In this document: positions 1 to 64,000 of the stretch, piece by piece
Layout of the letters: every line of letters begins with the position of its first letter
Numbering within the stretch: position 1 is the stretch's first letter
Assembly: GCA_041396725.1 (NCBI GenBank)
Contig: JAWKYA010000004.1
Location: 20,019-84,018, forward strand
From: Alphaproteobacteria bacterium
GTDB lineage: Bacteria > Pseudomonadota > Alphaproteobacteria > JAWKYA01
Length of the DNA: 64,000 nt
Reading direction: 5' to 3'
Program-made: the position numbers and the translations under genes
Notes under the pieces: model-generated
Told to the model about the DNA's origin: nothing
Databases searched by the model: none
Seen by the model: only the letters and a program-made list of their open reading frames with translations

Positions 1-1552
1 GAAGAAGATTAAGGCTAGAACGCTCGCCGACGCTATGCCAGGTGCAGATGTTTTTATCGGCCTTTCAGCACCAAATATACTTACCCCTGAAGCGCTAAAA
101 ACTATGGCCAAGCAGCCCCTTGTTTTTGCCTTAGCCAACCCAACACCAGAAATCATGCCAGAGGTCGCTAAGGAAGCGCGACCGGATGCAATCATCGCTA
201 CAGGGCGATCAGACTATCCAAACCAGGTAAACAATGTTCTGTGCTTCCCTTATATTTTTCGTGGGGCACTCGATGTTGGTGCAACGGCTATCAACGATGA
301 GATGAAGCTTGCCTGTGTTCGTGCCTTGGCTGAGCTTGCTATGGCTGAAGCGCATGAAGCCGTTGTAAGAGCTTATGGTGGTGAGGAGTTAAGGTTTGGC
401 CCTGATTACCTGATCCCTAAACCGTTTGATCCAAGGCTAATCGTTCAGCTTGCGCCTGCTGTTGCGCGTGCTGCGATGGACTCAGGCGTTGCAACCCGAC
501 CGATACCTGATTTTGAAGCTTATACGGAAAAGCTCAGTCGCTATGTCTATCGCTCAGGCTTGTGTGAAGCCTGTCTTTGAAGCGTCTGCGCGAAACGAGC
601 CGAAGCGCGTTGTTTATGCGGAAGGTGAGGATATGAGCGTGTTTTGCGTGCAGCCCAGGCGGCGGTGGATGAACGTCTTGCTAGTCCTATTCTTGTAGGG
701 CGCCCTGATGTCATTTCTCGTCGGATCGAGCGCCACGGATTGCGTATACGTGTGGGTAAGGAAATTGAGATTGTGAACCCCTTGTGATCATTCCGCGATA
801 TGACGCTTATACGCTCTTTACAGCAAGTTATGGCTCCGGAAGGGATTTCTCCTGCAGCGATAAAACGGTGGTGCGCGTAGCAATACAACGGTTATTGCTG
901 CGTTGATGGTTCGTCGCCAGGAAGCCGATGCGATGTTATACGGGACGGTTGGCCCATTTCGCGATCGTAGGCCATGTAGCCGATGTTATCGGCAGGGCAG
1001 AAAGAGTGTGCGCCATCTATCTTCGATGGTGGCCTTTATTCTTCATCGACTGGACTTTATCGTCTCTATGTTAGCCCCGATCCATCCAGAAGAGATCGCT
1101 AGGTCTGTTCAGTTAGCGGCTGCAGCCATTCGCCGTTTGAATGCTTCCAAAGGTTGCATTATTGTCTCATTCTAACTTCGGTACCACAAAACTGCTTCGT
1201 CGCTAAAGATGCGTGAAGCTCTATCGATTATCCGCTGCCAGGTACCGGATCTTGAGGTAGATGGAGAGATGCATGGCGACGCAGCTTTAGATAGGGCTTG
1301 AAAATCGTGCTGGTGTGTTTCCGAGATCTCGCTTAAAGGATCAGGCAAACTTATTGATCATGCGGAATCTTGACACAACAGAATATCGCTTTCAACCTCT
1401 TAAAGATCATTGGTGATGGGCTTTCTTTAGGGCCATTGTTGATTGGGCAGGCTTTACCTGCCCACATCTTGACCCCTAGCGTTACGGCGCGCGGGATACT
1501 GAATATGACAGCAATTGCAGCAGTCGATGCGCAAAATCGAGGAGATCGGTGA
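1..1552 (+). CDS. maeB: NADP-dependent malic enzyme with C-terminal phosphotransacetylase-like domain (5' end outside window; several frameshifts)
   Basis: ORF 35..580 has [39 protein letters not shown] and [17 protein letters not shown]-like pieces follow in other frames: [11 protein letters not shown] (450..698), [10 protein letters not shown] (903..1175), and GPLLIG...[24 protein letters not shown] (1370..1552). Confidence 0.9.
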
Positions 1553-2931
1553 TGGCTTCGGGACTTGAAAGCCCTCCGGCTGAGGAAGCGCGGTTTGGGC
1601 TTGCGCCCGATATAGCAAAAAAAATTGAAGAAGCGCTGGAAGCTGGTCGAACAAGCGATATTCATACACTTATTAGCCCATTGCATGTTGCAGATATCGC
1701 AGATCTTATTGAGAGCTTGCCTGATGAGCGGCGTCGGATGGTTATGGCATCTCTTGATGCCGATGTTATTCCGGAAGTTCTCTCTTATCTTGATGAGGTA
1801 GTTCGTGAAGACTTGCTCGAGTCTTTAGAACCTGAGCAAGTAGCTAAAGCTATCACTAAATTAGATAGTGACGATGCTGTTGATCTGATTGAGACCCTCG
1901 AACCGGATGAACAGCGCGAGGTACTGGACGCTGTCCCAGCGGAAGAGCGCGCCCAACTCGAGGATGCACTTCAATACCCTGAAGACACAGCTGGCCGGTT
2001 GATGCAGCGTGAGTTGGTGGCTGTTCCAATCGGTTGGACAGTAGGTGATACGATCGATTTTACTCGCACGGCGACAGATTTAGCTTCTGATTTTTACGAT
2101 GTTTATATCATCGATGCAGCCCACAAACCTTTAGGAGCTGTTCCTCTAAGTCGTGTGTTACGGAGTAGCCGAGATATCTCTTTGGCAGATATTATGGATC
2201 GTGAGTTGCGACTTGTTCCCGCGACTATGGATCAAGAGGAAGTTGCATATCTTTTTCGCAAGTATGGCCTTATTGCTGCGCCCGTTGTCGATAACCAAGG
2301 TCGCCTTGTTGGAGTCATTACTTTTGATGATGCTGTGCGTGTTATTGAAGAAGAAGCAGAGGATGACTTATTGAAATTGGGCGGTGTCCGTGAAGATGAT
2401 CTTTACAGTGCAACAGTAGATACAACAAAGGCGCGAATGCCTTGGCTTGCAGTTAATTTAGGGACAGCACTTCTTTCGTCCGCTGTGATTGGATTGTTTG
2501 AAGGAGCTATCGAGCGCATTGTCGCTCTTGCTGTCCTAATGCCAATCGTTGCTTCTATGGGTGGGAACGCAGGGACACAAAGTTTAACTGTTGCCGTTCG
2601 TGCTCTTGCAACCAAAGAACTTGGTTCAGCCAATGCCCGGCGCGTTCTAGGTAAAGAAGTTTTGGTAGGACTAGCAAATGGTTTGACCTTTGCCTTGTTG
2701 ACGGGTGCAGTTGCTTGGATATGGTTTAGAGATATCGGTGTTGGTACTGTTTTGGCTATGGCAATGATTGCTAATCTTATGATAGCTGCTTTTATGGGGG
2801 TAACCATTCCCTTAGTGCTCGAGCGGCTTAAAATCGACCCTGCCGTGGCTTCCGGGGTATTTCTGACGGCTATTACAGATGTGGTGGGGTTTGGTGTATT
2901 TTTGGGTTTAGCTGCTTTATTTCTTCTTTAA
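1549..2931 (+). CDS. mgtE: Magnesium transporter MgtE
   Basis: Acidic N-domain, CBS pair (YPEDTAGRLM, APVVDNQGRLVGVITFDD), membrane domain with MPIVASMGGNAGTQS and DPAVASGVFLTAITDVVGF. GTG start overlaps the maeB stop (GTGA). Confidence 0.95.
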   Translation: MMASGLESPPAEEARFGLAPDIAKKIEEALEAGRTSDIHTLISPLHVADIADLIESLPDERRRMVMASLDADVIPEVLSYLDEVVREDLLESLEPEQVAKAITKLDSDDAVDLIETLEPDEQREVLDAVPAEERAQLEDALQYPEDTAGRLMQRELVAVPIGWTVGDTIDFTRTATDLASDFYDVYIIDAAHKPLGAVPLSRVLRSSRDISLADIMDRELRLVPATMDQEEVAYLFRKYGLIAAPVVDNQGRLVGVITFDDAVRVIEEEAEDDLLKLGGVREDDLYSATVDTTKARMPWLAVNLGTALLSSAVIGLFEGAIERIVALAVLMPIVASMGGNAGTQSLTVAVRALATKELGSANARRVLGKEVLVGLANGLTFALLTGAVAWIWFRDIGVGTVLAMAMIANLMIAAFMGVTIPLVLERLKIDPAVASGVFLTAITDVVGFGVFLGLAALFLL

Positions 2932-2962
2932 GTTCTCACCGGACGATTGAAAGGATACGCTC

Positions 2963-4135
2963 ATGCTCTCTAATCAATTTCCGACTCTAGATTTTGGTTT
3001 AGGAGAGACAGCCGATATGCTGCGCGACACAGTGCGCAGCTTTGCAGAGGATGAGATTGCTCCTCGTGCAGCAGCAATCGATCGCGATAATGCGTTTCCT
3101 GCCGATCTATGGCGCAAAATGGGCAATCTTGGAATTCTAGGTGTGACGGTCAAGGAAGAGCTTGGCGGTGCAGGTATGGGCTATCTCGAACATTGCGTTG
3201 CTATGGAAGAGGTTAGCCGGGCATCAGCATCTGTAGGGCTAAGTTATGGTGCTCATTCCAATCTCTGCGTCAATCAGATTCATCGTAACGGCTCCAAAGA
3301 ACAACAGCATAAAGACCTCCTCAAGTTGATCTCTGGTGAATATGTCGGTGCTTTGGCGATGAGCGAGTCCGGTTCTGGTTCAGATGTGGTTTCGATGAAG
3401 CTGCGTGCAGATAAAAAAGGTGATCTTTATGTTTTGAATGGTACAAAAATGTGGATTACCAATGGCCCTGATGCAGATGTGTTAGTCGTTTACGCGAAAA
3501 CCGATGTGGCCGCTGGCCCTCGGGGCATCACGGCCTTTATAATCGAAAAGGGAATGAAAGGTTTTTCGACCGCTCAGAAGTTAGATAAACTTGGTATGCG
3601 CGGATCGAATACCTGTGAACTTGTTTTTGAAAATTGCGAAGTCCCAGTTGAAAATATTTTAGGAGGACAAGGTAGAGGGGTTAACGTTTTGATGAGTGGC
3701 CTCGATTACGAACGCGTTGTGTTGGCAGCTGGGCCGCTTGGTATCATGCAAGCTTGTATGGATGTGGTTGTCCCTTATATGCATGAACGTAAACAGTTCG
3801 ATCGTCCGATTGGAGAATTCCAGCTGATGCAAGGCAAGCTTGCCGATATGTATACAGCGATGAATGCAAGCAAAGCTTATGTTTATGCTGTGGCGCGCGC
3901 TTGTGATCGCGATCAGACAACACGCAAAGATGCTGCAGGAGCTATTCTCTATGCGGCAGAAAAGGCTACCTGGATGGCGCTAGAAGCCATTCAATGTCTT
4001 GGGGGAAATGGATATATCAATGAGTATCCTACAGGACGGCTATTGCGTGATGCAAAGCTTTATGAAATCGGAGCTGGGACATCGGAAATTCGCCGCTGGC
4101 TTATTGGCCGCGAACTCTTTGATGAATCGAAATAG
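2963..4135 (+). CDS. ivd: Isovaleryl-CoA dehydrogenase
   Basis: [67 protein letters not shown]; linked to liuBCDE. Confidence 0.95.
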
Positions 4136-4246
4136 TAGATCATATTAGCTTCAAGAGATTGAATATTTCGCGCTGAGGGTTGTTTTATCATAACTTCTCT
4201 TGTGGTATGGCTTTGTCGTTAGCATATCGCTCTTGGAGAACAATAA

Positions 4247-4933
4247 ATGCCAAGTGTTTTAATCACGGGTTGCTCACGAGGGATAGGCCCCTTGAGTTTG
4301 CGCGACAATATGCTGCTGCGGGTTGATATTATTGCAACGTGCAGAAAACCAAAAAACGCTCAACAGCTGAATTCTGTATAAGGGGATATCCGAGATTATG
4401 CTTTTAGCACGATATTACCGACGCGCAATCTCTTATGAATTTACGGAAGAGCTTAGGGGATTTTGCTTGTGATGTTTTAATCAGCAATGCAGGTGTTTTT
4501 GGTCCTCCCCGCAGCGTTTTGGCGGCCTTAATATGAAGAATGGGAAGAGGTCTTGCGGGTAAATACCTTGGCGCCAATCCGGTTAGCCGAAGCGCTTATC
4601 TCTGCGGTTGAGCGATCTGATAAAAAAATGATGGTCTTTATAACCAGTCGAATGGGATCGATTGAAGATAATAATAGCGGACATTACTATGCTTACCGCA
4701 CATCCAAAGCTGCGTTAAATGCAGCAGTAAAATCTATGGCGATTGATCTCAAACCACAAAAGATTACAGCGGTTGTTATCCATCCAGGTTGGGTTAAAAC
4801 GGATATGGGTGGCACTGGAGCGCCCTTAACACCACAACAGAGTGTCACAGGTATGCGACAAGTTATTGATGGACTCTCTCTAGAGAGTAGCGGCAAGTTT
4901 TATACCAATGACGGGACTTTATTGCCCTGGTAA
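4247..4933 (+). CDS. Short-chain dehydrogenase/reductase, CsgA (C-factor)-like (frameshifted in 5' half)
   Basis: ATG at 4247 after GGAG reads MPSVLITGCSRGIG then shifts frame (LEFARQYAAAG). The 3' ORF 4553..4933 has ITSRMGSI, YAYRTSKAALN (YxxxK) and HPGWVKTDMGG. Confidence 0.8.
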
Positions 4934-4951
4934 AAAAAGAAAGAGGTATTG

Positions 4952-5540
4952 GTGCCATACGACCAATCAAATGTGATCGAATTCTATTTCGATTTTTCTT
5001 CACTATGGTTACTTAGCTGCGCAGATTGACGATCTAGCGGCGAGCCATGGGCGCAGTGTTATCTGGCGTCCGATTTTATTGGGCGCTATATTAAACAAAC
5101 GAGCGGTAAGCCCCTATTGAATATTCCTTTAAAGGGTGATTATACCCGTCGTGATTTAAACGATCGCCGCATCAGATACCATTCGCTTACCAGAACTCTT
5201 CCCTTTTTCCTCAGTTCAGCATCGCGCATATACTATTGGCTTGTAGATCCAAGATAGGGAGGCTGCGTGCGCTTATGCTAAGGTTCTCTATCGCGAAGCA
5301 TTTGAAGAGGGCGAGATGTTTCACAGCCGGCTGTTGTTAAAAGTTGCATTGCGCTTGGTTATATGCCGTCGGAAATTGATCTGCTTTAGATAGTTCTGAA
5401 CTCAAAGAACGGTTACGTAAAAGTAGTATGGCTATCACACGCCAAGTCTTTTGGTTCTAATTTTCTTTGTCGATGGGTGAGCCATTTCAGAATGATCGCC
5501 TTGCTGATGTGGATCTTTGGTTGAGCGAGGTGGATGGTGA
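4952..5540 (+). CDS. 2-hydroxychromene-2-carboxylate isomerase / DsbA-GST-kappa family protein (heavily frameshifted)
   Basis: GTG at 4952 after GAGGT reads IEFYFDFSS; later fragments read VIWRPILLGAI, and the end reads EPF..NDRLADVDLWLSE(G)GW-stop at 5538-5540. The ORF track misses it because of the many indels. Confidence 0.7.
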
Positions 5541-5544
5541 ACTA

Positions 5545-6504
5545 ATTATGCGTGACGAGCCTTCTAAAACACTTTTATAGAAACTCGCATCAACGCTCAC
5601 CCCGATAAGATAAACCCTACTTTTCCCAAAGCCTCATTTCTTGGAAAATAGCAGCAAGGCTATGCTCCAGCCCCTCTGCAACATTATGTGTATCTGTAAA
5701 TAAAATATGCTTCATCGATAATCGCGTTATCAGGGACACGAACGATACGCTCAGCACCCTTAATAATGATAGAGACGGCTTCTGGGATAGGGGTGCGGCA
5801 AGCGACACCATCAGCTATGGTATGCGCAATATTAGTCGTGAAACGCTTTCCTGTCTCGAAGGAAGAGCGCGTAGGCTGGAGCTCCCTCACAGCAACACCA
5901 ACAATCTTTTGTGTTTACTTTAGGGCATCGCGCTGCGATTATCACATATACCGGATCCTTGGCCAATAGGAACGAAGACAGTATGAAGGTCTGGCACGGC
6001 TTTGAGAAACTCTAAAGCATAAGTGGCAACGCCGTGGATAATCGTGGTTTCGAGTGCATTAATAAGATGAAGATTATTATGTATGGCATAGTTATGAGCA
6101 TATTCGCGCGCTGCTTGAAAATCATGGCCATGCTCGATAAGTATGGCGCCTTGAGCCTTCATAGCTGCGTTCTTTTCTAAACTATTGCCCTCTGGGACAA
6201 TAATTGTTGATGAAAGGCCATGGTGCCGTGCAGCCGTCGCGATACTTTGGCCATGATTGCCTCGTGTAGCCGTAACGACACCCTGTACCTTAGGGTGGAT
6301 TCTTATAAGATTATCGATATAAGTTAGGCCTCCGCGGATTTTAAAGGCGCCAGTGGGGGTGTGATTTTCATGCTTTACCCAAACATCGCATTCGCAACGC
6401 GCAGATAGACTCGGCCAGCAGTATTGTGGCGTAGGTGGCATAAATCGATAGACAACAGCAGCAGCAGCTTCTATCTCAGCAAGGCTAGGTAAAGTGTGGG
6501 TCAA
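5545..6504 (-). CDS. PLP-dependent serine/threonine dehydratase family protein (frameshifted; 3' end approximate)
   Basis: VWVKHENHTPTGAFKIRGG (PLP lysine), ATRGNHGQS, VPIGQGSGIC; downstream fragments TIADGVACRTP and TDTHNVAEG. Confidence 0.85.
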
Positions 6505-6653
6505 TTAAGGCTCCGGGAGGTTTTCTGGGGCTGGATGCCGCATCGGCTAGAGAAATGGGTAACAAGGGGCTTTGTAATCGTGTTCTCTCTTGCAACAAGG
6601 TGTTAGCTCTAGGCAATCTATAGCTCTTACCATATAGGATGCCTACATAACCC

Positions 6654-8261
6654 ATGCCCATCATTCAGTCCACTCTTGACCTTAACTCTGAGAGCGCTCG
6701 GCAAAATGCGGCCAACATGGAGCAGCAGCTTGAAGTGTTGCGTAATAAGGTGCAAGCAATTCAACAAGGGGGAGGGCCTCAGGCACGGGAAAAGCACTTA
6801 AATCGTGGAAAACTCCTACCGCGCGATCGGATTATCCGATTGCTTGATGATGGGTCTCCCTTCTTGGAGATTGGACAGCTTGCAGCGACAGGGATGTATA
6901 GGGATGAAGTTCCTTCTGCAGGATTAATATGCGGTATTGGCCGCATCGCTGGTGTGGAGTGTATGATCGTTGTTAACGATGCAACGGTCAAAGGTGGGAC
7001 CTACTATCCACTGACAGTCAAAAAGCATCTGCGCGCCCAGGAAATAGCTGCAGAGAACCATTTACCATGCATCTATCTCGTGGACTCCGGTGGTGCTAAT
7101 TTACCGAATCAAGATGAGGTTTTTCCCGATCGTGATCACTTCGGTCGAATTTTCTATAATCAAGCGCGGATGTCAGCCATGGGGATCCCGCAAATTGCTG
7201 TGGTAATGGGGTCATGCACGGCAGGGGGTGCGTATGTTCCTGCAATGTCAGATGAAGCAATTATCGTCAGAGAACAGGGGACAATTTTTTTAGGTGGACC
7301 ACCGCTCGTTAAGGCTGCAACAGGAGAGGTGGTGTCTGCAGAAGAGCTTGGAGGTGCTGAAGTTCATACAAAGATCAGCGGTGTGGCGGATCATTATGCA
7401 CTCAATGATGAACATGCTTTAGTTATGGCTCGAAAAATTGTTGGGCATCTCAATCGGAAAAAACTTAAACCCGTTAATGTAAGCACGCCCGTTGAACCAC
7501 ATTATGCCTCGAAAGATATTTACAGCATCGTTCCATCTGAGTTTAGAACTCCTTACGATGTTCGCGAAGTTATTGCACGCATAGTTGATGGCTCGGAATT
7601 TGATGAGTTTAAAGTAAATTACGGAACGACTTTAGTGACAGGATTCGCACGAATCTATGGCCATCCCATTGGCATTATTGCCAATAATGGAATTTTATTT
7701 TCGGAATCGGCGCTCAAAGGTGCGCATTTTGTTGAGCTGTGTTGTCAGCGAAATATCCCCTTGATCTTTCTACAAAACATCATGGGATTCATGGTCGGCC
7801 GTAAATACGAGGCAGGAGGTATTGCTAAGGATGGCGCTAAGATGGTGATGGCTGTCGCCTGTGCAAATGTACCTAAGTTGACAGTCGTTATTGGTGGATC
7901 TTTTGGCGCTGGGAATTATGGAATGTGCGGACGCGCTTATCAGCCGCGGTTTATGTGGATGTGGCCAAATGCACGCATCGGCGTCATGGGGGGTGAGCAG
8001 GCAGCCAATGTTCTTGCAACTATTCGGCGTGATGCTACTGAGGCACGAGGTGAGATCTGGTCAGGTGACGAAGAAAGGAATTTTAAGGAACCTATTCAGC
8101 GACAGTTTGAGATTCAATCGGATCCCTATTATGCAACAGCTCGCTTATGGGATGATGGTATTATTGATCCAGCTGAAACACGAAAAGTACTCGGCCTTAG
8201 CCTTGCTGTAACTCTAAATGCACCGATAGAACAAACGCGCTTTGGCGCATTTCGCATGTAG
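6654..8261 (+). CDS. liuB: 3-methylcrotonyl-CoA carboxylase beta (carboxyltransferase) subunit
   Basis: [55 protein letters not shown]. Confidence 0.95.
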
Positions 8262-8265
8262 GTAG

Positions 8266-9054
8266 ATGATGTCAGAAAGTGGGTTTCGTATTAGTCACAA
8301 TGGGAAGATTGCACACCTAATACTGGATAGGCCCGAAAAGCATAATGCTTTTGATGATGTATTAATTTCTAACTTAACAACAGCTCTTGAGAATTTAAAT
8401 GCCGATAGCTTAGTTAGAATTGTTGTTCTTGCAGCAGAAGGCCTTAGTTTCTCTGCTGGAGGCGATCTTGCATGGATGCGGAGAGCAGCAACATATAATG
8501 ACCTAGAAAACCTTGCTGATGCTAGGTCCTTAGCAAAGCTTATTGCTACGCTTGATCGGATGGCTAAGCCGACCATTGCAGCAATCCAAGGTCCTGCCTA
8601 CGGCGGTGGATGCGGGCTCATAGCCGCCTGCGATATTGCGATTGCAGTTGAATCAGCTGTATTTGCGCTAACCGAAGTGCGTTTAGGGCTGATCCCTGCT
8701 GTGATCAGCCCTTATGTTACCAGAGCAATTGGCCAACGGCAGGCACGGCGATTGTTTCTCACTGCTGAAAAATTTTCAGCCGATGAAGCATATCGGATTG
8801 GGTTTATCCATAAGATAGTTACTGCGGAAAATTTAGAGGAAGAGGTCGATAAAATCATTGATCTTCTGTTACTGGGTGGCCCCCAAGCTTTAGTGGCTGC
8901 TAAGCAGCTCGTCAGTGATATAGGTGTTGCTCTGGATCAAAATCTTATTGATGCCACAGCACAGAAAATTTCTGAAATTCGGAAAACACCAGAAGGTCGG
9001 GAAGGGGTCGGTGCGTTCCTTGAGAAGCGCAAACCGACATGGACTCTTGAATGA
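8266..9054 (+). CDS. liuC: Methylglutaconyl-CoA hydratase (crotonase family)
   Basis: LDRPEKHNAFDD, FSAGGDL, GGGCGLIAACD, LTEVRLGLIPAVISPYV; position within the liu operon. Confidence 0.9.
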   Translation: MMSESGFRISHNGKIAHLILDRPEKHNAFDDVLISNLTTALENLNADSLVRIVVLAAEGLSFSAGGDLAWMRRAATYNDLENLADARSLAKLIATLDRMAKPTIAAIQGPAYGGGCGLIAACDIAIAVESAVFALTEVRLGLIPAVISPYVTRAIGQRQARRLFLTAEKFSADEAYRIGFIHKIVTAENLEEEVDKIIDLLLLGGPQALVAAKQLVSDIGVALDQNLIDATAQKISEIRKTPEGREGVGAFLEKRKPTWTLE

Positions 9055-11099
9055 CAAGACTCAGTAAAGATAATATTCTTGGCAGCCATAGGTTTGCGAA
9101 GATTCTTATTGCTAATCGCGGAGAAATCGCATGTCGAATTATGCGAACCGCTAGGCGCCTAGGGATATATACGGTTGCAGTTTATTCTGAAGCTGATCGG
9201 CATGCTGCCCATGTTGATATGGCGGATGAGGCTTGGGAAATTGGCCCAGCTCCAGTTAAGGATAGTTATCTTGATATCGATGCGATTATTGAGGTTGCCC
9301 GTAAAGCCGAGGTAGATGCCATACACCCTGGTTACGGGTTCTTATCAGAGAAATCTAATTTTGCTGAAGCGTGTAGTGCCGCTGGTTTTGTTTTTATTGG
9401 TCCACCAGCTACAGCAATCAAAGCCATGGGGGATAAGGCAGAAGCGAAAAGAATTATGGCAGCGGCAGGAGTACCGCTTATCCCTGGTTACCACGAAGAA
9501 GATCAAAGTGACGATGCCATTAAGGTTGCCGCAAAAGACATTGGCTATCCAATTTTAATTAAGGCTGCTGCAGGCGGTGGCGGTAAGGGGATGCGTATTG
9601 TTGAGCAAGAAAGTGATCTTTTGTCTGCAATAACTTCGGCGCGACGTGAAGCCGTTTCTGCGTTTGGAGATGATCGGATTATTGTTGAAAAATTCCTTCG
9701 TAATCCACGGCACATTGAGGTACAGGTCTTTGCAGATACTCAAGGGAATATAGTTCACCTTTATGATCGCGATTGCTCTATTCAGCGACGCTATCAGAAG
9801 GTTATTGAGGAAGCGCCTGCGCCAGAACTCCCAGACACCATCCGTAAAGCTATGTATAAGACCGCCATAGAAGCGGCAAAAGCTATAAATTATATCAGTG
9901 CTGGTACAATAGAGTTTATCTATGCTGATGGCCATTTTTATTTCATGGAGATGAATACAAGGCTACAGGTTGAACATCCAGTTACCGAGATGATCACGCG
10001 AATTGATCTTGTAGAGTGGCAGATTGATGTTGCGGCGGGTTTACCTCTGCCTTTTCGGCAAGAAGATATTACGGCACACGGGCATGCAATTGAGGCGCGA
10101 CTCTACGCCGAAGATCCTCAAAACGATTTCCTTCCCTCTACGGGGAAAATATATCATTTGCAGATGCCTGAGCAGTCAGGAGATCTTTGGGTTGATAGTG
10201 GTATTCGTCAGGGCGATGAAGTGACCGTTTACTACGATCCAATGATTGCGAAGGTTATTTCGTGGAGTGAAGATCGTTCAAGAACTATCGATCAGTTGCG
10301 AGAAGCACTGTTATCGATCGAAATTGCTGGCCCAATAACCAATGCAGGATTTCTTGCTACAGTTCTTGATCATCCGGCCTTTCGGCTAGGTGAGATTACA
10401 ACGGAGTTTATTACCAATCACAAGAAAGAGCTTTTGGCTAATAAGGTCACGCCTTTGGCTATTTGGGTTATAGCGGCTATTGCGCGCGCGGATAGTCTAA
10501 TTTCCCACTACTATGCAATAGATGATCGCTCTGATAATTCACTGTGGGGCAGTTACAGTGGCTGGCGGTTGAATGAAACTCCTGCGCCTATTTGCTTCAG
10601 TTTTAAAGACCAAAATCATGAAATAATCCTTTTTGTCACTCTTTTAGGAAGAAATTTTTCTCTCATGATCAATCAAGAGCACATTGCTGGATTTTATACA
10701 AGGCAAGGAGATACATTTTATATTACCTACGGATCTTTACGGGTCGAGGGTCGCGTTATCCTGCATCAACAGAGTTTAACTATATTTTACCAAGGACAGA
10801 CATATCGTTTAATAGCCATAAATCGCGATGAAATCGACCCTCATCATCATATAGGAATGGGGGCGACCTTAACAGCAGTAATGCCAGGGAGAGTCCTTTC
10901 TATTTCTGTTGTAGTTGGGGAAAAAATTAAGAAAGGTCAAGTTTTGGCGATTATGGAGGCAATGAAAATGGAACATAAAATCCTTGCGCCTTTTGATGGT
11001 ATAGTAACAGAGGTTCTATGCCGGCCTGGTGATATTATGGCCGAAGGAACTCGGTTGGTCGTTTTGGATGAGAAAGCGCCGGACGCCATTACTCACTAA
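9051..11099 (+). CDS. liuD: 3-methylcrotonyl-CoA carboxylase alpha (biotin carboxylase + biotin carrier) subunit
   Basis: KILIANRGEIACR, IHPGYGFLSE, FMEMNTRLQVEHPVTE, C-terminal EAMKME biotinylation motif. Confidence 0.95.
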   Translation: MTRLSKDNILGSHRFAKILIANRGEIACRIMRTARRLGIYTVAVYSEADRHAAHVDMADEAWEIGPAPVKDSYLDIDAIIEVARKAEVDAIHPGYGFLSEKSNFAEACSAAGFVFIGPPATAIKAMGDKAEAKRIMAAAGVPLIPGYHEEDQSDDAIKVAAKDIGYPILIKAAAGGGGKGMRIVEQESDLLSAITSARREAVSAFGDDRIIVEKFLRNPRHIEVQVFADTQGNIVHLYDRDCSIQRRYQKVIEEAPAPELPDTIRKAMYKTAIEAAKAINYISAGTIEFIYADGHFYFMEMNTRLQVEHPVTEMITRIDLVEWQIDVAAGLPLPFRQEDITAHGHAIEARLYAEDPQNDFLPSTGKIYHLQMPEQSGDLWVDSGIRQGDEVTVYYDPMIAKVISWSEDRSRTIDQLREALLSIEIAGPITNAGFLATVLDHPAFRLGEITTEFITNHKKELLANKVTPLAIWVIAAIARADSLISHYYAIDDRSDNSLWGSYSGWRLNETPAPICFSFKDQNHEIILFVTLLGRNFSLMINQEHIAGFYTRQGDTFYITYGSLRVEGRVILHQQSLTIFYQGQTYRLIAINRDEIDPHHHIGMGATLTAVMPGRVLSISVVVGEKIKKGQVLAIMEAMKMEHKILAPFDGIVTEVLCRPGDIMAEGTRLVVLDEKAPDAITH

Positions 11100-11160
11100 G
11101 ATTTTGTGTGGTGCTGATTAATAAAAATATTTTAAATGCATCAAAAACTGAAACATTATC

Positions 11161-12069
11161 ATGATACCAAAGTCAGTACGTATTGTTGAGGTTGGTCCTC
11201 GCGATGGCTTGCAGAATGAGGCTAAGCTCGTTCCTATTGCTGCCAAAATTCACTTGATTGAATCCTTGGTTGAGGCAGGTCTCTCTGTAGTCGAGACAGG
11301 TGCTTTTGTCTCTCCAAAATGGGTTCCCCAAATGGCTGATAGCGGTGATGTTATAGCTAAGATCAGACGGCATCCCGGCATACGTTATCCAGTTTTAGTT
11401 CCTAATATGCAAGGGTTCAAGGCTGCTGTAGCTGCGGGTCCTATTGATGAAATTGCAATATTTGGTGCAGCTTCTGAAACATTCTCCCAACGTAATATCA
11501 ACTGCTCTATTGACGAGAGTTTTGAGCGGTTTGCAGAGGTAGCAAAGGCCGCTATTGCTAAAAATATTCGCCTACGAGGGTATATTTCTTGCGTTTTAGG
11601 ATGCCCTTACGAGGGTTATATTTCGCCCTCGCAGGTTGCCGAAGTCGCTGTGCGTTTTTTTGACTTGGGTTGTGCCGAAATTTCTCTTGGCGATACCATC
11701 GGTGTTGGGACACCCCTTAAAGCTATAGCAATGGTTGAGGCGGTAGCTAAACTTGTTCCTGTGTCACACTTAGCAGCGCATTTTCACGATACATGGGGGC
11801 AGGCTTTGGCCAATCTCTATGCTGTTCTAAATCTAGGGATTTCTGTGATCGATAGTTCAGTTTCTGGGCTGGGGGGGTGCCCTTATGCACCTGGTGCTGC
11901 GGGTAATGTTGCAACTGAGGATGTTGTATACATGCTTCAGGGTATGAATATTGAAACGGGCGTTGATCTTGCTAAGGTAGCGGCGGCAGGGAGAGAGATT
12001 TGTCAAGTTCTTGGCCGCACCCCTGTGTCACGGACGGCGCAAGCACTTAAATCAAGGGTGGAGAATTAG
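11161..12069 (+). CDS. liuE: Hydroxymethylglutaryl-CoA lyase
   Basis: [43 protein letters not shown]. Confidence 0.95.
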
Positions 12070-12135
12070 CTGTATGAAGTTATCACAAGTAAGTCACACG
12101 CATCCAAAAGTGCGAAACTTTGTATTTGTTGATTA

Positions 12136-12564
12136 ATGCCTCTTAATCTGATCAAGCTGTGTGTGGGGATTTCAGATATAAAACATCTGAAAACTGTCCA
12201 AGCGCAACGCCGCCGTGCAGCCAAACGGAAATTTTCCCGTCATATAACACGAAATTGGCCGCGCCGAGCGGAAGAAATTCTCACTCAAAAAGGATCTCTG
12301 TACTGGGTTATAAAGGGCGTGATCCGGGTACGACAGCCAATTATTGGCTTCGATGAACTAGAAGATGATGAAGGTCGGCCGACCTGCGGTATTCGTTTAG
12401 CATCTCAGCTTGTCCCAGTTATGCCGTATCCTTTTCGGCCCTTTCAGGGTTGGCGGTATTTAGAAAATAAGGATGCGCCACCAGATTTGCGTAGTGCAAA
12501 AGGCGATATAGCAAAAATCCCAGCGGATCTCTTGGCTGAACTCAGGAGCTTAGGTCTTATGTAG
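12136..12564 (+). CDS. DUF1489 family protein
   Basis: MPLNLIKLCVG, HITRNWPRR, GSLYWVIKG and RPFQGWRYL match the conserved DUF1489 pattern. Confidence 0.85.
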   Translation: MPLNLIKLCVGISDIKHLKTVQAQRRRAAKRKFSRHITRNWPRRAEEILTQKGSLYWVIKGVIRVRQPIIGFDELEDDEGRPTCGIRLASQLVPVMPYPFRPFQGWRYLENKDAPPDLRSAKGDIAKIPADLLAELRSLGLM

Positions 12565-12567
12565 AGC

Positions 12568-14034
12568 CTAGAAAAAGCTTCGAACGATCGCCAAAGCACC
12601 ATGAGTAAAAAGTTTTTGTAGATATACCGTAACCTGATCTGTGAAAATTCTATTTTGCGGAAGATCCTCACCAAAGATGGAGCGTAAAGCAAGTAGCTCA
12701 TGTGCTAAAGATTGAGCATTGGGTCCTGTTTTTGCGGATATTCGTGCAAATTCTGCGGCCATAGGATCTCGCACATCGATTTTTCGACCATGTTCATCTT
12801 GGCCATAAACGTAGCGCATCCATGCAGATACACCAAGACTAAGGTATTGAATCGAAGCGCCATCTCTTAAACGGTCACGGATTGTCTCTAATAATCGTTG
12901 AGGGAGTTTTTGCGAACCATCCATTGCAATTTGCCAGGTCCGATGTTTTAGCGCTGAATTATAGAAGCGCTCACGCAAAGCAACCTTATAACGGGTAAGA
13001 TCAATGCCATCGATTGGCGGTAGAGTTGGGGCGATCTCTTTATCCATTAGCTCCTTAATAAAATCGGCAATGGGTGAGTTCATGGCATCAGCGACTTTAT
13101 CAAAGCCACTGAGATAACCTAGATACGCAAGGGAAGAATGGCTTCCATTCAGGAGCCTTAATTTCATAAGCTCGAAGGGGCGAACATCTTTTGTGAACTG
13201 GACACCTTCTTTTTCCCAAGCCGGCCGCCCAGAAGCAAAGCGATCTTCGATGACCCACTGAGAAAAAGGCTCAGTTACAACGGGCCATGAGTCTGAGAGA
13301 CCCATAGCATGATCGATTACCATCCGATCATCATCGGTCGTTGCTGGAACAATGCGATCGACCATGGAATTGGGGCAAGGGATATGGCTATGGATCCAAG
13401 ATCCTAAAGCTTTATCTCGTAAAGTGGCAAATTGCTGTAGGAGTTTGGCGATAGTATCACCATTACTTGGCAAATTATCACAAGAAAGCACAGTGAAGGC
13501 AGATAAGTTCGCTGCTTTACGGAAAGAGATTGCTGCTACGATAAATCCTAAGGCAGATCGCGGTCTTTCCGGATGGGTAAGGTCATGCCGAATATCTGGA
13601 TGCTCTGTGTTCAGATTCCCAGTAGCAGGATCGTGGCAATATCCTTTTTCTGTGATGGTTAGGCTTACAATCTTTGTTGAGGGATGGCAGAGCCTATCGA
13701 GTACAGCCTGTGGAGACTCTGGTGCCACTAAGATTTCGGTAACGGAGCCAATAATGCGCAATCGCTCTTCCGAAGCATCTCGAATAGCAAGGGTATATAA
13801 CCCATTTTGAGGCACTAGAGCATCCCGAGTATCCGGGCGACGAAGGCTGACCCCACTAATCAACCAAGGGCCAGGATTGCGATTAAGGACATCATCTGTA
13901 TAAACGGCTTGATGGGCACGGTGAAACGCACCAATACCCAGGTGAACGATACCAATCTCTAGATTTTCGCGTTTATAGCGAGGTTTGAAAATCGTTGAGG
14001 GTAGGGTCGAGTATGATGCAGCAGAGAGCCTCAC
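12568..14034 (-). CDS. uxuB: Mannitol dehydrogenase-family D-mannonate oxidoreductase (fructuronate reductase)
   Basis: GIVHLGIGAFHRAHQAVYTD, LSCDNL, MVDRIVPAT, KLRLLNGSH, IAMDGSQKLPQR; adjacent to uxaC. Confidence 0.85.
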   Translation of the reverse strand: MRLSAASYSTLPSTIFKPRYKRENLEIGIVHLGIGAFHRAHQAVYTDDVLNRNPGPWLISGVSLRRPDTRDALVPQNGLYTLAIRDASEERLRIIGSVTEILVAPESPQAVLDRLCHPSTKIVSLTITEKGYCHDPATGNLNTEHPDIRHDLTHPERPRSALGFIVAAISFRKAANLSAFTVLSCDNLPSNGDTIAKLLQQFATLRDKALGSWIHSHIPCPNSMVDRIVPATTDDDRMVIDHAMGLSDSWPVVTEPFSQWVIEDRFASGRPAWEKEGVQFTKDVRPFELMKLRLLNGSHSSLAYLGYLSGFDKVADAMNSPIADFIKELMDKEIAPTLPPIDGIDLTRYKVALRERFYNSALKHRTWQIAMDGSQKLPQRLLETIRDRLRDGASIQYLSLGVSAWMRYVYGQDEHGRKIDVRDPMAAEFARISAKTGPNAQSLAHELLALRSIFGEDLPQNRIFTDQVTVYLQKLFTHGALAIVRSFF

Positions 14035-15314
14035 TTACCAAGCACCCGTGGCAGAAATAGGGATACCTCAGGTACATAGGTAATAATCGCTAAAACGATT
14101 AAGCTGACTAAAAAGAAGGGCCAGATGGTTCGCATTGATTGCATGATTGAGATTTTACCTATCGCGCAGCCAACAAATAAAACTGAACCTACAGGAGGCG
14201 TAATAAGGCCGATGCCTTGATTTAAAATCATGATGATTCCAAAGTGAACAGGATCCATCCCATAAGCCTTAACGACAGGCAAGAAAATAGGCGTGCTAAT
14301 GATAATGAGGGGCGCCATATCCATGAAGGTCCCTAAAAATAAAAGCAAAACATTGATCATGAGAAAAATAACTAAGCTATTATTGCTAAAGTGGCGCATA
14401 AATTCGATCGTAACGGCAGGTACTTGCAACAGAGCCATAAGCCATCCAAAGGCACCCGCTGTGCCAATTACTAAAAGAACAAGCGCTGTAGTGCGAACGG
14501 CACCTAAAGTCGCGTGAACAAAATCCTTCCAGCTCAAACTACGATAAACGAGTAAAGTAACTAAAAGCGCATAGATCGTCGCAATCATCGAGCTTTCTGT
14601 TGCAGTAAAAACACCAGATCGTACGCCACCTATAATAACAGCGACGAGCAGAAGTCCTGGTACTGAGACGATAAAAATACGTCCTAACGCGGCAAAGCCG
14701 GGGAATTTTTCAGCGGGATAGCCTCGCCTCAGGGCAACGATATAGGCTGTAATCATTAGAGCGAGTGCCAGGAGGATGCCAGGAAGAATACCAGCAGTAA
14801 ATAAATCGGCGATAGAGATAGAGCCACCAGCCGAGATAGAGTAAATGATCATATTGTGGCTTGGTGGAATAAGGAGAGCGATAATCGCAGACATCACGGT
14901 AACATTGACAGCGTAATCAACGTCATAGCCGCGCTTTGTCATTTGCGGGATCATAAGGCCGCCTACAGCTGAAGCATCTGCAACAGCTGAACCAGAAATT
15001 CCCCCAAACAGCGTACTAGACATAACATTAACAAGGCCTAAGCCGCCCCGCGTATGCCCTACTAATGCGGCTGCTAGACGAATAAGTCGTTCAGCAATAG
15101 CGCCGCGTAACATCAGCTCACCAGCATAGATAAAGAAAGGGATTGCCATCAAGGCAAAGACATTCATGCTCGATGACATTCGCTGAAATATCACCAACGG
15201 GGGTAACCCCAAATAAATAATCGTAATTAGGGATGAAAGCCCCATGACAAAGGCAATGGGCATTCCTAGGAACATCAAAAGTATAAAGCTGATGAAAAGA
15301 ACTGCGAGAGCCAT
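14031..15314 (-). CDS. TRAP transporter large permease (DctM)
   Basis: AIPFFIYAGELM, FGGISGSAVADA, IPPSHNMIIY, GLITPPVG. Confidence 0.95.
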   Translation of the reverse strand: MALAVLFISFILLMFLGMPIAFVMGLSSLITIIYLGLPPLVIFQRMSSSMNVFALMAIPFFIYAGELMLRGAIAERLIRLAAALVGHTRGGLGLVNVMSSTLFGGISGSAVADASAVGGLMIPQMTKRGYDVDYAVNVTVMSAIIALLIPPSHNMIIYSISAGGSISIADLFTAGILPGILLALALMITAYIVALRRGYPAEKFPGFAALGRIFIVSVPGLLLVAVIIGGVRSGVFTATESSMIATIYALLVTLLVYRSLSWKDFVHATLGAVRTTALVLLVIGTAGAFGWLMALLQVPAVTIEFMRHFSNNSLVIFLMINVLLLFLGTFMDMAPLIIISTPIFLPVVKAYGMDPVHFGIIMILNQGIGLITPPVGSVLFVGCAIGKISIMQSMRTIWPFFLVSLIVLAIITYVPEVSLFLPRVLGK

Positions 15315-15316
15315 AA

Positions 15317-15829
15317 TTATTCTGCCGTAGTCGATACAGGCGCAAGATTCTTGCGTGCCGCAGGATTGATTATTTGTTCGATAGAAAAGAGAAAAATAAG
15401 AGTGCCAGATAACGGAAGAGGTAAGTAGCTTATACCTTCTGGAAGTCCGAGAACCGGTATTTTAACGCTCCATGTTTGTGCAGTTAACTGACCACCCCAC
15501 CAGAGCATGGTGAGGCCGAAAAAACCGACCATTAAATTAGAAATGCGGGCCATTAACTGTTGAGTAGATTCCGAGGCGATGTTTTGAAAGAAATCCATGC
15601 CTAGGTGAAAATGCTCGCGAATTCCAACTGCGGCGGTCAGGAGGATAAAATAAAGCATCAAGACAAGCGATAAAGGCTCAGTCCAAGCTGGCGTATCATT
15701 CAATACGAATCGCCCAAATACTTGCCATGCGATTGCGATAGTCATGACAACAAGCCCTGTTCCACTTATCCAAAGAGCAGCCTTTGCTAGTTTCCCCATC
15801 AGATAGGAGTAATTCGCCACAGTAAGCAT
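15317..15829 (-). CDS. TRAP transporter small permease (DctQ)
   Basis: Four hydrophobic segments; QVFGRFVLNDTPAWTE; lies between dctP and dctM. Confidence 0.9.
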   Translation of the reverse strand: MLTVANYSYLMGKLAKAALWISGTGLVVMTIAIAWQVFGRFVLNDTPAWTEPLSLVLMLYFILLTAAVGIREHFHLGMDFFQNIASESTQQLMARISNLMVGFFGLTMLWWGGQLTAQTWSVKIPVLGLPEGISYLPLPLSGTLIFLFSIEQIINPAARKNLAPVSTTAE

Positions 15830-15845
15830 CAGCGTAATTCCTATT

Positions 15846-15875
15846 AAGGGGAGATGGATATGCCCATCTCCCCTT
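15846..15875 (-). other. Perfect 12-bp stem-loop just 3' of the TRAP binding-protein gene
   Basis: AAGGGGAGATGG-ATATGC-CCATCTCCCCTT; no U-tract follows on the transcribed (-) strand. Confidence 0.7.
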
Positions 15876-15886
15876 CTTATAAGGTG

Positions 15887-16867
15887 TTATTGAACGGCGC
15901 GTATGCGTTGAACAAGATCTTTCAACTTAGCGTCAGTGACAAACTTGTCATAGACAGGTGCCATTGCGTCGATAAAAGGTTTCTTATCGACCTCAGTTAC
16001 CTGTGCGCCCCCGGCTTTAACTGCAGTCATGGCTTCTTTCTCACTCGCTACCCACAATTCACGCATCTTTTTAACAGACTCTTTTGCTGTTTGACGAAGA
16101 GCCTTTTGATCCTCTGGCGAAAGCTTCATCCAAGTTTTCTTTGAGACAACCAAAACCTCAGGCGCCATAGAATGCTCGGTTAAGGTATAATACTTGGCGA
16201 TTTCAAAATGGCGGGTGCTTTGGTAACTCGGCCAATTATTTTCCGCACCATCGATAACACCTGTCTGTAGAGAGCTGTACACTTCACCAAATGGCATAGG
16301 TGTTGGGTTAGCGCCTAATGCTTGAACCAAAGCGATGAAAAGATCCGATTGCTGAACACGAAGCTTCAGACCTTTCATATCAGCAAGAGATTTTATCGGA
16401 TGCTTACTATTATAAAAGCTACGAGCTCCTGAGTCATAAAAGGCCAAACCAATCATATCATGAGGCTCAAAAGCCTTAAGGATATCATCACCAATGGGTC
16501 CATCCATCACCTTATGCATATGATCAACAGAACGGAATAAGAAAGGAAGGGAAGGGACTTGGGTTTCAGGTACGATGTTATTCAGGGGCGCCAGATTGAT
16601 GCGATTCATATCAATAACACCAAACTGAGTCTGCTGAATGGTATCCTTTTCTTCGCCTAACTGACTTGAGTGGAATACTTGAATCTTATACCGATTATTT
16701 GTTGCTTTGGCGAGTAAGTCGCTCATGTATTTAACAGCTTCGACGGTCGGATACCCATCGACGTGTGTATCTGCCGATCGGAGCACTGTTTGTGCATTTG
16801 CTATCCCAGCATACGCAACAAGGCCAGTTGCAATAAATGATGTCATAAGCCTTAGTCGGAATGTCAT
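15887..16867 (-). CDS. TRAP substrate-binding protein (DctP family, probable hexuronate binding)
   Basis: Signal peptide, [39 protein letters not shown]; inside the uronate cluster. Confidence 0.9.
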
Positions 16868-16884
16868 TTAATTCTCCCTTTCGA

Positions 16885-18288
16885 TTAAAGTTTATATGCT
16901 GACTTTGCCAGGCGGTAAGCAAGGTCGATAGCTACCTCCCGGGCTTCATCCTCATCCAGACGGTGCTCAGCGACGAGCCTGGCAAGGAAAGAGCAATCTA
17001 CCCGGCGCGCCACATCGTGACGTGCAGGTATGGATGTGAAGGCACGTGTATCATCGTTAAATCCAACAGTGTTATAAAAGCCTGCAGTTTCAGTAACTAA
17101 TTCACGATAGCGACGCATACCCTCAGGACTATCGAAAAACCACCATGCCGGCCCTAAACGTAAGGCTGGATAATGGCCAGCCAAGGGCGCTAATTCGCGG
17201 CTATAGGAAGTTTCATCAAGAGTAAAAAGGATAATTGTTAGGTGTGAATTGTTACCGAAACGATCGAGTAATGGCTTTAGTGCTTTAACGTAATCGGTTC
17301 TTGTGGGGATATCTGCGCCCTTATCTCGTCCATAAGTTAGAAAGAGATTAGAATTATGATTACGAAAACTACCGGGATGAATCTGGATGACTAACCCATC
17401 ATCAAGACTCATTCGCACCATCTCAGTTAAAATCTGACCACGGAAAATATCAGCTTCGGTAGAAGTTAATTTCCCCGCGAGTGCTTTTTGAAACAGGGAA
17501 GCTGCTTCTTTTTCAGAGAGGTCAACGGTTGTTGCCGTGGGATGTCCATGGTCAGTCGATGTTGCGCCATAAGATTTGAAATACTGACGCCGTTCCGCAA
17601 GAGCAGTGAGATAACCCTTCCAAGTATGGGTATCTTCTTTCGTTAAGTCGCCAAGGGTAGCAATGTTATCTACAAACCCAATATATTCAGGATCAACGAC
17701 GGGGTCCGGTCGGTAAGCTGTTACGATCTTACCTTTCCAATTACTCGCGCGAAGGGCCTTGTGATGGTCCAGAAGATCGAGAGGAGATTCTGTTGTCGCT
17801 AGAGCCTCGATTTTAAATTTCTCGAAAAGAGCTCTTGGTCGAAATTCAGAACTAGCGAGGCACGCCGCGACACGATCGTAAATTACGTTAGCCGTTTTTG
17901 GTCCTAACTTATCGGTTACTCCAAAGACTGTTTCTAAGGAGTGCTCCATCCACATTTTAGTTGGCGTCCCTCGAAATAGGTGCCAATTTTCAGCAAATAC
18001 CTGCCAGATTTTTCGTGGATCTGGGGTAGGATTGGATTTTCCGTCGATGCGTGATATGCCAAGATCACTCAGAGAAATACCCTGACTATAAAGCATGCGG
18101 AAGATATAATGATCTGGTATAACGAACAAGGTCGCCGGATCAGGGAAAGGCTCATCATAGGCAAACCACGCAGGGTCTGTATGGCCATGGGGACTAACGA
18201 TCGGTAAATCTTTGACTTCTGAATATAAGCGCCGCGCGATGGCACGCTGTGTTGTATCGCTTGAGAATAAACGATCGTCGTGTAACAA
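16885..18288 (-). CDS. uxaC: Glucuronate (uronate) isomerase
   Basis: PIVSPHGHTDP, PDHYIFRMLYSQG, STDHGH, GPAWWFFDSPEGM, GFNDDTRAF..IPARHDVARR. TTG start. Confidence 0.95.
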   Translation of the reverse strand: MLHDDRLFSSDTTQRAIARRLYSEVKDLPIVSPHGHTDPAWFAYDEPFPDPATLFVIPDHYIFRMLYSQGISLSDLGISRIDGKSNPTPDPRKIWQVFAENWHLFRGTPTKMWMEHSLETVFGVTDKLGPKTANVIYDRVAACLASSEFRPRALFEKFKIEALATTESPLDLLDHHKALRASNWKGKIVTAYRPDPVVDPEYIGFVDNIATLGDLTKEDTHTWKGYLTALAERRQYFKSYGATSTDHGHPTATTVDLSEKEAASLFQKALAGKLTSTEADIFRGQILTEMVRMSLDDGLVIQIHPGSFRNHNSNLFLTYGRDKGADIPTRTDYVKALKPLLDRFGNNSHLTIILFTLDETSYSRELAPLAGHYPALRLGPAWWFFDSPEGMRRYRELVTETAGFYNTVGFNDDTRAFTSIPARHDVARRVDCSFLARLVAEHRLDEDEAREVAIDLAYRLAKSAYKL

Positions 18289-18499
18289 GATTCCTCCTAG
18301 TTATTTTTATCGTCCTAATCGATCAGGCTGTAACTAATAGTATTTAAACAGATGATTATGTGGTTTATGCAAATGGGTATACCGAATCTTGAGGTGGAAA
18401 CGACATTTATATCTGCTCAGTAAATCAATAAAAGTTACAGCTTGACGCTGTGATGTGCTGGCCTGAAATGGCATGAGTAGAGAGTTCTCCCCCGACCGA

Positions 18500-18536
18500 T
18501 ATGCATGCATTGTCATGCATAATTGCCTGCATTATG
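18500..18536. promoter_or_regulatory. Candidate operator(s) in the uxaC/manD divergent intergenic region
   Basis: TATGCATG-N6-CATGCATA (18500-18521), overlapped by CATAAT-N7-ATTATG (18518-18536). Confidence 0.45.
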
Positions 18537-18612
18537 ACTACCTCGGTTTGGTGATCAAGTGGTAATGTGGTCAGGTTATTATTTCGCAGATGCAAAACAA
18601 GATAGGTATTTT

Positions 18613-19821
18613 ATGAAAATCAAAGATGCCCGCGTTATCGTAACTTGCCCCGGACGCAATTTCGTTACGCTCAAAATCTTAACGGATGAGGGGATTTATG
18701 GACTTGGGGATGCAACTCTAAACGGTCGCGAACTTTCAGTTGCTTCTTATCTAACGGATCACGTGATTCCTTGTCTTATTGGTCGAGATGCGCGTCGTAT
18801 AGAAGATATTTGGCAGTATTTATACCGAGGTGCCTATTGGCGGCGCGGACCTATAACAATGTCTGCTATAGCGGCGGTCGATACGGCACTGTGGGATATC
18901 AAAGCAAAGGCGGCAAATATGCCGCTTTATCAATTGCTTGGAGGATGTAGTCGTGAAGGTGTCATGGTTTACGGTCATGCTAATGGGCGCGATATCGAGG
19001 AAACAGTCGATCGGGTATCCGAGTATCTAGGCCTAGGGTATAAGGCTATTCGCGCTCAGTGTGGTATCCCTGGTTTAGAATCTACTTACGGCGTTAGTAA
19101 GGATAAGATGTTTTATGAACCAGCAGATGCGGATCTCCCAACAGAGAATCTCTGGTCAACTGAGAAATACCTCGATCATACACCTAAGTTATTCGAGAAG
19201 CTAAGAAGTAAGTTCGGTTTTGATCCCCATTTGCTTCATGATGTTCATCACCGTTTAACACCAATCGAGGCTGCGCGATTAGGGAAATCTTTTGAGCCTT
19301 ATCGACTATTCTGGATGGAAGATGCAACACCTGCAGAAAATCAGGAAGCCTTTCGATTAATTAGGCAACATACGACTACACCTATTGCTGTCGGCGAAGT
19401 ATTCAATACAATCTGGGACTGCAAAACTCTTATCCAGGAGCAGTTAATTGACTACATTCGTACAACAGTTGTGCACGCTGGTGGGATAACACATCTTCGT
19501 CGTATTGCAGATCTAGCCGCACTCTATCAGGTTCGCACAGGTAGCCATGGCGCAACGGACCTGTCGCCTATCTGTATGGGGGCAGCACTTCACTTCGATC
19601 TTTGGGTGCCAAACTTTGGTATACAGGAATACATGCGTCATACATCTGAAACAGATGAAGTTTTTCCCCATGCTTATAGCTTCAAGGATGGATATCTTTA
19701 TCCAGGAGAAGTTCCAGGGCATGGTGTTGATGTAGACGAAAAACTTGCATCTCGTTTTCCATACAAACGTGCTTACTTGCCGGTGAATCGTCTGCAAGAT
19801 GGGACTATGTGGCATTGGTAA
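18613..19821 (+). CDS. manD: D-mannonate dehydratase, enolase superfamily (ManD/RspA)
   Basis: [57 protein letters not shown], ending [16 protein letters not shown] 18613 preferred over the ORF-track start at 18559. Confidence 0.95.
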
Positions 19822-19849
19822 AGAGGTAAAGGCAGAGGAGAGGATCGCA

Positions 19850-21352
19850 ATGGAGATTTTAAAGATTCATCCTGCAGATAATATCTTCATTGCTTTAAAG
19901 GAATTACCAATAGGAACACCTTTGGAAGAGGGCGTTTTTACAAAAGAACCTATCCGCCAAGGTCATAAAGTTGCTGGTCAGAGAATACCAAAAGGATCCA
20001 TAGTCCTAAAGTTTGCTCAACCAATCGGCATCGCGAGCCGAGATATCGCGGCAGGTGAGCACGTCCACCTTCATAATCTTTCTTATATACCAAGCTCAAG
20101 TAATCATAGTTATGGCAGTGCATCTCGAGAGGTGCCGCATACTAAACTGGCAAACTTTCAAGGAATTATTCGTCCAAATGGGCAGATAGCTACTCGAAAT
20201 TATATTGGTATTCTGACGTCGGTGAATTGTTCAGCAACTGTAGCACGCCATATCGCCGACCAATTTCGCGGTTCTATCCTTGAGCAATGGCCAAATGTAG
20301 ATGGGGTTGTCGCCTTGACCCATAAAACGGGCTGCGGCATGGCTTCTGAAGGAGAAGCCATGAATATTCTAAGACGAACTATTGGTGGGTATGCGCGTCA
20401 TCCAAATTTCTTTGGCATACTGATTGTTGGGCTTGGTTGCGAGGCGAATCAGGTAGATCGTCTACTGGATGCAGAAGATTTATCACCCTCTGAGAATCTT
20501 TTCGATCTTATCATTCAGGAAGAGGGAGGGTCCTCGGCCACTGTTCGTGGTGGTGTCAGTAAAATTAAGGCGATGTTGGATAAAGCAAATAAGATTGAAC
20601 GCCAATCTGTTTCGGTTAGCCATTTAAAACTTGGGCTGCAATGTGGGGGTTCGGATGGGTTTTCTGCTCTTACCGCTAACCCAGCATTGGGTGTCGCATC
20701 GGATATTTTAGTTCAACATGGAGGTACGGCAGTTCTAAGTGAAACGCCAGAAATCTACGGCGCAGAGCATATACTATTAAGCCGCGCTGTTAGCCGAGAT
20801 ATCGCTGATAAGCTTCTTGAGCGGCTATCATGGTGGCAAGCTTATACGTCACGTACGGGCGAAACTCTTGATAATAATCCCTCACCGGGCAATAAAGAAG
20901 GTGGCTTGACGACTATTTTGGAGAAGTCTCTCGGTGCCGTTGCTAAAGGAGGAACATCACCTCTCGTTGATGTTGTTCAATTCGCCGAAACCCTAAAAAC
21001 CTCAGGATTTGTTTTTATGGATACACCAGGCTATGATCCTGTCTCTGTTACGGGGCAGGTTGCAGGTGGATGCAATATCGTCTGTTTTACTACAGGTCGG
21101 GGCTCCTGTTTTGGTTGCAAGCCAGTACCGAGCCTTAAACTTGCAACGAATACACCGATGTATCGGCGTATGATAGAAGATATGGATATTAACTGTGGTG
21201 AAATTATCGACGGAACTGCGACGGTAGAGGAGATGGGTCGAAAAATCTTCGATCTTATCGTTGCTACTGCTTCTGGAAAAAAGACCGCAAGTGAGCGCTT
21301 AGGTTATGGAGAAGATGAATTTGTTCCATGGGTAATCGGCGCAACCGTGTAG
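19850..21352 (+). CDS. uxaA: UxaA/GarD-family sugar-acid dehydratase (SAF + dehydratase domains)
   Basis: IHPADN, GHKVA, GEHVHLHN, TSVNCSATVA, LQCGGSDGFS..TANPALG, NPSPGNKEGGLTTILEKSLG. ATG 19850 follows GAGGAGAGGA. Confidence 0.85.
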   Translation: MEILKIHPADNIFIALKELPIGTPLEEGVFTKEPIRQGHKVAGQRIPKGSIVLKFAQPIGIASRDIAAGEHVHLHNLSYIPSSSNHSYGSASREVPHTKLANFQGIIRPNGQIATRNYIGILTSVNCSATVARHIADQFRGSILEQWPNVDGVVALTHKTGCGMASEGEAMNILRRTIGGYARHPNFFGILIVGLGCEANQVDRLLDAEDLSPSENLFDLIIQEEGGSSATVRGGVSKIKAMLDKANKIERQSVSVSHLKLGLQCGGSDGFSALTANPALGVASDILVQHGGTAVLSETPEIYGAEHILLSRAVSRDIADKLLERLSWWQAYTSRTGETLDNNPSPGNKEGGLTTILEKSLGAVAKGGTSPLVDVVQFAETLKTSGFVFMDTPGYDPVSVTGQVAGGCNIVCFTTGRGSCFGCKPVPSLKLATNTPMYRRMIEDMDINCGEIIDGTATVEEMGRKIFDLIVATASGKKTASERLGYGEDEFVPWVIGATV

Positions 21353-21368
21353 CTTTAACGATACAAAG

Positions 21369-24300
21369 TTACTCAGCAGCGTGCGATGTTATAATTTGTG
21401 TGCCGGACTGATGTCGATCATAAGCCTTTAAGGTATCACTGATATAGTTTGAAGTTCGAGTACGCTGCGAGATCAAGCTGTATATAACCGGAACAAGAAT
21501 CAAAGATAGAAGAGTTGAGAAACTCACGCCGCCGGCAATCACAACGCCAATAGCTTCACGGCTTTTTGCGCCGGCTCCTGTAGCAAGAGCAAGCGGTAAT
21601 GCGCCGCAAACTGTTGCGATACTTGTCATAAGAATAGGGCGTAATCGAGCAACAGCAGCTTCAACAACAGCATCATGTAGAGGCTTTCCTTCGTCGCGCA
21701 ATTGGTTAGCAAACTCTACAATTAGAATCGCATTTTTAGCGACAAGTCCAATCAGCATAATCATGCCGATTTGCGTATATATATTAATAGTAAGCCCTGT
21801 TATCCATAAGGATCCTAGAGCGCCAAACAAAGCAAGAGGTACGGTTAGAAGGATTGTAAAGGGGTGAATAAAACTTTCGAATTGGGCAGCAAGAACAAGA
21901 AACACTATGAGAAGGGCAAGTCCAAATGTTACATAGAGTGCGGTGCCTGATTCAAAAAACTCCCGGCTAGCTCCATCATAAGCCAACAAGGCTTGAGGTG
22001 GTAATACTTCGGCAGCAACATCTCGGATCTTACTAAGAACATCACCAAGGGTCGCGCCCGTACCTAAACTCGCGCTTATGGTAATGGAGCGAAGGCGATC
22101 AAATCGGTTTAATTGCGATGGTCCTGCGGCCTCTGTGAGATGAACGACACTCGATAATGGAATCAGGGTTTTACTGTTACTAGAGCGGATGAAGATATTT
22201 GAAAGATCGGAAGCGCTCACTCTATCTTCTGACCGAGCTTGAAGAACAACATCGTATTCATCTCCGTGATCTTCATACCGTGTGACGACGCGGCCACCTA
22301 GCATAGTTTCAAGAGTTTGCCCAACATCGGAAATAGAAAGGCCAAGATCAGCTGCGCGATTTCGATCGATTGAAACATGTAACTCTGGTTTTGTCTCATC
22401 ATAGTCAGCGCGGAGATTTCGCACAGAAGGATCGTCACGTAAGGTAGAAAAAAGTCGATCGCGCCATGCGGCAAGTTCTTCATAGGTATTGCCGCGTAAT
22501 ACTACCTGAACCGGAGTAGACAATCCTCGTATCCCTAAGCCGCTCGGGTTCGAGGCAATAGCGCGTACCCCAGGTACGTTGGTTAGCTTGGAAGTAATCT
22601 CTTGAGTTATTATATTTTGTGATCGCTTTCGCATCTCCCATGGCGCAAGGCGTAAGATATAAATTGCGCGATTAACGCTACTAGGCCCTCCAAATCCCGG
22701 GGCAAGGATACTGGTAACTTTCCCAACTTCACCACCATCAAGATAGGGCTTGAGGATAACGTCAATTTTTTCCATTTCACCGCGTGTATAACCAATGCTA
22801 GCGCCTTCAGGGCCGGTAACATTGATAAAGATAGTGCCACGATCCTCCAAGGGCTCGAGTTCACGCGGAAGTGCATTAAACAGTATAAAGCATCCAGCAA
22901 ATAGCCCCGCCGCACCAAAGATAATCAACGGCCGTATCGTCAAAGCGTATTCTAGAATACGACGATAACCATTGTTTAGATTGCTAAACAGGTGCTCTGT
23001 CTTTCGTACTAACCAGCTGTCTTCGCGTGTTGGCCTTAATATCTTTGAGCACAGCATAGGGGTTAAAGTTAGAGCGACTAACATAGAAAACAGAACGGCA
23101 GAAGCCATGGCGATGCCGAATTCACTAAATAGTCGACCTACATTTCCAGTGAGGAAAGAGATGGGTAGAAATACGGCAACGAGGACTGCTGTTGTAGCCA
23201 GAACGGCAAAACCGATTTGTCGCGCTCCTCGAAAAGCAGCAACTAGGGGTGGCTCGCCCTCTTCAATACGGCGCGAGATATTTTCTAAGACAATGATGGC
23301 ATCATCAACGACAAGACCAATAGCTAAAACCATAGCTAAGAGTGTTAAGACATTAATTGAGAACCCAAAAGCGGCCAAAGCTATCATGGATCCAATGATC
23401 GAAACGGGAATAGCAAGCATGGGGATAAGGGTAGCGCGCGCATTACGTAGGAAAATGAAAACAACACAGAGAACCAGGAACATGGCGATGAAAATCGCAT
23501 GATAAACTTCATTAATTGATTTGGAAATGAAGACGCTCTCGTCATATGTAATGTCGATATCTGTTCCTTTAGGCAAGGAAGCAAGGATATCGGGCAAGGC
23601 ATTTCTTACACCTGCACCAACCTCGAGGGTATTGGCCTTTGCTTGCTTAGAAACAGTAATTCCAATAACAGCTTTACCATTCAAACGAAATTCACCTCGA
23701 TCATCGCGAGGGCCAACCTCGACTTTGGCAACCTCGCCAAGACGCACAAGATAATTGTCACTTTGTGCGACAATAAGATTTCTAAATTGTTGTACATCTT
23801 TAAGCCGCGTATCGGCGCGGATGGTAAATTCACGTTGTGCCGATTCAAGTCGACCTGCAGGAAGTTCAACGTTTTGACTACGTAGGGCACTGCTAATGTC
23901 ACTAACAGTTATTCCGCGCGCTGCCATAGCCAAGCGATCAAGCCATATACGCATGGAGTATTCGCGGGCACCAGCAACAGAGGCATTAGCAACACCATTG
24001 ATTACAGAAAGGCGATCGACAATCGACCGATTGGCTAGGTCCGTTAACTCCAAAGCATTTAAATTTGGATTCGAGAGAGACAAATAGATAATAGGTGATG
24101 CATCGCTATCAACTTTACTAACGACAGGCGCAGTAACGCCATCGGGTAGATCATCAACAATCCGAGCTATTCGGTCACGAACGTCGTTCGCTGCCGTCTC
24201 GATAGGCCGGCTTAAGTTAAATTCTATACGAACGTTAGAGCGACCTTCTTGGCTTGAAGAGCGAATGACTTTAATTCCTTCGATACCACTAACAGTATCT

Positions 24301-24503
24301 TCAACGAGTTGAGTTATTTGACTCTCGACTACTTGAGCTGAAGCGCCTTGGTAAATCGTAGAAATTGAGACGATAGGTGGATCAATATCTGGCATTTCGC
24401 GCACGGCTAATTCGCGAAATGAGAAGATTCCGAAAATGACGATCAGTAAACTAAGGACAATAGCTGAAACGGGGCGTCGGATTGCAATATCGGATAAAAC
24501 CAT
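21369..24503 (-). CDS. RND efflux transporter permease (AcrB/AcrD/AcrF family)
   Basis: 1044 aa; IRRPV, GLVVDDAIIVLENI, AQFESFIHP, KNAILIVEFAN, RLRPILMTS. Confidence 0.95.
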   Translation of the reverse strand: MVLSDIAIRRPVSAIVLSLLIVIFGIFSFRELAVREMPDIDPPIVSISTIYQGASAQVVESQITQLVEDTVSGIEGIKVIRSSSQEGRSNVRIEFNLSRPIETAANDVRDRIARIVDDLPDGVTAPVVSKVDSDASPIIYLSLSNPNLNALELTDLANRSIVDRLSVINGVANASVAGAREYSMRIWLDRLAMAARGITVSDISSALRSQNVELPAGRLESAQREFTIRADTRLKDVQQFRNLIVAQSDNYLVRLGEVAKVEVGPRDDRGEFRLNGKAVIGITVSKQAKANTLEVGAGVRNALPDILASLPKGTDIDITYDESVFISKSINEVYHAIFIAMFLVLCVVFIFLRNARATLIPMLAIPVSIIGSMIALAAFGFSINVLTLLAMVLAIGLVVDDAIIVLENISRRIEEGEPPLVAAFRGARQIGFAVLATTAVLVAVFLPISFLTGNVGRLFSEFGIAMASAVLFSMLVALTLTPMLCSKILRPTREDSWLVRKTEHLFSNLNNGYRRILEYALTIRPLIIFGAAGLFAGCFILFNALPRELEPLEDRGTIFINVTGPEGASIGYTRGEMEKIDVILKPYLDGGEVGKVTSILAPGFGGPSSVNRAIYILRLAPWEMRKRSQNIITQEITSKLTNVPGVRAIASNPSGLGIRGLSTPVQVVLRGNTYEELAAWRDRLFSTLRDDPSVRNLRADYDETKPELHVSIDRNRAADLGLSISDVGQTLETMLGGRVVTRYEDHGDEYDVVLQARSEDRVSASDLSNIFIRSSNSKTLIPLSSVVHLTEAAGPSQLNRFDRLRSITISASLGTGATLGDVLSKIRDVAAEVLPPQALLAYDGASREFFESGTALYVTFGLALLIVFLVLAAQFESFIHPFTILLTVPLALFGALGSLWITGLTINIYTQIGMIMLIGLVAKNAILIVEFANQLRDEGKPLHDAVVEAAVARLRPILMTSIATVCGALPLALATGAGAKSREAIGVVIAGGVSFSTLLSLILVPVIYSLISQRTRTSNYISDTLKAYDRHQSGTQIITSHAAE

Positions 24504-24511
24504 AGCAACCT

Positions 24512-25614
24512 CTAACTTGTTGGGGATTGCTTTGCCGGCCGGCTACCAGCATTATTGCCGCGAACCGTCACCGTGGAGCCATCGCGAATGATTTGTGTTC
24601 CTCGGATGACTACGACCTCACCCGGGGTAATTCCTTTAATAATCTCAGCTTTACCTAGGGTTCTTGAGCCCAAAATAACTTCTCGACGCTCAACCTTGTT
24701 GTTATTGACAACAAAAACATACTGTTTGGTGCCCTGAGGAACGAGTGCTTCCTCAGAAATAAGAGTGGCATTTTCGCGAGAAGCAATGGCTGCTTCAACC
24801 TTTAAAAACATACCAGGACGAATAACTCCATCAGGGTTAGGGAGGGTCGCTTTTAGGGCAATCGAACGGGTAACCGGATCGACGCGTGTATCGATGGCGG
24901 TTACCTGACCTTGGAAAGTGCGATCTAGAAATGCATCGGATCTTGCAATAATGGGCATCCCAATCTTGATGGCTGCAAGGGTTGTTTCAGGTAGTAGAAA
25001 GTCAACTTGCATGCTTGAGAGGTCGTCAAGAGTTGCGATAAGTGTTCCTGGTTGAACGACGGCCCCAGGTGAAACCTTACGGATACCCATGGTTCCTGAA
25101 AAAGGAGCATAGATTTTCAGATCTGCAAGGCGTGCCTTTGCACCGGCAACAGCTGCCCGTGCTGTATCTAGTTGAGCCTTTAACTCATCCACACGTGCTG
25201 TTGCAATTGCATTTGCTGCAGATAAAGAGGTCGCACGCTGTAAGGAAAGCTCAGCATTCCGTCGCACGGCCTCGGCGCTCGACAGGCTAGCCTCTGCTTC
25301 ATCACTACGTAGAGTAACAAGGAGTGTGCCAGCTGGCACACGCTGACCATCTGCAAAATTGATGCTTTCAACGATCCCTGTAACTTTTGCCGTTATTGCA
25401 ATAGCTTCGTTTGATCGTGCCGTACCGACAGCTTCTGCAATATCCCGAATAACCCAGTTTCTGCCTTAGTAACTTCGACAGGAGCAGGAGGTGCTTCACG
25501 TGCTGCGGAAATGCTGATATGGGGTAGGCCAAAGTAATGTCTATATCCCCAGTATGCTACGCCGAGGGCAACGATACTAAATAACCCACCCATTACCCAG
25601 CGACTTCGCCACAT
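24512..25614 (-). CDS. RND periplasmic adaptor (membrane fusion protein); one frameshift near 25455
   Basis: N-terminal anchor MWRSRWVMGG.. joins ..AVGTARSNEA.. across an apparently missing G. C-terminal part has IYAPFSG, IDTRVDPVTR, RPGMFL. Confidence 0.85.
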
Positions 25615-25807
25615 TGACTCTTCCTTTTGTTGATGGATATCAAAATAACAGCACACTGCTTCCTAAAATTAGCGCGCAAGTCTTACTGTTTATAGTCTTG
25701 CCATGACTCGAAGGTAAGCTACTGTAATTTATGGTAAATTCCATGTAAATATCTTTAATAGATCGGCGCTCATTCTGATCCTTTTAGGGTGAACCAGTCC
25801 TGAACGG

Positions 25808-26611
25808 CTATAGGAGATATAGAAAAACCAACATGAAGGTCCCAGCAGCAAGGCGATACCAGCCGAAAGGAGCTAAGCCATAACGGCGTATTAAGCTCAA
25901 AATCGTCCGAACAACAAGAATGGCCGAAAGAAAGGCTGCAACAAACCCAATACTAATGATCACCATATCAGTGCTTATAAGAGCATGCCGCGCTTTGTAT
26001 AGGTCGAGAGACGTGGCGCCGAGCATAGTGGGAATAGCAAGAAAAAACGAGAATTCCATCGCAGTTTGCGTTTCTACACCTAGGACTCTAGCCCCCACAA
26101 TTGTTGCGCCCGAGCGGGATACACCAGGGATCATTGCCAGTACCTGAAAAAAACCAATCTTAAGGGCAAGATGCCATCCCCCTTGTCCGATTTCTTGGTA
26201 GCGAGGTTTAGGCAAGTACCGCTCGATAAAGAGGATGATAAATCCTCCGACGATCAAGCTACAAGCAACAACATAAGGGTTAAAAAGGTAAGCCTTGATG
26301 AAATCGTGAGCAAGAAATCCGATAATGGCTGCTGGTAAGAATCCTAATAGAATGGCCCACACAAACCGTTGGGCCTTTGGATCGTGATGAAGATGGAGTG
26401 TGATAGTAGCGAGCCGCTGAAAATAAACACAACAAACAGCAAGAATGGCTCCAAGCTGGATCGCAACTTCAAAGACTTTTCCTGGCGGGCCTTGAAATTT
26501 TAAGAGATCAACAAAGAAGATCAGGTGGCCTGTCGATGAGACAGGGATAAACTCTGTTAACCCCTCAATTATACCAAGGAGAAGTGTCTGCCAGATAACT
26601 TCAGATACCAT
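25808..26611 (-). CDS. uppP: Undecaprenyl-diphosphate phosphatase
   Basis: LGIIEGLTEFIPVSSTGHL, IQLGAILAV, PGVSRSGATI, EFSFFLAIPTM. Confidence 0.95.
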   Translation of the reverse strand: MVSEVIWQTLLLGIIEGLTEFIPVSSTGHLIFFVDLLKFQGPPGKVFEVAIQLGAILAVCCVYFQRLATITLHLHHDPKAQRFVWAILLGFLPAAIIGFLAHDFIKAYLFNPYVVACSLIVGGFIILFIERYLPKPRYQEIGQGGWHLALKIGFFQVLAMIPGVSRSGATIVGARVLGVETQTAMEFSFFLAIPTMLGATSLDLYKARHALISTDMVIISIGFVAAFLSAILVVRTILSLIRRYGLAPFGWYRLAAGTFMLVFLYLL

Positions 26612-26612
26612 G

Positions 26613-27608
26613 TCACAACCAACCCATTCGTCGGAAATATAAGAAGGGAACGATAGCAGAGAGAACCATCAAGCCAAGTGCTGTGGGATAGCCAAAAAGC
26701 CATGAAAGCTCAGGCATGTAATGAAAATTCATCCCATATATACTAGCCACTAAAGTTGGGGGTAGAAAGACAACAGCAGCAACAGAGAAAATCTTGATAA
26801 TCCGATTTTGCTCAATGCTAATCATACCGAGTGTAGCATCCAATAAAAAATTAACCTTATGAGACTCAAAAGTCGAATGCTCATTCAGAGAGATAATATC
26901 ACTGCGAAGGCTTTTTAGCCGTGTTCGCAGTTCTTTTAGTCCATTGCGAGTATTTGTTTCGAATTCTGGCGTAATAAAACGGATTAACCGTGTCAGACTT
27001 AAAAGACTCTCACGAATGTTGGATGTAAGGTCCTCATTCCGCCCTAAATTTTTTAATATTGCCTGTAAATCGCGCCGTTCACCTACTCGTCGACGCGCTG
27101 TTGACGGACGTGTATCAAAAATTTGTTGAGATAGGGTATCTAAGTCAACGCCGATACGCTCGAGAATATCGGCAAGTCTATCAACAAAGGCTTCGAGTAA
27201 TCCAATCAGAATATCGCGCGCATTTAAGTGCGCCGATGGTTGGCGCGTTAAACGGATTGCAAAAGATGAAATAGGGCGTGGATCACTATAACGTAAAGTA
27301 ATTAATCCTCCCGGACATAGAATGAACGCTAAAGATTCTGCACTTGGGTTAGGCCCATCAGCATTGGCAAGAACCGTAGCTGTCATTCGGAATATATGTC
27401 CCTCAGTATAAAAACGACTTGAAGACTCAATTTCTTGCATAGCCTCACGGGTGGGAAGGGAGAGTTCGAGCGCTCTTTCAAGAGTTTCTTTCTCGGCATC
27501 TGTTGGGTTATGCAGATCGATCCATAAGGCAGGCAAGGGTAAATGCATTCCAGGAAGAAGGGTAAGGCACTCGATAGAATCGCCGCGGCGGAGGTATACA
27601 TTAATCAT
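26613..27608 (-). CDS. corA: CorA family Mg2+/Co2+ transporter
   Basis: WIDL..P, two C-terminal TM helices with the GMN signature (YGMNF..MPEL). Confidence 0.95.
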   Translation of the reverse strand: MINVYLRRGDSIECLTLLPGMHLPLPALWIDLHNPTDAEKETLERALELSLPTREAMQEIESSSRFYTEGHIFRMTATVLANADGPNPSAESLAFILCPGGLITLRYSDPRPISSFAIRLTRQPSAHLNARDILIGLLEAFVDRLADILERIGVDLDTLSQQIFDTRPSTARRRVGERRDLQAILKNLGRNEDLTSNIRESLLSLTRLIRFITPEFETNTRNGLKELRTRLKSLRSDIISLNEHSTFESHKVNFLLDATLGMISIEQNRIIKIFSVAAVVFLPPTLVASIYGMNFHYMPELSWLFGYPTALGLMVLSAIVPFLYFRRMGWL

Positions 27609-27799
27609 AGCTGCCTCATTAGAGGAACGTGCTCGAGGGAACTGATTCTCGCAACGATATTTGTCACTTTATAGCTGCCACGTGAAGGTACACATCGCAA
27701 TTCCTTTAAACTTTAGAATAAAGAGTAGAAAACAGGCTTTTCATTCGCTTAGTTACCCGCTAAAACCTTGGCACTTATGATTATACAAGGGGGTAAGGG

Positions 27800-28974
27800 G
27801 TGATGAAAAAGGTCTATAGAGTGCTTGGGGCGCTCGTAGGAATAGTTCTAGCCACACCAATTGCAGCAGCTGATTCGGTTAAGATTGGGTTCATTACGAC
27901 CTTATCAGGGCCTGCAGGCTATCTTGGTGAAGATGCTAGAGATGGGTTCCAGTTGGCTATAGATCTTGAAGGGGGAAGGCTTGGAAACATACCTGTAGAG
28001 CTCTTGGTTGAGGATGATCAGCTTAAGCCTGCCACAGGTAAGCAACTAGCCGATAAGTTTGTAAAATCAGATAAAGTGAAGATTGTTTCGGGTATTATCT
28101 TTTCTAATGTTGCAATAGCGGCGGTGCCGGGGATTTTAGAATCGGGTGCATTTTTTATCTCACCAAATGCAGCCCCATCTGAATTTGCGGGTCAGGGCTG
28201 TCATAAGAATTATTTTGTTGTTTCATGGCAGAACGATAATCTGCATGAAAGTGCTGGTAAGGCAGCTAGCGATCTTGGGTACAAGAAGATGGCTATCTTG
28301 GCGCCAAATTATCAGGCAGGCAAGGATGCCTTAGCTGGATTCCGCCGCTATTATAAAGGTGAAATCGTTGCAGAAATATTCACAAAGTTGGATCAAACGG
28401 ATTTCGCACCTGAGATTGCGCAGATCCGTGCAGCGAAGCCAGATGCTGTATTTCACTTTCATCCAGGTGGACTCGGAATTGCTTTCACCAAGCAATATAT
28501 TCAAGCAGGCCTGATAAAAGATATTCCTTTGGTAGCGCCTATGCCATCTATGGAAAATCGCGTTATGACAGCTATTGGTGATGCGGCGATCGGAATTCAA
28601 AGTACCAGCCATTGGAACCAAGATTTTACTAACGAGGCGAATAAGAAATTCATGGCTGAGTTTCAAAAAAAATATAAACGTGTTCCAACAGAATATGCGC
28701 AACAAGGTTATGATGCGGCGCTCCTGATCGCGAGTGCTCTTAAAGCTGTTGGCGGAGATATAAACCAGGAAGATAAATTCCGGATGCATTGCGGAAAGCT
28801 AACTTTCAGTCGCCACGGGGATCCTTCAAGTTTGCATCTAATCAGCACCCAATTCAGGATTGGTATGCTCGGGTTGTAGAGAGGGGCGCGGATGGTAAGT
28901 TGACGATGAAAACTTTGCGAAAGGTTTTTGAAAATCATGTCGATGCTTACGCAGCGGAATGCAAGATGAAATAA
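27800..28974 (+). CDS. Branched-chain-amino-acid-family ABC substrate-binding protein; frameshift near 28782
   Basis: KIGFITTLSGP, LLVEDDQLKP, SGIIFSNV, SWQND; continues in another frame as (D)ALRKANFQSPRGSFKF..NQHPIQDWY to 28974. Confidence 0.9.
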
Positions 28975-28992
28975 AATGCAAGATGAAATAAA
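28959..28992 (+). repeat. Perfect tandem duplication of a 17-nt unit spanning the SBP stop codon
   Basis: ATGCAAGATGAAATAAA at 28959-28975 and again at 28976-28992. Confidence 0.9.
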
Positions 28993-29030
28993 AGGAAGGG
29001 CGCCCGTTACCGAGGGTGTGTCGGACGTCT

Positions 29031-29945
29031 ATGAGTTTACTTTTTGAGCAAGTTCTAAACGGTCTACAGTTTGGAATTATGCTCTTTTTGCTATCGGCAG
29101 GGCTAACCCTTACCTTTGGGATCATGGGCCTGATTAATCTCGCTCACGGATCGCTTTATATGATCGGCGCTTATGTCGCTGCTAGTATAGTTGCGTATTC
29201 AGGCTCATTTTTCTTGGCTGGCATTGTGGCTTTGCTAGCAACAGGAATTCTTGGGATTATTATCGAAATTCTTATTATGCGCCGATTGTATCTGCGTCAC
29301 CATCTCGATCAGGTACTCGCTACTTTTGGGTTAATTCTTTTTGCGAATGAAGCGATGGCTTGGATATATGGGCGTCAACCTTTGTTTATGGAGATGCCAG
29401 AAACTCTTTCGGGGGCAATTGAAATTCTTCCGTCGCTTTCGTATCCATTCTATCGTCTTGTTATCATCGCTGTGGGACTTGTTATTGCAGTTTCATTGCA
29501 TCTACTTATACAAAAGACACGGCTCGGTATGCAGATTCGTGCTGGGGCAACCCATCGGGAAATTATTGCAGCCTTAGGGGTAAACATTAAGCTTCTTTAT
29601 ACCGCTGTGTTTGGTTTAGGTGCGCTGCTAGCAGGGCTTGCAGGAGTAATGGCAGGGCCACTTCTTTCGGTACAAACCGGGATGGGTGAGAACATCCTCA
29701 TCCAGTCTTTTGTTGTTGTTATTGTTGGTGGTCTTGGATCTTTGCGGGGCGCTTTTGCAGGGGCCCTCTTAGTCGGTTTAACGGATACTTTGGCTAGAGC
29801 ATATCTACCAGGCCTATTAAAGCGCGTGATGGATTCAGCGACAGCCAGTAGTTTGGGTGTAGGATTGGCTTCTATAGCAATCTATATTTTGATGGCGGCC
29901 ATCCTCATATGGCGGCCACGCGGTCTGTTTCCTACGCATGCGTAA
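29031..29945 (+). CDS. LivH-type ABC permease
   Basis: QVLNGLQFG, AGLTLTFGIMGLINLAHGSLYMIGAY, VIVGGLGS, WRPRGLF. Confidence 0.95.
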   Translation: MSLLFEQVLNGLQFGIMLFLLSAGLTLTFGIMGLINLAHGSLYMIGAYVAASIVAYSGSFFLAGIVALLATGILGIIIEILIMRRLYLRHHLDQVLATFGLILFANEAMAWIYGRQPLFMEMPETLSGAIEILPSLSYPFYRLVIIAVGLVIAVSLHLLIQKTRLGMQIRAGATHREIIAALGVNIKLLYTAVFGLGALLAGLAGVMAGPLLSVQTGMGENILIQSFVVVIVGGLGSLRGAFAGALLVGLTDTLARAYLPGLLKRVMDSATASSLGVGLASIAIYILMAAILIWRPRGLFPTHA

Positions 29946-30903
29946 CCGCCATCTTATTGCAACGGTTGGCTTGTTTGGGCTACTTGCCGTTTTGCCTGGA
30001 TTTTCTGTTCTCTTAGATCAACCTTATTTTTTGATCGTTGGTACGAAAATTCTTATTTATGGAATTGCCGCTATAAGCCTCGACCTTCTTTTAGGGTATG
30101 GAGGGATGGTCAGTTTTGGGCACGCAGCTTTTCTTGGTGTCGGTGCCTACGTTGTAGGAATTTCGAGTTTCCATGCACAAAGTCTAAAAATTTATGATTT
30201 TGGCGTTGGGAGAGAAGCTTTGATTGTCTGGCCTTTGGCTATTCTTGCATCAGCGTTCTTTGCTGCTCTTATTGGAAGCTTATCACTGCGGACAAAGGGT
30301 GTGCAATTTATCATGATCACTCTTGCATTTGCTCAAATGCTTTTCTTCATGACTGTTTCTCTCGAAGTCTATGGAGGAGACGACGGCCTTGGCTTGAGTG
30401 GCCGCAACCAAATCGTTGGGCTAAGTCTCGATAACGATATGGTTTTTTATTATGTTTGTTTTTGTAGTCTTGGGAGCTTCTTCTATTTCTGTCAGAAACT
30501 TATAACTTCTCGGTTTGGGCGCATTATTCAGGGCATTCGACAAAACCCCTTGCGTATGGAAACTTTAGGATACCCCATTTATCGGTATCAACTTATCTGT
30601 TTTGTTATTGCTGGCGCAGGCGCGGGGCTTGCCGGGGTATTGGCAGCAAACCAAACAACATTTGTGAGCCCCGATCTTCTTCACTGGAGTAAATCCGGTG
30701 AAATCATGATTATGGTTATCTTAGGAGGGATGGGAACCTTGCTTGGTCCAATCTTAGGGGGTGCGGTATTGATTGGGTTTGAGGAAGGCCTTGCAAGATA
30801 TACATCCCACTGGATGATTTTCTTGGGCACACTTCTTATCGTCATGGTCTTAATGTTACGGCGCGGCCTTTATGGCCTTTTCGTGCGTGGCCATAGTGAG
30901 TAA
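29938..30903 (+). CDS. LivM-type ABC permease
   Basis: LLGYGGMVSFGHAAFLG, MITLAFAQM, GGDDG, MVILGGMGTL.GP. Confidence 0.95.
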   Translation: MRNRHLIATVGLFGLLAVLPGFSVLLDQPYFLIVGTKILIYGIAAISLDLLLGYGGMVSFGHAAFLGVGAYVVGISSFHAQSLKIYDFGVGREALIVWPLAILASAFFAALIGSLSLRTKGVQFIMITLAFAQMLFFMTVSLEVYGGDDGLGLSGRNQIVGLSLDNDMVFYYVCFCSLGSFFYFCQKLITSRFGRIIQGIRQNPLRMETLGYPIYRYQLICFVIAGAGAGLAGVLAANQTTFVSPDLLHWSKSGEIMIMVILGGMGTLLGPILGGAVLIGFEEGLARYTSHWMIFLGTLLIVMVLMLRRGLYGLFVRGHSE

Positions 30904-31651
30904 TTGCTTACCGATACTGCAAATTGAGTGTTTGAGCAAAAGCTTCGGTGCTGTTCAGGTTACCGATAATCTCTCATTAAACCTCGAGCAGGGAGAATTC
31001 CATGCTATTATCGGACCAAATGGAGCGGGCAAAACAAGTTTAATTGCGCAGATCTCTGGCACTCTCAGACCTGATTCTGGTCGTGTATTGTATAAGGGGC
31101 AATCCATAATTACTCAACCGATTTGGCAACGTCGTTTGATGGGTATTGCTCGATCATTTCAAATGACCTCTATTTTTCCTGAATTCACAGTAGAAGAAAA
31201 TATTATCGTCAGTATGCAAGCGCATAAGGGCTCTTACCTTTCCTTTTGGAAAGATAAGAAAAAAGAGAAACAGCTGAGGACTGAGGTAGCGCAAATTCTC
31301 AATGAAATTGGTTTAGCGTCGAGAGCTGAAATTCCTGCAAGTAATCTTTCTCATGGTGAGCGGCGTCAGTTGGAATTGGGAATAGCTATTGCGGAAAGAC
31401 CGTCACTTTTACTTTTGGATGAACCAATGGCAGGCATGGGGGTCGCAGAATCTTCTAATATCGTAAACCTACTGCAAAGACTTAAAGGTCAAATAACAAT
31501 TCTCTTGGTTGAGCATGATATGGATGTTGTTTTTTTCCTTGCAGATCGCATCACCGTTATGGTTTACGGCAAGATTATTGCCTCAGGTACACCTCGTGAA
31601 ATTAAGAACAATGCTGACGTTCAAGCAGCTTATCTTGGGTCAGCGGTGTAA
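30872..31651 (+). CDS. LivG-type ABC ATPase (true start may lie slightly downstream)
   Basis: Walker A GPNGAGKT, LSHGE, LLLDEP, LLVEHDM. Confidence 0.95.
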   Translation: MAFSCVAIVSNCLPILQIECLSKSFGAVQVTDNLSLNLEQGEFHAIIGPNGAGKTSLIAQISGTLRPDSGRVLYKGQSIITQPIWQRRLMGIARSFQMTSIFPEFTVEENIIVSMQAHKGSYLSFWKDKKKEKQLRTEVAQILNEIGLASRAEIPASNLSHGERRQLELGIAIAERPSLLLLDEPMAGMGVAESSNIVNLLQRLKGQITILLVEHDMDVVFFLADRITVMVYGKIIASGTPREIKNNADVQAAYLGSAV

Positions 31652-31656
31652 CAGTT

Positions 31657-32358
31657 ATGCTTTATCTTACGGCCATTGAAACTTTCTACCAACAAAGCCA
31701 AGCATTATTCGATGTTAGTTTTTCCCTAGAAAAAGGAGAGGTTGTTTCTTTGCTTGGCCGTAATGGTATGGGTAAAACAACAACCATACGTTCGATCCTA
31801 GGATTAACACCGCCACGTAATGGCCAGATCACTTTTAAAGGTCGTAAGATTCAGGGGCTTTCGAGTTTTCAAATTGCGCGACAGGGTATAGGCTTTGTTC
31901 CCGAAGGCAGGCAAATTTTTCCTCGATTAACAGTAAAAGAAAATCTTCTTGTTGTTGCAGTGCATCGGCAGAGCGCGGAGAGATCATGGAATCTTCAGCG
32001 AGTTTTCAGTCTTTTTCCAAGGCTTCAAGAGCGGAGAGATCAACCTGCATCCTCCCTATCCGGAGGTGAACAGCAAATGCTGGCTATCGGTCGTGCGCTG
32101 ATGACGAATCCTTGCTTATTGATTTTGGATGAAGCAACGGAAGGATTAGCGCCACTGATCCGGCAAGAAATCTGGGATTGTCTCTCTATGCTTAAACGGG
32201 AAGCCCTTACAATTCTTATTGTCGACAAAGATCTTGTTGCATTACAAAAACTTGTCGATCGCCATGTCATTATAGAAAAGGGCCGAACAGTTTGGCAGGG
32301 AAGCAATAAGGTATTTTCTGCTGATCTAGGCCTGGCACGGCGATATTTGGGAGTTTAA
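31657..32358 (+). CDS. LivF-type ABC ATPase
   Basis: GRNGMGKTT, VPEGRQIF, LSGGEQQMLAIGRALM, LDEATEGLAP. Confidence 0.95.
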   Translation: MLYLTAIETFYQQSQALFDVSFSLEKGEVVSLLGRNGMGKTTTIRSILGLTPPRNGQITFKGRKIQGLSSFQIARQGIGFVPEGRQIFPRLTVKENLLVVAVHRQSAERSWNLQRVFSLFPRLQERRDQPASSLSGGEQQMLAIGRALMTNPCLLILDEATEGLAPLIRQEIWDCLSMLKREALTILIVDKDLVALQKLVDRHVIIEKGRTVWQGSNKVFSADLGLARRYLGV

Positions 32359-33567
32359 ATGCAAAGAAATGTGTTTAATGGTCCTATCGATAAGCTGCCT
32401 TGTCAGTCATCAGCGTATGACTTTGGCCCCTTTATAGGGATTGGCAAAAACACGTTTCAGCAATTACGTCAGGCTCTGGCACAAACCGCTAAAGCCATGG
32501 TTGCGGCGAAAATTTCCCCAGCGTGTTTGTCAACTATGGTATGGATAATCTCTCCTAAAGCTGCTCAGGAATTGCGGGATCAGCCCCGCCGTACCGACTT
32601 AATCTTTCGTGAGGTTTTTGGCGGGAACTATCCAGCTTTAGATATACGAGAGGAAAATGGGCTAGGCGCGGTTACTCTCTCAGCGACAGCAGCAGTTTCT
32701 TCTATAGATTCTCGCTATGTTTATCGCCAATTTACGAGGTCTGAGCTTGATCGTGCCTATAGCGCACGGGCGGCTGTACCAGAGCATTTGGAAATTCTTT
32801 CTACCTGGCATGAGCGTAGTGAAGTATTTCGGAGCTCAAGGGTGGCAGAGCGGATAACACTTACTTATGGGTCGATCGAGTCACAGAAGATCGATTTGTA
32901 TTTACCAACTAATCGGCAGGCCCTCTCGCAAGATCCGTTACCTATTCATATTTTTTTCCATGGGGGTTACTGGCAAGCTCTATCCAAGGAGGAACACGGT
33001 TTTCTAGCGGATTCTTTTGTGAAAGAAGGTATAGCGTTTATCGCGGTTGATTATTCCCTATGTCCTGCCGTAACTCTAGGTGAGATTTATCGAGAAGTCC
33101 GAACAGCTCTCTTGTTGATAGCTAAGCAAGCCGCTCGCTATGGTTTGCGTACAAGGCGATGGCAAGTAGGAGGACACTCGGCTGGGGCACAGCTTGCAGC
33201 TCTATTGGCAACGGATCAAGAAGTTGGTCCGTTGATATCAAGCCTAGTCTTGCTAAGTGGAATATATGATCTGGAACCTCTGCGTTACACGAATATGAAC
33301 CGCGTTCTTGATCTCGATGAGGTAACTATAGCACGACAAAGCCCGCTTGGTTTACTTCCCGTGCACCCCCTTAATATCGTTATGACCGTGGGGGATAAAG
33401 AGAGTGGGGAATTTCATCGCCAGTCCGCAGATTTTGCTATGGCTTGGCAGAAGCTCAGTTGCAAAATAATGATAATTCCATCCCCTGGATCCGATCATTT
33501 TACGGTTTTAGAGCTTTTATCTGATCCCCAAACGCCTCTGTTTAAGGCGGCTAAATCTCTATTCTAA
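32359..33567 (+). CDS. Alpha/beta-hydrolase of arylformamidase (kynurenine formamidase-like) type with an extra ~110-aa N-terminal RidA/YjgF-like domain
   Basis: C-domain: FFHGGYWQ oxyanion motif, GHSAG nucleophile elbow, SGIYDLEPL, C-terminal DHF histidine. The N-domain ends FREVFGGNYPAL..., resembling the RidA C-terminal helix/strand. Confidence 0.75.
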   Translation: MQRNVFNGPIDKLPCQSSAYDFGPFIGIGKNTFQQLRQALAQTAKAMVAAKISPACLSTMVWIISPKAAQELRDQPRRTDLIFREVFGGNYPALDIREENGLGAVTLSATAAVSSIDSRYVYRQFTRSELDRAYSARAAVPEHLEILSTWHERSEVFRSSRVAERITLTYGSIESQKIDLYLPTNRQALSQDPLPIHIFFHGGYWQALSKEEHGFLADSFVKEGIAFIAVDYSLCPAVTLGEIYREVRTALLLIAKQAARYGLRTRRWQVGGHSAGAQLAALLATDQEVGPLISSLVLLSGIYDLEPLRYTNMNRVLDLDEVTIARQSPLGLLPVHPLNIVMTVGDKESGEFHRQSADFAMAWQKLSCKIMIIPSPGSDHFTVLELLSDPQTPLFKAAKSLF

Positions 33568-33573
33568 AACCCA

Positions 33574-33614
33574 TTTACAATACATATGAATAAGAATATA
33601 ATGAAAATTCATAT
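33574..33614 (+). promoter_or_regulatory. Sigma70-type promoter with overlapping inverted repeat (candidate operator)
   Basis: TTTACA (33574-33579), 17 nt, TATAAT (33597-33602); inverted repeat ATATGAAT (33584-33591) / ATTCATAT (33607-33614). Confidence 0.6.
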
Positions 33615-33629
33615 AATAAAGGTTCAGAA

Positions 33630-34619
33630 GTGTTTGATACTCTTGGATTTCGTTCGGCGCTTAGTCGGTTTGCTACTGGCGTCACGATTATTTCAGTTCA
33701 ACCTGACGATGGGCCACCCCTCGGCTTAACGGTTAATTCCTTTAATTCTGTATCGCTTGATCCTCCGCTCGTCCTGTGGAGTTTAAACAGGCAAGCACAA
33801 AGCCTGCCTATTTTTGGTCAAGCGGGCCATTTTGGCATCAGTGTTCTTGCCGCTGATCAAATAGATTTATCGCGACGCTTTGCATCCTCTCTTGAGAATC
33901 GGTTTGAGAATATTGCAGTTTTTACAGGCACCACAGGGGCTCCCCTTATCCAGGGGAGTATTGCCTGGTTCGACTGTAAGTCCCGTTATTACTACGAAGG
34001 TGGAGATCATTTAATATTCGTAGGTGAAGTTCTTTCTTTTGGTTTTTCGGATCAACCTGCGTTGCTTTACGAAGGTGGAAAATACAAAGTTGCAGAGCTT
34101 CATCCAGATCTCACTCTATCATCATCAATATCAGCATTAGCGGATAAGGTTGGGATAAATAGAGAGGGCGATGTTGCGTACTTTTTGGCAAAAGCTAGCA
34201 AATTAATAGGTTTAGGTTTCCATGAAGAGTTGAAGAAAAGAGGGTTTAGTTTAATTGATGGCCGTATTTTGAGCCATTTATTGCATCATCGCGAAAGTAT
34301 TGTTGGGTATATTGCGAACGCAGCCCTAGCGCCTCAGCCTACGGTCACTAAAGCCATTGATCGCCTTTGTCAGCAGAATCTTGTGCAACGCCAGTCACAT
34401 ACAAAAGATCGCCGTAAAGCGACAGTTACCCTGACGGAAAAGGGTAGGGATCTTGCTCGGTTTATTGTCGAAAAATCAATTCAGTATGAAAAAGCACAGC
34501 TCGCAGCATGCAGCGCGACTGATGTTGCAAATTTACTCTCCTCAGCCTTGGACAATATCATCAGGAAATGCGATCCGATGACCGATGATGTACCAGAGCC
34601 GATGCTGGAAACAGCTTAA
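33630..34619 (+). CDS. Flavin reductase (HpaC-like) fused to a C-terminal MarR winged-helix domain
   Basis: N: FRSALSRFATGVTII, GLTVNSFNSVSLDPPLVLWSL, GGDHLIFVGEV. C: QPTVTKAIDRL..QNLVQR...DRRKATVTLTEKG. Confidence 0.9.
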   Translation: MFDTLGFRSALSRFATGVTIISVQPDDGPPLGLTVNSFNSVSLDPPLVLWSLNRQAQSLPIFGQAGHFGISVLAADQIDLSRRFASSLENRFENIAVFTGTTGAPLIQGSIAWFDCKSRYYYEGGDHLIFVGEVLSFGFSDQPALLYEGGKYKVAELHPDLTLSSSISALADKVGINREGDVAYFLAKASKLIGLGFHEELKKRGFSLIDGRILSHLLHHRESIVGYIANAALAPQPTVTKAIDRLCQQNLVQRQSHTKDRRKATVTLTEKGRDLARFIVEKSIQYEKAQLAACSATDVANLLSSALDNIIRKCDPMTDDVPEPMLETA

Positions 34620-37270
34620 GAGGCTTTTCCAAAATTGTTGATGGAGTGTACCCTAAGTTAGGGGCGTTAGCTCTACTTCGCGCAATTGGCATATTCTTGC
34701 GACGCGCATAATCTTCAACTTGATCACGTTCAATTTTGCCAATACCGAAGTAAGTTGATGCAGGGTGACTAAAATAAAAACCACTAACAGCCGCAGTGGG
34801 GAGCATAGCGTAGCTATCTGTTAAGGTGATCCCAGCGTGGGTTTCTGCTTTAAGCAAGGTAAATAAACTCTGCTTGTGGTATGATCAGGGCACGCAGGAT
34901 AGCCAGGTGTGGCGGATGCCGCGATAAGCTTCTGTGATAAGCTCATCATTGCTGATTTTCAGTGGGGGCGTATCCCCAAAATTCCTTACGTACCCAAGTT
35001 CATGCAGTCGCTCAGCAAAAGCCTCAGCGAATGATCAGCCAATGCCTTTAGGAGGATGGCTGAGTAATCGTCGTGATTGCGCTCAATTCATCAACATACC
35101 GATCGATGCCTCCGCCTGCTGTCACGGCAAATCCACCGAGGTAATCAGTTCGAGAGGAGGAGATAGGTGCAAGAAAATTCACAAGAGAATAATTGGGGCG
35201 GACGCTATCTTGCCGGTCCATTTGCTGCCGCAGCATAGGATCCGTGCGAGCGGAGCTGACTGTGCTTCATCTTTCCAGAGAACGATGTCGTCATTATCGG
35301 CATTAGCAGGCCAGAATCCTATGACTGCGCGCGCTTGTAGCCATTTTTCAGAGATTATTTTTTTCAACATTTTTTGCGCATCTTCGTAAAGAGGGCGCGC
35401 TGCTGGACCAACAATGGGATCATCGAGGATATCAGGGAAGCGCCCAGATAATTCCCAAGCAGCGAAGAAAGGCTTCCAGTCGATCCGCTGGGCAAGCTCA
35501 GCTAGATCGTAATCAGAAAAAGATTTAAGGCCAAGAAGCTGTGGGCGAGGAGGATGGTAATCAGTCCAGTTGGTGGGTGCAGGATTATGCGCGCCGCAGC
35601 AAGCGGCAATCGTTTTTTACCCTCCCGCTGATGCGCATAGGACCTGCGCAACCGCTGATAATCTTGCCGTATTTCTTTCGGTAAAATTAGAGATGTTCCC
35701 AATGATTTAATAGATTGCCTACAGACACCGACGGCGCGACTTGCATCAGGGACATAGACAACAGGTCCAGAGTAGTTTGGCGCAATTTTAACGGCAGTAT
35801 GAACCTTTGTTGGTTGTGGCGCTGCCAATCAAAAGCGGAATCGGAGAAATTCCTGCGCTGCATTTCCTGGGCAACATAAGACATTTCCTCAAGACTTGGC
35901 GTAATCAAAACCTGATAAGCCGATGATATCGACTTTTTCAGTCTTGGCAGTTTTAAGATTTTAGCACAAGGTGTCATAACCCCAAGATCAATAACTTCAA
36001 AATTATTGCATTGCAAAACGACCCCCACGATATTTTTACCAATATCATGGACATCACCTTTGACGGTCGCCATTAAAACCTTACCTGCGGATTGAGAATT
36101 ACCACCGCTTTTTTCCGCTTCGATATAAGGCAGAAGATAAGCAACAGCCTTTTTCATAACTCGAGCACTTTTAACGACTTGCGGTAAGAACATCTTACCT
36201 GCACCAAATAGATCACCGACAACGTTCATGCCGTCCATAAGTGGCCCTTCAATGACGGCTAAGGGTCGTGGAGCAATTTGCCGTGCTTCTTCGACGTCTT
36301 TTTCGATGAAATCATCGATCCCATTAACGAGCGCATGAGTAAGGCGGTTATTAACATCCTTTTGTCGCCATGATAGATCGACTTCTATTTTTTTGGTCTC
36401 GCCAGTATATCGGCCAGCAATAGCTAATAGCCGATCAGTCGCATCGGCGCGTCTATTTAATAAAACATCCTCAACGTGCTCACGCAATTCGATGGGGATT
36501 TCTTCGTAAACAGTAATTTGCCCTGCATTAACGATACCCATATCCATGCCAGCACGAATGGCATGATAAAGGAAGCAACTATGCATGGCTTCACGGACAG
36601 GGTTGTTACCGCGAAAAGCAAAAGAAACGTTAGAGACACCCCCAGAAATGTGAACATGCGGGAGAGTTTCTTTGATACGTCGTGTCGCTTCGATGAAGGC
36701 CAACGCATAATCGGCATGCTCTTCAATACCAGTACCGACAGCAAAAATGTTGGGGTCAAAAATGATATCCTCTGGCGGGAAGTGTAATTTATCAAGCAAT
36801 AGGCGGTATGCGCGAGTACAGATATCAACTTTTCGATCGGCAGTATCTGCCTGGCCGCGCTCATCAAATGCCATGACAACAACCGCAGCCCCATAGCGGC
36901 GGACCGCCTTTGCTTGCTTTAAAAAAGTATCCTCACCTTCTTTTAGGCTGATCGAGTTAACAACGGACTTACCTTGTACACACTTAAGGCCAGCCTCAAT
37001 AACCGACCATTTTGAAGAGTCGATCATAATTGGGACCTTAGCGATATCGGGTTCGCCAGCGATTAAATTCAGGAAGCGAGTCATTGCTGCTTCTGAATCG
37101 ATCATCGCTTCATCCATGTTAACATCGATGATCTGCGCACCATTATCCACCTGTTCGCGAGCAATAGCGAGGGCAGCTTCAAAGTCGTCTGCTAAAATCA
37201 GCTTTTTAAACTTCGCTGACCCAGTAACGTTTGTGCGTTCACCAATATTAACGAAACGCCCACCGGTCAT
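34616..37270 (-). CDS. metH: B12-dependent methionine synthase, C-terminal subunit (pterin-, cobalamin-binding and reactivation domains); several frameshifts between about 34640 and 35850
   Basis: [62 protein letters not shown] (B12 His), later [13 protein letters not shown] and PNLGY. The stop is inferred as TAA 34616-34618, overlapping the convergent gene's stop. Confidence 0.9.
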
Positions 37271-38322
37271 GCAGATAACTCAAAAGGCTCAAGACCCGAA
37301 AGACGCATCGCAGGAATGTGTTTCGGAATAATACGTGGCTTTATACCAGAGGTCTTTTTGGAAAAAGCTCGGATGTGGTCCGGGGTTGTGCCACAGCAAC
37401 CTCCAACAATATTCACAAGTCCAGCCTTGGCCCATTCGCCGATATGAGTAGCCATATCTTCGGGCGTCTCGTCATACCCACCAAAGGCATTCGGGAGGCC
37501 TGCATTGGGGTAAACTGAAAGACATGTATCGGCAACGCGTGATAATTCAGCAACGAAAGGGCGCATTTGCTTTGCGCCAAGGGCGCAATTTAACCCAACA
37601 GCAAAAGGTCGAGCATGGCTAACAGAATTCCAAAAAGCTTCAGGGGTTTGGCCAGAGAGAGTTCTACCTGAAAGATCAGTGATTGTGCCCGATATCATAA
37701 TAGGAAGCTGTTTCCCTGTTTCCTCAAAAACTTCATCAATAGCAAAAAGAGCCGCCTTGGCATTAAGGGTATCGAAGATAGTTTCAACTAAAAGAATATC
37801 GACGCCGCCCGCTATTAGGCCGCGAGTTGCCTCAGCATAAGCGACACGTAACTCATCAAAGGTCACATTGCGTAAGGCAGCGTTGATAACATCGGGTGAA
37901 ATAGATGCGGTGCGGTTTGTTGGGCCAATCGCCCCAGCTACAAACCGTAGATGATCAGGGCTTTTTTCTTCAATGGCTGCCACAGCCTTTGCAGCTAGCT
38001 TTGCGCCTTCATAATTAAGCTCGTAGGCTATTGTGGACAGATCGTAATCTGCTTGTGAAATAGTGGTTGAGTTGAAGGTATTGGTTTCGATGATATCGGC
38101 TCCGGCAGTAAGGTACTCGCGATGAATATCTTCGATGATATCGGGCTGAGTTAAAGTCAGTAGATCATTATTTCCTTTAAGATCGCGAGTATGGTTTTTA
38201 AACCGCGCGCCGCGAAAATCTTCCTCGGTCAACTTGTGCCGTTGGATCATTGTCCCCATAGCGCCATCGAGGAGTAAGATCCGTTCTCTGATGGTACGGT
38301 TTAATATCTGTGTTTTATTCAT
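37267..38322 (-). CDS. metH: Methionine synthase N-terminal homocysteine-binding subunit (separate ORF)
   Basis: [47 protein letters not shown] 38322 overlaps the metF stop (TAATG); its TGA overlaps the next ATG (ATGA). Confidence 0.9.
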
Positions 38323-39185
38323 TAAGCAGCCTCTGCAGAGACAGGTTGAACGCCGAGCCGACGGCATATAGCATAGGTAAGGGCAGGGCGATTCAGGGTG
38401 TAGAAATGAAAATCTTCAACTCCTTCGCGTGCAAGTTTTTGGCATAGTTCCGTTGCGATAGATGCAGCGACCAAAGCGCGTGTCTCATGATCGTCTTCTA
38501 ATCCATGAAATAAGTCAGCCATCCAGTTCGGAACCGTAGTGCCGCAGCGGGCAGCAAACTGAACGATCTTAGCGAAGTTTGTTACGGGTAAAATACCTGG
38601 GATAATCGGAGCCGAGATACCTGCAGCCGTGCAGGTATCTCGGAATCTCAGAAAGGTATCTGCTTCGAAAAAGAACTGGGTGATGCCGCGGCGAGCTCCG
38701 TTATCGAACTTATGCTTTAAATTATCAATATCGGCAGTGATGGTGGGAGAATCAGGATGCTTCTCCGGATAAGCAGCGACGGAAATATCAAAGTTCGCAA
38801 TTTTACTAAGACCTCTCACAAGTGCCGCAGCATTGATATAGCCTTCAGGGTGGGGGGTATATTTCAACTCGCCCGCAGGCGGATCCCCGCGCAAAGCGAC
38901 GATACTGGTGATACCAGCATTCCACCATTCTTGTGCCAGATGATCGATATCGAGGCATGAGGCGCCAACACAGGTTAAATGGGCTGCAGGCGTTAGCGGG
39001 GTTTCCGATTTTATTCGGCGAACAATGCGATCGGTACGTTCGCGCGTGGAACCGCCGGCACCATAAGTGACAGAAACAAACTGTGGGCGTAAGGATTCGA
39101 GCTTGCGGATTGTCTCCCAAAGCTTAGCGGCTTCAGCCTCGCTGTGGGGTGGGAAAAACTCGAAGCTAACGCGGGGAGCGGTCAC
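38322..39185 (-). CDS. metF: 5,10-methylenetetrahydrofolate reductase
   Basis: [47 protein letters not shown]. Confidence 0.97.
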
Positions 39186-39190
39186 GAGAG

Positions 39191-40165
39191 CTACCCTTTC
39201 ACTTTTTGTGATAAAGGAGAGGCATTGTGGCGATCATTTGCAGCCATGCGCCCCGACCAGAGACATACAGAGAGAGGTCGCCCTGGGAGAGGGGTTGATT
39301 TTGCTGGGACAAGGCCACTGGCTTTGAGCCATTGAGTCATATCATTATCATCAAACCCTAACCATTGATGCGCATGATTGTCACGAAGTGACGCCGTATC
39401 ATGTGGGAGAAAATCAACCACGATTAATCGCCCACCTGGCCGTAGGATGCGTGCAGCTTCAGCGATAGCCGCACCAGGATCATCAGCAAAATGCAGAACC
39501 ATATGAAAGGTAATAGCATCGAATTTATTTTCAGAGAAAGGCAAGTGATACATATCGGCTTGACGGACTTCGCAATTGTTTAAGCCCTCACGTTCAATCA
39601 TAGCGCGTGCATAGGCGAGCATCTCGACGGAGGTATCAATTCCAATAGCGGAGTCAATATGGCGACTTATAAGCTCTAGGACACGGCCCGTACCGGTGCC
39701 AACATCAAGTAACATCTGGACGGGCCGGGCTAAGATTAGATTTTTTAGAGCTATATCGATTTGTTCATCGTCGATATGAAGCCCCCGAATCTTACTCCAG
39801 TCATCGGCATTGTTACGGAAGTACTCTGCCGCGGCTTCTGCCCGTACTGCTTTGACAGTCTCCATTCGCTCAAGGTCGCGCGAGAGTGCAGCATCATCAG
39901 GTGGGATGAGATCAACTAATGTACGAGCAAGATCTGCGCTATCCCCACCTTTACTGAGGCGATATAATGCCCAATTGCCTTCACGATGCCGCTCAAGTAA
40001 GCCGGCTTCGACCAGCAATTTTAGATGACGGGAAACGCGCGGCTGACTTTGGCGTAAAATTTGGACAAGGTGAGTAACGCTCAGCTCACCATGGGCGCAC
40101 AAAGCAAGGATTCGAAGCCGGGTCGGTTCAGCGGCAGCACGCATTCCTTGAAGTAGAGCATCCAT
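39191..40165 (-). CDS. sahR: ArsR-family regulator fused to a SAM-dependent methyltransferase domain (SahR type)
   Basis: From ATG 40165: AAAEPTRLRIL, QSQPRVSRHLKLLVEAGL (ArsR HTH), LLDVGTGTG (SAM motif), MVLHF; heads metF-metH. Confidence 0.85.
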   Translation of the reverse strand: MDALLQGMRAAAEPTRLRILALCAHGELSVTHLVQILRQSQPRVSRHLKLLVEAGLLERHREGNWALYRLSKGGDSADLARTLVDLIPPDDAALSRDLERMETVKAVRAEAAAEYFRNNADDWSKIRGLHIDDEQIDIALKNLILARPVQMLLDVGTGTGRVLELISRHIDSAIGIDTSVEMLAYARAMIEREGLNNCEVRQADMYHLPFSENKFDAITFHMVLHFADDPGAAIAEAARILRPGGRLIVVDFLPHDTASLRDNHAHQWLGFDDNDMTQWLKASGLVPAKSTPLPGRPLSVCLWSGRMAANDRHNASPLSQKVKG

Positions 40166-40194
40166 AGGTTTTTCCAAGTAAAAATAATACAAGG

Positions 40195-40214
40195 ATATAA
40201 ACATATCTTTATTT
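40195..40214. promoter_or_regulatory. Candidate SahR autoregulatory operator
   Basis: ATATAAAC-ATAT-CTTTATTT, an imperfect 20-bp palindrome 30 nt upstream of the sahR ATG. It resembles the ATATAAAG-N4-CTTTATAT-type motif as I recall it for alphaproteobacterial SahR. Confidence 0.55.
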
Positions 40215-40343
40215 ATGAATTTAGCAAAGCTAAAAAGCAAAAAAGCGAATACCCAAGGTTTTGAGCTAAGTTGACAGTCTTCAAGGGCAATGCTTGAGTG
40301 CATTTTATCGAAACGTAACAACATCGTATTAAGGGAGGACAGA

Positions 40344-41393
40344 ATGGGGCAATTAAAGAGCCCGCTTTTAGGGCTCGCCGTTGCTGCGGGCATAAGCTTC
40401 ATAGCTATGGTTGGTAGCGCGTTAGCCCAAGACAAGGTTGGCGTCAGCTGGGATAAGTTCCAAGAAGAACGATGGAAGATTGACGAAAAAGCTATCAAAG
40501 AAGGTCTAGCAAAAGCAGGTCTCCAGTATGTCAGTACTGACGCTCAAGGCAGTGCTGAAAAGCAAATCAGCGACATCGACAACTTACTGAACCAAGGTGT
40601 TAAGGTTCTGATTGTTCTTGCTCGCGATAAAGATGCTATTATTCCGGCTGTGAAAAAGGCGGAAGCTGCAAAGGTGCCTGTTATTGCCTATGACCGTCTC
40701 ATCGAAGAACCGGGCGTATTCTACTTATCCTTCGATAACGTCGAGGTTGGTCGTATGCAGGCCCGCGAAGTTTTAAAGCTAAAGCCTAAGGGTAATTATG
40801 TGTACATCAAGGGTGGTCCGACCGACCCCAATGCTAATCTCGTATGGTCCGGCCAACAGGAAGTCTTGAAAGATTCGATTGCCAAGGGTGATATCAAGAT
40901 TGTTGGTGATCAATACACAGATGACTGGAAACCGGAAATCGCTCTGAAGAACATGGAGCAAATCTTGTCGTCGACCCAAAACAAGGTCGATGCCGTTGTC
41001 GTCTCCAATGATGGCATGGCAGGTGGTGTTGTGCAGGCCCTGAAAGCTCAAGGCTTAGCAGGCATCCCTGTTTCTGGGCAAGATGGCGATCAAGCGGCGC
41101 TTAACCGTGTCGCTCGAGGTGAGCAAACAGTAAGCGTGTGGAAAAACTCTCTTGATCTCGGTAAGGCTGCAGCGGAAATTGCTGCTCAGCTCGTAAAAGG
41201 CAAGAAACCCTCGGAAGTTATGGGCGCAACAAAGTTCAGTGGTGGTCCTAAGAAGGTTACCGTCGATGCCATCTTACTGAAGCCAGTCCCGATCACACGC
41301 GATAACCTTAATTTGGTTATTGAAGCGGGTTGGTCCACCAAGGAAAATATCTGCCGCGGTGTCACGCAAAACCCACCTAAGGTATGCATGTAA
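40344..41393 (+). CDS. xylF: D-xylose ABC transporter substrate-binding protein
   Basis: GVSWDKFQEERWKID, VIAYDRLI, SFDNVEVGRMQA, KGGPTDPNA, VSGQDGDQAALNRV, QTVSVWK; GGGAGG RBS. Confidence 0.9.
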   Translation: MGQLKSPLLGLAVAAGISFIAMVGSALAQDKVGVSWDKFQEERWKIDEKAIKEGLAKAGLQYVSTDAQGSAEKQISDIDNLLNQGVKVLIVLARDKDAIIPAVKKAEAAKVPVIAYDRLIEEPGVFYLSFDNVEVGRMQAREVLKLKPKGNYVYIKGGPTDPNANLVWSGQQEVLKDSIAKGDIKIVGDQYTDDWKPEIALKNMEQILSSTQNKVDAVVVSNDGMAGGVVQALKAQGLAGIPVSGQDGDQAALNRVARGEQTVSVWKNSLDLGKAAAEIAAQLVKGKKPSEVMGATKFSGGPKKVTVDAILLKPVPITRDNLNLVIEAGWSTKENICRGVTQNPPKVCM

Positions 41394-41432
41394 CCTTTTC
41401 TGGATGAAAGTCTGAAGGTTATTAAGAATACC

Positions 41433-41462
41433 AACCGGGCGGCTCGCAAGGGTCGCCCGGTT
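41433..41462 (+). other. GC-rich 13-bp stem with GCAA tetraloop between xylF and the permease
   Basis: AACCGGGCGGCTC-GCAA-GGGTCGCCCGGTT (two G-U pairs); no U-tract follows. Confidence 0.7.
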
Positions 41463-41528
41463 ACTACATCCGGACCGATAACCGGAGATCGTAAAAATAA
41501 GAGGTTATAGACCTCAGAGGGAACGACC

Positions 41529-42767
41529 ATGACCGTAAGCATACCGGAAAATATCGCTTCGACCCCTTTATCCTTTTTTCAGAGACTGACGCTAGCGACA
41601 GGCGTTGATACGCGTATGATGTCGATGGTGGCTGCACTTGTTCTTATATGGGGCTGTTTTTGGGTGATTGAGCCTAATTTCCTGACAGCGCGTAATTTCT
41701 GGAATCTCGCTGTTCAGAGTAGTGTCGTTGCAATTATGGCGACAGGTATGGTCTTGGTCATCGTTATTCGTCACATCGATTTGTCGGTTGGGTCCATTTT
41801 GGGCTTAGTGAGTATGATGGCGGCGGTGCTTCAAGTGCAAATCTTTACGGCTGGAGCGGCTTGGAGTACGCCAGTAACGATCATATGCTGCCTATTCTTG
41901 GGAACCTTGCTGGGCGCGTGGCAAGGTTTATGGGTAGCTTATTTAGGTGTCCCCTCATTCGTCGTTACCTTAGGGGGGTTGTTAGTTTTTCGAGGGTTGG
42001 CATGGCAAGCAACTAAAGGCCAAACCATCGCACCTATGGAAGATAGTTTTCAAAAACTCATCGGCGGCGGTATTGATGGCGGAATTGGCGCTGGCCCCAG
42101 CTGGGTTGTCGGTGTTTTAGCTATGGTTTTGGTCGTAGTTTTTACGATTATTGCCCGCAAAAGGCGGCGACGCTTTGGTTTCCCGATTAAACCTATGGCT
42201 GGGGAAATTTTTATGCTGGTGTTGCGCCTGACGATGATCGCAGGATTTGTCTATTTAATGAACTCTTATCCTCGGCCAGGATCGGATGTCGGGCAAGGAA
42301 TACCAAAGCCTGCAATTATCTTAATTACGGTCGTTATTATTATGGAGTTCATCGCTCGGATGACACGGTTTGGCCGATATGTTTTTGCAATTGGCGGTAA
42401 TCCTGAAGCGGCGCTATTGGCTGGTATTAATACCCGCAGGGTAACGGTTTATGTTTTTAGCCTTATGGGATTCTTAGCAGGTTTGGCAGGGTTGATCACA
42501 ACTGCGCGACTGAATGCGGGCGCTAATTCTGCAGGAGAATTGGCCGAGCTTAGTGTTATCGCGGCAGCGGTTATTGGTGGAACCTCTCTGGCTGGCGGAA
42601 TAGGAACGATTACAGGCGCAATCATCGGCGCTATTCTGATGGAGAGTTTGCGCAACGGTATGTTGTTGATCGGCTTACCAAGTCCTTTACAAAATGTCAT
42701 CATCGGGTTTGTTTTGATGTTTGCTGTCTGGGCTGATGTTGTCTATCAGCGCCGCCGCGCAGCGTAA
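41529..42767 (+). CDS. xylH: Xylose ABC permease
   Basis: [48 protein letters not shown]. Confidence 0.9.
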
Positions 42768-42777
42768 GGAGAGGGTT

Positions 42778-43554
42778 ATGACACAAGGTCCTCTTGTAGA
42801 AATGCGGAATATCACTAAGAGATTTGGTGGTGTCCATGCCGTTGATAATGTCAGTGTTGATCTCTACCCCGGGGAAGTTGTCGGGCTTTTGGGGCATAAC
42901 GGCGCTGGTAAATCGACATTGATTAAAATGCTGTCGGGCGCGTACCCTATTGATTCAGGTGAGATCCGCATCAATGGGCAGGTTGCGCATATAGCATCGC
43001 CCCGGGATAGCCGCGGATACGGAATTGAGACAATTTATCAAAACCTAGCGCTTGCGGATAATCTTGGTGCACCTGAAAACCTCTTTTTGGGTCGCGAAAT
43101 TATGACTCACTGGGGAACAGTTGACGATGTCTCTATGGAGCTTGAGGCGCGTAAAGTTCTACATCGTCTCAATCCAAATTTTGAGAATATTAAAGATGCT
43201 GTAAGGACTATGTCGGGCGGACAACGTCAGTCGGTGGCCATTGCAAGAGCTATTCTTTTTAATGCTAAGATTTTGATTATGGATGAGCCCACAGCAGCGT
43301 TGGGACCACAAGAAACGGCTATGGTTGCATCATTAATCCGCCAATTAAAGAAGGAAGGGATTGGTATTTTCCTGATTAGTCATGATCTTCATGATGTCTT
43401 TGATTTATCGGATCGGGTGGCTGTCATGAAAAACGGTAAACTCGTCGGCGTGCGCCGCACGGCTAATGTGACCAAGGACCAAGTCCTCGGAATGATTATT
43501 TTAGGTAAGCTGCCCGAAGAGGAAACAGCCTCCGACGTAGCGTCACTGCATTAG
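42778..43554 (+). CDS. xylG: Sugar ABC ATPase (single nucleotide-binding domain)
   Basis: [50 protein letters not shown]; ATG 42778 follows GGAGAGG. Confidence 0.85.
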
Positions 43555-43593
43555 TGGCAGCGCAGTCTATCTATGGCCATATATGGAGAATAA

Positions 43594-44361
43594 ATGATGG
43601 CTACAGCTACTTATCCGAGTCTCAAAGATCGGACAGTTTTTGTCACCGGAGGTGGCAGTGGTATTGGTGCGGCGATAGTGGAGCATTTTGCAGCACAAGG
43701 GGCGCGAGTTGGTTTTGTTGATATTGCGAAGGATCCATCGCAAGCTCTTATAAAGGCAATTGCTGCCAAGGGGTATCCTGAACCGTTTTTTGTCCAAACG
43801 GACATCACAGACATTCCTGCATTGAAAGATGCGATTGGCAAAGTGCGAAAGGCTTTAGGATTGATCACTATACTTGTGAACAATGCCGCCAATGATCAAA
43901 GGCATAGCATTGATGAGGTCACGCCAGCATACTGGGATGATCGGATTGCTGTTAACTTAAAGCATCAGTTTTTTGCAGCGCAAACTATATACCCTGATAT
44001 GGAAAAATCGGGTGGTGGTTCAATTATTAATCTTGGTTCGGTTTCTTGGGTAATTGGGCAGGGTGGTATGCCGTGCTATACTACCGCAAAGTCGGCAATT
44101 CAGGGACTGACTCGCGCCCTGGCGCGCGATTTGGGGCCGAAGAATATTCGGGTTAATTCCATCCTACCAGGCTGGATTATGACACAGCGGCAAATTGATA
44201 TGTGGTTGACACCAGAAGGGGAAGCCGAGCTTATGCAACGGCAATGTATTAAGCGTAAACTTTACCCGGAAGATATTGCGCGTGTGGTGTTATTTTTTGC
44301 TGCTGACGATAGCGGTGCTTGTACCAATCAGAGCTATATCGCCGATGGCGGGTGGGTATGA
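43594..44361 (+). CDS. SDR-family D-xylose 1-dehydrogenase (Caulobacter XylB-like)
   Basis: ATYPSLKDRTVFVTGGGSGIG, NNAANDQRH, YWDDRIAVNLKHQFF, YTTAK; adjacent to xylFHG. Confidence 0.8.
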   Translation: MMATATYPSLKDRTVFVTGGGSGIGAAIVEHFAAQGARVGFVDIAKDPSQALIKAIAAKGYPEPFFVQTDITDIPALKDAIGKVRKALGLITILVNNAANDQRHSIDEVTPAYWDDRIAVNLKHQFFAAQTIYPDMEKSGGGSIINLGSVSWVIGQGGMPCYTTAKSAIQGLTRALARDLGPKNIRVNSILPGWIMTQRQIDMWLTPEGEAELMQRQCIKRKLYPEDIARVVLFFAADDSGACTNQSYIADGGWV

Positions 44362-44375
44362 TATGTACGATAATA

Positions 44376-44410
44376 GAAAAAAGCCTTCGGATTTCTCCGG
44401 AGGCTTTTTC
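44376..44410. terminator. Probable bidirectional intrinsic terminator between convergent genes
   Basis: GAAAAAAGCCTTCGG-ATTTCT-CCGGAGGCTTTTTC, with an A-run before and a T-run after the stem. Confidence 0.8.
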
Positions 44411-44414
44411 AGCT

Positions 44415-45272
44415 TTAAGTCAAATTCATCTTAAAAAACTCAATAGTTCGGCCCCAAGCGAGTTCGGCAGCATCCTTGTTATAACGGGCAGCATTGGTGT
44501 CATTATTGAAAGCGTGATCTACGCCATCGTAAATATAAACGGTATATTTCTTGCCAGCTTGATCAAGAGCATTTTTATAGCCGGGAATCCCCTGATTGAT
44601 ACGCTCATCCAAGCCAGCATAATGGAGGAGGAGAGGGGCCTTGATATTGGCAACCTGATCTGCTGGAGGTTGTGGCCCGTAATAGGCGACCGCAGCATTT
44701 AAATTAGGCTCAGCGACAGCCAATTGATTCACCATGCCACCACCCCAGCAGAAGCCAACAACGCCGACCTTGCCATTTGAGTCGGGACGGTTCTTAAGCC
44801 ATGCCACAGCACTGCGAAGATTAGCCACAGTTTGCTTGGCATCGAGTTTACCAATCATATCTCGGGCTTGATCCTCATTTTGAGGGGTACCGCCCATAGG
44901 CGATAACAAATCTACAGCTACCGCATTAAATCCGGCTTTTGCAACTCTACGAGCCACATCTTCTATATGTGCGTTAAGGCCGCGATTTTCATGAATCACG
45001 ACAACACCCCCACGTTTACTGCTGTCCTTAGGGTGCGTAAAATATGCTTTTACATCCCCGCTTACATTAGGAATCGTGATGCGCTCGCTTATTAAGCCAG
45101 GGTCATTGGCAGGGATCATTTCTGCGTTGGCATAATTATTCTCTAAAAGAGGGAGAAGGGCATAAGCTGCAGCTGTTCCACCCGCGAGCTTTGTTAGCCG
45201 CTCGAGAAAAACACGTCGATCTAAAGGAGCGTGAGTATATTCGTCATACAGCGCGATAATGCGGCGATCCAT
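44415..45272 (-). CDS. Dienelactone hydrolase family protein (YghX-like)
   Basis: VVIHENRGLNAHIEDVARR, VGFCWGG (Cys nucleophile), YDGVDHAFNND. Confidence 0.9.
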   Translation of the reverse strand: MDRRIIALYDEYTHAPLDRRVFLERLTKLAGGTAAAYALLPLLENNYANAEMIPANDPGLISERITIPNVSGDVKAYFTHPKDSSKRGGVVVIHENRGLNAHIEDVARRVAKAGFNAVAVDLLSPMGGTPQNEDQARDMIGKLDAKQTVANLRSAVAWLKNRPDSNGKVGVVGFCWGGGMVNQLAVAEPNLNAAVAYYGPQPPADQVANIKAPLLLHYAGLDERINQGIPGYKNALDQAGKKYTVYIYDGVDHAFNNDTNAARYNKDAAELAWGRTIEFFKMNLT

Positions 45273-45506
45273 AATGTCTCCTCCTTCATTACAAAGTTAA
45301 CATTAGATCAGATCATAAGAGGTTTACCTCTTTAAGAAAATCACGGCCTCGTGAGCGGGAGATAAGAATTTGATGCTATTCGTAGTCTTAAAAAAGACTA
45401 TCTCGACAGGGGAAAATAATTCAGTTATGCGTGAGAAAGTGCTGAGCCTAAGAGTTTATCACGAACATTGGCTTGTTTTGCACTATGCGGTTTATGGGGT
45501 TTCCTA

Positions 45507-46798
45507 ATGTCTTCCGGTTCATCTAGCGCTGTCGAGGTTAATGCCGACGGTGTAGAATCAATTTCACCTGCATCAACCTTGGCACCATCGCCCATCGCTT
45601 TTCGCTATCGAAATTATCAGTTGCTTTGGTTGGGGCGGTTATTCTCAAGTTTTGCTGTGCAGATAGTTATCGTCGCCGTGGGGTGGCACATATACGACTT
45701 AACCCGTAATCCCTTTGATCTGGGATTGATTGGTCTTATTCAATTTTTACCATCGGCTATTCTTGTTTTTATCACAGGCGCTGTTGCCGATCGTATGGAT
45801 CGACGCAAGATTTTATCAGTATGCCTTGCTATTGAAGCTATCGGTACCGGGGTACTTTTGTACCTTGTAGTGATAGATAGCCGAGAAATTTGGTCGATCT
45901 ATGCTACGCTTTTATTGTTTGGAATTGGCCGAGCTTTTTTTGCCCCTGCTGCGCCAGCTCTAGTGCCAAGCCTTGTTCCCTCACAAGCGCTCGCAAATGC
46001 AATTACCTGGGCTTCGTCAGCTTGGCAGTTAGCAACCATCGTTGGGCCTGTTGCTGGGGGGCTGTTATATGGGATCTCAGCTGAAGTTGCCTACAGTATT
46101 GCTTTTGTGCTTTTAGCTATATCAACGGTGCTCGTCCTGTTTATCCGTGTTGCTCATAAGCCAAAGCGATCAGAAAAGGGTGGGTGGGCAAATCTGTTGG
46201 CAGGACTTAAGTATATTCGTCATGAACGTGTTGTCTTAGGCGCCATATCGCTCGATCTTTTTGCTGTTCTTCTGGGAGGAGCGACGGCGCTTCTACCAGC
46301 TGTAGCGCGTGATGTCTTGGATGTAGGGCCATGGGGTTTAGGTCTTCTACGTGCTGGACCTGGGATCGGCGCAATTGCTATGGCAGGTTTGTTAACTCTG
46401 TTTCCCATTAAAAATCATGCAGGGCGATTAATGTTTACCTGCGTTGCTTTGTTTGGACTTGGGACGATTGTCTTTGGATTATCAACAATCGTATGGATAT
46501 CAATCGCTGCCCTAATCGTTATGGGAGCAGCCGATATGGTAAGTGTCGTTGTGCGCGAAACCTTGCTTCAGTTGTGGACACCGACTCAGTTCGTGGACGT
46601 GTTTACGCAGTCAATATGGTGTTTGTTGGTGCATCCAACGAGCTTGGCGAATTTCGCGCCGGAATCTCGGCTTCGCTGATGGGCATAATGCCCGCCATCA
46701 TCTTTGGTGGTATTGGGACAATCGCTGTGGCGGCGCTCTGGGCTTTTTGGTTCCCAGAGCTTCGTGAAGCAAAGAATTTAGAAGCGCGCAAGACTTAA
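45507..46798 (+). CDS. MFS transporter (EntS/H+-antiporter-like); frameshift near 46578
   Basis: Multiple TM segments, GAVADRMDRRK, SLDLFAVLLGGATALLP; continues after the shift as WTP-DSVRGRV..VNMVFVGASNELGEF. Confidence 0.85.
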
Positions 46799-46806
46799 AT
46801 AAAAGG

Positions 46807-48369
46807 TTAGTCTGCTGCTTGTTTTGATGACTGGTTTGGCTGCCACCGCAGGATCGGATTTCGGGCTGCTGTCGTTTCATCGAGCCGCCGCCGCGGCGTA
46901 AAGCGCGGAGCCTCTTTGAAATGCTGTATATCGCCAGACTTTGCCTTAGCCGCTAAGTGTCGTACTGTTGCGATGAAGTTATCTAAGGTAGCCTTCGATT
47001 CTGTTTCAGTGGGCTCCATCAGCAAAGCACCATGCACTACCAGCGGAAAATACATGGTCATAGGATGAAAACCTTCATCGATTAGCGCCTTAGCGAAGTC
47101 AAGCGTTGTTACTCCCGTTCCTTCCAGGATCGATCATCAAACAGGGCTTCATGCATACATGGACCAGGGAAGGGTGCTGATACTTTATCCGTCAAGCTTG
47201 CTAAGAGGTAATTAGCGTTAAGAACGGCATCTCCGGAGACCTGACGTAATCCATCGCTGCCATGGCTCATCATGTAGGCGAGCGCACGGACAAACATCCC
47301 CATTTGGCCATGGAACTTAAGTCGGCCAAGGGCCATAGTTGCCTCGCCTTCGGCCTGCTCATGCAAGGTAAATCCATCTTTATCGTGTACAATCCATGGC
47401 AAAGGGGCATAGGGCGCCAGAGCATCCGACAAAACGACAGGTCCTGCGCTTCGGGACCTCCACCACCGTGAGGGTGGAGAATGTCTTGTGTAGGTTAATG
47501 TGCATACAATCTATGCCTAAGTCTCCTGGTCGTACCCGTCCTACGATGGCGTTGTAATTGGCGCCGTCACAATAGAAATACCCCCCAGCGTCATGGATAG
47601 CCTTAGCGATGGTGATAATATCGCGCTCGAATAGACCGCAGGTATTTGGGTTGGTCAGCATGATCCCTGCAATCTCAGGGCCAAGCTTAGCCTTTAGTGC
47701 AGTAAGGTCAACGCGGCCGGTTGCGTCGGCGGGGATGGACTCAACTTCAAAGCCGCAGGCCGCAGCGGTTGCGGGATTGGTACCATGAGCGGACTCTGGA
47801 ACCAGGATGCGATTGCGCTGTTTTTGTCCCTTCGCATCAAGGGCGGCACGGATAGCCATCAGTCCGCAGAGTTCACCATGAGCACCTGCGCCTGGAGATA
47901 AGGCCACTGCAGGCATGTTGGTTAAGGTTTTTAACCAATGGGCAAGATGCGCAATAAGCTCAAGGGCGCCTTGAACCGTTGAGATAGGCTGTAAGGGGTG
48001 GATATCGGCGAACCCCGGCAAACGCGCTAACTTCTCATTAAGGCGCGGGTTATGTTTCATCGTGCATGAACCTAGGGGATAGAACCCCGAATCAATGCCG
48101 TAATTTTTCTGACTTATGCGCGTGTAATGGCGCACCACTTCAGGTTCAGCAAGGCCAGGGAGGCCAATTTTTCCGATGCGGCGAAGATTGCCAAGGCGAG
48201 AGGTATGCTTGAGTGGCTCAGGAAGGTCAACGCCGCAGCGTCCTGGGGAATCTCGCTCGAATATTAATGGTTCCTCGAGCATTAAGCCACGATGACCCGA
48301 GAAGGTTTCCGTCAGAGGAGGAGTGTTTGTTAAGGCTTGTTTCTTAGCAAGATCGCTGGAATGGCTCAT
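46807..48369 (-). CDS. gcvPB: Glycine dehydrogenase subunit 2 (frameshifts near 47400 and 47100)
   Basis: [33 protein letters not shown] (PLP lysine), [28 protein letters not shown]. Confidence 0.92.
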
Positions 48370-49712
48370 TGGAGTATCTCCTCAAGGCCTTGGCCAAGGG
48401 CGTCGATATCCTGGTCAGTTGTTGTTTCTGTCGCGGCAATCAGCAAGATGTTGGTTAAATCGGGTTGATCGGGATAAAGCCGAGAGGCAGGAATGCCGGC
48501 AAGAATACGTTTCTTTGCAAGAGCTTCCACTACATCTGCTGCAGTTTTCGGTAAGCGGATAGCAAATTCATTAAAGAAAGTCTCGTTTAAAACCTTAACA
48601 CCGGGAACCTTCGCCAGGCGATCCGCAGTTCGAACAGCTGTTGCGTGATTCAGCTCCGCAAGCCGTTGAAAACCAACTTCACCAAGTAAGCTCATGTGAA
48701 TTGAGAATGCTAGAGCACAAAGTCCTGAATTTGTACAAATATTACTGGTCGCCTTTTCACGACGGATGTGCTGTTCTCGGGTGGAAAGGGTCAAAACCCA
48801 GCCCCGTCTACCATCCACATCAACGGTTTCCCCGGCAAGGCGCCCAGGTAGTTGTCGGACAAACTTATTTCTAGTTGCGAATAAACCAACGTAAGGTCCA
48901 CCAAAATTTAAAGAATTTCCAATTGACTGACCTTCAGCAGCAACGATATCTGCTCCCATCTCGCCAGGCGATTTGATCAAGCCCAAGGAAACAATTTCGG
49001 TCACAACAACAATCAGTAGAGCGCCGTGCTTATGGCACGTCTCAGCGAGGACCGAATGATCAAATAAATTGCCGAAAACATCGGGATTTTGCACCACGAC
49101 ACAGGCGGTATCGCTATCGATCTGCTCAGCGAAATCTTCAGAATTTGTTGGTGTTGGATCGAGAGAGCTTACGGTAAAGCCGTGGAAGCGCGCATGAGTC
49201 TCGGCAATTTCACGATAGTGAGGATGGAGGCGGCCTGAAAGTAAAGCTTTTTTGCGTTTAGTAATCCGCTGCGCCATCATGATGGCTTCGACACATGAGG
49301 TTGCCCCGTCATACATAGAGGCATTGGCAACCTCCATCCCTGTGATGAGTGCCACCTGGGTTTGGAATTCATAGATCATCTGCAGGGTGCCCTGGGCAAT
49401 CTCAGGCTGATAGGGCGTATAGGCGGTCAAGAACTCACCCCGCAAGAGCAGTTGATCAACGCTGGCTGGAACATGGTGACGGTAAGATCCGGCACCACAG
49501 AAGAAAGGAACGCTTCCAGCTGCGATATTTTTGGCCGCCATAGCGCTTAATGTGCGCTCAACCTCTAATTCCCCTTTGTAAGAAGGCAGATCGACAGGGT
49601 GATCTAAGTAAACGGATGAAGGCACATCCTTAAAAAGGGCATCTACATCCCGGACGCCGATCGTTTTCAGCATAGCCTCCCGCTCGGGAGTTGTAAGAGG
49701 AAGATAACGCAT
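48366..49712 (-). CDS. gcvPA: Glycine dehydrogenase subunit 1
   Basis: [50 protein letters not shown]. Confidence 0.97.
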
Positions 49713-50092
49713 TAGTGTCCGCCGCCTTCTTTATAGTTATCGTATGATTTTTTATCCATAAGATCAGATAGTTCTGAGCTATCATTAATCTCAAGCTTAA
49801 AGAACCAAGAACTCCCTTCCGGATCTTGGTTAACCTTAGCTGGATCATCGACAATCGCTTGATTGACAGCTGTTACCTTGCCTGAGGTAGGGCTATAGAC
49901 CTCACTGGCAGCCTTAACTGATTCGACGACAGCAGCCTGATCGCCCTTTGCCAGTACCTTGCCCACGGATGGCAATTCAACAAAGACAACATCGCCAAGC
50001 TGTTCCTGCGCATATATCGTAATACCAACGGTCCCAGTTTTACCGTCAAGGGCTATCCATTCGTGATCTTTGGTGAATTTCTTTTCGCTCAT
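49712..50092 (-). CDS. gcvH: Glycine cleavage system H protein
   Basis: [39 protein letters not shown] (lipoyl lysine). Confidence 0.97.
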
Positions 50093-50095
50093 GCT

Positions 50096-51219
50096 TTAAG
50101 CCTTTTTATAGCGGGTGGGAACGAAAGGCAGGGGGGTAACCCGTGCCGGAAGAAGTTTATCGCGAACCGCGAGGGCCACTGCCGTATCAAGCTGCGCTGC
50201 GGATGTCGCGATATAACCCATAGCAATGGGGCGGTCGAGCGACGGAGCAAAGCCACCACTGGTAATTTCGCCAAGCTTCCTGCCATCTTGCGCCATGACA
50301 ACCGTATGAGCTCGCGCTGGGGCGCGTCCTTCAGGCATAAGGCCCACTCTAAGCCGTTTTGGACCTTCTCTAAGTTGTTGCTGAATGACCTCAGCCCCCG
50401 GAAATCCACCTTGTTCGCGGCGGCGCTTACCAATTGACCACGTTAAGGCCGCCTCAACAGGTGTAGTGGTGGTATCGATATCGCTACCATATAGGCATAA
50501 GCCCGCTTCTAGCCTTAAGGAATCGCGGGCGCCGAGACCGATTGGTCGGACTTCTGGGTCCTCTAGAAACTGATATGCTAGCTTTTCCGCGTCCTCCGCA
50601 GGAACAGAGATCTCATACCCATCCTCGCCTGTATATCCGGATCGCGTAACGAAACAGGGGATTCCTGCGAGGTGCAAGGGCGGCCCTCCATAAAAACCAT
50701 ACGCGCAGCAGAGGGGTCTAGCTTGGAAAGAACCTTCTCTGCAGCGGGCCCTTGAAGCGCCAAGAGAGCGTGATCATCGATCTGTTTAAAGCGAATGCGA
50801 TGACCAATCTGTTTTTCAAGATGCAAAAAATCAGCATCTTTGCAGGCAGCATTGACCACTAAACGAAGGTGATCACCAGCATTGCAAACCATCAAATCGT
50901 CCAGAATGCCGCCTGTATCGTTAGTAAAAAGAGCATAGCGCTGACGGTTCGTAGTCAAACTGGCAATATCAGCTGGAACAAGGGTTTCTAGGGCAGCAGC
51001 AGTATCTTTGCCATCAAGCCGTGCCTGACCCATATGCGAGACATCAAACAATCCCGCTGCAGCTCGGGTGTGTTTATGCTCGGTCAAAATCCCCATTGGA
51101 TACTGCACTGGCATCAGATAGCCCGCGAAGGGCACCATTTTAGCCCCTAAAGACAGATGAAGCTCATAGAGGGGTGTCCGTTTTAAATCTGTCGCTGATG
51201 GTACCGCTTCAGTGTTCAC
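50096..51219 (-). CDS. gcvT: Glycine cleavage system aminomethyltransferase T (frameshift near 50680)
   Basis: LKRTPLYELH, MVPFAGY.MPVQY, LFDVSHMGQ; then TRSGYTGEDGYEIS, GLGARDSLRLEAGLCLYG. Confidence 0.95.
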
Positions 51220-51270
51220 AAAAGAGATCCTTGGTAGAGAGTCGGGTTAGGCCAAGTAAACGGCGTATAA

Positions 51271-51450
51271 CCCCCTCTGTCCTGGACCTGAAAGATTCAC
51301 CGTTACCGGCTTACTTCTTCGGTGAGCAAACTAGCAAGAGTTTGCCTCTCTCCAGAGATCCCGACCCCGAACGGTCCTTCTGCCTGAGAGTTTGTAGGGG
51401 CGATTGCTCCTTCGGCGCTGACTATAGGGTCAGTCTCTCCCGCTCGGGTC
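51271..51450 (-). ncRNA. Tandem glycine riboswitch
   Basis: On the - strand, aptamer 1: GCGGGAGAGA-CTGAC/GTCAG-CGCCGAAGGAGCAA...AACTCTCAGGCAGAAGGACCG. Aptamer 2: CTCTGGAGAG...CACCGAAGAAGTAA...AATCTTTCAGGTCCAGGACAGAG. Directly upstream of gcvT. Confidence 0.95.
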
Positions 51451-51499
51451 TTGGAATATTCGGACTTTGGGTGAGCTAATTTATGGAGTCAACAGTTTG

Positions 51500-52981
51500 T
51501 CATAGGCGGGAACGAACGCGCCGCACGGCGTTACGCCAACCCACTAGAAGATCCTCACGTTCTTTCGGTTTAAGCTCAGGAGTAAAATGACAGTCACGTT
51601 GCCATCGCTGTTCAAGATCAGATAGAGAAGTCACGCAGCCAAGGGAAAGCGCCGCCAGACTCGCAGCCCCTACAGCCGTAGTCTCGGTAACTATAGGCCG
51701 ATCGACTGGAACGCCTAGAATATCGGCAAGCATTTGAGCCACGAAATCGTTACGAATCATACCACCATCGATCCTTAGACTTGCAGGAGCTATGCCATCC
51801 TCTTGCATGGCCTCAAGTAAATCTTGGGTTTGATAGGCAACGGATTCCAAGGCTGCCCGCACAAGCTCAGCAACGCCTGTATCGCGGGTTAGACCAAAAA
51901 TGGCGCCGCGTGCATCAGGCTCCCAATAGGGTGCACCAAGCCCTGTAAAAGCAGGGACAAGATAAACCCCCCGGTTGTTATGGAGGCTTCGTGCCAGAGC
52001 CTCAGTCTCTGCAGCAGTGCGGATGATTTTAAGCCCGTCGCGGAGCCATTGTACTGCGGCACCGGCAACGAAAATTGACCCTTCCAAGGCATAGGTAATT
52101 TTCCCATTCAGCCGATAACAGATGGTGGTCAAAAGTCGATTTTTGGAAACGAGAGCTTTTGCCCCAGTGTTCATTACTAAAAAAGCTCCTGTCCCGTAGG
52201 TACTTTTGCACGCACCAGATGCAAAGCAGCATTGACCAATGGTTGCGGCTTGTTGATCTCCAGCTATACCTGCTATTGGCAGGGCTTTCCCAAGAACAGT
52301 GGGATCACTCATCCCAAAATCATCCGCAGAATCTTTGACTTCAGGTAAGACCGATGAAGGTATCCGGAATAGCTGAAGGAGAGCGTCATCCCATTGATCT
52401 TTATGGATGTTATAAAGCAATGTTCGTGAAGCGTTGGTTGCGTCGGTTGCATGAACCTTACCCCCGGTTAGTCGCCATAAGATAAAACTATCGATGGTAC
52501 CAAAGGCGAGCTCGCCCCGCTCGGCACGGTGGCGCGCTTCTGGGATATTATCCAACAGCCATCCAAGTTTTGTTGCTGAGAAATAAGGATCGAGCAGTAG
52601 CCCTGTTTTGGCCGTGACCATTGATTCGTGATCTTCCGCTTTTAATTGCGCACAGAGAGCAGCGGTCCGTCGATCCTGCCAAACAATAGCACGCCCAAGC
52701 ACTTCGTGAGTCTTGCGATCCCACAAAAGAGTAGTTTCACGCTGATTGGTAATACCAATGCCAATGCAAGTAGCTCCAGCAGGGTGAGCTAGTACTTCTT
52801 TACAGCTTGCCAAAACAGTGAACCAGATCTCCTCGGGATCGTGCTCAACCCACCCATCAGCAGGATAATATTGCTTGAACTCGCGCTGTGCCGTTACAAC
52901 AGGCATGCCTTTGTCATCGAACAAGATTGCACGGCTTGATGTTGTTCCTTGATCAATAGCAAGTATATGAGTGGCGGCCAT
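51500..52981 (-). CDS. glpK: Glycerol kinase
   Basis: [53 protein letters not shown]. Confidence 0.97.
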
Positions 52982-53080
52982 GCGATTACCCCTTTTACTC
53001 CGGCTTATTTATAGGCAGTTTAGCGACCAAGCCTTGTAACTGTCATGCGTAAGGTTCCTTTTTTGGGAGAAAATCAGTTA

Positions 53081-54579
53081 ATGCAGCACGAAACCCCTTC
53101 TATCTACGACCTACTCGTTATAGGAGGCGGTGTTAACGGCGCTGGGATTGCGCGTGATGCTGTCGGTCGTGGACTCAAGGTTATCTTGGTCGAAAAGGGG
53201 GATTTGGCTGGCGCAACCTCATCGGCTGCAACCAAACTGATTCACGGCGGTTTACGCTATCTTGAACACTATGAATTTCGCCTTGTCCGGGAAGCCTTGA
53301 TTGAGCGCGAAACCCTGCTGCAGATGGCGCCGCATATCATCTGGCCCCTTAGATTTGTTCTTCCCCATGCACCAGAGCTTCGTCCAGCTTGGATGATTCG
53401 GCTGGGATTATTTTTATATGATCATCTTGGGGTAGAAAACGGTTACCAGGGTCGTATGGTGTTAATCTTCGCAAAGATACAGTTGGTGCGCCGCTCAAAA
53501 CACAATGGGAGAAAGGTTTTATCTATTCCGATTGTTGGGTCGATGACGCGCGTTTGGTTGTTTTAAACGCACGGGACGCAGCTGATCGAGGTGCGAGCAT
53601 CTTAACCCGTACAGAGTTTATGCGAGCCGAGCGCGGACCTCAACATTGGCGTGCATTTATCAAAACACCGCAAGGGGAGCAACAAATCCTGGCGCGCGCC
53701 ATTGTCAATGCCGCGGGTCCATGGGTTGCGAGTGTATTACATGACCGAATTGCTCGGCCTAACCACCATAATATTCGCCTCGTTAAGGGTAGCCATATCA
53801 TTGTATCGCAACTCTTTACCCATGATGCATCATACATTCTTCAGCAACCAGATCGTCGGGTTGTTTTTGCTATTCCGTATGAGGGAAAATTTACACTGAT
53901 CGGGACAACCGATGTTGAGGTTAAAACAGCTGAGAATCCTGCCATATCTCCTGAAGAAACCGAATACTTATGCATGGCCATTAATAGATATTTCAGCAAA
54001 CGCATAAGCCCAGCAGATGTTGTTTGGAGTTATGCGGGGGTAAGGCCTTTACAAGACGATGCTTCAGGAAATGCCTCTGCGGTTACGCGGGATTATACCT
54101 TTGAGCTTGATGCCCCGTCAGGGCAAGCACCTGTGCTGAGTATCTTTGGTGGGAAGTTAACGACCTATCGTAAACTTGCAGAACACGCGATGGAAAAACT
54201 TGGGCCTTTATTAGGGGCGAAAGCAAAAAGCTGGACAGCAGGAGCGAGTTTGCCGGGGGGAGATATTCCTGATGCCGATTTTGTACGGTTTCAGAATAAT
54301 TCTGAACGGCGCTATGCAGGCATACCAAAACCGATTATGTCTCGTTTATGCCGACTCTATGGGACAAGAATTGATAAAATAATAGGTACAGCAAAAGGAT
54401 TGAACGATCTTGGTGCTGATCTTGGTGCTGGTTTAACTGAAGCTGAGTTAACCTATCTTGTCCGTAATGAGTGGGTGCAAACAGCTGAGGATGTGCTGTG
54501 GCGTCGCAGTAAATTGGGATTGATTACTCCACCGGATACAGCGGCACGAGTTACGGAGGCATTACGGCATATTTCTTGA
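53081..54579 (+). CDS. glpD: Aerobic glycerol-3-phosphate dehydrogenase (frameshift near 53430)
   Basis: DLLVIGGGVNGAGIARDA.GRG, KLIHGGLRYLE; then VKGSHI, VWSYAGVRPL, GGKLTTYRKLAE, DVLWRRSKLG. Confidence 0.95.
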
Positions 54580-54585
54580 AATAAT

Positions 54586-55278
54586 TTATCCTGTAAGAGC
54601 GAGATGTTCAGCCATAATAAAGGGTGTATCTCGGTTAGCTTGATGAAAGAGGGCGACCGCATCCACTCTTAAAGGTCTATCTGCGATCGGCTCAACAATC
54701 GGAGCAATACCTTCAAGAATTTGAGCGCGATCGCCCGCGTCCAATCTCTGAGTCAGCGTCATATGAAAATGAAAATGCTCCATCACATAAGGATAGCCAA
54801 ATTTAACAAGCAGCTCATCCTCACGCTCTGATAGTCCTGCAGATCGTCGCTCTATTAACTCTTCCTCTGTTAATTCAGCTCGGAATGGTTCAAAAAATTC
54901 AACGGCGGATTGAGCTAGATGCGCCATTTGTGGACACGGCTCGATAAAGGTTAAGGCAAGAAAGCCATCGATAGAACGTAATTTCAGTGCTGGCGCCGTA
55001 AAGGGAGTCTCACTTGCGGCGAAAGCGGCAAAGGCTAATTTCAATGCAGCAGCATCTTGACCTTCAGCTAAGCGAAAGGGTGCTTTTAAGGTTGCATGAA
55101 AGCCGTAGTGTCGCGGCCCCGATGTCACCGTATATAAATGTTCAGGCCCCACGTCAGGTAAGCGCATTTGTCGGACAGACTTATCGCTAATAGTGTCGCG
55201 TCCTAAAAAAGAAGCTCCAAATTCGGCAAGTGGGCTACCCACCTTGGGGGCATAGTAAATAGCATAGCGACTACTCAT
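54586..55278 (-). CDS. DUF1045 phosphonate-metabolism-associated protein (2H-phosphoesterase-like)
   Basis: From ATG 55278: RYAIYYAP, PRHYGFHATLKAPF, GYPYV..HFHFHMTLT (two HxT motifs). Confidence 0.85.
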   Translation of the reverse strand: MSSRYAIYYAPKVGSPLAEFGASFLGRDTISDKSVRQMRLPDVGPEHLYTVTSGPRHYGFHATLKAPFRLAEGQDAAALKLAFAAFAASETPFTAPALKLRSIDGFLALTFIEPCPQMAHLAQSAVEFFEPFRAELTEEELIERRSAGLSEREDELLVKFGYPYVMEHFHFHMTLTQRLDAGDRAQILEGIAPIVEPIADRPLRVDAVALFHQANRDTPFIMAEHLALTG

Positions 55279-55300
55279 ATTTTTTCTTATCTCATTTTTT

Positions 55301-56446
55301 CTAGGCGACGCGCGATCCGTGCCGCCAAACTTCCTTGATAACGGGAATTTGGTCAATGATTCGCACACGCAGGAGATCCGCCCTTTGCCCAAGAGCGAGT
55401 GATCCACGATCACCCAATCCGGCTAAATGAGCCGGCGTAGAAGTAGCGGTAGCGATGGCTTGGGGAAGAGAGAGATTTCCTTGCCAGTGCAGGATAAAAG
55501 CACCATGAAGAAGGCTGACAGGCATATAGTCAGATGATAGGGCGCTTAAAAGACCTTGCTGAGCTAGGTCGAGTGCGGCCACATTCCCTGAATGGGATCC
55601 TCCACGGACAAGGTTTGGGGCGCCGGCGATTGTGGCCATACCGTGGCTGTAGGCAGCCTTAGCTGCAGTAATTGAGGTTGGGAACTCGCTAATGGTAATA
55701 CCAAGTGCCTTAGCCTCGTCAATATGGTCAGGAGTAGTATCATCGTGGCTAGCAACAGCAATACCATGTTGGCACGCGGCTTGGGCGATTATTTTTCGAT
55801 TAGGCGCTGCATAGCGCGCCTGTAATTCTTGGGCACGCGCGATAAAGTCATCAAGATCATCGGTATGCATGCCTGCTGCGGGACCATAGGTTTTCCGATA
55901 TCGCTCAAGATCGGCAAATTGTCGTTGTCCAGGCGTATGATCCATGATTGAAACCAAACGTATAAAATTATTTGTGCAGAGTTCAAGAAATAGACCACCC
56001 ACATCAGGATCGCCAATCTCACATCGGACATGAATATAATGATTGGCACGGAAAATTTCTGAACGCTGTGCCTGATAAATTCCATCAAGAATCTTGGAAA
56101 AGACAGTTGGTCGGCCTAAATCATTTACGGAACTTCCGATACGAATAGCATCAAGAACTGTTGTGATGCCTGATGTTGCTACCTGTGCATCGTGAGCGAG
56201 AAGGGCAGGCACAACCGGCCATTCAACGCCAGGCCGTGGTCGGATATATTTTTCAAGATTATCTGTATGAATCTCAACCAACCCAGGCAGAAGATAATCA
56301 CCCTCCATATCAAGTGCCGATATGAGATGGGTTTTATCTGATTGGATATCCTCAATTGCTCCTTCCGAAATAACTAGTGATCCAAGAAAAACTTGGTCGG
56401 GAGTGACAATCTGTGCATTGGTAAAAAGGGTTTGTTTGCGGGTCAT
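55301..56446 (-). CDS. phnM: PhnM-family amidohydrolase (alpha-D-ribose 1-methylphosphonate 5-triphosphate diphosphatase)
   Basis: LLPGLVEIHTDNLE, SGITTV.DA, MDHTPGQRQF, ASHDD, SEFP, GAPNLVRGGSHSGN, LSSDY. ATG 56446 preferred. Confidence 0.9.
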   Translation of the reverse strand: MTRKQTLFTNAQIVTPDQVFLGSLVISEGAIEDIQSDKTHLISALDMEGDYLLPGLVEIHTDNLEKYIRPRPGVEWPVVPALLAHDAQVATSGITTVLDAIRIGSSVNDLGRPTVFSKILDGIYQAQRSEIFRANHYIHVRCEIGDPDVGGLFLELCTNNFIRLVSIMDHTPGQRQFADLERYRKTYGPAAGMHTDDLDDFIARAQELQARYAAPNRKIIAQAACQHGIAVASHDDTTPDHIDEAKALGITISEFPTSITAAKAAYSHGMATIAGAPNLVRGGSHSGNVAALDLAQQGLLSALSSDYMPVSLLHGAFILHWQGNLSLPQAIATATSTPAHLAGLGDRGSLALGQRADLLRVRIIDQIPVIKEVWRHGSRVA

Positions 56447-56451
56447 GTTTG

Positions 56452-56481
56452 AAAATAAAAAAGCCATGCTTTGGCATAGCT
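56452..56481 (-). terminator. Probable intrinsic terminator of hsp20
   Basis: On the - strand AGCTATGC-CAAA-GCATGGCT followed by TTTTTTATTTT. The stem's single mismatch is a U-G pair only on this strand. Confidence 0.6.
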
Positions 56482-56546
56482 TTTCGATCTTAACCATGCA
56501 AGGGTGAATTAAGTATTCAAAAAGATTTTATAAGAAGGACGTATGG

Positions 56547-57045
56547 TTATTTTTTCTCCGAAATATCAATTTTCTTAGCTTTATTCTTGGGTTGTCCAAG
56601 GTGAGGTATGGTGATTTTGAGCACGCCGTTAGTAAAGTCGGCCATTATTTTATCAGCATCGATATTCTCTCCAACTGAGAATGATCGCATAAAACTTTCA
56701 TAGCTTCTTTCTATGGCGTGCCAAGTATCGTTCTGTTTTTCATTCCCACGAGAAGAGGCTTCTGTTTTCTTTTCGCCGCGGATAGTCAAAACACCATGGG
56801 ATAAAGTTACACCGATATCTTCGCACTCAACTCCGGGCAGTTCAGCGACAACCTCTTGATTACCCCCCGTTTCTCGAATATCGACTTGGGGCATGAGTTC
56901 AGTGCCCCAAAACCCAGTTTTAAATGGAGTGCGCCCATCTCATACCTGATCAAAGAGACGATTCATTTGCCGTTGCAGAGCAAAAAACAGGCGATTCGAT
57001 GCTTGAAAGGTTACCGCTGAAAGGTATGAGTGATTTCAAGGCCAT
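56547..57045 (-). CDS. Hsp20 small heat-shock protein; 5' part broken by an extra base in a T run and an in-frame TGA (possible pseudogene or error)
   Basis: Alpha-crystallin domain PQVDIRE..AELPGV..ERSY.SFMRSF..NGVLKITIP (56547..56894). Upstream, MALKSLIPF..(F)ALQRQMNRLFDQV* from ATG 57045 after GAGGAG. Confidence 0.8.
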
Positions 57046-57261
57046 GATATATACTCCTCTTAAGGTTAAGCTGTACTCTACAGGGATCTTTTTTATTGAC
57101 CTACAAAGCCCTTAATCTTTTTCAGGCACAGCATTTATAGAGAAAAAGATTTTTCCTTAATGGTGTAGTCATGATGGTGCTAAGCTGAGGGGCGCGAGTA
57201 ATCTATAGGGTCTTTTGGCGCTTGATGATGTTCGCAGTATGAAGAGATCAGAGAAAAGAAT

Positions 57262-58266
57262 ATGAGTGTTAATACCGAGCTTGTTTCGCGGCGTGTTTCT
57301 GTCGCTCCAATGATGGATTGGACGGATCGGCACTGTCGGTTTTTTTTACGGCTCATCAGTAAGCGCGTATGGCTTTATACGGAAATGGTGACGCCTGGCG
57401 CCTTAATCCATGGCGATAGGCAACGGTTCCTTCAATTTCATCCAACCGAACATCCAATTGCCCTTCAATTAGGCGGCAGCGAACCAGCAGATCTCGCGAT
57501 AGCAGCAAAGCTAGGTGAAGATTACGGTTATGATGAAATTAACCTTAACCTTGGCTGCCCCTCTGATCGTGTGCAGCAAGGACGGTTTGGTGCCTGTTTA
57601 ATGCGCGAACCAGACCTGGTTGCATCATGCCTTAAGGCGATGCAGGCAGTTGTTGCAATCCCAGTAACTGTTAAGTGTCGCCTCGGTGTTGACGAGATGG
57701 ACGATTATGCACCTTTGCATAACTTTGTCGAAAGAGTCCGGGATGCTGGTTGCCGCACGATTATCGTTCATGCGCGTAAGGCGCTTTTACAGGGGTTATC
57801 GCCAAAGGAAAATCGCGAGATTCCGCCCCTTCGTCCGGAATTGGTTTATCAATTGAAGGATGAATTTCCAGCGCTTGAAATTATTATTAATGGAGGCATT
57901 CGTAGTCTCGATCTTATGGATCAACATCTTGCAAAAGGTGTGGATGGCGTTATGCTCGGTCGCGCTGCCTATCAAGATCCTTATATCCTTGCAACGATTG
58001 ATCATCGTTTTTACGGTGTTCCATCAAATCCACCTCGCCATGCAGATATTCTTGAAAAAATGATACCTTATATTGATCGACACATTGCTGAGGGCGGGCG
58101 TCTCTGGGATGTTGCTCGGCATATTCTTGGACTTGCCAATAACCTACGGGGAGCTCGGAATTTTCGTCGGATTATATCAGAAGGGGCGCGAGAGAAAGAG
58201 GCCACTACGGATGTAATACGCCGTGCCTTTCGAGAGTTAGTGTTGGATACACCGATAGCGGCGTAG
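57262..58266 (+). CDS. dusA: tRNA-dihydrouridine synthase A
   Basis: SVAPMMDWTDRHCR, ALQLGGSEP, EINLNLGCPSDRVQ, TVKCRLG, IVHARKA, GVMLGRAAY. Confidence 0.95.
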   Translation: MSVNTELVSRRVSVAPMMDWTDRHCRFFLRLISKRVWLYTEMVTPGALIHGDRQRFLQFHPTEHPIALQLGGSEPADLAIAAKLGEDYGYDEINLNLGCPSDRVQQGRFGACLMREPDLVASCLKAMQAVVAIPVTVKCRLGVDEMDDYAPLHNFVERVRDAGCRTIIVHARKALLQGLSPKENREIPPLRPELVYQLKDEFPALEIIINGGIRSLDLMDQHLAKGVDGVMLGRAAYQDPYILATIDHRFYGVPSNPPRHADILEKMIPYIDRHIAEGGRLWDVARHILGLANNLRGARNFRRIISEGAREKEATTDVIRRAFRELVLDTPIAA

Positions 58267-58633
58267 CGCGAGGTTTTCGCGGTGATCGCTTAAGCTTCAG
58301 CTTTTACAGCAATACCAATACGATCATTCAAAGCGAAGAGAATCTCAGACGGTAACTAAGATTACAAATGATGCCCTATAGCTTTTGATGCCCGAGACTA
58401 TTCGTGGCTTCCTTCTTGAGAGAAGAGTGCGAGACGCAGATATATTTGCGATTGGTCACGGCATAGCACAAATGTTGCGAACAGTAATAGCATCGCAACT
58501 TATAGGGTGAAACCTTCCGTGAGCTCGTGACGGGCAGTCAAAAAACTGAGAAATACTCTAAGAATAAATAAGCTAGCCTCGCGCAGCGGAGGATAATAAA
58601 ATACAGATCTTCCGTATAGGTTATCAGGATGGA

Positions 58634-59581
58634 ATGATGTGGTTTAAAAGGCGGAACCGACGGGATTTTTTGCGTGCAACAGCGCAAGGAATATCGTTTA
58701 CGGCATTGGCAGCAACCTTCCCAAAGGCCTCACGAAGCGCACTTCTTGCACGTCCGATCATGATCGGAGGAAGAGATACGCTCGAAGAACAGCTTCTAAC
58801 AACGCTGACAATCCAATTGTTGAACCAAGCGGGTATTCCAACGCAGCATGTTCCGGGCCTTGATACATTGACATTACGCCGGCGTCTTGAAGAGGGAACC
58901 ATTGATCTTTATTGGGAGTTCACGTGGGTCGGTCTTTCCGTTCATAATGGTGTACAAGAGCGCTTGAAGTCCTATGAAACCTATGATGCGGTAACCGCTC
59001 TTGATAGTCGTCGAGGGATTGTTTGGCTGGATCCTGCGCGTGTTAATCTTGCACCTACTCTAGGTGTAAGGCGAGAGCTTGTAGAAGCGACAGGTGTCAC
59101 AGGAATAAGCGATCTTGCGGAGATCGTCGCTAAGATTACCTTGCATCCGCTAACGATTGCGATTGCCGATAATTTTCGTGCGGATGCCAAAGATGGATTT
59201 ATTGCTTTACAACGCGCTTATGGATTTAAATGGCCTTCGGATGCGGTATTGGCGTTAGGAAATCGCTCGGTTTATGATGTTTTGAGATTGAAGCAGGCGG
59301 ATGTAGGAATTGTGCAGAGAACAAAGCCCTATATAATTACGTATAATCTCGTGGCGCTTGAGGATGAGCGTGAATTTTTCTTACCGTATGTTCTAGCGCC
59401 TGTGATGCGTCAGTCGCTTGCTCAAGAGCAGTTGCTGTTAATTGAGAAATTAAATGCTCTCGCAAAACTTATAGATGATCGATCTATGCGTCAGCTATCT
59501 GCGGCTATAGATGGAAAAGAAAATTCAATGAATGAAGTTACAGAGAATTTCTTGAAAACGACAGGATTAATAAAGAGTTAG
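58634..59581 (+). CDS. Glycine betaine/choline-family (OsmX/OpuAC-like) ABC substrate-binding protein with twin-arginine signal
   Basis: NRRDFLR Tat motif; EEQLL..L..QLL..AG, GTIDLYWEFT, VWLDPA, LEDEREFF.PY...PV.R. Confidence 0.7.
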   Translation: MMWFKRRNRRDFLRATAQGISFTALAATFPKASRSALLARPIMIGGRDTLEEQLLTTLTIQLLNQAGIPTQHVPGLDTLTLRRRLEEGTIDLYWEFTWVGLSVHNGVQERLKSYETYDAVTALDSRRGIVWLDPARVNLAPTLGVRRELVEATGVTGISDLAEIVAKITLHPLTIAIADNFRADAKDGFIALQRAYGFKWPSDAVLALGNRSVYDVLRLKQADVGIVQRTKPYIITYNLVALEDEREFFLPYVLAPVMRQSLAQEQLLLIEKLNALAKLIDDRSMRQLSAAIDGKENSMNEVTENFLKTTGLIKS

Positions 59582-59591
59582 AGTCCTCAGA

Positions 59592-60218
59592 TCAGTCATT
59601 AGCAAGCTCTTTTAATTTTGCTTCTAAAGCCGTGATAAGACCTTGAAATCCTTGCCGATCAAGAACGGCGACATATTGTGAGCGTTTTTCTGCCAGCTGA
59701 CTGATTGTTCCTTTTAAAAACACATCAACGACACGCCAGTTTTGTTCCGAATCCTGCATCATCAAATAAACAATCTCGACTGGATCGTCGCCCGGTTTTC
59801 CAATTGTTGTTTTGACAAGGCGAGAACCGCGTTCGCTCTCAGTTTCACCTAAAATTGTAAATTTTTGCCCACTATAACCGCTAAAGCGGGTTGCATACTC
59901 TGCAGCCGTAAATTGCGAAAATATATCTTTTAAATGCGTTCGCTGGTTTTCATTTAAATTTGCCCAATAACGTCCCACGGCAACCTGTGCCATTCGAGGA
60001 AGATCAAAGGTTCGTGTAACAACTGGCGCTAAAAGATCATAACGGCCGCGAAAATGTAAAGTTTTAGCATTCTGCATAGCCTGAAGGAGGGTTTGATGCA
60101 AACCGTCGATAACCTGTGAGGGAGAGGCTTGCTGAGCAGTAGCTGTATTCGCTATAAGCACCGCAGCGGCGAGGCCGAGTAGGCAATGCTTCGCCAATTG
60201 AGCAAGGCGGTGAATCAT
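59592..60218 (-). CDS. hpnM: HpnM/MlaC (Ttg2D) family lipid-binding periplasmic protein
   Basis: Signal peptide, LAPVVTRTFDLPRMAQVAVG..W, YATRF..YSG, WRVVDV...G.ISQLA..RSQY; near hpnA. Confidence 0.75.
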   Translation of the reverse strand: MIHRLAQLAKHCLLGLAAAVLIANTATAQQASPSQVIDGLHQTLLQAMQNAKTLHFRGRYDLLAPVVTRTFDLPRMAQVAVGRYWANLNENQRTHLKDIFSQFTAAEYATRFSGYSGQKFTILGETESERGSRLVKTTIGKPGDDPVEIVYLMMQDSEQNWRVVDVFLKGTISQLAEKRSQYVAVLDRQGFQGLITALEAKLKELAND

Positions 60219-60451
60219 TCATATCTCTCCTTGAGGTAGCGATCTTCGACATTCGAACAGAATCGCACCAACACTAACTTTGTATTTGGCCTAAACGCTT
60301 ATGGCAAATAACGTGAATAATCGATGAATTGTATATGGATTACCTCAACCTATTTCATGTAAAGAAACCTTTGTTCTGCAACCTGTGCTGTACCATCAGC
60401 CTTTTATACGCACCCGCCCTTTAAGATCAATACAAGTGATTAAAGATTGAT

Positions 60452-61705
60452 ATGACCCGAGTCCCTCTCAAAGTAGCCGTTCTTGTGGATTTGGAGCGGA
60501 CTCCAATAGCAGGAGGGCATGTGAAGTGCTGGGAACGCCTAGCCGAGGCTGCGGTATCTATGCCGGATTCCCTAGACTTAACAGTCTATTTCCTGGGTCA
60601 GAAAATAGAACAGATTAATTTCGGACCAAACGTACGATTTAGGCTACTAACCCCTATCCTAGGAACGCGACAATTTATCTTCCTCAGGAGGACCGCAGAT
60701 CATACGGATCTTGCGTGGTTTCATGGCATTCTAGCACAAGAGCTTTGGCAGTATGATGTTATTCATACAACAGACACATTTGCCTTTGCGCAAACTGCCA
60801 TACGCCATCGCAAAAAAAATAAAACGGTCCTCGTCGCGTCCTTACACACAGATCTTATTCGATTTACTCGTATTTATAGTGAAAAAATTCTGCTAGATAT
60901 CTTTGGTAAAGGAAGATTGGGGCGGTTTTTTATCCAGACTCTTAGTATTCCGGACTATGTAACGCGCCGCGCCGAGCGCCGCCTAACAAGCTTTTTAAAC
61001 CATTGCGATTATATTTTAGCGTCCTCACGAGAGGATACTTTACGTTTGCAGAAGATTTTTCCTCCTTCTAGGTTTGGCTACCTTCGGCGGGGAATAGATA
61101 AAGAAAGATTCCACCCAAAACACCGCGACAGAGTATGGTTGAATTCGGTATACGGAATACCTCCAGGAGTACCGGTTTTACTTTTTGTCGGCCGTGTCGA
61201 TGAGAGTAAGGGGGTCATGATTTTGGCCGAAGCGGCCAAGAATCTAATCGATTCGGGAATATCTGTGCATGTGATGATTTGCGGAAAAGGGGATCGAGCC
61301 GATACCATTAAGGCCTTATTAGAATCAAATGTGACTCTAACAGGATCCTTAGCTCAAGAGGATCTTGCGCGCATCTATGCAACTTGTGATTTATTTATTT
61401 TCCCATCCGCAAGCGATCTTGCCCCCAATGTTGTTATTGAGGCAAAGACCTCTGGGCTAGTGCCGATCGTTGCCGCAGGGGATGGCGGTGCTCAATTTGT
61501 GCGGGATAATATTGATGGTGTGGTAGAAAACTCTCGTGAAGCTATAGTATGGGCGGGGCGGATTCGTTCGATCATTGAAAATGATAAAATCTGAGCGAAT
61601 TATAGTCGAGCCGCGCGTCTCTGGGCAGAGCAAATCTGGCCATCATGGACTGAAGTCCTGCAGCAAGATCTTTTATCTGTATGGCAGAATCTTGTGCGGA
61701 ACTAA
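60452..61705 (+). CDS. Glycosyltransferase family 4 (GT-B) protein; in-frame TGA at 61592-61594 followed by a further 36 codons in the same frame
   Basis: GGHVKCWERLA, HTDL..F, RRGIDKERFHP, LLFVGRVDESKG, CDLFIFPS.SD..PNVVIEAK.SGL. After the TGA: ANYSRAARLWAEQIWPSWTEVLQQDL..W, stop at 61703-61705. Confidence 0.85.
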
Positions 61706-61717
61706 GCGTATTTATCG

Positions 61718-62938
61718 TTGAGTTATTATAGGTTTCCCGGCATTCTCCGTGGTAACAAGATACAGGGGCTACTGGGGCTTAGACGACGAATGGCATTCAT
61801 ATCATGGGCGCAGGCTGTTGATACTGTTAAACTTTTACCACAAGGCGGACCTGCATGTTGTAATGTGTCGGTAACGAATCTATGCAATGCGACGTGTGAT
61901 TTTTGCGGCTATGCAAAAGATAAACAGAATGTCACAAAAGATAATCGCGCTTTTATCGATGCTAAATTAGCCATAAAAGCTTTTGATATATTATTCAAAA
62001 AAGGTGTTCGATATTTGACATTCTCGGGAGGAGAGCCACTCCTTCATCCGCAATTATTTTCTATGGCACAGGCCGCGACGCATAAGGGTATGCGAGTTGC
62101 TATTGTCACAAATGGCTCGACCCTTATACAACGCAATATCGATCGAATTATTACGAGCGGTGTTCGTACAGTTTTTATATCAATTGATTCCCCACATGCA
62201 GAAGCACACGAAGCGAATAGAGGTCTTGCAGGTGTATTTGAACGCATAGAAGTAGCTGTTGGGAAACTTCGCGCCGCAGATATAAGAGTTATTGCTTCTG
62301 TAACAATTAATCGACTAATCGATGACTTTGATGCTTTAGCTAAGCGGCTTAAAGAATTAGGTTTTGAAACAGTAACTTTTACTTATCCAAAAACGACTCT
62401 TAGCTCAACGTCGCTTGTTTATTCGGAAGATAGCCGATTAATCGATTTTACGCCGGATGAGCTAATTGAGCGTCTTCGCCAAGTTCGCAATATGAAGGAT
62501 AATCAGGAGGGATTGGGAATCTTAAATCCAAAAGCAGCCCTCGAAGAAATGATACGACATGTGCGGCGCGAGCGCGAACTTTTCCCGTGCGTCGGAGGAA
62601 GTAATTATTTCTTCATGGATTGGAATTTTAATATATTTCGATGTGATTATTGGTTTGAGCCGATTTGCAAAGTATGGGATTTTGCTACAGCTCTACCGAT
62701 AAAAGATGGATGCACTCAGTGCATGTCGGTTTGCTATCGCGATGCAAGTGCGCTGATGGGGCTTCCTATTGCTATAGGAGAGACGATCGGGCACTTACAA
62801 AGAGGCCGTTTTCGCGATGCAGGGAAGGCTCTATTTGGGCAAACAGCACGCGCTTCTGCAAAGGCTCTGTGGCAAGAATGGCGTACCATCAATAAATTGG
62901 CACGTACGGGACGACATCGTGTACAAGAAGTACCGTAA
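61718..62938 (+). CDS. Radical SAM enzyme with Cys-rich C-terminal Twitch/SPASM-like domain (alternative start ATG 61790)
   Basis: CNATCDFC (CxxxCxxC), FSGGEPLLHP, IVTNGS, ISIDS; C-terminal CVGG..RC..IC..GCTQCMSVC. Confidence 0.9.
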   Translation: MSYYRFPGILRGNKIQGLLGLRRRMAFISWAQAVDTVKLLPQGGPACCNVSVTNLCNATCDFCGYAKDKQNVTKDNRAFIDAKLAIKAFDILFKKGVRYLTFSGGEPLLHPQLFSMAQAATHKGMRVAIVTNGSTLIQRNIDRIITSGVRTVFISIDSPHAEAHEANRGLAGVFERIEVAVGKLRAADIRVIASVTINRLIDDFDALAKRLKELGFETVTFTYPKTTLSSTSLVYSEDSRLIDFTPDELIERLRQVRNMKDNQEGLGILNPKAALEEMIRHVRRERELFPCVGGSNYFFMDWNFNIFRCDYWFEPICKVWDFATALPIKDGCTQCMSVCYRDASALMGLPIAIGETIGHLQRGRFRDAGKALFGQTARASAKALWQEWRTINKLARTGRHRVQEVP

Positions 62939-62949
62939 TGAATGTTAGC

Positions 62950-63975
62950 TTAATCGATTGTTCCGGGTGGCACGCGGTCTAGGTACTTATTTTCAATGAA
63001 CCAGGTAATGGCGTCTTGAATAGCTTCGCGTGCAGGGCGAGGTGCATAACCGAGTTCACGCTGTGCGCGATCGATTTTAAAGTACATTAACTTGCGTGCT
63101 TGCTTAACGCCGGCAACAGTTGCAAAGGGCTCTTCTTTTCTACCAGATAATCTCGCCCAGAACTCAGCAGCATATGCTATAGGCAATACCACATTATGAT
63201 TCAGTTCAATCTTGGGAGGAGAGCGTCCTACCATTTGTGCAATTGTGGTTAGTAGTTCGCGTAAGGATAGGTTTTCTCCTCCAAGAATATATCGCCGCCC
63301 AATTTGGCCTTTTGCAAAGGCTATAAGGTGGCCTGCGGCAACATCGTCAACGTGCGCAAAATTTAAGCCAGTATTCACAAAGGCCGGCATGCGCCCGGCG
63401 GCTGCTTCGACAATCATACGGCCAGTAGGCGTTGGCTTGATATCGCGCGGGCCAATAGGCGTTGATGGGTTAACTATAATGGCTGGCAGCCCTTCGCTTG
63501 CAACCATATTGCGGACGACCTCTTCAGCCATATACTTTGATCGCTTGTAATCGCCGATCATGTCGCTCAGCTGGACAGGGGTATTTTCGTCTGCAGGTGT
63601 ACCATCTTTATTGAGGCCCAGAACAGCAACACTTGAGGTATAAACGATACGCGAGATACCTGCTGCGAGAGCGGCACGCATAAGATTTCGTGTACCCTCC
63701 ACATTATTAAGGTAGATTTCTTGAGGATTCCGTGCCCATAGCCGATAATCGGCAGCAACATGATAAAGGGCAGAACAATCCTTTGTTGCAGATCGCAAGC
63801 TCGCGGGATCACTAAGATCGCCGCGGACGATTTCTATATCTTTGAGGCCAGTTAAATTTGTAAGCGGGCTATTAGCGCGAAGGAAGACTCGCACAAAGTG
63901 ATCCTGTGCAAGAAGGTGGCGTAACACAGACGATCCAACAAAGCCACTCGCACCAGTCAATAAGATAGTCATCAA
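62950..63975 (-). CDS. hpnA: Hopanoid-associated sugar epimerase (NAD-dependent, extended SDR)
   Basis: ILLTGASGFVGS, YHVAADYRLWA, VYTSSVAVLG, YKRSK, NPSTPIGPRDIKPTPTGRMIVEAAAGRMPAFVNTGLN - a characteristic HpnA signature. Confidence 0.9.
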   Translation of the reverse strand: MMTILLTGASGFVGSSVLRHLLAQDHFVRVFLRANSPLTNLTGLKDIEIVRGDLSDPASLRSATKDCSALYHVAADYRLWARNPQEIYLNNVEGTRNLMRAALAAGISRIVYTSSVAVLGLNKDGTPADENTPVQLSDMIGDYKRSKYMAEEVVRNMVASEGLPAIIVNPSTPIGPRDIKPTPTGRMIVEAAAGRMPAFVNTGLNFAHVDDVAAGHLIAFAKGQIGRRYILGGENLSLRELLTTIAQMVGRSPPKIELNHNVVLPIAYAAEFWARLSGRKEEPFATVAGVKQARKLMYFKIDRAQRELGYAPRPAREAIQDAITWFIENKYLDRVPPGTID

Positions 63976-64000
63976 TTTTTCCTAAGAAGAAGTTGCCTCG

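Follow-up and report, generated by a model that had tools for sequence, protein, structure and literature searches.

Seven co-directional open reading frames on the + strand, at positions 27800-34619 of the window (the whole 64,000-nt stretch of DNA analysed here), encode an aromatic-acid-type importer, a kynurenine-formamidase-like enzyme and a flavin reductase in an uncultured wastewater bacterium. Judging from homology and gene neighbourhood, there is about an even chance that this operon serves the uptake and hydrolysis of a compound of the kynurenine/anthranilate family, a derivative of an aromatic acid with an ortho-amino substituent. It could be N-formylkynurenine, N-formyl- or N-acetyl-anthranilate, or a similar molecule. 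The initial annotation had described the import and deformylation or deacylation of an aromatic amide; taken as a whole, that interpretation is partly supported, and the observations beneath it are partly confirmed.

Organization of the operon

The gene set first listed for this region is real, and the Pfam assignments agree with it. The features are:

27800..28974, + strand: binding protein of the Liv/HAAT type with a signal peptide (Pfam Peripla_BP_6, 242 bits)
29016..29945, + strand: ABC permease 1, LivH/UrtB-like (Pfam BPD_transp_2, 119 bits)
29938..30903, + strand: ABC permease 2, LivM/UrtC-like (Pfam BPD_transp_2, 123 bits)
30872..31651, + strand: ABC ATPase 1, LivG/UrtD-like (Pfam ABC_tran and BCA_ABC_TP_C; NCBIfam matches below their cut-offs)
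31657..32358, + strand: ABC ATPase 2, LivF/UrtE-like (Pfam ABC_tran, 121 bits)
32359-33567, + strand: hydrolase, whole open reading frame (Pfam Abhydrolase_3/BD-FAE)
32359..32718, + strand: N-terminal Rid (YjgF/RidA-family) domain of the hydrolase (structure match and hhalign)
32713..33567, + strand: AFMID-type alpha/beta serine hydrolase domain (Pfam, NCBIfam, structural model)
33574..33614, + strand: promoter-like site and inverted repeat (pattern match)
33630..34619, + strand: C1-type flavin reductase (Pfam Flavin_Reduct, aa 11-153, and MarR, aa ~200-275)

The two permease genes overlap by 8 nt, and the stop codon of ATPase 2 abuts the start of the hydrolase, as had been noted (zero gap at 32358/32359). 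The hydrolase and reductase genes are spaced by 62 nt. The same seven genes, all intact and in identical order, are present in a congeneric genome, G001, which is reported to be 100% complete and which together with G000 makes up the two genomes of the genus examined. A contig from an RNA library covers 31963-32171, within the ATPase 2 gene, and gives a weak hint of transcription.

The Liv-type ABC system had been called complete. Its five genes are indeed present, but the frame of the binding-protein gene is broken in the assembly. Frame 1 spans 27800-28879 and the last ~63 codons lie in another frame, with the stop at 28972-28974; compared with the intact 390-aa G001 gene, the cause is a 1-base deletion in a GGG run at ~28782-28784. 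Inside the window metH, glpD and gcvT are broken as well, and such damage would fit a module that is a decaying relic here. This reading, or one in which the transporter carries ordinary branched-chain amino acids, is in our judgement very unlikely. The seven genes are intact in G001, and RNA-library contigs match the binding-protein gene, if weakly. Since the assembly depth is low (~5x) and the contigs of the only DNA run containing this stretch differ from the assembly at many indels around metH, the frameshifts in the window, including that of the binding-protein gene, may be assembly errors. Around the latter break, the contigs of the run end at 28783 and restart at 28855.

Transporter and ligand family

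The binding protein is 87-90% identical to the intact G001 protein. Among proteins of solved structure, the closest in sequence are 4evq/4evr, 4ey3, 4evs and 4f06, which we take to be Rhodopseudomonas palustris binders of benzoate derivatives, presumably corresponding to RPA0668 and RPA0985. The window protein shares the Peripla_BP_6 fold family with these HbaE-type importers, although even the closest are distant relatives (best E 2e-56, for 4evq/4evr). RPA0668 binds benzoate, 4-hydroxybenzoate and salicylate (PMC3223731). An aromatic ligand, as initially suggested, is consistent with these relatives, which are aromatic-acid binders and not LivJ/K or UrtA. Membership of the Liv/Urt superfamily would suit a carrier of branched-chain amino acids, but the binding protein stays far under the NCBIfam cut-offs, with 51 against 477 for LivJ/K and 59 against 493 for UrtA. 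Permease 1 reaches 195 with the UrtB model (cut-off 250) and has orthologues of 55-64% identity in Chelatococcus, Tistrella, P. denitrificans, Aminobacter and the metagenome loci L024 and L089. In the proposed route, the binding protein would capture a kynurenine- or anthranilate-type substrate in the periplasm for import by the permease and ATPase pairs.

A hydrolase with a fused Rid domain

The hydrolase comprises 402 aa, versus ~280 aa for stand-alone homologues of the arylformamidase type. It had been assigned to that type, an assignment that its fold and motifs uphold but that overlooked a fused Rid domain. The HGGYW and GHSAG motifs on which it was based occur in the translation and do not vary among the 18 homologues aligned. 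Ser274 (in GHSAG) and His380 are the predicted catalytic residues, and the acid residue is probably Glu348. Using the structural model (pLDDT 87), VIA-align gave for the hydrolase domain Z scores of 37.0 with 9n8r ('Lipase 1' of Pseudomonas chlororaphis), 33.4 with 2pbl (a putative Silicibacter esterase, titled putative thioesterase) and 31.2 with 4e11 (Drosophila kynurenine formamidase), followed by other esterases at 24.7 or less. The Drosophila enzyme (AFMID; 4e11/4e14/4e15) has the same alpha/beta-hydrolase fold (rmsd 2.4 over 273 residues) and the HGGYW, GHSAG and C-terminal His in common with the window hydrolase. Sequence identity, however, is 23%, the Rid domain is an N-terminal addition in the window protein, and the acid residue is Asp in AFMID but probably Glu here.

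The extra N-terminal region is about 120 aa long, with the Rid (YjgF) similarity over residues ~16-119. A Pfam search of this region returned nothing at E <= 0.01. It matches a RidA cluster in the Atlas structure comparison (TM 0.74, residues 16-119) and, by hhalign, the stand-alone Rid proteins of related gene clusters (probability 98.9%, E 3.6e-17). The catalytic Arg of the Rid 'PAR' motif, which in RidA binds the free alpha-carboxylate, is replaced by Leu in the hydrolase N-domain and by Met in those stand-alone proteins.

From its fold, its motifs and the neighbours of its orthologues, the cytoplasmic serine hydrolase would cleave a formyl or acyl group with Ser274, His380 and Glu348 and an HGGYW oxyanion hole. 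The Rid domain, devoid of the arginine, may act on an imine or enamine of the product or of a related intermediate; it might instead merely make the enzyme trimeric. The same three protein types, Rid (RutC), alpha/beta hydrolase (RutD) and flavin reductase (RutF), are found in the Rut pyrimidine pathway, where RutD acts on the same intermediate as RutC, 3-aminoacrylate. Deamination of this enamine by the Rid protein is described for that pathway (PMC8113886). The window differs from Rut in that the RutF score is 66 (cut-off 255), the hydrolase belongs to another alpha/beta subfamily, the transporter is of a different type and the search of the genus gave no luciferase-like oxygenase of the RutA type.

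Orthologous transporter-hydrolase units

The order of the five transporter genes and the hydrolase is conserved in at least five further lineages, namely Chelatococcus pCO-6 (with a binding protein of 63% identity), locus L024 (61%), Tistrella pTM2 (59%), locus L089 (53%) and Paracoccus denitrificans PD1222 plasmid 1 (51%). In Aminobacter and Ensifer, the hydrolase gene is divergent from the transporter operon, which includes kynA and a benzoate-CoA-ligase-family gene. Across the units of Aminobacter, Ensifer, Chelatococcus, Tistrella and P. denitrificans the transporter is orthologous, with binding proteins 49-63% identical on four replicons (Aminobacter 49%; Ensifer was not compared), permeases 39-64% and hydrolases 33-37% identical to those of the window. 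These plasmid clusters are annotated records, and our literature searches found no experimental study of them.

Neighbours across the loci include tryptophan 2,3-dioxygenase, 3-hydroxyanthranilate dioxygenase, aryl-CoA ligases and free Rid proteins; the hydrolases whose contexts were used are 30-37% identical to that of the window. 3-Hydroxyanthranilate 3,4-dioxygenase is encoded directly upstream in Chelatococcus (Pfam 3-HAO, 166 bits), IDO and kynU lie among the neighbours in Natronosalvus, and L024 has an ACMSD-family Amidohydro_2 protein. Together with kynA in Aminobacter and Ensifer, these genes fit the earlier guess of a kynurenine- or anthranilate-like substrate; kynA, IDO/kynU or 3-HAO are found in 4 of the 13 plasmid loci read. 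A free RidA gene lies near the hydrolase in four of the 13 and a fused Rid is present in one more, Chelatococcus being the only fusion among the plasmid units named above. Those units further encode catabolic partners absent here, namely kynA, ligase, 3-hydroxyanthranilate dioxygenase, cupin, FAA hydrolase and nitrilase-family proteins.

Co-conservation of transporter, hydrolase and reductase, the three parts of the proposed module, was found only in part. The first two stay together in several lineages, but the flavin reductase accompanies them only in Tistrella, where its gene overlaps the start of the hydrolase gene and lacks a MarR domain, and in Paenarthrobacter, ~5 kb away; among the named plasmid units, Tistrella alone has it within the operon. 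None was found with the unit in 80 metagenome loci, many of them short fragments, or in the flanks read of Chelatococcus, P. denitrificans, Aminobacter and Ensifer. The P. yeei and Caballeronia loci have PNPOx-family FMN proteins.

In a soil-metagenome lineage, free homologues of the Rid N-domain, of the same subfamily, lie beside genes for a hydrolase, a MarR protein, a binding protein (43-49% identical), an aryl-CoA ligase and an SdgC/ACMR-type protein (SdgC model 1127, cut-off 1078). We assume that the gene names abm apply to the known ligase/SdgC-type system with which this lineage was compared. The window genus differs in having no such ligase above the cut-off.

These contexts bear on the possibility, which we regard as quite improbable, that the hydrolase acts as a general carboxylesterase/lipase from the hormone-sensitive-lipase group or as an aryl-CoA thioesterase, its adjacency to the transporter then being uninformative on aromatic amides. 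Its best NCBIfam model is 'HaHSL_fam hormone-sensitive lipase' (166 bits, cut-off 320), its best solved structure is the P. chlororaphis lipase and 2pbl carries a putative-thioesterase title. Against this possibility, the hydrolase stays adjacent to this particular transporter in six or more lineages. HaHSL itself hydrolyses many esters in vitro, according to its published abstract. An Aminobacter member that exceeds the HaHSL_fam cut-off (370 vs 320 bits) sits ~2 kb from kynA and is transcribed divergently from the operon of ligase, kynA and transporter genes, so the model name reflects an assay and does not prove a physiological role. The several contexts with aryl-CoA ligases and an SdgC/ACMR-type hydroxylase would suit a thioesterase, but the best benzoate-CoA-ligase-family match in the genus scores 249 bits against a cut-off of 375.

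Unfused homologues of the hydrolase carry the JGI name 'arylformamidase'. The two nearest solved structures (9n8r, 2pbl) and HaHSL, the named member of the family, are lipases or esterases that act broadly on esters, which counts against the deformylation reading.

Metabolic context in the genus

Neither G000 nor G001 encodes a detected tryptophan 2,3-dioxygenase, kynureninase or 3-hydroxyanthranilate dioxygenase, a further difference from the AFMID setting. N-formylkynurenine would therefore need an outside source, kynurenine would have no obvious fate, and N-formylkynurenine is unproven as the natural substrate. TrpE is present, so that tryptophan synthesis does not need imported anthranilate. 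No ring-cleavage enzyme was found in the genus, and none of its FAD_binding_3 matches lies in a frame long enough for a ~780-aa hydroxylase/reductase, the four strongest being 412-480 aa (the SdgC model was outside this search). Here the end products are probably a free aromatic amine and formate or acetate, unless the module feeds an unrecognised acceptor.

The missing oxygenase partner had also been pointed out, and neither the window nor the two genus genomes yielded one for the families searched, which did not specifically include StyA-type or halogenase-type enzymes. HpaB and luciferase-like proteins are each absent from both genomes. The ACAD-fold proteins scanned in G000 and G001 score highest with models of true acyl-CoA dehydrogenases or of desulfinases rather than with those of HsaA/C2/DszC; for the isovaleryl-CoA dehydrogenase orthologue, the judgement came from Pfam and the leucine-catabolism context alone.

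Flavin reductase and its upstream spacer

The reported fusion is borne out by Pfam Flavin_Reduct and MarR domains in one open reading frame, and the domain matches place this architecture in the known C1 type. The best solved match is 5zc2/5zyr (E 1.4e-42), the reductase component of p-hydroxyphenylacetate 3-hydroxylase, and NCBIfam NF045919 aligns over residues 2-308 with 189 bits (cut-off 340). The reductase could accordingly be half of an ordinary two-component monooxygenase whose partner lies elsewhere or belongs to an unrecognised family, with import and deacylation followed by hydroxylation. We hold this to be unlikely, although the best solved match is C1 itself. Among five fused homologues scanned, one (L141) lies ~4.4 kb from a clear oxygenase (HsaA/C2-like, 326 bits), and another, L134, lies ~2 kb from an unclear ACAD-fold protein that acyl-CoA dehydrogenase models fit best, SfnB/DszC being weak. 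The absence of HpaB and luciferase-like proteins described above, and of HsaA/C2/DszC-type proteins among those scanned, in a genus with one genome reported complete, argues against such a partner. The genes around fused reductase-MarR homologues in other Alphaproteobacteria are unrelated, a point against the uptake-and-hydrolysis reading.

C1 of Acinetobacter baumannii (5zc2, 5zyr) likewise joins a flavin reductase to a MarR/NadR-like effector domain, and passages on it report that binding of an aromatic effector to this domain releases an inhibition of NADH use (PMC11618861). The window protein differs in its equivalog score, in a genus with no C2-type oxygenase found, and in following a conserved palindrome, whereas those passages describe no DNA binding. 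The 62-nt spacer contains a promoter-like TTTACA-17-TATAAT (score 11/12) together with an overlapping inverted repeat that is perfect over 8 nt, ATATGAAT-N15-ATTCATAT. Elsewhere in the window, the pattern has no match beyond one at chance level. The repeat halves are kept in the G001 spacer, which has diverged elsewhere; this conservation suggests DNA binding and makes the repeat a candidate operator for the MarR-like domain. With its own promoter-like site and palindrome, the reductase would use NADH to reduce flavin in the manner of C1. Its MarR-like domain probably senses the aromatic carboxylate, would gate flavin reduction and possibly binds the palindrome.

Organization of the module

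The module consists of seven head-to-tail ORFs on the + strand, with the following Pfam and NCBIfam assignments:

27800-28879, +, Peripla_BP_6 binding protein
29016-29945, +, BPD_transp_2 permease
29938-30903, +, BPD_transp_2 permease
30872-31651, +, ABC ATPase
31657-32358, +, ABC ATPase
32359-33567, +, alpha/beta hydrolase, 402 aa
33630-34619, +, Flavin_Reduct and MarR protein, 329 aa

The ORF coordinates bear out the zero gap that the initial annotation had read between the last ATPase gene and the hydrolase gene (32358/32359). The genome containing the window (G000) is metagenome-assembled, with 1.62 Mb in 50 contigs, and is rated 65% complete; the window lies on contig 4. A second genome of the same genus (G001, about 2.5 Mb, rated 100% complete, with the record title uncultured Rhodospirillales bacterium) harbors the seven genes in identical order, with 87%, 56% and 61% identity for the binding protein, hydrolase and reductase, respectively. 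Because G000 is so incomplete, the negative genome searches rest on G001. The stretch was present only in sequencing runs labelled wastewater metagenome. An RNA library from the same study gave contigs on 27982-28530 and 31963-32171 that do not differ from the window, which is only a hint of transcription as such libraries can contain DNA. The gene set is undescribed in the literature searched, subscription journals excluded.

The transporter and a frameshift in the binding-protein gene

Pfam identified all five Liv/HAAT-family parts, namely Peripla_BP_6, two BPD_transp_2 and two ATPases. The binding protein scores 50.8 and 58.9 bits against the LivJ/LivK and UrtA NCBIfam models (cut-offs 477 and 493), and the transporter proteins fall far under the curated cut-offs for LivJ/K, LivH/M/G/F and Urt. 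Judged from sequence, the transporter is a Liv-superfamily system with a predicted specificity other than theirs.

The ABC system had been described as complete, and this stands for the five gene types; the binding-protein gene itself is frameshifted in the assembly. Its last ~63 codons are in another frame, with a stop at 28972-28974, and comparison with the intact 390-aa gene of G001 traces this to the loss of one base from a GGG run at about 28782-28784. Contigs from X1, the only DNA run with contigs on the window (depth about 5), are identical to it until 28783 and restart at 28855, leaving the frameshift site unbridged, and another run, X3, gave no contigs on the stretch. The frameshifts are compatible with either real gene decay or a low-coverage assembly error. 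G001 has intact copies of all seven, and the module is therefore predicted to be functional in the genus.

Other irregularities were observed in the window. A perfect 17-bp tandem duplication at 28958-28991 spans the binding-protein stop codon and is present as a single copy in G001. The second metH gene (34624-37270, - strand), which encodes the pterin-binding, B12 and activation domains and is 887 aa long in G001, has its first 476 aa in one frame, 88% identical, and its remainder in three frames with 42-53% identity. The X1 contigs differ from the window in this region by ten small indels, between 34873 and 35720, and by several substitutions, so that the stretch is either a decayed gene or poorly assembled. 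Methionine synthase is split in two genes in the genus, with a separate homocysteine-binding domain in both G000 and G001 (window 37267-38367; L013, 11770-15743). Split or truncated genes also include glpD (53045-54579, frame change near 53431), gcvT (50096-51219, two overlapping ORFs), and a PALP enzyme and an HlyD-type adaptor (5920-6504; 24512-25339). These multiple broken genes fit a low-depth assembly or a pseudogene-rich genome.

The hydrolase domain resembles kynurenine formamidase

The HGGYW and GHSAG motifs reported for the hydrolase were both found in its translation. The HGGYW oxyanion-hole motif and the GHSAG nucleophile elbow are invariant in 18/18 aligned sequences, as are Ser274, His380 and Glu348. 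In the AlphaFold model (pLDDT 87, pTM 0.87), residues ~120-402 align best with Pseudomonas chlororaphis "Lipase 1" (9n8r, Z 37.0), a Silicibacter protein (2pbl, Z 33.4) and Drosophila kynurenine formamidase (4e11, Z 31.2), and the next best matches are ordinary family-IV esterases (Z 24.7 or less). Generic family-IV esterases are thus more distant in fold than the solved kynurenine formamidase, although 9n8r and 2pbl still rank higher. The hydrolase scores 166.4 bits over residues 129-397 against the NCBIfam model NF058665 (HaHSL_fam), under its 320-bit cut-off. We infer a putative deacylase activity on a kynurenine- or anthranilate-type substrate.

An arginine-less Rid domain is fused to the hydrolase

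The initial annotation described an arylformamidase-type hydrolase and did not mention its second, N-terminal domain, which is of the Rid family. Pfam gave no match at E <= 0.01 for residues ~16-119; in the ESM Atlas model of the protein, this region aligns to a RidA cluster with a TM of 0.74. A profile built from 14 fused N-domains matched free Rid proteins of related clusters with an hhalign probability of 98.9% (E 3.6e-17), and these free proteins match Pfam PF01042 (Ribonuc_L-PSP). Among the best 120 homologues listed in a protein search, about 14 are ~380-413 aa long and the others ~280-325 aa; many of the shorter ones are named arylformamidase by JGI. A search with a Rid-alignment profile (E <= 1e-10) returned 1161 representatives. 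Among the 150 matches listed, nearly all were stand-alone Rid proteins (90-230 aa), and there was no N-terminal Rid fused to a hydrolase.

The position of the RidA arginine (the "PAR" Arg of YjgF, 1qu9) is occupied by Met in the free Rid proteins and by Leu in the window domain, which consequently lacks the residue conserved in RidA imine deaminases (Arg105 of E. coli TdcF/RidA). This arginine is described as essential for imine hydrolysis, where it holds the free carboxylate of the substrate, and the same 2015 survey calls the function of Rid4-Rid7, which do not have it, completely unknown (PMC4433059). The fusion is a Rosetta-stone link between an arginine-less Rid and a formamidase-like hydrolase, two families that are separate neighbors in several other lineages, and may thus give a functional context to these Rid subfamilies.

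Transporter and hydrolase recur together

We collected 80 metagenome loci with the hydrolase, many of only a few kb. A binding-protein homolog was also present in 11 of them, and L024 and L089 keep the order of the window (binding protein, permease, permease, ATPase, ATPase, hydrolase). Eight of these 11 loci belong to one soil lineage, with proteins 77-96% identical to each other. Its cluster encodes an SdgC/ACMR-type aryl-CoA hydroxylase-reductase, which scores 1127 bits with NF006101 (cut-off 1078), and another FAD monooxygenase. A MarR, the hydrolase, an enzyme of the benzoate-CoA-ligase family and an arginine-less Rid are also present, and the binding-protein gene lies on the opposite strand.

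A homolog was found in 209 plasmid records, and the annotated neighborhoods of 13 were read. The flanks held Liv-type ABC genes at 8/13 loci, a Rid gene at 5/13 (four free, one fused), a kynurenine-pathway enzyme at 4/13, and a flavin reductase or PNPOx-family FMN protein at 4/13. The three weakest homologs (27.9-32.9% identity; Deinococcus, Pantoea and Rhizobium etli) have unrelated neighbors. Orthology of the transporters was confirmed by tblastn, the binding protein being 63% identical in Chelatococcus, 59% in Tistrella, 51% in P. denitrificans and 49% in Aminobacter. Chelatococcus pCO-6 carries, in this order, genes for a LysR, a xanthine-dehydrogenase-family subunit, a DHDPS-family protein and 3-hydroxyanthranilate 3,4-dioxygenase, followed by the five ABC genes and by genes for a Rid-hydrolase fusion of 376 aa and an aspartate dehydrogenase. 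Tistrella pTM2 has, again in order, a cupin, an FAA hydrolase, five ABC genes, a nitrilase-family hydrolase, a flavin reductase and the hydrolase, and the haloarchaeon Natronosalvus has IDO, kynU, a ligase, the hydrolase and ABC genes. In Aminobacter and Ensifer the hydrolase gene is divergent from an operon of a ligase, kynA and ABC genes; the Aminobacter plasmid hydrolase (L152, 8010-8837), ~2 kb from kynA, scores 370 bits against the 320-bit cut-off of NF058665. The NCBI name of that family, "hormone-sensitive lipase", may therefore mislead and hide a kynurenine formamidase role.

AFMID-like hydrolases are thus encoded no more than about 2-4 kb from kynA, IDO/kynU or 3-hydroxyanthranilate dioxygenase in bacteria and in a haloarchaeon. 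Kynurenine formamidase is described as differing between eukaryotes and prokaryotes (PMC4243253). Given this proximity, many prokaryotes may use the alpha/beta-hydrolase type. The three parts of the module had been put forward together; across other genomes, transporter and hydrolase are conserved with each other, and the reductase only in part with them. The conserved ABC-hydrolase unit thus points to a family of transporters with tryptophan, kynurenine or an anthranilate derivative as candidate ligand, and the unit may well import and deacylate a kynurenine- or anthranilate-type compound.

The role of the Rid domain in the fusion is speculative. Since the arginine of RidA holds a free carboxylate, it would be dispensable in a Rid partner whose substrate is a CoA thioester, an idea that fits the missing Arg; PMC3534580 mentions hydrolytic deamination of an enamine. 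The idea cannot be carried over to the genus as it stands, because the genus lacks the benzoate-CoA-ligase-family enzyme of an aryl-CoA (abm/sdg-type) anthranilate/salicylate pathway (best match in G000 and G001: TIGR02262, 249 bits, cut-off 375).

The flavin reductase-MarR protein

The last gene matches PF01613 (127 bits) and MarR/MarR_2 (33-35 bits), and its nearest solved match (5zc2/5zyr, E 1.4e-42) is the C1 reductase of Acinetobacter baumannii p-hydroxyphenylacetate 3-hydroxylase. Against NF045919, residues 2-308 score 189 bits in the window and 216 bits in G001 (cut-off 340). The reductase-MarR fusion is a known architecture, as C1 has the same two domains. According to PMC11618861, the MarR/NadR-like C-domain of C1 binds the aromatic substrate of the oxygenase, thereby permitting NADH-dependent flavin reduction. 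The MarR-like domain of the window protein probably senses an aromatic carboxylate.

The 62-nt gap before the reductase gene contains a promoter-like site (11/12) overlapping a perfect inverted repeat whose 8-nt arms are 15 nt apart. The repeat halves are retained in the otherwise diverged spacer of G001, so that on the basis of these two sequences the repeat is a candidate operator. The palindrome pattern occurs in the window only at 33586-33612 and at one chance-level site, and no inverted repeat was found 5' of the binding-protein gene, in 27600-27810.

Fused reductases, with matches reaching query residue 279 or beyond, were found in 9/400 other genomes of the class. Eight such loci were fetched and five were scanned with Pfam (L136, L139 and L140 were left out). 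One has an HsaA/C2-like oxygenase (L141), another an ACAD-fold protein whose type is unclear, and a third housekeeping genes. The remaining two have a DAO-family oxidase, accompanied at one locus by PaaX and a binding protein and at the other by aminotransferases. From these varied neighbors, the reductase-MarR fusion appears to be a mobile accessory that changes partners. A recent fusion with an abm-type MarR was considered and rejected: at E 1e-5, tblastn with the MarR domain retrieved none of the soil lineage's free MarR genes, and the fused form is widespread.

Absence of the searched partners and alternative readings

The initial annotation had noted that the oxygenase partner was absent from the window, and the genome search agrees: no C2/HsaA-, HpaB- or luciferase-like oxygenase was found in G000 or G001. 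The scanned ACAD-fold proteins hit models of acyl-CoA dehydrogenases or desulfinases rather than those of HsaA/C2/DszC, and the same approach recognized the HsaA/C2-like protein beside the fused reductase in L141. One ACAD of G001 is of 3-sulfinopropanoyl-CoA desulfinase type (L022, 7856-9076; 635 bits, cut-off 600); it lies with a TPR protein between dus and an OpuAC gene, and both are absent at the syntenic window position, ~56500-58600.

Neither genome yielded a kynureninase, tryptophan 2,3-dioxygenase or 3-hydroxyanthranilate 3,4-dioxygenase (3-HAO); the search for the last was validated on the Chelatococcus plasmid. The AFMID-type pathway partner models PF03301 and TIGR01814 each matched 0/2 genomes, with IDO (PF01231), KynB, StyA-type and halogenase-type families outside the partner searches. 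Quinolinate synthase NadA was found in neither genome and in 12/14 reference genomes used as a control. As neither NadA nor a kynurenine route was found, members of the genus may have to obtain NAD by salvage.

Several assignments of the module to known pathways were rejected. For a supply of 3-hydroxyanthranilate to NAD synthesis, no 3-HAO was found in G000 or G001, and NAD supply is not tied to the module. Salvage of anthranilate for tryptophan synthesis is not needed, as TrpE of G001 scores 563 bits against a 518-bit cut-off. A gentisate route lacks any match to gentisate 1,2-dioxygenase in G000 and G001, and for the Rut pathway the RutF score is 66 bits against a 255-bit cut-off and no luciferase-like protein that could be RutA was found in either genome.

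A self-contained, oxygenase-free route made up of the Rid-formamidase fusion, a dedicated importer and the effector-gated flavin reductase seems unlikely to us. The arginine-less Rid and the formamidase would act together on an imported ortho-aminobenzoyl compound in its imine/enamine (or hydroxylamino/quinone-imine) form, and reduced flavin would act directly on the substrate. If true, this would be the first physiological role of an arginine-less Rid subfamily, and the "eukaryotic" type of kynurenine formamidase would prove to be a normal enzyme of prokaryotes, served by a transporter of its own. Under the preferred reading, uptake and deacylation of a kynurenine- or anthranilate-type compound, the destination of the reduced flavin is speculative, and a C1-type reductase without a detectable oxygenase raises the question of what ligand-gated reductases do alone.

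All components of the module belong to known kinds. What is new is the fusion of Rid to a formamidase, the recurrence of the transporter-hydrolase unit in the company of Rid and flavin proteins, and the presence of this unit alongside a C1-type reductase in a genome where neither an oxygenase nor a downstream pathway was detected.

Elsewhere in the window, a complete-looking leucine catabolism cluster encodes isovaleryl-CoA dehydrogenase, methylcrotonyl-CoA carboxylase subunits, an enoyl-CoA hydratase and HMG-CoA lyase, and is adjoined by a uronate utilization cluster with a TRAP transporter (2963-12069 and 12568-21352).

Follow-up and report, generated by a model that had tools for sequence, protein, structure and literature searches.

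Two genes of the window (the whole 64-kb stretch of DNA analyzed), one coding for a GT4 (GT-B) glycosyltransferase and the other for a radical SAM enzyme, are inserted between two hopanoid-associated genes on the opposite strand, which raises the question of whether they form a hopanoid tailoring pair, as was suggested in the original prediction. The arrangement itself is real, with both flanking genes scoring above their TIGRFAM cut-offs. The hpnM gene (59592..60218, minus strand; TIGR03481, 205.3 bits against a cut-off of 160.1; PF05494, 132.6 bits) codes for an MlaC-like hopanoid-associated periplasmic lipid-binding protein, and hpnA (62950..63975, minus strand; TIGR03466, 472.1 bits against 367.65) for a hopanoid-associated SDR "sugar epimerase". 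The GT4 gene (60452..61705, plus strand; PF00534, 82 bits; PF13692, 79 bits; PF13439, 38 bits) is divergent from hpnM, and the 233-nt intergenic region read between them (60219..60451) contains promoter-like matches no more often than shuffled sequence does. The radical SAM gene (61790..62938, plus strand; PF04055, 77.9 bits) is convergent with hpnA, its stop codon lying 11 nt away from the latter as originally noted. Inspection of the sequence past position 64000 revealed hpnH, hpnG, shc, hpnE, hpnD, hpnB and hpnC just outside the window, the full cluster order being hpnM, GT4, radical SAM, hpnA, hpnH, hpnG, shc, hpnE, hpnD, hpnB, hpnC within 15 kb.

The GT4 gene had been read through to position 61705, but its frame is broken by an in-frame TGA at 61592..61594 (plus strand), a premature stop which was overlooked in that reading and after which 37 more codons follow up to the TAA at 61703-61705. 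The GT4 orthologues are 417–460 aa long, with 417 aa being the normal length here, and the 37 lost C-terminal residues carry the pattern AR.WAE..WPSW..VL..DLL..W, kept in 12 out of 12 relatives. The nearest relative, L006, has TTG (Leu) in place of the TGA, and the genome search match to the GT4 gene likewise contains "1 TGA". The TGA may have arisen by a recent nonsense mutation or stem from an error of assembly; accordingly, what this assembly shows could be an inactive module or a wrongly called base. It is possible, though on the unlikely side, that the module is decaying and non-functional in the source organism with GT4 being a pseudogene, since the TGA is located 37 codons ahead of the normal end inside the family-conserved tail and since ispH, 2 kb outside the window, is broken up into three frame pieces, while it is intact in a same-genus genome and no second copy of it was found in the assembly. 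Against decay, the codons past the TGA still form an open, conserved frame, the GT4 (73% identical to L006) and radical SAM (83%) proteins have diverged no further than those of the other cluster genes (64% to 90%), the invariant radical SAM residues are all retained in the source protein, and a complete genome of the same genus harbors the intact pair. Besides, a broken single-copy ispH in a 65%-complete MAG points to assembly errors at least as much.

None of the best NCBIfam matches of the GT4 protein comes close to its cut-off (TIGR04157, 69 bits; GlcNAc-PG synthase, 63 bits; MshA, 62.5 bits), and TIGR03472 gave no match. A GpgS identity is ruled out, as the GlcNAc-PG synthase model has a cut-off of 480 bits.

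The radical SAM gene most likely starts with the ATG at 61790, which is the first codon of the 382-aa gene call and the point where the family alignment begins as well. The earlier start at 61718 is right insofar as a TTG there also opens the ORF; counted from the ATG, the radical SAM gene is separated from the GT4 frame by 84 nt and not 12. The protein possesses the core motif CxxxCxxC with invariant C32, C36 and C39 and, as predicted, six cysteines in the C-terminal domain, five of which (C267, C285, C308, C311 and C315, 382-aa numbering) are invariant in the 26-sequence family alignment with the spacing C-x17-C-x22-C-x2-C-x3-C. In agreement with the described lack of a B12 domain and dissimilarity to HpnH, a search with Pfam profiles detected no B12-binding domain, and neither the HpnH nor the HpnJ (TIGR03471) profile matched. 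The Pfam SPASM model did not match either, so the proposed "Twitch/SPASM" label is carried only by the Cys pattern, a predicted β-hairpin and fold similarity.

No NCBIfam match of the radical SAM protein exceeds its cut-off, the best one reaching 83 bits against 500, and TIGR04466 gives 73 bits against 400. The AlphaFold2 model (pLDDT 87.6) has BlsE (7vob) as its best Foldseek match with a TM value of 0.56 and 16% identity, and BlsE also matches at the sequence level (88 bits) over residues 30–191, that is, over the core only. The closest solved structures are those of twitch/SPASM enzymes and of BlsE and DesII, radical SAM enzymes that modify sugars. Judged by these comparisons, the protein belongs to a small unnamed family which no curated family or close solved structure matches, in line with the predicted place outside characterized families. 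BlsE, DesII (8hzv) and BtrN (4m7t), the best sequence and fold matches among solved structures, are likewise B12-independent and have a C-terminal Cys-bearing extension after a partial TIM barrel, and the first step of their chemistry is to abstract hydrogen from a carbon of the sugar or cyclitol. However, the alignment is limited to the core, the Cys spacing is different, and they act on soluble substrates, nucleoside-linked sugars or aminocyclitols, rather than on lipid-linked ones; the BtrN/NeoN analogy drawn at first comes down to a weak resemblance at the fold level.

Both families belong with hopanoid biosynthesis, as shown by comparative genomics. Among 50 fetched genomes with the radical SAM gene, 44 contain shc over the cut-off (48 when split copies are included). 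In a class sample of 401 family-balanced Alphaproteobacteria with an SHC background of 31%, shc is present in all five radical SAM carriers (Fisher p = 0.003) and in 22 out of 24 carriers of the GT4 family (Fisher p = 2e-10), only three of which possess the radical SAM gene. Homologues thus occur in SHC-encoding and often hpn-adjacent settings and not, as would have counted against the prediction, mostly in SHC-less genomes away from hpn genes.

At 39 of the 80 radical SAM loci compared there are hpn-type neighbors; the remaining half or so, for the most part acidobacterial, has none. The HpnL gene (TIGR03476, 233 bits) is located within 3 kb at 26 loci, usually directly upstream, the GT4 gene directly upstream at about 12, and HpnA nearby at 8–9, with HpnI-like, HpnK, HpnN and HpnJ genes also represented. 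The GT4 orthologue adjoins hpnM in L006, L099 and L100, the last two inside core hpn clusters, and HpnL or HpnA in L090, L091, L092, L094 and L095, while its neighbor in Nostoc codes for a B12 radical SAM protein whose domains (PF02310, PF04055, PF13282) are those of HpnP. In Desulfobacterota the operon runs from GT4 through a PIG-L deacetylase to radical SAM, an order seen in L022, L025 and L084 and parallel to that of HpnI, HpnK, HpnJ; a PIG-L deacetylase is also found at one alphaproteobacterial locus, and at cyanobacterial loci the radical SAM gene occurs together with an HpnI-like gene and/or HpnK. There are also fusions of the radical SAM domain to an HpnA-like SDR (P0298, at least three assemblies) and to a genuine HpnJ (P0252, 692 bits, a single record).

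The radical SAM gene is confined to genomes with a hopanoid glycosyltransferase, either GT4 or HpnI. Among 51 genomes, GT4 occurs in the absence of HpnI, HpnJ and HpnK in 16, HpnI or an HpnI-like gene is present in 34, a single genome has both and none has neither, a clean split that amounts to only about three independent lineage contrasts; by contrast, 55% of the SHC-positive class-sample genomes have neither glycosyltransferase. Exclusivity of GT4 and HpnI among SHC-positive genomes was not significant (four genomes with both against 6.6 expected, p = 0.21). HpnJ accompanies the radical SAM gene in 34 of the 35 HpnI-bearing genomes, sometimes in one operon (L097, L027), so in these genomes the radical SAM enzyme is not a simple HpnJ replacement.

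In Burkholderia cenocepacia, HpnI, HpnK and HpnJ convert bacteriohopanetetrol (BHT) into BHT-GlcNAc, BHT-GlcN and BHT cyclitol ether (PMC12583986, PMC13459092). With moderate confidence, the GT4 and radical SAM genes are best regarded as a hopanoid side-chain (head-group) module non-orthologous to this branch; they are almost restricted to hopanoid producers and are likely to form or modify the sugar head group of these lipids. The two systems share the location in a hopanoid cluster, the combination of a glycosyltransferase with a radical SAM enzyme, with a deacetylase in between in some lineages, and the association with HpnL. They differ in that the glycosyltransferase here is of the GT-B/GT4 type and HpnI is a GT2, the deacetylase, where present, is PIG-L and HpnK is YdjC-type, and the radical SAM enzyme is about 370 aa long, has a five-Cys C-terminal domain and lacks the B12-binding domain of HpnJ, alongside which it is present in most of the genomes with HpnI.

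For the module itself, the acceptor, the sugar donated and the reaction of the radical enzyme are all inferred. The products of hpnH, hpnG and the other cluster genes would provide BHT, to which GT4, replacing the HpnI absent from the source lineage, would transfer a nucleotide-activated sugar of the hexosamine type (probably GlcNAc) on the cytoplasmic face. Where PIG-L is present, as in the Desulfobacterota operons and the one alphaproteobacterial locus, the sugar would be de-N-acetylated. The radical SAM enzyme, occupying the slot of HpnJ, would then abstract hydrogen from the lipid-linked sugar and remodel it, drawing on an auxiliary Fe-S site in its C-terminal part and with HpnA or an HpnA-like SDR as the likely redox partner, and the UPF0104 flippase-like protein HpnL would be the usual membrane partner of GT4. 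For hpnJ-less genomes such as the source genome, the odds are almost evenly divided: some other tailoring step (oxidation, epimerization, deamination or rearrangement) leading to a different head group is only slightly favored over HpnJ-like formation of a carbocycle (cyclitol ether), and the rest of our expectation, which is no smaller, falls on something else.

It is less likely, yet worth considering, that the module leads by another, B12-independent way to the known BHT-glucosamine and BHT cyclitol ether, with GT4 standing for HpnI, PIG-L or another deacetylase for HpnK and the radical SAM enzyme for HpnJ, in which case there would be nothing chemically new, only non-orthologous enzymes. 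This agrees with the absence of HpnI, HpnJ and HpnK from all 16 radical SAM genomes that have GT4 without HpnI, with the Desulfobacterota gene order, which is that of the known reactions, and with the B12-binding domain being present in HpnJ and missing here. It also agrees with lipid data. Chelatococcus reniformis (L035, HpnL followed by the radical SAM gene), a clade-II member and the sole cultured carrier with such data, contains only adenosylhopane (1.4%), BHT (44.7%), BHT-GlcNAc (1.5%) and BHT-CE (52.4%) (PMC12583986 Table S6), so that BHT-CE is the main product and no new one is visible. Furthermore, CE-type hopanoids were reported by one survey from species without detectable hpnI, hpnJ or hpnK, namely Rhodospirillum rubrum with 1.7% BHT-CE and Skermanella aerolata with 15.6% BHT-GlcN and 10.9% BHpentol-CE (PMC13459092, PMC12583986). 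On the other hand, the coexistence with HpnJ, the shared operon in L097, the position beside a second HpnJ copy in L027 and the HpnJ fusion suggest distinct steps and not a substitute, the radical SAM gene is missing from most GT4 carriers of the class sample, and its likeness to HpnJ ends at the radical SAM core. In reviews and surveys up to 2026, the radical SAM enzymes named for hopanoids are HpnH, HpnJ, HpnP and HpnR only (PMC13459092, PMC12583986). Of the original proposal of a new hopanoid tailoring pair, the SHC/hpn linkage, the B12 independence and the uncharacterized family stand, whereas the undescribed head group is not supported by the ordinary hopanoids of C. reniformis.

A GT4 enzyme combined with a UPF0104/AglD2-type flippase-like protein (HpnL type) and, in some operons, a de-N-acetylase is also typical of GpgS/GpgD/GpgF from P. 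aeruginosa, which produce GlcN-phosphatidylglycerol (PMC12713373), and of HexSDF from Clostridioides difficile (PMC10128005). The common logic would be the transfer of GlcNAc onto a lipid, deacetylation and flipping, but here the setting is a hopanoid and not a phospholipid one, the set is joined by a radical SAM enzyme and HpnA, and neither the deacetylase nor HpnL was found in the incomplete (65%-complete) source assembly. That the target of the pair is a membrane lipid other than a hopanoid, such as a GlcN-phosphatidylglycerol-type aminoglycolipid or a polyprenyl-linked sugar, with the hopanoid linkage arising from shared envelope stress adaptation, is improbable, for this proven phospholipid-modifying set, the weak GT4 matches to GlcNAc-PG and MGlcDAG synthases, the radical SAM members fused or adjacent to CDP-alcohol phosphatidyltransferases (P0258, L041, L079) or adjoining phosphatases in Acidobacteria (L042, L057, L078) and one Terriglobales locus next to lipid A genes are set against the near-complete SHC co-occurrence of both families over the 31% background, their repeated embedding in core hpn clusters beside HpnL, HpnA, HpnM, HpnI, HpnK and HpnN, and the sub-threshold GlcNAc-PG synthase score. 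The P0258 fusion does imply that the radical SAM family can also act on non-hopanoid head groups.

Returning to the hopanoid head-group module, a functional analogy only can be drawn with the radical SAM calditol synthase Cds of Sulfolobus acidocaldarius, which provides archaeal tetraether lipids with a carbocyclic head group (PMC13459092), in that a lipid-linked sugar is turned into a cyclitol-type head group by a radical SAM enzyme. In the S. acidocaldarius control the signal came from the HpnJ model and not from the radical SAM family described here.

The pair lies between two hopanoid genes on the reverse strand, hpnM (59592-60218) and hpnA (62950-63975), both of which are genuine as they score over the curated cut-offs of their models (TIGR03481, 205.3 bits against 160.1, and TIGR03466, 472.1 bits against 367.65, respectively). 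Between them on the forward strand are a gene coding for a GT4 glycosyltransferase, which starts at 60452 (PF00534, 82.3 bits; PF13692, 79.3 bits; PF13439, 37.9 bits), and a radical SAM gene whose product of 382 aa contains PF04055 as the sole Pfam domain. While the position of the pair between hpnM and hpnA, as described in the original prediction, stands, the GT4 frame and the radical SAM start codon had to be corrected. The start had been placed at the TTG codon at 61718, which is less likely; gene calling and the alignment of the family both support the ATG at 61790 as the most likely start of a frame reaching 62938. A promoter and terminator scan of positions 59500-64000 gave a site count not above that of shuffled sequence.

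The hopanoid genes expected beyond position 64000 are indeed present just past the end of the window on the same contig (locus L005), where hpnA is followed by two DUF6134 genes, ispH, hpnH (L005:8967-10157, 552 bits), hpnG, shc (761 bits), hpnE, hpnD, hpnB and hpnC. The contig, C4, belongs to a 1.62-Mb metagenome-assembled genome (MAG) which is 65% complete, and the genome closest to it comes from an uncultured Rhodospirillales member of the same genus (locus L006). The two DUF6134 genes are tandem paralogues (L005:6124-6969 and 7014-7724, PF19630 51 and 97 bits) situated inside the hpn cluster between hpnA and ispH, and both are kept in L006. On the other side of the pair, a gene coding for an OpuAC-type glycine-betaine substrate-binding protein (58634-59581, forward strand, PF04069 105 bits) is convergent with hpnM and ends 10 nt from its 3′ end, with the same layout in L006, and two more ORFs are found upstream on the reverse strand (55301-56497 and 54586-55413).

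The GT4 frame had been read as uninterrupted to 61705; there is, however, an in-frame TGA at 61592-61594, which removes the last 37 codons of the frame open to the TAA at 61703-61705. The relatives of the protein all measure 417-460 aa, the region after the TGA encodes the family-conserved tail AR.WAE..WPSW..VL..DLL..W, and the corresponding codon in L006 is TTG (Leu); the TGA is therefore a nonsense mutation of recent origin or a mistake in the assembly. Recoding of the TGA, whether as selenocysteine or under a variant code, was rejected, since the neighboring genes are long intact table 11 frames and L006 has Leu. The ispH gene inside the hopanoid cluster, about 2 kb past the window (L005:8000-8918, contig C4 85.9-86.9 kb), is likewise broken by small indels into three frame pieces; it is intact in L006, and the 65%-complete assembly showed no second copy. 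Either the assembly is in error at this gene or an essential gene of the MEP pathway has become a pseudogene, and the break fits a low-quality assembly or local decay. Judging from its reading frame, the GT4 gene may be inactive in the window assembly.

Proteins of the radical SAM superfamily bind a SAM-ligating [4Fe-4S] cluster through a CxxxCxxC motif and have a partial TIM-barrel core. The protein encoded here belongs to them, with the motif CNATCDFC invariant in 26 family members, a PF04055 score of 77.9 bits against a cut-off of 29.5, and an AlphaFold2 model (pLDDT 87.6, pTM 0.89) composed of alternating beta/alpha elements. SPASM/Twitch domains are C-terminal extensions with a beta-hairpin and Cys ligands, twitch holding one auxiliary [4Fe-4S] cluster and SPASM, with its seven-Cys motif, two. 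The 26 members share five invariant C-terminal Cys residues, C267, C285, C308, C311 and C315, spaced C-x17-C-x22-C-x2-C-x3-C, with a hairpin predicted by the model at 273-284, between the first two. There was no match to Pfam SPASM on the protein and the canonical seven-Cys spacing is absent; as modelled, the C-terminal domain resembles a twitch or partial SPASM domain.

None of the NCBIfam models came near its cut-off, the best being AhbD (83 bits against 500, over the core only). A search of PDB sequences with the 26-member profile gave BlsE as the best match (88 bits, residues 30-191), followed by SkfB, MoaA, viperin, DesII and BtrN, and Foldseek with the AlphaFold2 model also placed BlsE first (TM 0.56, 16% identity), followed by SkfB, SuiB, DesII, viperin and anSME, with similarity at the level of the core only. 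The reactions of BlsE, DesII and BtrN begin with hydrogen abstraction from a sugar or cyclitol carbon, a chemistry that fits head-group tailoring, and these enzymes are the nearest solved relatives of the protein. The likeness to BtrN-type enzymes that had been proposed does not extend to membership of a BlsE/BtrN type, with TIGR04466 giving 72.8 bits against a cut-off of 400 and BtrN an E-value of 8e-6. The proposed lack of a B12-binding domain was confirmed by the Pfam scan, and the protein is, as had been supposed, not HpnH: TIGR03470 (cut-off 225 bits) is absent among its matches, and its identity to the true HpnH is 27% over the core. HpnJ consists of an N-terminal B12-binding domain and a radical SAM domain; the protein has no such N-terminal domain and no match to TIGR03471 (cut-off 577.6 bits), and an HpnJ gene was not found in the window genome or in the complete genome of the same genus. 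The family comprises 253 representatives at E <= 1e-30 among 1.84 billion 50%-identity clusters, and the maximum-likelihood tree splits it deeply into two clades, one (clade I) including the window protein, Dongiaceae, Kiloniellales, Desulfobacterota and cyanobacteria, and the other (clade II) including Acetobacteraceae-type loci with HpnL upstream and Acidobacteria.

The GT4 protein belongs to the CAZy GT4/GT-B type, which is characterized by two Rossmann-like domains, the C-terminal one binding the donor and carrying an acidic-x7-E motif; the motif reads D-LAPNVVI-EA here, its first position being E or D in the relatives. It is neither GpgS (NF053787, 63.1 bits against 480) nor MshA (TIGR03449, 62.5 bits against 462.5), both of which match the C-terminal half only, and it has no match to HpnI (TIGR03472, cut-off 310 bits), which has the GT2 fold and whose gene is absent from both the window genome and the complete same-genus genome. 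With 1335 proteins at E <= 1e-20, the GT4 family is larger than the radical SAM one.

Both families are linked to squalene-hopene cyclase (SHC). Relatives of the radical SAM gene were taken from 80 loci with 10-kb flanks and the first 50 genomes were searched for shc, which scored over the curated cut-off in 44, was present as split pieces in four more and was missing in two, both incomplete MAGs. In a family-balanced sample of 401 Alphaproteobacteria, where 123 genomes (31%) have shc, the cyclase gene is present in 5/5 carriers of the radical SAM gene (p = 0.003) and in 22/24 carriers of the GT4 gene (p = 2e-10), these co-occurrence statistics disregarding shared ancestry. MAGs account for many of the genomes, and in some cases (loci L013 and L015) the taxon label suggests a mis-binned Dongiaceae contig.

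The radical SAM loci, whose gene calls were chosen by codon-position GC content and are approximate, contain hpn-type neighbors in 39 cases out of 80, within 3 kb in 38 of these; such neighbors are absent from the remaining loci, which are mostly from Acidobacteria. HpnL is found within 3 kb in 26/80 loci, usually directly upstream and on the same strand; its identity was checked on one representative (233 bits against a cut-off of 196). A GT4 gene is directly upstream in about 12 of the 80 loci and HpnA is nearby in 8-9, and other loci have HpnI-like, HpnK, HpnN, HpnM, shc or HpnJ genes as neighbors. Acetobacteraceae-type genomes (L034, L037, L040, L044, L046, L047 and others) harbor two or three HpnL paralogues each, one of them in an hpnI-J-K-L operon and another placed immediately before the radical SAM gene. 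In a Microcoleus MAG, two tandem radical SAM copies (L019:6077-8350) are bordered by a B12-binding radical SAM gene on one side and hpnK on the other, shc and hpnB being found at a distance of 5-8 kb. In 12 loci, the radical SAM gene is immediately followed by a PF06684 'amino acid synthesis' gene (244 bits). A recurrent three-gene set on one strand in Acidobacteria (L042, L057 and L078), with hpn neighbors absent, consists of the radical SAM gene, a PF22741 dual-specificity/PTP-like phosphatase gene and a PF04185 phosphoesterase gene.

The GT4 family is hopanoid-linked in its own right. In loci L099 and L100 the gene lies inside core hpn clusters adjoining hpnM, with the radical SAM gene absent; in Roseospira marina and Rhodospirillum sp. 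A1_3_36 it overlaps or adjoins an HpnL-type gene; in L094 and L095 it adjoins hpnA and hpnL, with a PIG-L gene 3.4 kb from these three genes in the former; and in Nostoc it adjoins a B12 radical SAM gene with the HpnP domain set (PF02310, PF04055, PF13282). All GT4-bearing radical SAM genomes have HpnL, with the sole exception of the window assembly, which is 65% complete and in which no HpnL, HpnK or PIG-L was found. In Hypericibacter adhaerens (L091) the GT4 gene is near HpnL and an HpnA-type epimerase gene, and the radical SAM gene is absent from the 17-kb locus; the cultured sister species H. terrae contains fatty-acyl-bacteriohopanetetrol as the dominant hopanoid (80%; PMC12583986 Table S6). 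HpnL, which is of the LPG-synthase-TM type, may be linked to acylated hopanoids.

When 51 radical SAM genomes were searched for HpnJ, HpnI, HpnK and the GT4, 16 of them, including the window genome and its complete same-genus relative, were found to possess the GT4 and none of HpnI, HpnJ and HpnK, and 34 to possess HpnI or an HpnI-like protein, nearly all together with HpnJ and HpnK, and no GT4. One genome has both glycosyltransferases and none lacks both, as compared with 55% of the SHC-positive genomes of the class sample, so that the radical SAM gene does not occur without a hopanoid glycosyltransferase, a pattern that represents only about three independent contrasts on the tree. Of the carriers that can be grown in the laboratory, Dongia sedimenti R-7 and Dongia soli possess the GT4, the radical SAM gene, hpnL and hpnA and are devoid of hpnIJK; Chelatococcus reniformis DSM 105737, Roseicella aquatilis and Azospirillum canadense possess hpnIJK and, elsewhere, hpnL with the radical SAM gene after it. 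A general mutual exclusivity of the GT4 and HpnI among SHC-positive genomes of the class sample was rejected (p = 0.21), and the weaker claim that radical SAM genomes always carry one or the other holds. The constant presence of a glycosyltransferase suggests that the radical SAM step would come after glycosylation, or at least depend on it.

The family is also found in fusions. In P0298, known from at least three assemblies, an HpnA-like SDR is fused to the radical SAM domain. In P0252 the fusion partner is a genuine HpnJ (692 bits); this is a single record and therefore doubtful, as the fusion may be due to a lost stop codon. In locus L097, hpnN and the radical SAM gene share a strand with a B12 radical SAM gene and an HpnI-like gene, and in L027 a second HpnJ copy is directly upstream of the radical SAM gene. 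Together, these arrangements argue that the enzyme may work alongside HpnJ and an SDR and is not a simple HpnJ duplicate. In P0258, which belongs to a cluster of eight sequences, the domain is fused to a CDP-alcohol phosphatidyltransferase, and P0258 and P0394-P0400 are fusions to enzymes of this type from other metagenomes. The P0258 fusion matches the gene adjacency at Binataceae-type loci (L041:10001-13374 and L079:10001-13300), where a nucleotidyltransferase/CDP-alcohol phosphatidyltransferase gene (DIPPS/PIP-synthase-like) has a radical SAM paralogue on either side. These loci and fusions hint at a cyclitol or sugar head group linked through phosphate, and the family can, as far as its gene contexts suggest, serve non-hopanoid head groups.

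The known branch of hopanoid head-group synthesis leads from bacteriohopanetetrol (BHT) via BHT-GlcNAc and BHT-GlcN to BHT cyclitol ether (CE) by means of HpnI, HpnK and HpnJ (PMC12583986, PMC13459092). The same order of glycosyltransferase, de-N-acetylase and radical SAM enzyme is seen in the Desulfobacterota operon (GT4, PIG-L deacetylase, radical SAM), each of the three being, however, non-orthologous to its counterpart; in locus L022 the operon adjoins hpnN, hpnG, shc, hpnM, hpnH, hpnL and hpnA. Another comparable system is gpgSDF, an experimentally supported trio of a GT4, a deacetylase and a UPF0104 flippase for GlcN-phosphatidylglycerol (PMC12713373), from which the system described here differs in that its GT4 is not GpgS (63 bits against 480). 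On balance, the pair is probably a non-orthologous variant of the hopanoid head-group branch, combining glycosylation with radical tailoring, its membership in hopanoid synthesis resting on association, namely SHC co-occurrence, synteny and fusions.

The same evidence supports the hopanoid tailoring link of the original prediction, while the new product it envisaged was not seen in the cultured carrier Chelatococcus reniformis, a clade-II member with HpnL followed by the radical SAM gene (L035). Its hopanoids comprise only adenosylhopane, BHT, BHT-GlcNAc and BHT-CE, which sum to 100% (PMC12583986), so no novel hopanoid appeared in this one clade-II member under standard culture. Among the radical SAM carriers listed by name, it is the only one belonging to the 54 strains of that study, and it shows no BHPD isomers, BHpentol or unsaturated hopanoids.

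Any specific reaction assigned to the radical SAM enzyme is tentative. Coexistence with HpnJ in other genomes favors a step different from that of HpnJ, which could be oxidation, epimerization with an SDR partner, deamination or rearrangement. HpnJ-like carbocyclization would be attractive for genomes without HpnJ, such as that of the window; Rhodospirillum rubrum and Skermanella aerolata make CE-type hopanoids without hpnI/J/K (PMC12583986), which this reaction would explain if they carry the genes. A broader possibility, which we consider rather improbable, is that the family represents a second, B12-independent route reworking lipid-linked (amino)sugars to a carbocyclic or rearranged head group, forming together with the GT4, HpnL and HpnA a pathway independent of HpnI/J/K. 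Such a route would explain the CE-type hopanoids of Rhodospirillales without hpnI/J/K and fill long-missing roles, with HpnL as flippase and HpnA as redox partner, and the CDP-alcohol phosphatidyltransferase fusions would then apply the same chemistry to phospholipid head groups.

Hopanoid side-chain structures serve as taxonomic and environmental biomarkers. Many of these structures have, to our knowledge, not been traced to genes, and no function has been established for HpnA, HpnB, HpnL and HpnM. The alphaproteobacterial survey published in 2025 reported no additional candidates close to the hpn clusters and gave no explanation for the CE-type hopanoids of species that lack hpnIJK (PMC12583986), the only hopanoid radical SAM enzymes given in a 2026 review are HpnH, HpnJ, HpnP and HpnR (PMC13459092), and a 2025 microsynteny preprint highlights hpnL, hpnM, hpnS and hpnT. 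Our literature search, including targeted queries, found neither family named in hopanoid biosynthesis. Statistics and synteny add two unnamed families to the hopanoid gene set, both tied to HpnL and HpnA. If the GT4 replaces HpnI, the gene-based prediction of organisms making glycosylated or cyclitol-ether hopanoids is currently incomplete. The GT4 is present in about 18% of the SHC-positive Alphaproteobacteria sampled and the rarer radical SAM family in about 4%, and cultivable carriers have been identified.
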